DNA of 64,000 nt, from NCBI RefSeq assembly GCF_964213995.1, contig NW_027590210.1, forward strand, positions 248,001 to 312,000, written 5' to 3'. Every line of letters starts with the position of its first letter. The stretch's first letter is position 1. The notes beneath the pieces were generated by a model. That model had not been told where the DNA came from. It worked only from the letters and a program-made list of their open reading frames with translations, and searched no databases. This document shows, piece by piece, positions 1 to 64,000 of this stretch. The DNA is from Mustelus asterias (lineage: Eukaryota). A program made the position numbers and the translations under genes.

Positions 1-125
1 CCCATCCCTAGTTGCCCTTGGAGGGCAGTTGAGAGTCAACCACATTGCTGTGGCTCTGGAGTCACATGTAGACCAGACCAGGTCAGGATGGCAGATTTCC
101 TTCCCGAAAGGACATTAGTCAAACG
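1..125. mobile_element. Fragment of an interspersed repeat interrupting V segment 1
   Basis: GTTGAGAGTCAACCACATTGCTGTGG...GGCAGATTTCCTTCCC..AAGGACATTAGT resembles, from memory, a common elasmobranch repeat; V homology stops abruptly at about 137. Family not assigned. Confidence 0.55.
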
Positions 126-136
126 TAATATACACA

Positions 137-484
137 CAGCAGAGAACTTGTCAGGGAAATCTGCAGACCTTTCTCCCTTCCCCGTGCTGTATTTTTTCAG
201 TAAATATCTCGGAGCTTCCCCGGGATGTTGAATGTACCAGAAGAGAGTCTCGCCAGTCGTGTATTTTGTTGTGTAGTTGCAGTTCAATATTACCGTCTGT
301 CCTTCCTGGACCGTTAATTCGAGCAGGTCCTGGAAAACTGAATCTTGGCCATTGGTTCCTGTAACAACATATAGAATGTGTGAGAAATCTGTGAGTAAAT
401 ATCACCCATGCACACTGGGGATTTGAGCTCAGACTCACCGGGCAGCATGACCATTATTATCAGTAAAGCACACAGGGAACACAT
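137..484 (-). pseudogene. TRAV: TCR alpha/delta V segment 1 (family A), interrupted in FR3
   Basis: Leader exon 484-439 (MCSLCALLIIMVMLP, GTGAG donor). V exon from 358 after CAG: GTNGQDSVFQDLLELTVQEGQTVILNCNYTTKYTTGETLFWYIQHPGEAPRYLLKKYSTGKGERSADFPDKFSA. Similarity to V3 then ends; no second Cys or RSS within the window. Confidence 0.88.
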
Positions 485-616
485 GGTTCCTGATTGGAAA
501 GTTAGCAGCGACACTGTTTGAAATATGTTGTTGTTTCCAGTCTTGTGTCACAGAGTCAACTCAGATCAGAGGCAACTGCAATTATTGGGAAACTGGGGGG
601 CGTTTCTCAGTTTTGT

Positions 617-658
617 GATTGGCGAGCCTCCCTGAGATGACGTTAGCTTTGGACCAAT
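617..658 (-). promoter_or_regulatory. V1 promoter module: CCAAT, CRE-like TGACGTTA, inverted CCAAT
   Basis: Plus-strand GATTGG 617-622, TGACGTTA 638-645, CCAAT 654-658, about 135-175 bp upstream of the ATG; same order and spacing at V3. Confidence 0.55.
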
Positions 659-1367
659 CACTGTTTGCTGACGACGAAGTGCAGCTGGCTTTCCCCAATC
701 AAATTGTAGCCCAGGCTGAGTGCGTCTTTCTCACCCTCTTGCTCTCTGTCACATTCTCAGTCATTCTGTCTCTTTCTCTGTTTAACTAGCTTTCTTTCCA
801 ACTCAATGTCGGTATATTTCTTTAGGTAGATCTTTTCAATCAAGGTGAAAAATGGAACAGATAATTTGAAATCTGTCTGATGCACAGGTAATTAGTGTTC
901 AGGGTATGAGGATAATTAATAGACACCGTTCTAAGTACACCGGGAAAACGTAATTACCCAACTCTGCATTGAGATGCGGTTCCACTGGGAAAGCACTCAT
1001 TTCAGTCAGTCAATATTTTTAACCCAGCAACTTCAACATGTGACAACTCTAAACCTGCCTTTAGATATTTGATCACTTTTGAAAGGTGCAGACAGTTAAC
1101 TGATCTGGAACATTTAAAGGATAGATTGATGACGTTGTTCACCTGGTAGATCTGCGGATTTGTGTGAATGGTATCGAGGAATGATTGGAATTGATCTGGT
1201 ATAAACAAGTAAATATATGCCAAATTTTCCAACAGTGACAATCATTTACCTCAGTGAGCGAAAACACTCAGATGGGGCTGTATTGTCACGTATTATGGGT
1301 ACATTTTCTCTGATTTTTAACCCCATGTGTTGTCCTGACAATGAACCATTGATTTTCGACCTGCGCC

Positions 1368-1406
1368 AGTTTTTATATGAGGCCAGCGGGAGCCTCATTC
1401 ACTCTG
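1368..1406 (-). other. 23-RSS of V2, defective heptamer
   Basis: Heptamer CAGAGTG (invariant CAC lost), 23-nt spacer, nonamer ATAAAAACT. Confidence 0.85.
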
Positions 1407-1860
1407 GGTCTCAGTGCACAGTAATACACGGCGCTGTCTGTCACCTTCTAATCTTTCATAGACAAGTGAAAAGTGCTTTGTTTCAGGTTGAGATTCCCGT
1501 TCAAGTGTTCAAGTCCAGGAGCCGTCTCGGTAAACAAATAACTCGCGGCTCTGAGCAGCTGCTGAGGAGCTCGGTGTGGATACTGGCGATACCAGAACAG
1601 GTGATGTTGTAGAGCTGAACTCGATACCGAGTACCTGCAGGGCATTGCTGAATCTTCACCCTCTCCTGGTTCTGACTGGGGGCACTGAGTCTCCGTTACT
1701 CATCTCTGAAAATAGAAAACAGACACGCAGCGGGTTGGAAGGAGTAACGCCTCCAGATGGAAATGAGGAATGAATATGGTGATTGAGGATTTCACGCAGA
1801 AGTTCAAAATGACAGACCTGTAATCAGGACAATAACCGGAGTCACAGAGTTTCACCCCAT
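1407..1860 (-). pseudogene. TRAV: TCR alpha/delta V segment 2 (family B), decayed
   Basis: Leader 1860-1818 has TGA at codon 3. V exon 1705-1407 has a frameshifting deletion in FR1 relative to V4 and a TAG after LSMKD, but keeps PCRYS, LFWYRQYP and DSAVYYCALR. Confidence 0.9.
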
Positions 1861-2050
1861 GGTTCGAGTCTGAACACCAGAAACAGAGAGACTGATGTCT
1901 GTCTGCATCAGACCTGCAATTGGAGAAGTTGAAACAATCAGGGGGATGTTATGAGGTCGAAGGTGACTCCCTCTCTCCGTCCATTTTTACATCTTCAAAC
2001 AGATACTTCCTTTAGAAGAGGATGGTGATCTTTTTATAAGTGATCAGAGA

Positions 2051-2064
2051 GCGCCCTCCTGTGG
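2051..2064 (-). promoter_or_regulatory. CTCF-like motif upstream of V2
   Basis: Minus strand CCACAGGAGGGCGC versus consensus CCASYAGRKGGCRS; conserved at the same position upstream of V4. Confidence 0.55.
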
Positions 2065-2472
2065 ACAGCACAGCCGCATATCGGAAGCAGGTTCACACAA
2101 GGCCAACGGCAAAGATTTACACATATAGAGATCAGAGAATCATAGAATCATAGAACCCCTACAGAAGGAAGCCATTCGGCCCAGCGTTTTATCATCACCT
2201 TTGTTGGGGAATAAATGTGATCAGGGTAACTGAATACATTACCAATCGAGGAAAAACAATTAAAAGGGAAGATGTTTTATCTCAGTATCTCGAGCATGCT
2301 GGGCATTGTGCAACTTGGGAAGTTACCAGTTAAGAAAGTTGCCGCTATGATGAATGTGTAAAAACTAACAGACAGCAGTCTCGCCGAGCTGGTGCTGGAT
2401 CTGAACTCAGTGAGTTCAAACTGTTTTAGTTCAGAGTTCAGAAGATGGTGAGTAATATCCGGCCTCACTGGC

Positions 2473-2589
2473 GATTGGTTCATTCCTGACAAAGAGCCAG
2501 CAGGAGGCACCCAATCAGCTCACAGCTTCTCTGTCCTACGTTTCATCCAATCAGCTCAGAGAGTCTTTGTTCTCCAATGCATGACGTCA
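2473..2589. promoter_or_regulatory. Cluster of four CCAAT boxes plus palindromic CRE
   Basis: GATTGG 2473, CCAATCAGCT 2511 and 2547, CCAAT 2574, TGACGTCA 2582-2589. Confidence 0.4.
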
Positions 2590-2967
2590 GAGCGAGGAGC
2601 CGGAACCATTAGAATCTGTTCTCAGACAATGAACTGGACTCGAAGAAGCGGAACGACCGAATGGTGATGTCGCTCTTTGACAAAGTGAGGGCATGGAAAC
2701 GAATATTGGTCATTTTCCGGAGTTCATCTTTGAGATAAGACGCAGATGGATCTTGGTTAACGTTGTGGCAACAGCGGCAGAGTTTTCCATTGGAAGAGTT
2801 GCTCCAAACAGCTATAAAAATGGAATTTATATAGAATGGCACATTCAGCACCATGGAAAGAGAGCATTCGGCCTAACTCTTCTTTATAATATTGTTTGTT
2901 TATATTAACAGTTCACAATCCAGTTCACAGATCCGATTCAGTGAGAGGAGGTGAGAGTGCCTTTGCC

Positions 2968-3006
2968 GGTTTTTGTACGGGCTGACTGTGTCTCTGTAGC
3001 AGTGTG
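2968..3006 (-). other. 23-RSS of V3
   Basis: Heptamer CACACTG (3006-3000), 23-nt spacer, consensus nonamer ACAAAAACC (2976-2968). Confidence 0.93.
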
Positions 3007-3444
3007 GGACTCAGCGCACAGTGATACACGGCAGAGTCAGAGACACGGACCCCAGTGATATTTAAAGGAACTGTTTTCTTGTCCTTGTCCAAATCAGCAG
3101 AAAACCGGTCAGGGAAATCTGGAGACTTTTCTCCGCCACCCGTGCTATATTTCTGCAGTAAATATCTCGGAGCTTCCCCGGGATACTGGATGTACCAGAA
3201 GAGATTTGGCAAAGCATCTGTTGTTGTGTAATTACAATTCACTGTTACGTTCAATCCTTCCTGAACCGTGAGTTCAGGCGCATCCTGGGAAACTGAATCT
3301 TGGCCATTGGTTCCTGTAACAACATATAGAACGTGTGAGAAATCTGTGAGTGAATATAACCCATGAAACACACACTGAGGATTTGAGCTCAGACTCACCG
3401 GGCAGCGTGGCCATTATTATCAGTAAAGCACACAGGGAACACAT
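3007..3444 (-). CDS. TRAV: TCR alpha/delta V segment 3 (family A), apparently functional; leader exon 3444-3399, V exon 3313-3007
   Basis: MCSLCALLIIMATLP/GTNGQDSVSQDAPELTVQEGLNVTVNCNYTTTDALPNLFWYIQYPGEAPRYLLQKYSTGGGEKSPDFPDRFSADLDKDKKTVPLNITGVRVSDSAVYHCALSP. Phase-1 GT-AG intron, both V-domain Cys and the Trp present, followed by a 23-RSS. Alpha versus delta usage cannot be decided from sequence. Confidence 0.93.
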
Positions 3445-3576
3445 GGTTCCTGATAGGACAGTAAGCAGCGACAATGTTTACAATAAGTTGCTGCCTCTAG
3501 TCTTATATCACAGAGTCAACTCAGATCAGAGGCAGCTTCTATTATTAGGAAACTGGGAGGCGTTTCTCAGTGCTGC

Positions 3577-3618
3577 GATTGGCTCATCTCCCTGAGCTGA
3601 CGTTAGCTGTGAACCAAT
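3577..3618 (-). promoter_or_regulatory. V3 promoter module: CCAAT, CRE-like TGACGTTA, inverted CCAAT
   Basis: GATTGG 3577, TGACGTTA 3598, CCAAT 3614; paralogous to 617-658. Confidence 0.55.
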
Positions 3619-3851
3619 CACGGTTAGTTAATGATTTAATATAGCTGGCTGTTTCCAGTCACATTCCTTCCCTGACTGTAAACGCATTTCTAACTTATTT
3701 GCGCTCTCTCTGCTCTCTCTCCCACATAATCAGTTATTCTGTCTCACTAACTGGTTAACTCGCTTTCCTCCGAACTCACTCCATAAACCTTTCCGAAGGC
3801 AGATCCTTATTTCTAATTCAGGTGAAAAGTGAAATTAATTTAATCATTTGT

Positions 3852-4165
3852 GGGCGAAACGGTGGCACAGTGGTTAGCATTGCTGCCTCACAGTCCCAGG
3901 GACAGGGGTTCGATTCCAGCCTCGGGTCACTGCCTCTGTGGAGTTTGCACTTTCTGCCGGTATCTGCGTGAGGTTCCTCCGGGTGCTCCAGTTTCCTCTC
4001 ACAGTCCTCAGGTGTGCAGGTGTGCTGAATTGGCCATTTAAAATTACCCCTTAGTGTCGGTGCCTTAGCAGAGTAAAGTTGTGGGGTTACGGGGTCGGGA
4101 CTGGGTGGGATTGTTGACGGTACAGGCTCGTTGGCCCCATTCTGCACTGTAGGGATTCTATGATT
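3852..4165 (+). mobile_element. tRNA-derived SINE (HE1-like)
   Basis: A box GGTGGCACAGTGGTTAGC, B box GGTTCGATTCC, tail CTGTAGGGATTCTATGATT; absent from the paralogous site upstream of V1 (about 860). Confidence 0.85.
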
Positions 4166-4282
4166 AACAGCAGCCTAATTTACAGGTAGTAATGAGTGAT
4201 ATCCATAAATAATAGTTAGCGCTGTAAGTATACCGGGGATAAGGAGCCACCCAACTCTGCACCAGGAAATATTTCACGGGCT

Positions 4283-4790
4283 CATAACATAGAAACTAGA
4301 AGCAGGAGCCTTCTCCGCCATTCATCGTAATCATGGCTGATCATCGAATTCAATATTCTGGTTCCCCTTTCCCCTCTCCCATATCCCTCCACCCCTTTAG
4401 CCCCAAGAGCTACTGCAAATTTCCTCTTGAAATCAGACAATGTTTTGGCCTCAACTACATTCGGTGGAACTGAATTCCATACATTCAACACTCTCTGTGT
4501 GAAGGAATTTCCCTTCACCTCAGTTTACCCCTTATCTTCAAAAGACGACCCCTAGTTCTGGACTCCCCCCCACCATTGGGAACATTCTTCCGAATGTACC
4601 CTGTCTAATCCTGTTAGAATTTGAAAAGTTTCTATGAGATTCCCTTTCACTCTTCGAAACTCCAGTCAATATAATCCTAACGGATTTATTCTCTCCTCAT
4701 TTGACAGACCTGCCATCCCAGGAATCAGCCTGGTAAACCTTCGCAGTGACCGTTCCATAGCAGGAATATCATTCCTCAAGTAAAGCTCTG
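4283..4790 (-). mobile_element. CR1-like LINE 3' fragment
   Basis: ORF 4282..4518 NSFTQRVLNVWNSVP...FKRKF is the CR1 ORF2 C-terminus; tail ends TTCTATGTTATG. Confidence 0.85.
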
Positions 4791-5157
4791 ATTTCAATCA
4801 GTTATTATTTCTGTTCCAGGAACATTAAAACGGGACATTTCTGAAGCTGCATTTGATAATAGATCATTTTAAAAATGTGTCGCCTGACAGATAGGCACCT
4901 AATCAAGAATTCTTCTGAGTACAGATTAAGGAAGTTAGTTACCCGGAGTAATCTACAGGTTTTTGCGGATGGGATCGGGGAAGGATTGGGTTTGATCCGG
5001 GAATAATACGACGGCAAATGTGACATTTCACATCACCGACAATGGCTGAGCTCAGTGGGGGAATATCGTTCAGCTGGGGTTATATTGTCGCCTTCATTTT
5101 CTGTGCATTTTCGTTGAGTTTTTCCTGATCCCGAAGCCTCGATTGTCGGCTTGGGGC

Positions 5158-5196
5158 AGTTTTTGTATGGGATCCATGGGAGCCTCATTCACGGTG
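5158..5196 (-). other. 23-RSS of V4
   Basis: Heptamer CACCGTG, 23-nt spacer, nonamer ACAAAAACT. Confidence 0.9.
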
Positions 5197-5667
5197 ACTC
5201 TCAGTGCACACTAATACACGGCGCTGTCTGTCATCTTCAAATCTTTCATGGACAAGTGAAAAGTGCTTTGTGTCTGGTTGAGATTCCCGCTGAAGTGTCC
5301 AAAGCCGGGAGCCGTATCGGTAAACCCATAACTATCGGCTCTGAGCAGATACTGAGGACTTTGGTGTGGATACTGGCGATACCAGAACAGGTCATGTTGT
5401 ACAGCTGAACTCGGCACAGAGTAACTGCAGGGTATTGCAGAATCTTCACCCTCTGCTGCTTCAACTCTTGATCCTGAGTGAGACATTGAGTCTCCATTAC
5501 TCATCTCTGAAAATAAACAGCGGACGCACAGTGGGTTAGGAGTCAGAGGAAGACGATAGTCACACAGAGTTGGGAAGGGGAAATTGCACAAGGTTTGCGA
5601 TATACTTTTCAATCTGTGACCAGAATCACTGACCTGGGATCAGTGCAATAACTAGAATCAGGAACAT
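5197..5667 (-). pseudogene. TRAV: TCR alpha/delta V segment 4 (family B), single nonsense codon; leader 5667-5634, V exon 5506-5197
   Basis: MFLILVIALIP/EMSNGDSMSHSGSRVEAAEGEDSAIPCSYSVPSSAVQHDLFWYRQYPHQSPQYLLRADSYGFTDTAPGFGHFSGNLNQTQSTFHLSMKDLKMTDSAVY*CALR; TAG at 5213-5211 where V2 has TAC. Confidence 0.9.
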
Positions 5668-5868
5668 TTTCACCCCCAGCGTTCCAGTCTGAGCTCCAGA
5701 AACGGAAACAATGATCTCTGTCTGTACCGGACCTGGAATGTGAGAAGTTGAAAGAGTCAGCAAGGTGTAATGCGATTGGCTGGGATCTACTCCCCCCGCC
5801 CATTTTTATATCTGCAAATAGTCACTCTCCGAAGAAGGCGACTCTGGTGTTTGGTAAGCGATCAGAGA

Positions 5869-5882
5869 GCGCCCTCCCGTGG
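5869..5882 (-). promoter_or_regulatory. CTCF-like motif upstream of V4
   Basis: Minus strand CCACGGGAGGGCGC, about 200 bp upstream of the ATG. Confidence 0.5.
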
Positions 5883-6149
5883 ACAGTACAACCGCATTCG
5901 AACAGATGGAGAATCAAAAGCCCAGGTATATCCACGCCGAGAAATACAAAGCCCCAGAAATACCCAGTGCAGCTACAACACGGACACGAGGAACAATTCA
6001 CACCGTGAATTAGGGTTTTAAAGGTTTCAATGACGTTATTTCTGAATTTTCGAAACTCAAATGGATACAAACCCCAAATCACTATTCTTTCCGCTTCCAC
6101 AGATACACGTACCCAGTAGCAAACCTACTCTGAACGTTTTCTAACGCAT

Positions 6150-6580
6150 TACCAACATTCTTTAGATAAGGAGATACGTATTGTGCACAATACTCCAGGT
6201 GTGGTCTCACCAATGCCCCGTACAACGGAAACACATCCTTCATATTATATAATCGACTCACTCGTAGTGAATGATAACATTTTCTGACGTTTCTAATTAA
6301 TTACGATACCTGTACATTAGCCCCTTTCGATTCGTGCCCCGGGACAGCCCAATCCCTCTGTACCTCAGAACGTTGTGATCTCTCACCATTTAGATACTGA
6401 GCGTATTTTATATTGATCATGCTAAAATGAACATTTTCACGTTTGTCCACATTATAATCAATTTGGCGGGGCTTTGCAAATTCATTTTATCTATTTATTT
6501 CACTTTATCGCCTCCTTACATCCACTTCACCACTTATTTTCCTACCTAACTTTGTGTTGTCAGCAAATTTAGCATCCATA
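6150..6580 (-). mobile_element. Old degenerate CR1-like fragment
   Basis: TGCACAATACTCCAGGTGTGGTCTCACCAATGCC and TTGTCAGCAAATTT are reverse complements of the LVRPHLEYCAQ and KFAD-type RT motifs. Confidence 0.7.
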
Positions 6581-6582
6581 TC

Positions 6583-6812
6583 TGCTCTGTAAGATATTAC
6601 AATGTATTCTAACAATTAATCCAGTTCTCCCGGATTACTATTCTGTGACACATCATGTGTAATCCAAGAATTAATCCAGTTCTCCGAGATTTCTGCTCTG
6701 TAATATTTAACTTTGTAATCCAACAATTAAAGCAGTTTTCTCCTACATTACTGCTCTGTATCATTTCACTGTGCAATCCAGCAATTCATCCTGTCCTCCT
6801 GGATTATGGCTC
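6583..6812. repeat. Degenerate tandem repeat, about 56-bp period, 4 copies
   Basis: TGTAATCCAACAATTAATCCAGTTCTCC-like cores near 6611, 6666, 6722 and 6780. Confidence 0.7.
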
Positions 6813-6877
6813 CCGAACGTATCCATGCGTTATGGAACCCGCTCCTGATACAGTTAACACAAAAACACGGTGAGGGA

Positions 6878-6891
6878 GCTCCCTCTGGTGG
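6878..6891 (-). promoter_or_regulatory. Strong CTCF-like motif
   Basis: Minus strand CCACCAGAGGGAGC, close to consensus and co-oriented with the other two. Confidence 0.6.
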
Positions 6892-7745
6892 TGATGTGAG
6901 GTAAATGGCCTCTTCTTGAGAGATCAGTGAATTCTCAGATTACTGAAGGATCTTGTTGCAGGATTATGCTGCTGTACTTCTTTCTTTTTCTTACTATTCT
7001 CATTATAATATACTTAAATTCAGGAGGACCCATGCACGGAATTAATACGAGCATCAGTTTGAATCCTCATCAATTAATTGCTTTACCTGTTTTGAGTGTT
7101 CCAGGCCTTTCTGTTAAACTATACTCGTGTTACAACATTTGAAACCACAGCAATACTGATAAGATTCGAACTCTTGATAAAGCTCTCTCCACACATCGAA
7201 AGGATGTAAATTTCACTCCTAACTCCCATTTATCTGACAGACTGCCGGATTTTAGTGTACCTGCTTCAATTTTAAACTTTTCTCATTATGGTAACTATCA
7301 GATGTCCTCTAATGGGGGCTTGGAGAATTTATTGAAATGGGAGACTGGCAGAAATTGCATGGTCCACATTCTACACTTTCCTGGAAAACGGTTGAGGGGG
7401 AGAGGGGATCTGAGACACAGAGAGAGGAGACAGGCACTAGTGGACAAAATATTGAGAGTGCAGGATGGTCATTGAGGCGAACAGAGAACCGGAGGCGCAG
7501 AGAAAGACAGGCAGGAGCAGACAGAGAAATAGTCAGATAAAGTAATTGGGCTACAACCAATGTTGTTCGATAGCCAGTTCTTGACAACACTGAGCAACAA
7601 GCCAATCCTGTCATTGGGTAACGCCTCTTAGTCTCCCAATAAATGAGGACAGCCCATGATATCAAATTACTTCTTCACATCAGAGTACAAGAGCTGAAAT
7701 AATTTTACAATTCTGCTGATTTTGTGGAATACGGAAGCAGGAAGC

Positions 7746-7986
7746 ATGTTCTCCCAATGTTCTTTACTAATACTGTTGGTTTTGATACCCGGTGAGTTTG
7801 TGTTTAAATAATCACTGTCTGTTCCCAGCGTTCTCCACCAGATATTTAATAGATTCTGCAATTTGTTGCAGGAACCAATGGCAAAGATGAAGTGTCCCAA
7901 GATCCGCCTGAATTAACGGTTCAGGATCGACAGTCCATAACACTGCCCTGCAGTTACTCGACAGCTGGTGCTGCGACTCTCTTCTG
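7746..7986 (+). pseudogene. TRAV: Inverted TCR alpha/delta V segment 5 (family A-related), truncated at conserved Trp
   Basis: Leader 7746-7791 MFSQCSLLILLVLIP with GTGAG donor; V exon from 7872 GTNGKDEVSQDPPELTVQDRQSITLPCSYSTAGAATLF then TG, then minisatellite. No FR2/FR3 or RSS seen. Confidence 0.9.
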
Positions 7987-8372
7987 TTCCCCCCCCCGCT
8001 TGTTCCCCCCCCCCGCTTGTTCCCCCCCCCCGCTTGTTCCCCCCCCCGCTTGTTCCCCCCCCCCGCTTGTTCCCCCCCCCCCCGCTTGTTCCCCCCCCCG
8101 CTTGTTCCCCCCCCCCGCTTGTTCCCCCCCCCCCGCTTGTTCCCCCCCCCGATTGCCCGCCCCCCGATTGCCCGCCCCCCGGTTGCCCGCCCCCCGATTG
8201 CCCGCCCCCCGGTTGCCCGCCCCCCGGTTGCCCGCCCCCCGATTGCCCGCCCCCCGGTTGCCCGCCCCCCGGTTGCCCGCCCCCCGGTTGCCCGCCCCCC
8301 GGTTGCCCGCCCCCCGGTTGCCCGCCCCCCGATTGCCCGCCCCCCGATTGCCCGCCCCCGATTGCCGCCCCC
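7985..8372. repeat. C-rich minisatellites (GCTTGTT plus C8-12)n then 15-bp (CCCCCCGRTTGCCCG)n
   Basis: Directly visible; explains all Pro- or Gly-rich ORFs at 7812-8715. Confidence 0.95.
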
Positions 8373-9950
8373 AATCACTCTCTCAGGAACTCACCGCCAT
8401 AGCCCTCTGAGCCACTCCCAATCCTTCTCAACCCGCTGCCCTCAATCTCCACTAATTCCCCCCCAAAACTCCCCTTTCCCCCACCTGATTCCCTGTCCCT
8501 CTGCCCGATCTGCTTTAATCCGACTCTGTAAGCACCCCCTCCCCCTGCTCAATCTCTCTGACACCCACTGCCAATCTGACTCTCAGCCCCCTGAATCCTC
8601 CAAGTTCCTGCCCCAAATCCTCAGCCCCCCCCCCCCAAAGGCTCCCTTTGCCCCCCCTGCCAAAATCAAGCCACCCAATCCTTCCTCAGTCCTCCCCACC
8701 CCTGAATCCCTCTGAGTCACCCCCCCGCTCCGAATCGCTCGGCACCCCCCCAATTCTAACCCTGATGCAAGGCCCCACCCTAAATCCCTCTCTGAATTTC
8801 CCCCCTCCCAAATCCCTATAAATCCACCCCGCCCTCAATCCCTTTCCCTCCACCCCGACTCGCCCCCCCCCGCTAACTCCCTCTGACTCCCTACCCCATC
8901 CAGACCCTCCCCAGATTCTAAGCCCCTGAGATTCCTCTGGAATCCCCCCTGAATGTCTCCCGAGATCGCACCCACCCTCGCCACATTCCTCTGCCCCCGA
9001 ATCCTGCTCCCTCTCCAATCCCACCCCTTCTATCTGTCTGAGCACCAAACCATGTCTTTTAATCCCCGTAAACCCCCCAATCCCTCCTGTATCCCTCAGA
9101 ACCCCAGAAATCCCCCTCTGAGCCCCCTCTTCCCAAATCCCCCTCAATTCCCCCCGATTCCCTCCCTCTCAGCCCCGCTAAATCCCAAAGTCCCCATGAG
9201 ACCCTTAAATCCCCCTGAATCCCTCTAATTCCCGACCACAATCCCTGAGTCTACCCCTACATCCCTCTACACTCTCCCCCTTTAATCCCCCTCAATCCCC
9301 CCCCCACTCCAGCCAAATCTGTCATCCCTCCTCACAATCCCTCTAAATCTCCCGATCCTTCCCTCTGAGCCCCGTATCCCTCTAAGTTCCCCTCTTTCCC
9401 CCCCCGCCCCTCTCAACCTGGCAAATTCCCACTCCCTCCCTGTGAACAGCCTCTGGACTGACAGATCCCCCCCTTTCTAATTAGTACCCCCCCCCCCTCC
9501 GCGCATCCATCCCCGTCCACCACCCCCCTGTAAACAGCTCCTGGTGGAGTTGGATGTGGAAACTCTGCCCATTTTAAACATTAACGTTCTAATGACTCAT
9601 TCCCTTGACACTGAGCAGCCTGTGTTATAACATCCCCCACCCCCATCCTGTACAACAGACCCCCTGTCTGATTCCCCCTCCCCCCTCCTCCATTGCCCCC
9701 TTTCTCTGATAACGCCTGACTCTGGTCAGCCTGTGTTATAATATTCCCCCCTCTTGTACAACAGCCTCCCCCACCGGCCCCTTCCCTCTCTGTCTAATAG
9801 CCCCCGGCTCTGAACAAGCCCCTGTATTACACACTCCCCCCTTTCAGCAGTGCTGAATCCCTCTGAATTGCCCCCGATTCCCTCCCTCTGCGTTCCTGGG
9901 CCCTTGCTGCTTGTGAACAGCAAAACCCGTGATCTGGCCCGTTCCCCCAC
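8373..9950. repeat. C-rich low-complexity tract
   Basis: Extreme C-over-G skew with recurrent AATCCC(C/T) and CCCTCT words. Confidence 0.8.
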
Positions 9951-10560
9951 GAGAGAGCAGAGAGAGAGAGAGATATAAGAAGACAGAGATAGAGAGAATG
10001 CTGCTGTAATTCAGACAGAGTGATTCACAGAGAGGGGGAAGCAGAGATCAGAGAGATGGAGATGGGGAGGATGCGACTGTAATTCAGACTGATTCACAGA
10101 GAAGGAAGCAGAGATCAGAGAGAGGGGGAAGCAGATAGAGAGAGGGGGAAGCAGATAGAGAGAGAGATAAGAGACAAATAAAAGCAGAGTTAAAGTTAAA
10201 ATTTTATTTGTTAATCACAAGTAGGCTTACATTAACACTGCAATGAAGTTATTGTGAAAAGATATAGAGATGGGGAGTGAGAGAGAATGCTGCTGGACTT
10301 CAGACAGAATGAGTCACAGAGAGGGAGCAGAGATAGACAGAGGGGGGAGCAGAGAGATAGAGAGAGAGACGGAGAGGAGGCTGCTGCTGTGATTGAGATA
10401 AAATGATCCACAGAGAGAGAGATGTCCAGAGAGGCTGAGATACAAAGTGAGATGTCGAGATAAATAGAAAGTGGGGCTTTGGCAAGACAGAGTGACAAAG
10501 TTTCAGAGAGTGAAAGATAGAGAGAAGGAGAGAAAAAGGGAAAGATGCTGCCATTGTGAG
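9951..10560. repeat. GA-rich low-complexity tract with an embedded SINE tail (minus, about 10190-10258)
   Basis: (GA)n and AGAT words; TTTATTTG..CACAAGTAGGCTTACATTAACACTGCAATGAAGTT is the reverse complement of the tail at 21110-21170. Confidence 0.75.
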
Positions 10561-10731
10561 AGGCTGAGGTATAAAGGATGGGGAGAGACCGGGATTGGAA
10601 AGATGTGGAGAAACAGTTCTGAGGATGGGGGAGTTGCACAGACAGAGCTTCAGGGAGAGGGATTGAAATCTGTGGGATTACATTGGAGCAGGGATCACTG
10701 GGAATACCCCCTCCCCCTGACACACAGACCA

Positions 10732-10900
10732 CTAACCCTCCGTGTAAAAGCCCCACCAGTCTATCTGTGAATAAAAATGAACGACCAAGACACGGGGACT
10801 TTTATTAATATTTTTCTCTCTGGTTATAGCTCTTGTCCGAGGATTCCTCATGGCAAAACTATTCGCTCTCTGCATCGCCAAAGTTTCCAAAGGAATTCTC
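10732..10900 (-). CDS. Candidate last exon of the repeat-exon gene
   Basis: Long polypyrimidine tract then CCAAG acceptor. Phase-2 frame RIPLETLAMQRANSFAMRNPRTRAITREKNINKSPRVLVVHFYSQIDWWGFYTEG*; RNPRTR matches RNPWTR of the upstream exons. An alternative phase-0 reading ENSFGNFGDAESE* is followed by AATAAA. Confidence 0.4.
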
Positions 10901-11820
10901 CTTGGAAGAGAGAAAGAGAAAATAAAGTGAAATTTGATTAAACACAAAACAAAAGCTGATTATAAACAATAAAAGGCACAGCAAGATCCCAGGACTTGCT
11001 GAAATTCACAATCTCACTGGGGGAGGTGGGGGAAACATTCAGTTTCACCTCCTCATTATTAAACCCTGACAAAATGGGAACACGTTTCAAATGCAATGAA
11101 CTTCCAACTGCCTCCTGACTGTCCCGATATTGAATTTATTAAACACATCAAAGCATTCTGGGGGCTTTACTCCAGAGACAGGCCAGTGAAAAAACACAGG
11201 AGGCCCCAATGAAGTTCCCACTTCTATCAGTCACCTCTCTCCCCTCACTCTGTTTCTCCCTCTCCGTCTCCTACACACTTCCCCCAGATCTCTATCTGTC
11301 CAATACCCCGTCTCTGCTCCTGTCTCTGGATAACCTGTCCTGATCTCTGCTCTGTTTCTCTATCTCGAGGCGAATCTGGATTGAAATGCTCTCTCTAAGT
11401 TTCTGTCTGACCGTTTAAAATAAAACTCACAATCAAAAGGGAAATGAGAGGGGGGGGGGGGGGGGGGGCGCGGGGGGGGCAGGAAAATCCACAATCCCAC
11501 CCTGAAGCGGCTGCTTCACATTTTATTGAACCATTGAATTCAGCCACTTAAACCCTGTTGGGGAATTAAGCGAATGCAAAAGTGCTGCTGAGATTTAGGC
11601 CGTGAAGCGCGGCCTAGTCACAGAGGCTGCATTATTCCTCAGGTGGAAAGAACAAACCCCCCTCTCTCCCACCCCCCAGTTAAACAGAACAATCTTCTCC
11701 ATCCACACCCACAAATCCCAGCGCCCTGTCTAAAAACACAAGCAGGACTCTGGGATTGAGAACAAGCCTTTCCCCCAGGCTCAGGAATTTGAATTTCAGC
11801 TCAGGAATTTGAATTTATAC

Positions 11821-11904
11821 ATCCTGGACAAAGAACAGGTTCCCCAGGCCCCGGCCAGTTCACCAGAACAATCCCCTCCAGCCCCGAAACCTCCCGGACA
11901 GGGC
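11821..11904 (-). CDS. Candidate 84-bp phase 2-2 exon of the repeat-exon gene
   Basis: Acceptor TTCCCCCCTCCCTCCTCCCAG; PCPGGFGAGGDCSGELAGAWGTCSLSR then AT/GTATAA donor (weak); WGTCSLSRM parallels WTEACSIGRM. Confidence 0.4.
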
Positions 11905-12941
11905 CTGGGAGGAGGGAGGGGGGAAAAGGGAACCAGTGCTGCCCCCACCCCCTGTCCCCTTCCACCCTCCCCTCACACCGCACGCAGCCCCCATTACAGA
12001 ATCATAGAATCCTACAGTACAGAAGGAGGCCATTCGGCCCATCAGGTCTACACCAACCACATTCACATCCAGGCCCCATCCTCATTACTCCATGTGACTC
12101 TCTCTCTCTCTCTCTGTCTCCCTGTCTCTCTCTCTCTTTGTGTGACTTTCTCTCTGTCTCTCCCGATCTCTCTCTCCCTGTCCAATATTGTTATGAAGTT
12201 GCGTATATCAGGTTAAAAATGTGGTGTTTGACAAATGTAAATATTGAAAAGAAATGCTGAGAAAACCAAAACGAACCATCCAGCGTTGTGTCTTTAGAAA
12301 GCCTGTGTCTCTGTGCTGGGGATTTTAAACTGCAGAAAGCAGGCTGCAGAACACAACTTTACAAACATTTGTGTCCAAAGCAGCAGCCAGAGTCCCAGCA
12401 GAGCAAAACAGGCTTTGAACTGGACCAATGATTTTAAAACAAGCTCTCAAACGCACACAACCAATTGCATTCAAATTGGGGCGTTGGTGACAGCCTCAAG
12501 CCACTCAAATTGCAGGAATACTGTGAGGAAATTCTGGGTATTTAAACCCGGGACAGGGGGAAATAACGGGGAGGGAGCGACCTTGCTGCCTCTTTAGATT
12601 GAAGGGGGGAGAGTCTGATACTGAATCCTGCAGTAATATATACAGCTTCATCACATCACCATCTAAATAGAAGCAGAAACCAACTCAGAAAGTATTCCAG
12701 ACCCAAGCAGCAGAAGCAAGTTCACACTTCCAACAGACGCCTGGTTATTCGAGGGTGACTCTATTCTGTAATGATTTATTTCATTATTCCTGAGTGAGTC
12801 TTGTCCTTGGAACAGCATTCTACTGGGGAGTTTATTCAGTTTGTTCATTGTTTTAATAAGGTTGTCACCCAGTCTAAATTAAAGACCTGTTTGGTTGTTC
12901 CTGATGGAGAGAGTGTCAGATCTTGCTTTAATTTACCAATT

Positions 12942-13120
12942 TCTCCCACAGTCCAAAGCTGTGCGGGTTCGGTGGATTGGCCGTGTTAAATTGACCCCAG
13001 TGTCAGGGGGATTAGCAGGTTAAAAGTGTGGGGTTACGGGAATAGGGCCTGGGTGGGATTGTGGTTGGTACAGACTAGATGGGCCGAATGACCTCCTTCT
13101 GCACTGTAGGGATTGAATGT
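12942..13120 (+). mobile_element. 5'-truncated SINE (HE1-like)
   Basis: Similar to the 3' half of 3852-4165. Confidence 0.75.
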
Positions 13121-15244
13121 CTAAAACCAGTCGCTTCCTCCTGTCTCACACACACTTATTTAAGATTACGAGGCGAGGTGTATCCCTTTAGGGGGTTACA
13201 AAATAGCGCAGAGGGAAACATCACCTCAGAGTGGTAACAATATTTATAATCCCACAATCACACACCCACCCTCCCTTAGTCAATGAATGAATGATTCAAA
13301 TGACAATGAAGGTAATTCTGCACAGCAAGATCCCACTGCCAGTCCCACAGTGGAGGAGGACACCCCCAGACTCTGTGTCTCTTTCCCCCTGCCCCTCCTG
13401 AGACCCTCTCACATCTCCCCCACCCCCTCTCTGTTTAGCTCTCCCTCCATTTCTCTATCTCTCTCTCTGCCTCCTCCGCCTCCCCAACCCTTCTCCTTCC
13501 CTCAATCTTTCCTGTTTAAAGTTCTGCTCACGGTCACAGTGCGAGGAATAGGGAGCCAGACCCACCTGTGTGCACAGCAAGATCCCACACACACAACCTG
13601 GTGAGGGCCAGATTAAATAAATGTTGTGGGTGAGGACTGCAGGAGAGTGTGTGGGAAATGGGATCCACTCCTCTCTCTCTCTCTCTCTCTTCCCAAATTT
13701 AAATTGACAACAATTCACATTGGTGTTTTCTTAAACATTTATTGAAAGATGAAATATAGACAGGAATGTCTGGGGAGAGAGGGAGGGGAGGGGTGCTGGG
13801 ATTGGTAAGAACACTGGAGAGACAGAGAAATTCTATACCCCCCCCCCCATCCAAATAGAAAATTCCTGGGAAAAGACAGAGAGAAAAGAAATCTGGAGTC
13901 ACACAGCACAGAAACAGGCCCTTCGGCCCACCAGCTCCATGCTGGCCATCAAATCCCAATCTATCCTCCTCCCATTCCCCAGCACTTGCTCAAGAGCCTA
14001 CGATGCCTCGGTGATTAAAGTGCTTGAATTTACCCGACCCCTTTTCAAGCTTTTTCCTTGAACCCACTTTGCGGTCCCTGAGCCAGATTTTGTTTGAAAA
14101 TAAAAAGTGTGGGCGCTGTTGCTGTGCAGGCAAAGGCCACAGGCCCAGTGTGTGCACAGCAAGATCCCACAGTAGCAGCAGCAATGTGAACCTGAATCAG
14201 ATGGGACACAGTCCTCCCCCCACCCCTCCCCCACTCTCTTGCCTGCTGTGAGCCCCCTTCCCCACTCACTACCCTGTGTGTGTCTGTGTGTGTGTGTCTG
14301 CATCATCCCAAATCTCCAGAAAGGCCGGAACTCCCTCTTAAAAGTAACCCTTTTTAAAACTAAAATCCCTGTGGTGCACAGCAAGATCCCACAAAGTGCA
14401 GTCAGCTGTGTTGAGCATTTTTTAAATTTGGGAATTGTTTATACAGAGTGAGGGAGCCAGAGAGGGGCTGAGACAGTGAAATCCCTCTCTCAGGACCCTC
14501 AGAATTAAACTGGAGACCCTGTCCCTCACTGAAACCCCCCCTCCCTCTAACAGCCTGTGTCTCTCCCCCTGCATCTAATCCACAACTCCAGCTGTTTCCA
14601 TCCCTCCCTCTTCCTCTCTCTCCCTGCCTCTCTGTCTCCATCTGTTTCTGCTCGAGAAGAGACGGGGAGAGAGAGAGACGGGGAGAGACAGAGATAAAGC
14701 GAGAGAGACAGATATTTGATAATTAATTGTGTATGGTCGCATGATTGAGTGTGGTTTAATTTGGTGATTTTTTTTATACAGAGAGGCAGAGAGAGAGGTG
14801 AAGACAGTGACATTCTCCCCCTGGCACCCTCGCAAGTTCAAAGACACAAAAGCTGCAGACACTCACACACACAAACTGGGTTTGGTAAGTTTCCCAATCT
14901 CTGCAGCTTCCCATGTGGCCCAGGGTTTGAATTGAAATTTAAAAGCAGCTTGGAGAGACTGAAGGATTTTTGAGTTGAGTTTCTCCCCCCCCCTCACCCT
15001 GTAAATATAAAATAGAAATTCCTGGATTAAAATATTCCCTTGGACAGAGCAGAGGGAATGTGTGAGTGGTGTGTGTGTGTGTCTGAGACCTAGGCTGGAT
15101 TTGGGAATATCTGCCTGCTGAAGAGGGTCAGTGAAACCATCCTGGCTGAATATCTCATCGCTAAAGAGTCACAGAGAGAGATATCTGATCAATAAATGTG
15201 TTACTGAACCCACTCTGGATGCTCCCTCTATCTCTGTCTTTCTC

Positions 15245-15548
15245 ACTAACTTCATTGCAGTGTTAATGTAAGCCTTGTGACACTAAGAAATAAACTTTAA
15301 ATCTTTCAACTTTAAAAACTCTCTCTTTCTGTCTCTCTCAGTAACTGCAGCGTTAATGTAAGCCTTACTTGTGACACGAATAAACAAACTTTAAAACTTT
15401 AAATATCCTCTCTGTCTCTTTCTGTCTCTTTATCTATGTCTCTGTCTCTGTGTGTCTCTGTCTCTCTCAGTAACTTCATTGCAGTGTTAATGTAAGCCTT
15501 ACTTGTGACACTAATAATCAAACTTTAAAACTTTCAACTTTAAAACCT
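15245..15548 (+). repeat. Three tandem copies of a SINE 3' tail
   Basis: AACTTCATTGCAGTGTTAATGTAAGCCT..TGTGACACTAATAA..AACTTTAA-like at about 15248, 15341 and 15470. Confidence 0.8.
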
Positions 15549-16670
15549 CTGTCTGTGTGTCTCTGTCTCAATTCAGACACTAGTTCAGTGCCAGGTTGAG
15601 AGGGGGTCAGTATTGAGCAGAATGGGGGGCAGTTTGATACAAAGTTTGCAGAAACTGCAGCGAGTGTTTGTAAACATGTTGGGGTTGTGGAAAGGTCAGT
15701 GTGTAACAAGCTGAGGGAAGGTGTTTCCACTTCACATGTGGCTACTTTTTGACAGAGTTACCTTTGCATCTACAGGGAGCTCTGAAGCCTCATGGCTTTC
15801 TGCCTGCCTCTGTTTGAACAGTTTAATATGTTTCAGCACTGAGACCTCTGGCCCTTGTTGGGAATATCAGTCTCCCAGAATACCAGTATACCTGACTGCC
15901 CACCTCCCCGCCCGCCAACCCCAGCCCCCAACCCTGTGTGTGTGTTGTCCCAAGTCTGGAGACTTCCCCACAGTCCCCTGAAAGGTTTAAACTGCCTCTG
16001 AGAAAACACCCCTTTTTAAAACAAAATCCCCAGCAAGATCCCACAAGGTGCAGTCAGCTGTGTTGAGAGTTTTGTAATTTGGGAAAAGTTTATACAGAGA
16101 GAGAGAGAGTGAGGCAGAGAGGGGCTGAGACAGTGAAATCAAACCCCCCGGGACACCCAGAATGAAAATTACACAGCACAAAATCCCAGGATTGCCCCTT
16201 TCCAGGTTTTACTGAGAGTTTGTCCAACTAAATATTAATTCCTGGGAAAAAGAGGGAGAGAGAGAGAATAAAGAGAGGCAGAGAGAGGAAGGAAATGGAG
16301 AGAAAAGCAGAGAGAAATAGACAGAATGGGGGAAAAGCTGTGGAGAGGATGAAATGAAAATCTGAACATCTGTTAACTGAATTGTAAAGGCCTCTGTGAA
16401 TTTTATTCAACAATTAGGTTCATTGCTCTGTCTCCGACCCCTGTTATTTTAGATTTAAAGCAAACTTATAGACAGTTTCATACATAATTTAGTCTTTGCC
16501 ACCCACCAAAGGGTTAACGTGTTCGCGACTAATTACAAAGCCGGGATATTTTAACCCCAGGGTTTCAAACTCCAGCCCCCCACACCCCACAATCGACCAG
16601 AACTGGTTCATCCGAGGAAGCGAGATTAAAATTAAACCTGGATCAGGGTAATAAAGAGACGACAACTCAC

Positions 16671-16772
16671 ATGCGGCCGATAGAACAGGCCTCAGTCCAT
16701 CCATCCTCCTCTGGAGAAAAGCCCCTTGTCCAAGGATTCCGAGTCATGTTGCAGTCTTCAAAATTCAAATTC
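16671..16772 (-). CDS. 102-bp phase 2-2 exon of unknown repeat protein
   Basis: TTTTCTCTTCTCCCCAG acceptor, GTGAGT donor; only open frame NLNFEDCNMTRNPWTRGFSPEEDGWTEACSIGR. Confidence 0.6.
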
Positions 16773-17591
16773 CTGGGGAGAAGAGAAAATAATGAATTAA
16801 GGTACAAGAAAATGTTTAAATTAAATAGCACAAGAGCCCAGGATTCCCCCTTCTAAGATTTCACTGAGAGATTGTTTAACTAAATATGAATTCCTTGGGA
16901 AGAGATAGAATATAATTAATTTAAATACAAGAAAATGTTGAAATTAAATAGCACAAGAGCCCAGGATTCCCCTTTCTCAGTTACACAATCTCTCAGTAAA
17001 AGCTAAATATTAATTCTTGGGTAAAAGAGAGAGAAATATATTAAAATACCAGAAAATGTTTAAATTAAATAGCACAAGAGCCCAAGATTCCCCCTTCTCA
17101 GATTTTACTGAGAGATTGTCCAACAAAATATGACTTCCTGGGAAAAAGAGGGAGAGAGAGGGAATAGAAAAGAGAGACAGATAGAGGAAGGAAAGGGAGA
17201 GAAAGAGAGAAAGCGGAGAGAAATAGACAGAATGGCGGAAAAGCTGCAGAGAGGACACAATGAAAGTCTGAACATCTGAAAACTGAATTGTAAAGGCCTC
17301 TATGAATTTTATTCAACAATTAGGAACAGCGCTCTGTCTCCCATCCCCTGTTATCTTGGATTTAAAACTAACTTTCAGACTGCTTCATATTACAGATATT
17401 TAATTTACTCTTTGCCACCCAGCAAAGGGTTAACCTGTTTCTGACTAACTGCAAAGCCGGGATATTTTAACCCCAGGGTTTCAAACTCCAGCTGCCCCCC
17501 CACACCCCACAATCGAACCAGAACTGGTTCATCCGAGGAAGCGAGATTAAAATTAAACCTGGATCAGGGTAATAAAGAGATGACAACTCAC

Positions 17592-17727
17592 ATGCGGCCT
17601 ATAGAACAGGCCTCAGTCCATCCATCCTCCTCTGGAGAAAAGCCCCTTGTCCAAGGATTCTGAGTCCCATTGTAGTCTCTCATGTACTCTGCATTGAAAC
17701 GAGCGAAGCCATATTCCTGTCTCCCTG
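17592..17727 (-). CDS. Variant exon with different 5' half; acceptor uncertain (17727, 17724 or 17716)
   Basis: GRQEYGFARFNAEYMRDYNGTQNPWTRGFSPEEDGWTEACSIGR, GTGAGT donor; in frame only if entered in phase 1 (17727 or 17724) or phase 0 (17716). Confidence 0.45.
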
Positions 17728-18319
17728 CTGACAATAACGGAGAGTTTTTATTGATTAAAGATTTAAAGAGACACAAAGAAAGATGGAGCCAGAGAGAGAG
17801 AGAGACATTCTGGAGAGTGATAGACAGATATGGAAGAACGCTCGAGAGAGAGAGAGATGAGCGGAAAGAGACAGGAAGGGAGAGAAAGCTGAAGATGAGA
17901 AAAAATACTGGAGGGAGAGACAGAGAGAAAAGCAGAGAGAAATAGACAGAATGGGGAAGAAAGCTGTAGAGGGGAAGATAAATGCAATGGCTGAACTTCA
18001 GAAAATTGAATTGTAATGTCCTCTGTGAAACGTATTTAACATTCGGGTATATCACTCTCTCCCACCCCTGATATTTTGGATTTATATCAAACTTTTAGAC
18101 AGCTTCATATTACAGATATTTAATTTACTCTTTGCCACCCACCTAAGGGTTAATGTGTTTGTAACTAATTGCAAAGCTGGGATATTTTAACCCCAGGGTT
18201 TTAAACTCCACCCCCCCCCCCCCCCCTCCCCACCCCACAATCGAACCAGAACTGGTTCATCCGAGGAAGCGAGATTAAAATTAAACCTGGATCAGGGTAA
18301 TAAAGAGACGACGACTCAC

Positions 18320-18421
18320 ATGCGGCCTATAGAACAGGCCTTAGTCCATCCATCCTCCTCTGGAGAAAAGCCCCTTGTCCAAGGATTCCGAGTCATGTTG
18401 CAGTCTTCAAAATTCAAATTC
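18320..18421 (-). CDS. 102-bp phase 2-2 exon copy
   Basis: CCCCAG acceptor, GTGAGT donor; NLNFEDCNMTRNPWTRGFSPEEDGWTKACSIGR. Confidence 0.6.
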
Positions 18422-19243
18422 CTGGGGAACAGAGAAAATAATTAATTAAAGTACAAGAAAATGTTTAAATTAAATAGCACAAGAGCCCAGGATTCCCCCT
18501 TCTAAGATTTCACTGACAGATTGTTTAACTAAATATGAATTCCTTGGGAAGAGATCGAATATAATTAATTTAAATACAAGAAAATGTTGAAATTAAATAG
18601 CACAAGAGACCAGGATTCCCCTTTCTCAGTTACACAATCTCTCAGTAAAATCTAAATATTAATTCTTGGGTAAAAGAGAGAGAAATATATTAAAATACCA
18701 GAAAATGTTTAAATTAAATAGCACAAGAGCCCAAGATTCCCCCTTCTCAGATTTTACTGAGAGATTGTGCAACAAAATATGACTTCCTGGGAAAAAGAGG
18801 GAGAGAGAGGGAATAAAAAAGAGAGACAGATAGAGGAAGGAAAGGGAGAGAAAGAGAGAGAGAAAGCAGAGAGAAATAGACAGAATGGGGGAAAAGCTGC
18901 AGAGAGGACACAATGAAAGTCTGAACATCTGAAAACTGAATTATAAAGGCCTCTATGAATTTTATTCAACAATTAGGAACAGCGCTCTGTCTCCCATCCC
19001 TGTTATCTTGGATTTAAAACTAACTTTGAGACAGCTTCATATTACAGACATTTAATTTACTCTCTGCCACCCAGCAAAGGGTTAACCTGTTTCTGACTAA
19101 CTGCAAAGTCGGGATATTTTAACCCCAGGGTTTCAAACTCCAGCTGCCCCCCCACACCCCACAATCGAACCAGAACTGATTCATCCGAGGAAGCGAGATT
19201 AAAATTAAACCTGGATCAGGGGAATAAAGAGACGACAACTCAC

Positions 19244-19345
19244 TTGCGGCCTATAGAACAGGCTTCAGTCCATCCATCCTCCTCTGGAGATAAGCCCCTT
19301 GTCCAAGGATTCCGAGTCACATTGCAGTCTTCAAAATTCAAATTC
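19244..19345 (-). CDS. 102-bp phase 2-2 exon copy
   Basis: CCCCAG acceptor, GTGAGT donor; NLNFEDCNVTRNPWTRGLSPEEDGWTEACSIGR. Confidence 0.6.
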
Positions 19346-19736
19346 CTGGGGAGAAGAGAAAATAATTAATTAAAATACAAGAATTCTTTAAATTAAATAG
19401 CACAAGAGGCCAGGATTCCCCCTTCTCAGTTACACAATCTCTCAGTAAAATCTAAATATTAATTCTTGGGGAAAGAGAGAGAAAATAATTAAAATACAAG
19501 AAAATATTTAAATTACATAGCACAGCAAAAAACCCAGGATCTCCCCTCAGTGACACAATCTCTCAGTAACACCCAAACACAACAAGTCAGTTGTAAAGCA
19601 GAGACTAAAGAGATTGAGACAGTTCCCTCCCTGTGTGTTTCTCTCTCTCTCTCTCTATTCCACTCTCATTCAGATCTCGCTCCCTCTGATATGAAACATT
19701 AAATCTGGATCAGGTTAATAAACAGACACAACTCAC

Positions 19737-19861
19737 TCGGGATGAAGCCTGAGCAACAGGCCTCAGTCAGCCCTCCCTCTGGACGAAGCTCCTCTCCCTC
19801 ATCCTGGTCACAAACATTCCCGTCCTTTGGATCCTCGACACATCCCCAGTTTTCAAAATTC
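19737..19861 (-). CDS. Divergent 125-bp paralogous exon (phase 2 to 1)
   Basis: TCTCTTTTTCTCCTGAG acceptor (unusual GAG), GTGAGT donor; NFENWGCVEDPKDGNVCDQDEGEELRPEGGLTEACCSGFIP; downstream intron start is homologous to the other copies. Confidence 0.45.
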
Positions 19862-20873
19862 CTCAGGAGAAAAAGAGATAAAAATTGGTTAAAAAGAGAG
19901 AGAAAAAGAGACAAGGCCATTTTAACAATAAGACACACAACATATCACAGCGAGGAGTCCAGCATTTCCATTCAAGTCCATTCAGCATCATGTCAACACA
20001 AGCAAAGCACAGGTAAAAACGCAGATTGAGACACACACACACACACTGAATCAGAGTGGGAATGTTTTCAGTGCAGGGGGATTATTGGTGTGGAGACTGA
20101 AGGCTCTCAGATTCACATTTATCCTGAGTGTGCTGGATGCAAACCCCACCCTGAGTCTCTGACATGTCTGCAATGTCTGTCTCTCTATTGAGATGCTAAT
20201 TCACCCCCCCTCCCCCTCTCACCCCAGAGGAGTTTGTGGCAATGTCAGACTGACTATTGATATGTTAATGCAGGGAGGCAATGGATTCTGCAATCTCCTG
20301 CCTTTAGTTTCTTTAGTTTCGTTTCAAACTTTATTTCTTTTCCCCTGTAGGTCGTGTTCGTCCATTTCAAAAACCCCCTGACCCCCCCACACCAGCCCTG
20401 AAAATCCTTGCAGCCGCTCCCCACAACCCAGCGAGTGGAGGGGGAATGGGGATGTGTGAGTGAGTGGATTGGGGGGATTGTGTCAGTGTGTGTCTGTCTA
20501 TCCCCCCCCTCTCTGCTCACACTTCCTGCCCAGCCTGCTGAAGACAGGGAAAGAATGGGAGTTGAACAAAGCCTCCTCTCTGCCTCCATTTTCAAAGGAT
20601 TTGCCCCTTTCTCACACCAGTTTTGTCCATTGAGCTGTCCCTATCAATTGGAAAAAAGTTTTATTTATCTCGCTGTGAGATATGAAGTCACTAATTACTA
20701 AATACAGGCAAAAACATCCCATTATGAGACACGGAGGTTCAATGGGATTTTAAACTGAAATCCTCGGATGTCAATTCCTTAGGTTAAAAGTTTCTAATTC
20801 ATTAATTTGGATTAAATTAAAACCGGCCAGTATATTCTCACCAGCTGCTTTCTGTTAACTCTCCCCCTTATCA

Positions 20874-21172
20874 CCGGTGGTTAGCACTGCTGCCTCACAG
20901 CGCCAGGGACCCGGGTTTGATTCCCGGCTTGGGTCACTGTCTGTGCGGAGTCTGCACGTTCTCCCCATGTCTGCGTGGGTTTGCTCTGGGTGCTCCGGTT
21001 TCCTCCCACAGTCTGAAAGACGTGCTGGTTAGGGTGCATTGGCCGTGCTAAATTCTCCCTCAGTGTAACCCGAACAGGCACCGGAGTGTGGGCGACTCGG
21101 GGATTCTCACAGTAACTTCATTGCAGTGTTAATGTAAACCTACTTGTCACACTCGTAAATAAACTGAAACTT
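20874..21172 (+). mobile_element. tRNA-derived SINE
   Basis: GGTGGTTAGCACTGCTGCCTCACAGCGCCAGGGACCCGGGTTTGATTCC head; tail GTAACTTCATTGCAGTGTTAATGTAA. Confidence 0.85.
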
Positions 21173-21199
21173 AACACTCCTGCACTCTCCCGCCAGCAC

Positions 21200-22982
21200 T
21201 CACTCACTGTTGTACACTTACTCAGTCTCACACACATTACACACATACTCACTTTTACACACTCCCTCTTGCACACTTGCTCACACACACACTCACTCTC
21301 ATAAACACTCACTTTAACACACTCACATCAACACACACATGAATACTCCCTCACACACTCTCACACACACATTCACTCACTCGCACGCACTCNNNNNNNN
21401 NNNNNNNNNNNNNNNNNNNNNNNNNNNNNNNNNNNNNNNNNNNNNNNNNNNNNNNNNNNNNNNNNNNNNNNNNNNNNNNNNNNNNNNNNNNNNNNNNNNN
21501 NNNNNNNNNNNNNNNNNNNNNNNNNNNNACACTCTGTCTCGCTCACACACACTCTCTGTCTCGCTCGCTCACACTCTCTGTCCCGCTCACACACACTCTC
21601 TGTCTCTCACACACACTCTCTGTCTCTCACACACACTCTCTGTCTCTCACACACACTCTCTGTCTCTCACACACACTCTCTGTCTCGCTCACACACACTC
21701 TCTGTCTCTCACACACACTCTCTGTCCCTCTCACACACACTCTCTGTCTCTCACACACACTCTCTGTCTCTCACACACACACTCTCTGTCTCGCTCACAC
21801 ACACTCTGTCTCGCTCACACACACTCTCTGTCTCGCTCACACACACTCTCTGTCTCGCTCACACACACTCACTGTCTCGCTCACACACACTCACTGTCTC
21901 GCTCACACACACTCACTGTCTCGCTCACACACACTCTCTGTCTCACACACACTCTCTGTCTCTCACACACACACTCTCTGTCTCGCTCACACACACTCTC
22001 TGTCTCGCTCACACACACTCTCTGTCTCGCTCACACACACTCTCTGTCTCGCTCACACACACTCTCTGTCTCGCTCACACACACTCTCTGTCTCTCACAC
22101 ACACTCTCTGTCTCTCACACACACTCTCTGTCTCTCACACACACTCTCTGTCTCTCACACACACTCTCTGTCTCTCACACACACTCTCTGTCTCTCACAC
22201 ACACTCTCTGTCTCTCACACACACTCTCTGTCTCTCTCACACACACTCTCTGTCTCTCTCACACACACTCTCTGTCTCTCACACACACTCTCTGTCTCTC
22301 ACACACACTCTCTGTCTCTCACACACACTCTCTGTCTCTCACACACACTCTCTGTCTCGCTCACACACACTCTCTGTCCCTCTCACACACACTCTCTGTC
22401 CCTCTCACACACACTCTCTGTCTCTCACACACACTCTCTGTCTCTCACACACACACTCTCTGTCTCTCACACACACACTCTCTGTCTCGCTCACACACAC
22501 TCTCTGTCTCTCACACACACTCTCTGTCTCTCACACACACTCTCTGTCTCTCACACACACTCTCTGTCTCTCACACACACACTCTCTGTCTCGCTCACAC
22601 ACACTCACTGTCTCGCTCACACACACTCTCTGTCTCGCTCACACACACACTCTCTGTCTCGCTCACACACACACTCTGTCTCGCTCACACACACTCTCTG
22701 TCTCGCTCACACACACTCTCTGTCTCGCTCACACACACTCTCTGTCTCGCTCACACACACTCTCTGTCTCGCTCACACACACTCTCTGTCTCGCTCACAC
22801 ACTCTCTGTCTCGCTCACACACACTCTCTGTCTCGCTCACACACACTCTCTGTCTCGCTCACACACACTCTCTGTCTCGCTCACACACACTCTCTGTCTC
22901 GCTCACACACACTCTCTGTCTCGCTCACACACACTCTCTGTCTCGCTCACACACACTCTCTGTCTCGCTCACACACACTCTG
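21200..22982. repeat. CA/CT-derived minisatellite (20-22-bp unit CTCTCTGTCTC(GC)TCACACACA) with a gap
   Basis: Directly visible. Confidence 0.95.
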
Positions 22983-22984
22983 TC

Positions 22985-24190
22985 TTGTATCTATCCTGTG
23001 AGTGTTTGATTGGGACAGTGTAGAGGGAGCTTTATTCTGTATCTAACTCCATGCTGTCCCTGTCCTGGGTGTGTTTGATGGGGACAGTGTAGAGGGAGCT
23101 TTACTCTGTATTGAATCCCGTGCTGTATTTGTCCTGGGAGTGTTTGATGGGGACAGTGTCGAGGGAGCTATACTCTGCACCTAACCCCGTGCTGTATCTG
23201 TTCCGGGAGTGTTTGATGGGGATAGTGTAGAGGGAGCTTTATCTGTATCTAACCCTGTGCTGTATATGTCCTGGAAGTGTTTGATGAGGACAGTGTCGAG
23301 GGAGCTTTACTCTGTATCTAACCCCGTGCTGTACCTGTGCTGGGCGAGTTTGATGGGGACAGTGCAGAGGGAGCTTTACTCTGTATCTAACCCCGTGCTG
23401 TATCTGTTCCGGGAGTGTTTGATGGGGACAGTGTGGAGGGAGATTTACTCTGTATCTAACCCCATGCTGTACCTGTCCTGGGACTGTTTGATGGAGACAG
23501 TGTCGAGGGAGCTTTACTCTGTATCTAACCACTTGCTGTATCTGTCCTGGGAGTGTTTGATGGTGACAGTGTCGAGGGAGCTTTACTCTGTATCTAACCC
23601 CGTGCTGTACCTGTCCTTGATTTGTCTGATGGGGATATTGTAGAGGGAGCTTTACTCCATATCTCACCCCCTGCTCTATCTGTTGTTGGAGTGTTTGATG
23701 GGGATAGTGCAGAGTGAGCTTTACTTTGTATCTAACCCATGCTGTGCCTGTCCTGGGAGTGTTTGATGGGGACAGTATCGAGGGAGCTTTATTCTTTATC
23801 TAAACCCGTGCTGTACCTGTCCTGGGCGAGTGTGTTGGGGACAGTGCAGAGGGAGCTTTCCTCTGTATCTAACCCCGTGCTGTATCTGTCCTTGGTTTGT
23901 TTGATTGATCTCCACATCATAACTTGTTTGATGGGGACAGTGTAGAGGGAGCTTTACTCTATATCTAACCCCGTGCTGTACCTGTCCTGGGTGTGTTGGA
24001 TCGGGACTGTGGAGAGGGAGCTTTACTCTGTATCGAACTCTGTGCTGTGTCTGTCCTGGGTGTGTTGGATGGGGACAGTGGAGAGAGAGCTTTACTCTGT
24101 ATCGAACTCTGTGCTGTACCTGTACCTTTCCTGTGAGTGTTTGATGGGAACAGTGTCGAGGGAGCTTTACTTTGCATCTAATCCCATGAT
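22985..24190. repeat. 69-bp minisatellite array
   Basis: Unit GTGTTTGATGGGGACAGTGTAGAGGGAGCTTTACTCTGTATCTAACCCCGTGCTGTACCTGTCCTGGGA. Further arrays at about 26.82-27.45, 31.14-32.35, 33.6-34.45, 36.18-36.66, 37.38-40.28, 42.06-42.75, 47.19-47.6, 48.02-48.7, 53.05-53.53, 54.23-56.58, 58.04-58.75 and 62.51-63.62 kb. Confidence 0.95.
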
Positions 24191-24710
24191 TCAGTTACTG
24201 ATAGACTGTAGAGGAAGATCAGGTCACACACACACGTTCTCCTTACACACTCTCAGACACACACACACACACACACACACACATGCTCTCTCTGTCTCTC
24301 ACACACACATACACTATCTCTTACGCACTCTCTCACTCACACACATGCTCTTTCTCTCTGTCACACACACTTTCTCTCACACATTCTCTCACACCCACTT
24401 TCACGCTCACACACTCTCACCCATGCACCCTCTCTCACTGTCACACTCTCACACACATGCACTCAGTCTCACACACACACATACACTCACTCTCTCACAC
24501 ACATACACTCTCTCTCTCACACATACACTCTCTCTCTCACACATACACTNNNNNNNNNNNNNNNNNNNNNNNNNNNNNNNNNNNNNNNNNNNNNNNNNNN
24601 NNNNNNNNNNNNNNNNNNNNNNNNNNNNNNNNNNNNNNNNNNNNNNNNNNNNNNNNNNNNNNNNNNNNNNNNNNNNNNNNNNNNNNNNNNNNNNNNNNNN
24701 NNNNNNNNNN

Positions 24711-26815
24711 ACACTCTCTCAAACATACACTCTCTCTCACGCACACACTCTCTCTCACGCACACACTCTCTCTCACGCACACACTCTCTCTCACGCACAC
24801 ACTCTCTCTCACGCACACACTCTCTCTCACGCACACACTCTCTCTCACGCACACACTCTCTCACACACACGCTCTCTCTCTCACGCACACGCACTCTCTC
24901 TCACGCACACGCACTCTCCCTCACGCACACGCACTCTCTCTCGCACACACTCTCTCTCTCGCACACACTCTCTCTCTCGCACACACTCTCTCTCTCGCAC
25001 ACACTCTCTCTCTCGCACACACTCTCTCTCTCGCACACACTCTCTCTCTCGCACACACTCTCTCTCTCGCACACACTCTCTCTCTCGCACACACTCTCTC
25101 TCTCGCACACACTCTCTCTCTCGCACACACTCTCTCTCTCGCACACACTCACTCTCTCGCACACACTCTCTCTCGCACACACTCTCTCTCTCGCACACAC
25201 TCTCTCTCTCGCACACACTCTCTCTCTCGCACACACTCTCTCTCTCGCACACACTCTCTCTCGCACACACTCTCTCTCTCGCACACACTCTCTCTCTCGC
25301 ACACACTCTCTCTCTCGCACACACTCTCTCTCTCGCACACACTCTCTCTCTCGCACACACTCTCTCTCTCGCACACACTCTCTCTCTCGCACACACTCTC
25401 TCTCTCGCACACACTCTCTCTCTCGCACACACTCTCTCTCTCGCACACACTCTCTCTCTCGCACACACTCTCTCTCTCGCACACACTCTCTCTCTCGCAC
25501 ACACTCTCTCTCGCACACACTCTCTCTCTCGCACACACTCTCTCTCTCGCACACACTCTCTCTCTCGCACACACTCTCTCTCTCGCACACACTCTCTCTC
25601 GCACACACTCTCTCTCTCGCACACACTCTCTCTCTCGCACACACTCTCTCTCGCACACACTCTCTCTCTCGCACACACTCTCTCTCTCGCACACACTCTC
25701 TCTCTCGCACACACTCTCTCTCTCGCACACACTCTCTCTCTCGCACACACTCTCTCTCTCGCACACACTCTCTCTCTCGCACACACTCTCTCTCTCGCAC
25801 ACACTCTCTCTCTCGCACACACTCTCTCTCTCGCACACACTCTCTCTCTCGCACACACTCTCTCTCTCGCACACACTCTCTCTCTCGCACACACTCTCTC
25901 TCTCGCACACACTCTCTCTCTCGCACACACTCTCTCTCTCGCACACACTCTCTCTCTCGCACACACTCTCTCTCTCGCACACACTCTCTCTCTCGCACAC
26001 ACTCTCTCTCTCGCACACACTCTCTCTCTCGCACACACTCTCTCTCTCGCACACACTCTCTCTCTCGCACACACTCTCTCTCTCGCACACACTCTCTCTC
26101 TCGCACACACTCTCTCTCACACACACTCTCTCTCGCACACACTCTCTCTCTCGCACACACTCTCTCTCTCGCACACACTCTCTCTCTCGCACACACTCTC
26201 TCTCTCGCACACACTCTCTCTCTCGCACACACTCTCTCTCTCGCACACACTCTCTCGCACACACTCTCTCTCTCGCACACACTCTCTCTCTCGCACACAC
26301 TCTCTCTCTCGCACACACTCTCTCTCTCGCACACACTCTCTCTCTCGCACACACTCTCTCTCTCGCACACACTCTCTCTCTCGCACACACTCTCTCTCTC
26401 GCACACACTCTCTCTCTCGCACACACTCTCTCTCTCGCACACACTCTCTCTCTCGCACACACTCTCTCTCTCGCACACACTCTCTCTCTCGCACACACTC
26501 TCTCTCTCGCACACACTCTCTCTCTCGCACACACTCTCTCTCTCGCACACACTCTCTCTCTCGCACACACTCTCTCTCTCGCACACACTCTCTCTCTCGC
26601 ACACACTCTCTCTCTCGCACACACTCTCTCTCTCGCACACACTCTCTCTCTCGCACACTCTCTCTCGCACACACTCTCTCTCTCGCACACACTCTCTCTC
26701 TCGCACACACTCTCTCTCTCGCACACACTCTCTCTCTCGCACACACTCTCTCTCTCGCACACACACACTTTCTCACACACAATCTCTCTCACACACACAT
26801 TCTCTCACACACACA
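24711..26815. repeat. Highly homogeneous 18-bp satellite (TCTCTCTCTCGCACACAC)n
   Basis: About 2 kb of near-perfect units with occasional 16-bp variants. Confidence 0.97.
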
Positions 26816-28292
26816 ATGATGGGGAAAAATGTAGAGGAAGATTTGAGCTGTATCTAACCCCGTGCTGTACCTGTCCTGGGTGTGTTTGATGTGCACAATG
26901 TGGAGGCAGCTTTTCCTTTAATCTAGCACCATGCTGTATCTGTCATTGGATTATTTGATAGTGACAGTGTATAGGGAGCTTCACTCTGTATCTAAACCCT
27001 TGCTGTACCTGTCCTGGGTGTGTTTGATGGGGACAGTGTAGAGGGAGCTTCACTCTGTACCCAATCCCGTGCTGTCTCTCTCCTGGAAGTGTTTTATGGG
27101 GACAGTGTAGAGCGAGCTTTGCTCTGTATCTTACCCTGTGCTGTCCCTGTCCTGCGAGTGTTTGATGGGGACAGTGTAGAGGGAGCTTTACTCTGTATCT
27201 AAACCCTTGCTGTACCTGTCCTGCGAGTGTTTGATGGAGACAGTGTAGAGCGAGCTTTACTCTGTATCGAACCCCGTGCTGTACCTGTCCTGCGAGTGTT
27301 TGATGGAGACAGTGTCGAGGGACCTTTACTCTGTATTGAACCCCGTGCTGTATTTGGCCTGGGAGTGTTTAATGGGGACAGTGTCGAGGGAGCTATACTC
27401 TGTACCTAACCCTGTGCTGTACCTGTCCTGGGAGTTTTTGATGGGGACAGGACTTGGGGGACATTGGATTTTAGACAATGTTTAGGGTTTTAGACTTTTC
27501 GGAGTGAAATTCAGGAACACTTTGCCACACCAGGTGTGATATTAGTTTGGAACGACCTTCTATAATTCACAGTTGATGCTCAGTCGCTTATTAATGTTCA
27601 AACCTGAAGTTGATAGATGGTATTTTACACACAGGAGAAGCAATTTAAAATCAATGGGTCTATGTTAAAATACTTGCAGGAACAGAGAGACCTGGGGTTT
27701 CAGTTCATTTTTACATCTTAAAGATTCAACCTGGGGCTCAGAATCTGTCAGTTGAATCTACTTTTCCTGTCCCGAAAACGTGTCAACAATTGTGTTGGGG
27801 AATGTGACAAAAGGTGACATTCCTGCATCCTGCACAGTCGGGTTGGGAGGTTGTTTGAAAGGAGATTCAGAAAGTGTCAATGAGATTGTGTCTCTTTGCA
27901 GAAGTTGAGTATTTCACAGGAGACGCCTTGAGATAAAGGAAAGTTTTACCAATGTCTGCGTAACTTTCAAAGTCTCCAGACGCATGAAGGGGGCAGAGAT
28001 TTTGTAATATTCAGAGCAGGAGATGGGGGACAATCACAGAATTGAAGATGTGAGGCCATCTCTTGTTTCTGAATGTCAATCTGTAGCTTTTAAACTTTAG
28101 TCCTCGGCTAATCATTCCAAGTTTGCAATCCCACACTTTGCTGTTGTTAATTTTGAGTTGTAAATTTTCTGAAATTGATTCTGTAATAAAAATCCCTGCA
28201 GGATGCAATGATTCCCATTCTGTCTGCTGCTGCAAAGCCCCAGTTTGTGTCTCAGTTTCACTCTTTATCAACCACTTAAGATCCAAGAGCCA

Positions 28293-28495
28293 GAGAATTC
28301 CTACACTGCAGAATGAGGCCATTCAGCCCAACAAGCCTGCCCCGACAATAATCCCACCCAGGCCCGAATCCCCCTGACACTAAGAGGCAATTTAGCAAAC
28401 GTGCAAACTCCACACAGTCACTCGAGGCGGGGAATCGAACCCAGATCCCTGGCGCTGAGAGTCAGCAGTGCTAACCACTGTGCCACCGTGTCGCC
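28293..28495 (-). mobile_element. Internally deleted SINE in block U (copies at about 43590, 49533, 59590), with a second SINE 3' fragment at about 28595-28745
   Basis: Reverse complement reads GACACGGTGGCACAGTGGTTAGCACTGCTG...GGTTCGATTCC. Confidence 0.8.
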
Positions 28496-28835
28496 CGGTG
28501 ATGAGACAGAACGTTTGCCAAAGTGCACAGAAATAGGCAGCATTGTCAGCATTTTAGCTGGAAGCTTCAAATGACAAAGGGATCTTAATAGTAGAGTCAC
28601 AGAATCCTTGCAGTGCAGAAGGAGACCATTCAGCCCATCGAGTCTGTACTGACTCTCTGACACAGTATCTTACCAAGGCCCTTGACCCAGCCCTATCCCC
28701 GTAACCCCACACATTTACCTTAATCCACCGAACCTACACAGCTTTGGACAGGAAACGGCAATTTACTGTGTCCAATCCACAAATTTGGAAAATACTGGGA
28801 TGGATTGAGAAATGGTTTCCGGGCAGAAAACAGAG

Positions 28836-30522
28836 CTCAGATACAAATGGGCCCTTTGGCCCAACTTTTCCCTGCCACCCAGTTTTTACCATTAAGCTCG
28901 TATCAAATGCCTTGCGTTTGGCCCAAATCCCTCCATACCAATCTTACCAGAATAACTGTCTAAATGCTTTTTAAAATATAAAATTGTGTCCGCTTCTACT
29001 CCGACCTCTGGCAGCTTGTTCCAATCCCTCACCACCCTATGTGTGAAAAGAATTGCCCTCTGGACCCTCTCCCCTCTCACCTTAAACCTATGTCTTCTAG
29101 TTTTAGACTCCCCTCCCTTTTGGAAAAGATGTTGACGAGCTTATCAAAGAACAAAGAGAATTACAGCACAGGAACAGGCCCTTCGGCCCTCCAAGCCTGC
29201 ACCAACCATGCTGCCCGACTGAACTAAAACCCCCTACCCTTCCGGGGACCATATCCCTCTATTCCCATCCTATTCATGTATTTGTCCAGACGTTCCGTAA
29301 AACTCACTATCGTATCTGTTTCCACTACCTCCCCCGGCAGCGAGTTCCAGGCACCCACCACCCTCTGTGTAAAAAAACTTGCCTTGTACATCTCCTTTAA
29401 ACCTTGCCCCTCACACCTTAAACCTATGCCCCCTAGATTTTGAATCTTCCACCCTGGTAAAAAGCTTCTGACTATCCACTCTGTCCATGCCCCTCATAAT
29501 CTTGTAGAATTCTATCAGGTCGCCCCCTCAACCTCCGTCGTTCCAGTGAGAACAAACCAAGTTTCTCCAATCTCTCCTCAGAGCTAATGCCCTCCATCCT
29601 AGGAAACATCCTGGTAAATCTTTTCTGAACCCTCTCCAAAGCCTCCACATCTTTCTGGTAGTGTGTCGATCAGAATTGAACACTATATTCCAAGTGCGGC
29701 CTAACTAAGGTTCGATAAAGCTGCTGTATCCATGCCCTCATTATTTTAGAGACCTCTATAAGAACACCACTAAGCCAACTCAAGGGAAAAAAGTCCCAGA
29801 GTATCCAGCCTCTCATTATAACTCAAACCATCAGGACCCCATAGCATCCCAGTCATTCTTTTCTGCACACTTTCTAGCTTAATAATCTCCTTTCTATAAG
29901 GGTGACCAGAACAATACACAGCATTCCAAGTGTGGTCTTACCAATGTCTTGTACAACTCCAACAAGACGTCCCAACTCCTGTGTTCAATGTTTTGACCAA
30001 TGAAACCAAGCATGTGGAATGCCTTCTTCACCACTCTATCCACCTGTGACTCCACTTTCAAGGAGCTATCAATCTGTACCCCGAGATCCCTTTGTTCTGT
30101 AACTCTCACCAACACCCTACCATTAACTGAGTAAGTCCTGTGTTTGTTCAATCTACCAAAATGTATCACCTTGCATTTATCTAAATTAAACTCCATCTGC
30201 CATTCAACAGCCCACTGGCCCAATTGATCAAGATCCCATTGCAACCCTAGATAACCTTCTTCACTGTCCACTATGCCACAAATCTTGGTGTCAACTGCAA
30301 ACTTACAAACCATGCCTCCTAAATTCTCATCCAAATCATTAATGTAAATGACAAATAACAGTGGACCCAGCACCGATCCCTGAGGCACCCCGTTGGTCAC
30401 AGGCCTCCAGTTTGACAAAAAAACAACCCTCTCCAACCACCCTCTGTCTTCTGTCATCAAGCCTATTTTGTATCCATTTGGCTACCTCACCCTGGATCCC
30501 GTGAGATTTAACCAAATCCTGT
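28836..30522 (-). mobile_element. 5'-truncated CR1 LINE with a second CR1 (about 29146-29724) nested inside, copy 1
   Basis: RT motifs GVPQGSVLGPLLFVIYINDLD, KFAVDTKI, LVRPHLECCVLFWSP; host C-terminus FTHRVVRDWNKLP; nested element has its own TTCTCTTTGTTCTTT tail. Confidence 0.92.
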
Positions 30523-33500
30523 CTGCTTTTGTTTTTAAATTTGTACATTTTTAAACACAGAAACAGTTCTGTATCGAACTCTGTGCTGTACCTGTAACTT
30601 TCCTGGGAGTGTTTGATGGGAACAGTGTCGAGGGAGCTTTACTTTGCATCTAATCCCGTGTTTCAGTCACTGATAGACTGTAGAGGAAGATCAGGTCACA
30701 CACACGCTCTCCTTACACACTCTCAGACACACACACACACACACACATACACACACATGCTCTCTCTGTCTCTCACACACACATACACTATCTCTTACGC
30801 ACTCTCTCACTCACACACATGCTCTTCCTCTCTGTCACACACACATTCTCTCTGTCACACACATTCTCTCACACACACTTTCACGCTCACACACTCTCAC
30901 CGATGCATTCTCTCACTGACACACTCTCACACACATGCACTCAGTCTCGCACACACATTCACTCAATCTCTCACTCACATACACTCTCTCTCTCACACNN
31001 NNNNNNNNNNNNNNNNNNNNNNNNNNNNNNNNNNNNNNNNNNNNNNNNNNNNNNNNNNNNNNNNNNNNNNNNNNNNNNNNNNNNNNNNNNNNNNNNNNNN
31101 NNNNNNNNNNNNNNNNNNNNNNNNNNNNNNNNNNNNNNNNTAGAGGAAGATTTGAGCTGTATCTAACCCCGTGCTGTACCTGTCCTGGGGCTGTTTGATG
31201 TGCACAATGTGGAGGCAGCTTTTCCTTTAATCTCGCACCATGCTGTATCTGTCTTTGGATTATTTGATGGGGACAGTGTATAGGGAGCTTCACTCTGTAT
31301 CTCACCCCATGCTGTACCTGTCCTGGGAGTGTTTGATGGGGACAGTGTATAGGGAGCTTCACTCTGTACCTAAACCCGTGCTGTTCATGTCCTGGGAGTG
31401 TTTGATGGGGATAGTGTAGAGGGAGCTTTATCTGTATCTAACCCTGTGCTGTATATGTCCTGGGAGTGTTTGATGAGGACAGCGAAGTGGGAGCTTTACT
31501 CTATATCTAACCACTTGCTGTATCTGTCGTGGGTGTGTTTGATGGGGACAGTGTGGGGGGAGCTTTACTCTATCTAATCCCGTGCTGTACCTGTCCTGGG
31601 AGTGTTTGATGGGGGACAGTGTAGAGGGAGATTTACTCTGTATCTCACCCCGTGCTGTATCTGTTCCGGGAGTGTTTGATGGGGACAGCGTGGAGGGAGA
31701 TTTACCCTGTATTTAACCCCATGTTGTACCTGTCCTGGGACTGTTTGATGGGGACAGTGTCGAGGGAGCTTTACTCTATATCTAACCCCGTGCTGTACCT
31801 GTCCTGGGAGTGTTTGATGGGGACAGTGTCGAGGGAGCTTTACTCTAAATCTAACCACTTGCTGTATCTGTCCTGGGAGTGTTTGATGGGGATAGTGCAG
31901 AAGGAGCTTTACTTTGTATCGAACCCATGCTGTGAATGTCCTGGGAGTGTTTGATGTGGACATTATCGAGGGAGCTTTACTCTTTATCTAAACCCGTGCT
32001 GTACCTGTCCTGGGCGGGTTTGTTGGGGACAGTGTAGAGGGAGCTTTACTCTGTATCTAATCCCGTGCTGTATCTGTCCTTGGTTTGTTTGATGGGGACA
32101 GTGTAGAGGGAGCTTTACTCTCCATCTAACCCCGTGCTGTACCTGTCCTGGGACTGTTTGATGGGAACAGTGCAGAGGATGCTTTACTCTGTATCTAACC
32201 CCGTGCTGTACCTGTCCTGGGAGTGTTTGATGGGAACAGTGTAGAGAGAGCTTTACTCTGTATCGAACTCTGTGCTGTACCTGTACCTTTCCTGGGAGTG
32301 TTGGATGGGAACAGTGTCGAGGGAGCTTTACTTTGCATCTAATCCCGTGATTCAGTTACTGATAGACTGTCGAGGAAGATCAGGTCACACACATGCTCTC
32401 CTGACACACTCTCAGACACACACACACACACACACACACACATGCTCTCTCTGTCTCTCACACACACATGCACTATCTCTGACGCACTCTCTCACTCACA
32501 CACATGCTCTTTCTCTCTCTCACACACACTTTCTCTCTCTCTCACACATTCTCTCTCACACACATTCTCTCACACACACTTTCACGCTCACACACTCTCA
32601 CGCATGCATTCTCTCTCATTGTCACACTCTCACACACATGCACTCAGTCTCTCACACACACATACACTCACTCTCTCACACACATACACTCTCTCTCTCA
32701 CACATAGACTCTCTCTCAAGGATATACTCTCTCCCACACACANNNNNNNNNNNNNNNNNNNNNNNNNNNNNNNNNNNNNNNNNNNNNNNNNNNNNNNNNN
32801 NNNNNNNNNNNNNNNNNNNNNNNNNNNNNNNNNNNNNNNNNNNNNNNNNNNNNNNNNNNNNNNNNNNNNNNNNNNNNNNNNNNNNNNNNANNNNNNNNNN
32901 NNNNNNNNNNNNNNNNNNNNNNNNNNNNNNNNNNNNNNNNNNNNNNNNNNNNNNNNNNNNNNNNNNNNNNNNNNNNNNNNNNNNNNNNNNNNNNNNNNNN
33001 NNNNNNNNNNNNNNNNNNNNNNNNNNNNNNNNNNNNNNNNNNNNNNNNNNNNNNNNNNNNNNNNNNNNNNNNNNNNNNNNNNNNNNNNNNNNNNNNNNNN
33101 NNNNNNNNNNNNNNNNNNNNNNNNNNNNNNNNNNNNNNNNNNNTCTCACGCCCACGCTCTCTCTCTCGCACACACGATCTCCCTCACACACTCTCTCTCT
33201 CTAACACACACACACTCTCTCTCACGCACATGCTCTCTCTCACGCACACGCTCTCTCTCACGCACATGCTCTCTCTCACGCACATGCTCTCTCTCACGCA
33301 CACGCTCTCTCTCTCGCACACACTCTCTCTCTCGCACACACTCTCTCTCTCGCACACACTCTCTCTCTCGCACACACTCTCTCTCTCACACACACTCTCT
33401 CTCTCGCACACACTCTCTCTCGCACACACTATCTCTCTCACACACTNNNNNNNNNNNNNNNNNNNNNNNNNNNNNNNNNNNNNNNNNNNNNNNNNNNNNN

Positions 33501-36500
33501 NNNNNNNNNNNNNNNNNNNNNNNNNNNNNNNNNNNNNNNNNNNNNNNNNNNNNNNNNNNNNNNNNNNNNNNNNNNNNNNNNNNNNNNNNNNNNGAAGATT
33601 TGAGCTGTATCTAACCCTGTGCTGTACCTGTCCTGGGGCTGTTTGATGTGCACAATGTGGAGGTAGCCTTTCCTTTAATCTAGCACCATGCTGTATCTGT
33701 CATTGGATTATTTGATAGTGACAGTGTATCGGGAGCTTCACTCTGTATCTAAACCCTTGCTGTACCTGTCCTGGGAGTGTTTGATGGGGACAGTGTAGAG
33801 GGAGCTTTACTCTGTATCTAACCCCGTGCTGTACCTGTCCTGGGAGTGTTTGATGGGGACAGTGTAGAGGGAGCTTTACTCTGTATCTAATCCCGTGCTG
33901 TACCTGTCCTGGGAGTGTTTGATGGGGACAGTATAGAGGAAGCTTTACTCTGTATCTAACCCTGTGCTGTACCTGTCCTGGGAGTGTTTGATGGGGACAG
34001 TGTAGAGGGAGCTTCACTCTGTATCTAAACACGTGCTGTACCTGTCCTGGGAGTGTTTGATGGGGACAGTGTCGAGGGAGCTTTACTCTGTATCTAATCC
34101 CGTACTGTACCTGTCCTGGGCGGGTTTGTTGGGGACAGTGCAGAGGGAGCTTTACTCTGTATCTAATCCCGTGCTGTATCTGTCCTTGGTTTGTTTGATG
34201 GGGACAGTGTAGAGGGAGCTTTACTCTACATCTAACCCCGTGCTGTACCTGTCCTGGGACTGTTTGATGGGAACAGTGTAGAGGATGCTTTACTCTGTAT
34301 CTAACCCCGTGCTGTACCTGTCCTGGGAGTGTTTGATGGGAACAGTGTAGAGAGAGCTTTACTCTGTATCGAACTCTGTGCTGTACCTGTACCTTTCCTG
34401 GGAGTGTTGGATGGGAACAGTGTCGAGGGAGCTTTACTTTGCATCTAATCCCGTGATTCAGTTACTGATAGACTGTCGAGGAAGATCAGGTCACACACAT
34501 GCTCTCCTTACACACTCTCAGACACACACACACACACACACATGCTCTCTCTGTCTCTCACACACACATGCACTATCTCTTACGCACTCTCTCACTCACA
34601 CACATGCTCTTTCTCTCTCTCACACACACTTTCTCTCTCTCTCACACATTCTCTCTCACACACATTCTCTCACACACACTTTCACGCTCACACACTCTCA
34701 CGCATGCATTCTCTCTCATTGTCACACTCTCACACACATGCACTCAGTCTCTCACACACACATACACTCACTCTCTCACACACATACACTCTCTCTCTCA
34801 CACATAGACTCTCTCTCAAGCATATACTCTCTCCCACACACACACTCTCTCTCACGCACACACTCTCTCTCACACACACACTCTCTCTCTCACACACACT
34901 CTCTCTCTCACACACACACTCTCTCTCTCTCACACACTCTGCATTGCTCCCTCTCCCTATCTCTCTGTTACTCTCCATCGCTCCATCTCTCTCTCTCTCT
35001 CCCTCTCCCTCTCTATCCCTCTCATCCACCATGTTGTTTATCGTTAAGGGGTCTAATCACGGAGAATTCAAACACTCTTTCTGTTTCTGTCTTGGCAGAA
35101 TTAGCAACATTAGTGGATATTTCAAGACTGGATTCACACAATACAGACAGAACGCTGGTGAGCTCAGTACACGTGGTACCTGAATGTTACAATAAGATAG
35201 AATCTGTATTCAGACAACTGTCACCCCACAGGGTCCAAACTTCACCGTGTTAATTTGATTTGATTTGATTGATTTGTATTGGGATGCAGTGAGAAGTATT
35301 GTTTCTTGTGCGCTATCCAGACAAAACATTCCGTACATAGAGTGCACAGGGGAGAAGGAGAGGAAAGGGTGCAGAATATAGTGTTGCAGTTACCGATAGG
35401 GTGTAGAAAAAGATCAGCTCACACACACTCTCTCTTACACACTCTTAGACACACACATAATCTCACGCGCACACACGCTCTCTCTCTCTCACACACACAC
35501 ACTCTCTCACACTCTCAGACACACACATACTATCTCACACACACACACACACACACACTCTCACACACACACGCTCTCTCTCTCTCGCACACACACTCTC
35601 TCACACTCTCAGACANNNNNNNNNNNNNNNNNNNNNNNNNNNNNNNNNNNNNNNNNNNNNNNNNNNNNNNNNNNNNNNNNNNNNNNNNNNNNNNNNNNNN
35701 NNNNNNNNNNNNNNNNNNNNNNNNNNNNNNNNNNNNNNNNNNNNNNNNNNNNNNNNNNNNNNNNNNNNNNNNNNNNNNNNNNNNNNNNNNNNNNNNNNNN
35801 NNNNNNNNNNNNNNNNNNNNNNNNNNNNNNNNATACTATCTCACACACACACACACACACACACACACTTTCACACACACACGCTCTCTCTCTCTCGCAC
35901 ACACACTCTCTCACACTCTCAGNNNNNNNNNNNNNNNNNNNNNNNNNNNNNNNNNNNNNNNNNNNNNNNNNNNNNNNNNNNNNNNNNNNNNNNNNNNNNN
36001 NNNNNNNNNNNNNNNNNNNNNNNNNNNNNNNNNNNNNNNNNNNNNNNNNNNNNNNNNNNNNNNNNNNNNNNNNNNNNNNGTCTCCATCACACATTGTCTC
36101 TCTTTCTCACACTCTCCCTCTCACACACACACACAAACTCATATTCTCTCTCTCACACACACATTCTCTCTCACACACACAATGTGGAGGGAGATTTACG
36201 CTGTATCTCACCCGATGCTGTACCTGTCCTGGGTGTGTTTGATGTGGACGCAGCTTTTCCCTGCATCTATCCCCATGCTGTATCTGTCATTGGAATATTT
36301 GATTGTCATGATGTGGAGATTTGATAGTTATTTGATAGTGACAGTGTAGAGGGAGCTTTATCTGTATCTAACCCCGTGCTGTACCTGTCCTGGAAGTGTT
36401 TCATGGGGACAGTGACGAGGGAGCTTTACTCTGTATCTAACCCCGTGCTGTACCTGTCCTGGGTGTGTTTGATGGGAACAGTGCAGAGGGAGCTTTACTC

Positions 36501-37372
36501 TGTATCTAACCCCGTGCTGTACCTGTCCTGGGAGTGTTGGATGGGGACAGTGTAGAGAGAGCTTTACTCTGTATCGAACTCTGTGCTGTACCTGTACCTT
36601 TCCTGGGAGTGTTTGATGGGAACAGTGTCGAGGGAGCTTTACTTTGCATCTAATCCCGTGATTCAGTTACTGATAGACTGTAGAGGAAGATCAGGTCACA
36701 CACACACTCTCCTTACACACTCTCAGACACACACACACACACACACACTCAAACACACACACATGCTCTCTCTGTCTCTCACACACACATACACTATCTC
36801 TTACGCACTCTCTCACTCACACACATGCTCTTTCTCTCTGTCACACACACTCTTTCTCTCTCTCTCACACACTTTCTCACACACATTCTCTCACACACAC
36901 TTTCACCCATGCATTCTCTCTCACTGACACACTCTCACACACATGCACTCAGTCTCTCACACACACAGATACACTCACTCTCTCACACACATACACTCTC
37001 TCACACATACACTCTCTCTCAACCATATACTCTCTCTCTCGCACACACACACTCTCACACACACAATCACTCTCACACACACAATCACTCTCACACACAC
37101 ACTCTCTCTCTCGCACACACTCTCTCTCACACTCTCTCTCACACACACACTCTCTTTCTCACACACACACTCTTTCTCACACACACTCTCTCACACGCAC
37201 ACACTCTCTCACACACACACACATACTTTCTCACANNNNNNNNNNNNNNNNNNNNNNNNNNNNNNNNNNNNNNNNNNNNNNNNNNNNNNNNNNNNNNNNN
37301 NNNNNNNNNNNNNNNNNNNNNNNNNNNNNNNNNNNNNNNNNNNNNNNNNNNNNNNNNNNNNNNNNNNNNNNN

Positions 37373-40282
37373 AAGATTTGAGCTGGATCTAACCACGTGC
37401 TGTACCTGTCCTGGGTCTGTTTGATGTGCACAATGTGGAGGCAGCTTTTCCATTAATCTCGCACCATGCTGTATCTGTCATTGGATTATTTGATGGGGAC
37501 AGTGTATAGGGAGCTTCACTCTGTATCTCACCCCGTGCTGTACCTGTCCTGGGAGTGTTTGATGGGGACAGTGTCGAGGGAGCTTCAGTCTGTATCTAAA
37601 CCCGTGCTGTACATGTCCTGGGAGTGTTTGATGGGGATAGTGTAGAGGGAGCTTTACTCTATATCTAACCCTGTGCTGTACATGTCCTGGGAGTGTTTGA
37701 TGAGGACAGTGAAGTGGGAGCTTTACTCTATATCTAACCACTTGCTGTACCTGTGCTGGGAGTGTTTGATGGGGACAGTGTAGACGGAGATTTATTCTGT
37801 ATCTCACCCCGTGCTGTATCTGTTAGAACATAAGAACATAAGAAATAGGAGCAGGAGTAGGCCATCTAGCCCCTCGAGCCTGCCCCGCCATTCAATAAGA
37901 TCATGGCTGATCTGACGTGGATCAGTACCACTTACCCGCCTGATCCCCATAACCCTTAATTCCCTTACCGATCAGGAATCCATCCATCCGCGCTTTAAAC
38001 ATATTCAGCGAGGTAACCTCCACCACCTCAGCGGGCAGAGAATTCCAGAGATTCACCACCCTCTGGGAGAAGAAGTTCCTCCTCAACTCTGTCTTAAACC
38101 GACCCCCCTTTATTTTGAGGCTGTGTCCTCTAGTTTTAACTTCCTTACTAAGTGGAAAGAATCTCTCCGCCTCCACCCTATCCAGCCCCCGCATTATCTT
38201 ATAATATCTGTTCCGGGAGTGTTTGATGGGGACAGTGTAGAGGGAGATTTACACAGTATCTAACCCCATGCTGTAGCTGTCCTGGGAGTGTTTGATGGGG
38301 ACAGTGTCAAGGGAGCTTTACTCTATATCTAACCACTTGCTGTACCTGTCCTGGGAGTGTTTCATGGGGACAGTGAAGAGGGAGCTTTACTCTGTATCTA
38401 ACCCCGTGCTGTACCTGTCCTTGGTTTGTCTGATGGGGATATTGTAGAGGGAGCTTTACTCCATATCTAACCCCCTGCTGTATCTGTTCTTGGAGTGTTT
38501 GATGGGGATAGTGCAGAGGGAGCTTTTCTTTGTATCTAACCCATGCTGTGCCTGTCCTGGGAGTGTTTGATGGGGACAGTATCGAGGGAACTTTACTCTG
38601 TATCTAACCCCGTGCTGTACCTGTCCTGGGAGTCTTTGATGGGGACAGTGTCGAGGGAGCTTTACTCTATATCTAACCCCGTGCTGTACCTGTCCTTGGT
38701 TTGTCTGATGGGGATATTGTAGAGGGTGCTTTACTCCATATCTAACCCCCTGCTGTATCTGTTCTTGGAGTGTTTGATGGGGATAGTGCAGAGGGAGCTT
38801 TACTCTGTATCTAACCCATGCTGTCCCTGTCCTGGGAGTGTTTGATGGGAACAGTGTAGAGAGAGCTTTACTCTGTATCTAAACCCGTGCTGTACCTGTC
38901 CTGGGAGTGTTTGATGGGGACAGTGTCGAGCGAGCTTCACTCTGTATCTAAACCCGTGCTGTCCCTGTCCTGGGAGTGTTTGATGAGGACAGTGGAGAGG
39001 GAGCTTTACTCTGTATCTAACCCTGTGCTGTACCTGTCCTGGGAGTGTTTGATGGGGACAGTGTAGAGGGAGCTTTACTCTGTATCTAACCCCGTGTTGT
39101 ACCTGTCCTGGGAGTGTTTGATGGGGACAGTCTCGAGGGAGCTTTACTCTGTATCTAACCCCGTGCTGTACCTGTCCTGGGAGTGTTTGATGGGGGACAG
39201 TGTAGAGGGAGCTTTACTCTGTATCTAACCCCGTGCTGTACCTGTCCTGGGAGTGTTTGATGGGGACAGTGTAGAGGGAGCTTTACTCTGTATCTAACCC
39301 TGTGCTGTACCTGTCCTGGGAGTGTTTGATGGGGGAGAGTGTAGAGGGAGCTTTACTCTGTATCTAACCCCGTGCTGTACCTGTCCTGGGAGTGTTTGAT
39401 GGGGGACAGTGTAGAGGGAGCTTTACTCTGTATCTAACCCCGTGCTGTACCTGTCCTGGGAGTGTTTGATGGGGGACAGTGTAGAGGGAGCTTTACTCTG
39501 TATCTAACCCCGTGCTGTACCTGTCCTGGGAGTGTTTGATGGGGACAGTGTAGAGGGAGCTTTACTCTGTATCTAACCCTGTGCTGTACCTGTCCTGGGA
39601 GTGTTTGATGGGGGAGAGTGTAGAGGGAGCTTTACTCTGTATCTAACCCCGTGCTGTACCTGTCCTGGGAGTGTTTGATGGGGGACAGTGTAGAGGGAGC
39701 TTTACTCTGTATCTAACCCCGTGCTGTACCTGTCCTGGGAGTGTTTGATGGGGACAGTGTAGAGGGAGCTTTATTCTGTATCTAACCCTGTGCTGTACCT
39801 GTCCTGGGAGTGTTTGATGGGGACAGTCTCGAGGAAGCTTTACTCTGTCTCTAAACCCGTGCTGTACCTGTCCTGGGCGAGTTTGTTGGGGACAGTGCAG
39901 AGGGAGCTTTACTCTGTATCTAACCCCGTGCTGTATCTGTCCTTGGTTTGTTTGATGGGGACAGTGTAGAGGGAGCTTTACTCTATATCTAACCCCGTGC
40001 TGTATCTGTTCTGGGACGGTTTGATGGGGACAGTGTACAGTGAGCTTTAATCTGTATCTAACCCCGTGCTGTAACTGTCCTGGGAGTGTTTGATGGGGAC
40101 AGTGTAGTGGGAGCTTTACGCTGTCTCTAACCCCGTGCTGTATCTGTCCTGGGTGTGTTGGATGGGGACAGTGGAGAGAGAGCTTTACTCTGTATCGAAC
40201 TCTGTGCTGTACCTGTACCTTTCCTGGGTGTGTTTGATGGGAACAGTGTCAAGGGAGCTTTACTTTGCATCTAATCCCGTGA
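37373..40282. repeat. Long 69-bp minisatellite array with a homogenised core
   Basis: Near-identical 69-70-bp units at about 39.0-39.85 kb. Confidence 0.95.
37825..38204 (-). mobile_element. 380-bp CR1 3' end inserted in a 69-bp unit, 8-bp TSD TATCTGTT
   Basis: MRGLDRVEAERFFPL...TRGHSLKIKGGRFKTELRRNFFSQRVVNLWNSLP; (TTCTTATG)n tail; TSD at 37817-37824 and 38205-38212. Confidence 0.93.
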
Positions 40283-43200
40283 TTCAGTTACTGATAGACT
40301 GCCGAGGAAGATCAGGTCACACACACGCTCTCCTTACACACTCTCAGACACACACACACACACATACACACACGCTCTCTCTGCCTCTCACACACACATA
40401 CACTATCTGTTACGCACTCTCTCACTCACACACATGCTCTTTCTCTCTGTCACACACACTTTCTCTCTCTCACACACTTTCTCTCTCACACACACTTTCT
40501 CTCTCACACATTCTCTCACACACACTTTCACGCTCACACACTCTCACCCATGCATTCTCTCTCACTGACACACTCTCACACACATGCACTCAGTCTCTCA
40601 CACACACATACNNNNNNNNNNNNNNNNNNNNNNNNNNNNNNNNNNNNNNNNNNNNNNNNNNNNNNNNNNNNNNNNNNNNNNNNNNNNNNNNNNNNNNNNN
40701 NNNNNNNNNNNNNNNNNNNNNNNNNNNNNNNNNNNNNNNNNNNNNNNNNNNNNNNNNNNNNNNNNNNNNNNNNNNNNNNNNNNNNNNNNNNNNNNNNNNN
40801 NNNNNNNNNNNNNNNNNNNNCTCTCGCACACGGTCGCTCTCTCGCACACGGTCGCTCTCNNNNNNNNNNNNNNNNNNNNNNNNNNNNNNNNNNNNNNNNN
40901 NNNNNNNNNNNNNNNNNNNNNNNNNNNNNNNNNNNNNNNNNNNNNNNNNNNNNNNNNNNNNNNNNNNNNNNNNNNNNNNNNNNNNNNNNNNNNNNNNNNN
41001 NNNNNNNNNNNNNNNNNNNNNNNNNNNNNNNNNNNNNNNNNNNNNNNNNNNNNNNNNNNNNNNNNNNNNNNNNNNNNNNNNNNNNNNNNNNNNNNNNNNN
41101 NNNNNNNNNNNNNNNNNNNNNNNNNNNNNNNNNNNNNNNNNNNNNNNTCTCTCGCACACACACTCTCTCTCGCACACACTCTCTCTCTCTCACACACTCT
41201 CTCTCTCGCACACACTCTCTCTCTCGTACACACTCTCTCTCTCGCACACTCTCTCTCACACACACACACACTTTCTCTCTCACACACATTCTCTCACACA
41301 CACTTTCACGCTCACACACTCTCACCCATGCACTCTCTCTCACTGTCACACTCTCACACACATGCACTCAGTCTCACACACACACATACACTCACTCTCT
41401 CACACACATTCACTCTCTCTCACACACATACACTCTCTCNNNNNNNNNNNNNNNNNNNNNNNNNNNNNNNNNNNNNNNNNNNNNNNNNNNNNNNNNNNNN
41501 NNNNNNNNNNNNNNNNNNNNNNNNNNNNNNNNNNNNNNNNNNNNNNNNNNNNNNNNNNNNNNNNNNNNNNNNNACACTCTCTCACACGCACACACTCTCT
41601 CTCACGCACACTCTCTCTCTCACGCACACACTCTCTCACACACACGCTCTCTCACACACACTCTCTCTCGCACACACTCCCTCTCGCACACACTCCCTCT
41701 CGCACACACTCTCTCTCTCGCACACACTCTCTCTCTCGCACACACTCTCTCTCTCGCACACACTCTCTCTCTCGCACACACTCTCTCTCTCGCACACACA
41801 CTCTCGCACACACTCTCTCGCACACACTCTCTCTCTCGCACACACTCTCTCTCTCGCACACACTCTCTCTCGCACACACTCTCTCTCGCACACACTCTCT
41901 CTCGCANNNNNNNNNNNNNNNNNNNNNNNNNNNNNNNNNNNNNNNNNNNNNNNNNNNNNNNNNNNNNNNNNNNNNNNNNNNNNNNNNNNNNNNNNNNNNN
42001 NNNNNNNNNNNNNNNNNNNNNNNNNNNNNNNNNNNNNNNNNNNNNNNNNNNNNNNNNNNNNGAAGATTTGAGCTGTATCGAACCCCGTGCTGTACCTGTC
42101 CTGGGTGTGTTTGATGTGCACAATGTGGAGGCAGCTTTTCCTTTAATCTAGCACCATGCTGTATCTGTCATTGGTTTATTTGATAGTGACAGTGTATAGG
42201 GAGCTTCACTCTGTATCTAACCCCGTGCTGTACCTGTCCTGGGTGTGTTTGATGGGGACAGTGTCGAGGGAGCTTCACTCTGTATCAAAACCCATGCTGT
42301 ACCTGTCCTGGGAGTGTTTGATGGGGGACAGTATAGAGGGAGCTTTACTCTGTATCTAACCCTGGGCTGTACCTGTCCTCGGAGTGTTTGATGGGGACAG
42401 TGTAGAGGGAGCTTCACTCTGTATCTAAACACGTGCTGTACCTGTCCTGGGTGTGTTTGATGGGGGACAGTGTAGAGGGAGCTTTACTCTGTATCTAACC
42501 CCGTGCTGTATCTCTCCTGGAAGTGTTTTATGGGGACAGTGTAGAGCGAGCTTTTCTCTGTATCTTACCCTGTGCTGTCCCTGTCCTGCGAGTGTTTGAT
42601 GGGGGACAGTATAGAGGGACCTTTACTCTGTACTGAACCCCGTGCTGTATTTGTCCTGGGAGTGTTTAATGGGGACAGTGTCGAGGGAGCTATACTCTGT
42701 ACCTAACCCTGTGCTGTACCTGTCCTGGGAGTGATTGATGGGGACAGGACTTGGGGGACATTGGATTTTAGACAATGTTTAGGGTTTTCGACTTTTCGGA
42801 GTGAAATTCAGGAACACTTTGCCACACCAGGTGTGATATTAGTTTGGAACGACCTTCTATAATTCACAGTTGATACTCAGTCACTTATTAATGTTCAAAC
42901 CTGAAGTTGATAGATGGTATTTTACACACAGGAGAAGCAATTTAAAATCAATGGGTCAATGTTAAAATACTTGCAGGAACAGAGAGACCTGGGCTTTCAG
43001 TTCATTTTTACATCTTAAAGATTCAACCTGGGGCTCAGAATCTGTCAGTTGAATCTCCTTTTCCTGTCCCGAAAACGTGTCAACAATTGTGTTGGGGAAT
43101 GTGACAAAAGGTGACATTCCTGCATCCTGCACAGTGGGGTTGGGAGGTTGTTTGAAAGGAGATTCAGAAAGTGTCAATTAGATTGTGTCTCTTTGCAGAA

Positions 43201-44136
43201 GTTGAGTATTTCACAGGAGATGCCTTGAGATAAAGGAAAGTTTTACCAATGTCTGCGTAACTTTCAAAGTCTCCAGACGCATGAAGGGGGCAGAGATTTT
43301 GTAATATTCAGAGCAGGAGATGGGGGACAATCACAGAATTGAAGATGTGAGGCCATCTCTTGTTTCTGAATGTCAATCTGTAGCTTTTAAACTTTAGTCC
43401 TCGGCTAATCATTCCAAGTTTGCAATCCCACACTTTGCTGTTGTTAATTTTGAGTTGTAAATTTTCTGAAATTGATTCTGTAATAAAAATCCCTGCAGGA
43501 TGCAATGATTCCCATTCTGTCTGCTGCTGCAAAGCCCCAGTTTGTGTCTCAGTTTCACTCTTTATCAACCATTTAAGATCCAAGAGCCAGAGAATTCCTA
43601 CACTGCAGAATGAGGCCATTCAGCCCAACAAGCCTGCCCCGACAATAATCCCACCCAGGCCCGAATCCCCCTGACACTAAGGGGCAATTTAGCAAACGTG
43701 CAAACTCCACACAGACAGTCACTCGAGGCGGGGAATCGAACCCAGATCCCTGGCGCTGTGAGTCAGCAGTGCTAACCACTGTGCCACCGTGTCACCCGGT
43801 GATGAGACAGAACGTTTGCCAAAGTGCACAGAAATAGGCAGCATTGTCAGCATTTTAGCTGGAAGCTTCAAATGACAAAGGGATCTTAATAGTAGAGTCA
43901 CAGAATCCCTGCAGTGCAGAAGGAGACCATTCAGCCCATCGAGTCTGTACTGACTCTCTGGCACAGTATCTTACCAAGGCCCTTGACCCAGCCCTATCCC
44001 CGTAACCCCACACATTTACCTTAATCCACCGAACCTACACAGCTTTGGACAGGAAACGGCAATTTACCGTGTCCCATCCACAAATTTGGAAAATACTGGG
44101 ATGGATTGAGAAATGGTTTCCGGGCAGAAAACAGAG

Positions 44137-45825
44137 CTCAGATACAAATGGGCCCTTTGGCCCAACTTTTCCCTGCCACCCAGTTTTTACCATTAAGCTC
44201 GTATCAAATGCCTTGCGTTTGGCCCAAATCCCTCCATACCAATCTTACCAGAATAACTGTCTAAATGCTTTTTAAAATATAAAATTGTGTCCGCTTCTAC
44301 TCCGACCTCTGGCAGCTTGTTCCAATCCCTCACCACCCTCTGTGTGAAAAGAATTGCCCTCTGGACCCTCTCCCCTCTCACCTTAAACCTATGTCTTCTA
44401 GTTTTAGACTCCCCTCCCTTTTGGAAAAGATGTTGACGAGCTTATCAAAGAACAAAGAGAATTACAGCACAGGAACAGGCCCTTCGGCCCTCCAAGCCTG
44501 CACCAACCATGCTGCCCGACTGAACTAAAACCCCCTACCCTTCCGGGGACCATATCCCTCTATTCCCATCCTATTCATGTATTTGTCCAGACGTTCCGTA
44601 AAACTCACTATCGTATCTGCTTCCACTACCTCCCCCGGCAGCGAGTTCCAGGCACCCACCACCCTCTGTGTAAAAAAACGTGCCTTGTACATCTCCTTTA
44701 AACCTTGCCCCTCACACCTTAAACCTATGCCCCCTAGATTTTGAATCTTCCACCCTGGTAAAAAGCTTCTGACTATCCACTCTGTCCATGCCCCTCATAA
44801 TCTTGTAGAATTCTATCAGGTCGCCCCTCAACCTCCGTCGTTCCAGTGAGAACAAACCAAGTTTCTCCAATCTCTCCTCAGAGCTAATGCCCTCCATCCT
44901 AGGAAACATCCTGGTAAATCTTTTCTGAACCCTCTCCAAAGCCTCCACATCTTTCTGGTAGTGTGTCGATCAGAATTGAACACTATATTCCAAGTGCGGC
45001 CTAACTAAGGTTCGATAAAGCTGCTGTATCCATGCCCTCATTATTTTAGAGACCTCTATAAGAACACCACTAAGCCAACTCAAGGGAAAAAAGTCCCAGA
45101 GTATCCAGCCTCTCATTATAACTCAAACCATCAGGACCCCATAGCATCCCAGTAATTCTTTTCTGCACACTTTCGAGCTTAATAATCTCCTTTTTATAAG
45201 GGTGACCAGAACAATACACAGCATTCCAAGTGTGGTCTTACCAATGTCCTGTACAACTTCAACAAGACGTACCAACTCCTGTGTTCCATGTTCTGACCAA
45301 TGCAACCAAGCATGTGGAATGCCTTCTTCACCACTCTATCCACCTGTGACTCCACTTTCAAGGAGCTGTCAATCTGTACCCCGAGATCCCTTTGTTCTGT
45401 AACTCTCACCAACACCCTACCATTAACTGAGTAAGTCCTGTGTTGGTTCGATCCACCAAAATGTATCACCTTGCATTTATCGAAATTAAACTCCATCTGC
45501 CATTCAACAGCCCACTGGCCCAATTGATCAAGATCCCATTGCAACCCTAGATAACCTTCTTCACTGTCCACTATGCCACAAATCTTGGTGTCAACTGCAA
45601 ACTTACAAACCATGCCTCCTAAATTCTCATCCAAATCATTAATATAAATGACCAATAACAGTGGACCCAGCACCGATCCCTGAGGCACCCCGTTGGTCAC
45701 AGGCCTCCAGTTTGACCAAAAAAAACAACCCTCGACAACCACCCTCTGTCTTCTGTCATCAAGCCAATTTTATATCCATTTGGCTACCTCACCCTGGATC
45801 CCGTGAGATTTAACCAAATCCTGTC
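44137..45825 (-). mobile_element. Nested CR1 pair, copy 2
   Basis: ORFs 44193, 44712 and 45194 match copy 1. Confidence 0.92.
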
Positions 45826-48800
45826 TGCTTTTGTTTTTAAATGTTTACATGTTTAAACACTGAAACCTCTTGCCCTTGTTGGGAATATCAGTGCGGTTTG
45901 AGTAAAGCAAACACTGATTACACACTCAAAACCCCCCAACACAGGACTGAGCAGAGAGTGTGAAATGTGACTGGTGTGAGTGTGGATTGTCTTTTAAAAG
46001 TGGGTAAGAAACACTCCTCCATTTTCAAATCTTTACCTTGCTTCTGTAGCGTCTTGGACTCCCCTGACAGTAACGACCCATCTGAATTAATCTCTATTCC
46101 ACACTGTCTAACTGTTACTCTCTGCATTGCTCCCTCTCCCTATCTCTCTGTTACTCTCCATCGCTCCATCTCTCTCTCTTCCTCTCTCTCTCTCTATCCC
46201 TCTCATCCACCATGTTGTTTATCGTTAAGGGGTCTAATCACGGAGAATTCAAACACTCTTTCTGTTTCTGTCTTGGCAGAATTAGCAACATGAGTGGATA
46301 TTTCAAGACTGGATTCACCCAATACAGACAGAACGCTGGTGAGCTCAGTACACGTGGTACCTGAATGTTACAATAAGATAGAATCTGTATTCAGACAACT
46401 GTCACCCCACAGGGTCCAAACTTCACCGTGTTAATTTGATTTGATTTGATTGATTTGTATTGGGATGCAGTGAGAAGTATTGTTTCTTGTGCGCTATACA
46501 GACAAAACATTCTGTACATAGAGTGCACAGGGGAGAAGGAGAGGAAAGGGTGCAGAATATAGTGTTGCAGTTACTGATAGGGTGTAGAAAAAGATCAGCT
46601 CACACACACACACTCTCTCTTACACACTCTTAGACACACACATACTATCTCACACACACACACACACACACACTCTCACACACACAGGCTCTCTCTCTCT
46701 CGCACACACACTCTCTCACACTCTCAGACACACACATACTATCTCACACACACACTCTCTCTCACACACACACACGCTCTCTCTCTCACACACACACGCT
46801 CTCTCTCTCTCACACACACACACTCTCACGCTCTCAGACACACACATACTATCTCACACACACACACACACACTCTCACACACACACGCTCTCTCTCTCT
46901 CTCGCACACACACGCTCTCACACTCTCAGNNNNNNNNNNNNNNNNNNNNNNNNNNNNNNNNNNNNNNNNNNNNNNNNNNNNNNNNNNNNNNNNNNNNNNN
47001 NNNNNNNNNNNNNNNNNNNNNNNNNNNNNNNNNNNNNNNNNNNNNNNNNNNNNNNNNNNNNNNNNNNNNNNNNNNNNNNNNNNNNNNNGTCTCCATCACA
47101 CATTGTCTCTCTTTCTCACACTCTCCCTCTCACACACACACACAAACTCATATTCTCTCTCTCACACACACATTCTCTCTCACACACACAATGTAGAGGG
47201 AGATTTACACTGTATCTCACCCGATGCTGTACCTGTCCTGGGTGTGTTTGATGTGTAGGCAGCTTTTCCCTGTATCTATCCCCATGCTGTATCTGTCATT
47301 GGAATATTTGATTGTCATGATGTGGAGATTTGATAGTTATTTGATAGTGACAGTGTAGAGGGAGCTTTATCTGTATCTAACCCCGTGCTGTACCTGTCCT
47401 GGAAGTGTTTCATGGGGACAGTGACGAGGGAGCTTTACTCTGTATCTGACCCCGTGCTGTACCTGTCCTGGGTGTGTTTGATGGGAACAGTGCAGAGGGA
47501 GCTTTACTCTGTATCTAACCCCGTGCTGTACCTGTCCTGGGAGTGTTGGATGGGGACAGTGTAGAGAGAGCTTTACTTTGCATCTAATCCCGTGATTCAG
47601 TTACTGATAGACTGTAGAGGAAGATCAGGTCACACACACACTCTCCTTACACACTCTCAGACACACACACACACACACTCAAACACACACACATGCTCTC
47701 TCTGTCTCTCACACACACATACACTATCTCTTACGCACTCTCTCACTCACACACATGNNNNNNNNNNNNNNNNNNNNNNNNNNNNNNNNNNNNNNNNNNN
47801 NNNNNNNNNNNNNNNNNNNNNNNNNNNNNNNNNNNNNNNNNNNNNNNNNNNNNNNNNNNNNNNNNNNNNNNNNNNNNNNNNNNNNNNNNNNNNNNNNNNN
47901 NNNNNNNNNNNNNNNNNNNNNNNNNNNNNNNNNNNNNNNNNNNNNNNNNNNNNNNNNNNNNNNNNNNNNNNNNNNNNNNNNNNNNNNNNNNNNNNNNNNN
48001 NNNNNNNNNNNNNNNNAAGATTTGAGCTGTCTCGAACCCCGTGCTGTACCTGTCCTGGGTCTCTTTGATGTGCACAATGTGGAGGCAGCTTTTCCATTAA
48101 TCTAGCACCATGCTGTATCTGTCATTGGATTATTTGATGAGGACAGTGTATAGGGAGCTTCACTCTGTATCTCACCCCGTGCTGTACCTGTCCTGGGAGT
48201 GTTTGATGGGGACAGTGTCGAGGGAGCTTCACTCTGTATCTAAACCCGTGCTGTACATGTCCTGGGAGTGTTTGATGGGGATAGTGTAGAGGGAGCTTTA
48301 TCTGTATCTAACCCTGTGCTGTATATGTCCTGGGAGTGTTTGATGAGGACAGTGAAGTGGGAGCTTTACTCTATATCTAACCACTTGCTGTATCTGTCCT
48401 GGGAGTGTTTGATGGGGACAGTGTAGACGGAGATTTACTCTGTATCTCACCCCGTGCTGTATCTGTTCCGGGAGTGTTTGATGGGGACAGTGTCGAGGGA
48501 GATTTACACTGTATCTAACCCCATGCTGTCCCTGTCCTGTGAGTGTTTGATGCAGACAGTGTCGAGGGACCTTTACTCTGTATTGAACCCCGTGCTGTAT
48601 TTGCCCTGGGTGTGTTTAATGGGGACAGTGTCGAGGGAGCTTTACTCTGTACCTAACCCCGTGCTGTACCTGTCCTGGGGGTTTTTTTGGTGGGGACAGG
48701 ACTTGAGGGACATTGGATTTTCGACAATGTTTAGGGTTTTAGACTTTTCGGAGTGAAATTCAGGAACACTTTGCCACACCAGGTGTGATATTAGTTTGGA

Positions 48801-64000: not shown

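Follow-up and report, generated by a model that had tools for sequence, protein, structure and literature searches.

A cassette of repeated 102-nucleotide exons, present in at least 439 near-identical copies in Mustelus asterias, is probably a non-coding RNA gene

The 64,000-nucleotide stretch of DNA analysed here (the window: Mustelus asterias, assembly GCF_964213995.1, contig NW_027590210.1, positions 248,001 to 312,000 of the forward strand) carries a cassette of repeated mini-exons of which this genome holds at least 439 near-identical copies. The block has been copied at least 439 times and shows no sign of protein selection, so that a non-coding RNA gene which underwent mass duplication is its most likely identity, and we place a probability of about 0.6 on the reading in which a cassette copy specifies a spliced non-coding RNA, with a long 5' exon, several 102-nt exons and predicted polyadenylated last exons, that drifts without protein selection. 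Such an RNA would give no protein product and would presumably have no sequence-specific job.

Results

The 102-nt exons were duplicated together with their introns

A first-pass annotation of this DNA had drawn attention to three 102-nt segments on the minus strand, here called units, and to several diverged segments around them. The units and the nearest of these relatives, E0, are as follows.

19244..19345, minus strand: unit exon 1, 102 nt
18320..18421, minus strand: unit exon 2, 102 nt
16671..16772, minus strand: unit exon 3, 102 nt
16166..19577, no strand assigned: tandem array of exon-plus-intron segments, also containing extra repeats of about 120 bp of the acceptor region
19737..19861, minus strand: E0, a diverged paralog of the unit, 125 nt

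Each of the three units has the pyrimidine tract with CAG acceptor and the GTGAGT donor ascribed to it, along with one open frame out of three, phase 2-2 and all of the claimed synonymous and replacement differences. The accompanying proposal of growth by exon duplication was right as to duplication, but the unit was copied together with its introns, as whole segments: positions 16298-17678 match 17923-19330 at 92%, introns included, and units 1 and 2 share 96 of 102 positions in the exon, 54 of 59 in the upstream flank and 82 of 85 in the downstream flank. Among copies generally, the introns of the units are as alike as the exons. The clean look of the three units reflects recent copying, and their open frame is weak coding evidence, because 34% of 5000 shuffled 102-mers also have one. 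The number of repeated exons would change by unequal recombination between exon-plus-intron repeats.

The cassette is present in hundreds of copies

The array is part of a much larger amplified block, near which lies a T cell receptor (TCR) variable exon.

8368..21390, no strand assigned: whole amplified cassette, about 13 kb here, between G-rich satellite and (CA/GA)n arrays
3003..3311, minus strand: TCR alpha/delta-type V exon with a 23-RSS-like signal (Pfam V-set, E 6e-18), outside the cassette and itself amplified

Exact searches of the 3.68-Gb assembly gave 439 matches for a marker at E0 and 439 for a marker at the last segment, together with 1177 unit starts (about 2.7 per cassette), while the reversed-pattern controls for marker and unit-start searches gave 0 matches. 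All seven other fetched copies (7/7) aligned over most of 8368-21390 and were mostly 88-98% identical, introns included, and a 301-bp query returned 1719 candidates, of which the 40 scored were 97-100% identical with intron flanks included. Cassettes range from 13 to 17 kb; the window copy carries deletions, and other copies are therefore longer. Among the matches listed they lie mostly on small contigs, in both orientations, and they are flanked by microsatellite and G-rich satellite arrays. Many near-identical genomic copies retaining their introns are what is expected of a multi-copy spliced lncRNA in segmental duplications. For the idea that the unit belongs to a new protein gene, the first-pass annotation had itself named a match to a dispersed repeat among the results that would count against it, and such a match is what was found.

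A search with the TCR V exon gave 2001 candidates, of which 150 were scored, and 11 of 30 contigs from the 301-bp cassette query were also among these 150, so that the closest cassette copies travel with V segments; for many other cassette copies, the stretches read around them contained no V exon. The whole cassette would have spread by segmental duplication, within a compartment that is rich in satellites and contains amplified TCR V segments as well.

Apparent splice junctions at predicted sites in one read run

Four read runs, all in the form of contigs, were compared with positions 17500-20900. One of them, run X1, is probably RNA, a status assigned by guess; its contigs are mostly 90-95% alike to the window, and its organism differs from that of the runs with the best DNA matches. 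Its contigs point to a further feature.

19737..20863, minus strand: likely long 5' exon, with unbroken X1 cover over 19736-20146; its reach to about 20863 is suggested by separate contigs

One X1 contig ends at the E0 donor (19737) and runs unbroken to 20146; because this contig (19736-20146) crosses and so reads through the 19861 acceptor, E0 is in X1 the 3' end of a longer exon. The 3' end of E0 was also found joined to the start of a unit, with a loose end at 18419 (unit exon 2), and a joint of 19343 to 17591 connected the end of one unit to the start of another, in a unit variant that is common in this genome; this joint is not assignable to one copy. Contigs over exons had a depth of 12-60 in X1, whereas most intron bins, apart from those with simple repeats, reached only 0-3. 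Joints between E0 and a unit, or between units, were absent among the joints listed for the other three runs, of which X2, covering introns and exons alike, and X3, covering little, carry no information on splicing. The suggestion that the units are spliced exons is supported to this extent: two types of junction occur at the predicted sites, in contigs of one of four runs, the RNA status of which is guessed.

As a control for retrocopies we counted the unit starts in this genome that follow CAG, which were 1175 of 1177, one exception having a GAG acceptor; processed copies are therefore an unlikely source of the X1 joints, the control being an indirect one since X1 may be another species. Among the X1 substitutions listed inside E0, 4/7 are synonymous, which counts against the non-coding reading. 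Strand and expression level are not readable from contigs of this kind. From these contigs, the mini-exons seem to undergo splicing in a related animal.

Flanking segments include predicted last exons and a chimera

Homology of the remaining segments to the unit was scored against 500 shuffles.

17592..17727, minus strand: deletion chimera without frame symmetry, in which the 3' part of a unit follows on the 5' part of an exon-like segment of 134 nt
11815..11904, minus strand: predicted terminal exon, of which a deletion of about 2 kb has left the 5' part in this copy
11522..11730, minus strand: second predicted terminal-exon-like paralog, AATAAA at 11527-11522
10780..10900, minus strand: third predicted terminal exon, with an acceptor and AATAAA at 10806-10801

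E0 had been taken for a relative of the unit, which is borne out by significant homology (z=5.1, p=0.002), although it is not a symmetric in-frame exon: being 125 nt long it is entered in phase 2 and left in phase 1, and when it is joined to a unit the frame stops within two codons. Of 68 copies, 54 have an E0 of 125 nt, ten one of 111 nt and four one of 144 nt. The kinship claimed for the 10900 segment holds more weakly (z=2.9, p=0.01). No significant homology to the unit was found for 11904-11821 (z=0.9, p=0.19), and its description as an internal 84-bp exon has to be withdrawn, as the GTATAA 'donor' lies a few bases from the junction of the deletion of about 2 kb. This segment ran on to an AATAAA 117 nt later in 7 of 8 matched copies, the eighth being the window copy. 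To judge from these signals, the continuation suggests a last exon, and the paralog at 11522-11730 resembles the 11904 segment with z=4.7.

The segment 17727-17592, thought to be a diverged unit, instead combines the 5' part of another exon with a unit's 3' part; the 134-nt exon-like segment that supplied the 5' part is whole in another fetched copy. Three acceptors are possible for the chimera, and the resulting lengths of 136, 133 and 125 nt are all indivisible by 3. Whereas 207 of 217 units measure 102 nt, as symmetric in-frame exons with canonical splice sites, frame symmetry is absent from E0, from the chimera and from the 134-nt exon, and no continuous open reading frame crosses all of the claimed exons when they are placed in one chain.

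Variation among the units does not indicate a protein under selection

A sample of 145 units chosen via their best protein hits showed no indels and no stops, with 21 replacement and 8 synonymous variants, but selection via protein hits had hidden a frameshifted class, which was corrected with a sample chosen by a 22-nt pattern (24 records). In the latter a 2-nt deletion was present in 10 of 65 full units, and variants were 17 replacement against 4 synonymous. The frameshifted unit, with its acceptor intact, occurs 109 times genome-wide, and two further units were interrupted by an insertion. Pooling 217 units in 75 records gave 30 replacement, 9 synonymous and 0 stop variants (1.6 stops expected). 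Omega among unit paralogs was 1.03-1.19 (CI 0.48-2.85), an interval that excludes only strong constraint on the whole family because the copies are young. Purifying selection on amino acids was thus not seen among paralogs, and the exon showed 41 variants per 102 sites against 64 per 137 in the intron, rates that are indistinguishable (p=0.49).

These data bear directly on the modular acidic Cys/Trp protein proposed by the first-pass annotation, which the units might encode in at least a subset of copies, with its start codon (ATG) either inside the unit or upstream of E0 and its end in an 11904-type last exon. None of the 207 full-length units has a stop. A search for a stop-codon pattern gave 916 matches, of which the 100 listed were all TGG; no count of stops follows from them. 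A unit joined to an intact 11904-type exon reads for 41 codons to a stop ahead of the AATAAA in most copies read, and 12 of 68 copies have E0, together with an ATG and a hydrophobic stretch, in frame with the first unit, by way of a 111- or 144-nt E0. A few coding copies could be hidden among hundreds of passengers. Against such a protein stand an omega of about 1 and the 109 frameshifted units, and E0 is out of frame at its junction with the unit in 54 of 68 copies, in the window copy and at the X1 junction. The hydrophobic stretch is a pyrimidine tract read as codons, and the frame from the upstream ATG is shifted in 9 of 47 copies. All ten 111-nt E0 copies belong to one subfamily, with a frameshifted unit listed downstream in 8 of 10. 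With these frame-breaking flanks, with decayed older paralogs and with no credible homolog (below), we regard the protein as improbable.

A related possibility is that a new secreted-peptide family is arising from an amplified non-coding cassette. The 111- and 144-nt length variants of E0 are independent, and either of them brings E0 into the frame of the unit, so that two separate indels would have given the Cys/Trp exons, in the 12 of 68 copies, a common frame with the first exon, a hydrophobic leader and an ATG, which would amount to dozens of polymorphic de novo genes beside TCR V. We think this very improbable.

Searches for protein and RNA homologs

Pfam searches with 7 segments gave one sub-threshold beta-defensin match (E 0.26), and a beta-defensin identity was rejected on this score. 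A resemblance of the unit to MAM-domain or kringle motifs found no support in Pfam. A word-indexed protein search with frames of E0, the unit and the 134-nt exon, which is a weak test, gave no match, and a search of the ESM Atlas, which was uninformative, gave no usable one. Searching 1.84 billion representatives with phmmer gave two matches, which were rejected as chance sums over unrelated repeat proteins. Our literature search, to which repeat libraries such as Dfam or Repbase did not belong, found no description of the element.

A functional non-coding RNA, such as a structural RNA associated with heterochromatin or a precursor of small RNAs, whose copy number is kept by selection, would agree with the splice sites, which are intact in 217/217 acceptors and 216/217 donors, even in frameshifted units, with the presence of the element in runs of more than one organism, and with an analogy to the human FRG2 paralogs as portrayed in the parts of PMC12242771 used here. 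However, four near-invariant splice bases are not strong evidence at about 0.4 variants per site, and of 59 Rfam matches none came near the gathering score, which leaves no known Rfam family of small RNA in the introns, as would mark a miRNA or snoRNA host. Old paralogs likewise showed no conserved intronic island, identity being roughly 0.6-0.9 in exons and introns alike. A functional RNA of this kind is accordingly judged unlikely.

Older dispersed relatives

One part of the cassette has older relatives elsewhere in the genome.

20254..20470, plus strand: region with older truncated relatives, dispersed on many chromosome-scale contigs and bearing a LINE-type 3' tail that is absent in the window

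A query taken from a decayed copy on a chromosomal contig (C1) found its best 40 loci at 78-90% identity, on many chromosome-scale contigs. Fourteen loci aligned with the window have one end in common, at which short repeats stand first, and reach for varying distances into sequence matching 20470 towards 19700. The common end matches about 50-100 nt that adjoin reverse-transcriptase C-terminal motifs at other loci, and Pfam ALKBH8_N was recognised on one open reading frame carrying such motifs; we take the LINE beside the tail sequence to be Rex1/Babar. A LINE-common 3' end with variable 5' truncation, as in LINE-tailed SINE-like elements, was found in the older dispersed relatives only. Their alignment pattern makes it likely that these loci are retrocopies of an antisense RNA, truncated at the 5' end and carrying a LINE tail. 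In that case a LINE enzyme would also have copied the older generation, working from the opposite strand and producing truncated insertions that resemble SINEs.

These relatives also bear on the origin of the cassette, which may be the decayed remnant (an unprocessed pseudogene) of an older coding gene or of a multi-exon transposon, a reading compatible with a present-day non-coding RNA. Its real exon-intron anatomy with several paralogous exons would fit, as would one old E0 paralog with a 42-codon open frame colinear with E0 and the grouping of old copies on a small number of chromosome arms, with two of them close to open reading frames for 7-TM receptors. Homologous bases, however, lie in different frames in E0 and in the unit, and the donors are in three different phases. 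Among paralogs of 70-80% identity, on chromosome-scale and other contigs, the frame was open in 1 of 7 E0-type and 0 of 3 unit-type copies read; chromosomal copies on contigs C1 and C25, considered as intact parents, proved to be decayed, and no intact parent was present among the diverged loci fetched. Nor was a transposase or terminal repeat seen in the lists of open reading frames. We hold such an origin to be doubtful, and retain the mass-duplicated non-coding RNA gene as the preferred reading.

Significance and comparison with known systems

On this reading the object is apparently undescribed but ordinary in kind: a repeat cassette, specific to its lineage, that gives rise to a spliced transcript. 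It is relevant to annotation, since it will lead gene finders and readers to predict a modular protein, and as the mark of a compartment, rich in satellites, where TCR V segments have undergone heavy amplification as well. Three modes of copying would have acted on one sequence, namely internal tandem duplication, segmental duplication and LINE-mediated retroposition. Were the in-frame minority of copies to be translated, they would form a rare population, spread over hundreds of loci, for studying de novo gene birth.

Repeated-exon hosts of small RNAs such as C19MC and SNHG14 consist of tandem exon-plus-intron units in a non-coding transcript; the cassette differs from them in that neither a known family of miRNAs or snoRNAs nor a conserved island within its introns was found. 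The cassette would work like families of heterochromatic lncRNAs or unprocessed pseudogenes with many copies, such as human FRG2. This has 14 dispersed paralogs, and in the parts of its description relevant here (PMC12242771) these resemble the cassette in lying dispersed in repeat-rich regions as complete and partial copies, whose transcripts have little or doubtful coding potential. The two differ in number (14 paralogs against at least 439 cassettes) and in the internal tandem exon repeats of the cassette. The NBL2 macrosatellite is likewise, in the portion of PMC6009586 considered, a large repeat unit yielding a long non-coding RNA, but copies of the cassette are scattered between other satellites, some in each orientation, and do not form a head-to-tail array.

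For LINE-tailed SINEs, a SINE/LINE arrangement with stringent 3' recognition is set out in the relevant part of PMC3747384, and the older dispersed copies are like them in their fixed LINE-like 3' tail end and variable other end. They differ in that the body here is the antisense of the cassette's 5' region with no known tRNA head as far as seen, and the window copy is without the tail. In the elasmobranch antigen-receptor complex (PMC12227049), whose abstract and sections 6 and 15 do not mention the cassette, TCR alpha/delta-type V exons are scattered as they are beside the cassette in the window.

V segments and repeats flanking the cassette

On the minus strand of window positions 1-5700, beside the amplified block with the 102-nt repeat exons (the cassette), lie four TCR alpha/delta-type V segments of two types in alternation, among them:

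3003-3311, minus strand, V segment whose frame is open and which is followed by a 23-RSS-like signal
near 1400-1700, minus strand, V segment, frameshifted by appearance
near 40-400, minus strand, V segment whose V sequence is lost at the 3' end

Relatives of the segment at 3003-3311 amounted to 2001 candidates in the genome assembly holding the window (G000). Among the 150 of these that were scored, many near-identical copies were carried on small contigs and one subfamily was found to bear stops. This abundance reflects either strong amplification or assembly redundancy.

A tandem G-rich satellite (8000-8400) occupies the junction of the cassette and the V region, and related arrays extend for kilobases past other cassette copies (locus L005). 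Positions 21400-64000 hold microsatellite and minisatellite arrays and also a unit, several kb long, that is made up of LINE and SINE fragments:

near 28000, 43300, 49250 and 59300, the approximately four repeats of this unit

A YFCALW-like motif in the ORF list, near 59600, was set aside as probably due to chance, since its paralog, read at 28500, is surrounded by SINE sequence.

Elements and receptor ORFs at other loci

At least 40 loci (including L108-L120, L104 and L083) carry a SINE-like, apparently uncatalogued family in which a LINE 3' tail is joined to the antisense body, the opposite strand of the cassette 5' region. An LTR retrotransposon with long gag-like and reverse-transcriptase ORFs (498 and 895 codons) was observed at L118:1130-5162. 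Close to old cassette copies lie single-exon 7-TM receptor ORFs (L102:3-608, which matches Pfam 7tm_1, and G000:C25:52068373-52069536, on one contig of the assembly), with a likeness to GPR139.
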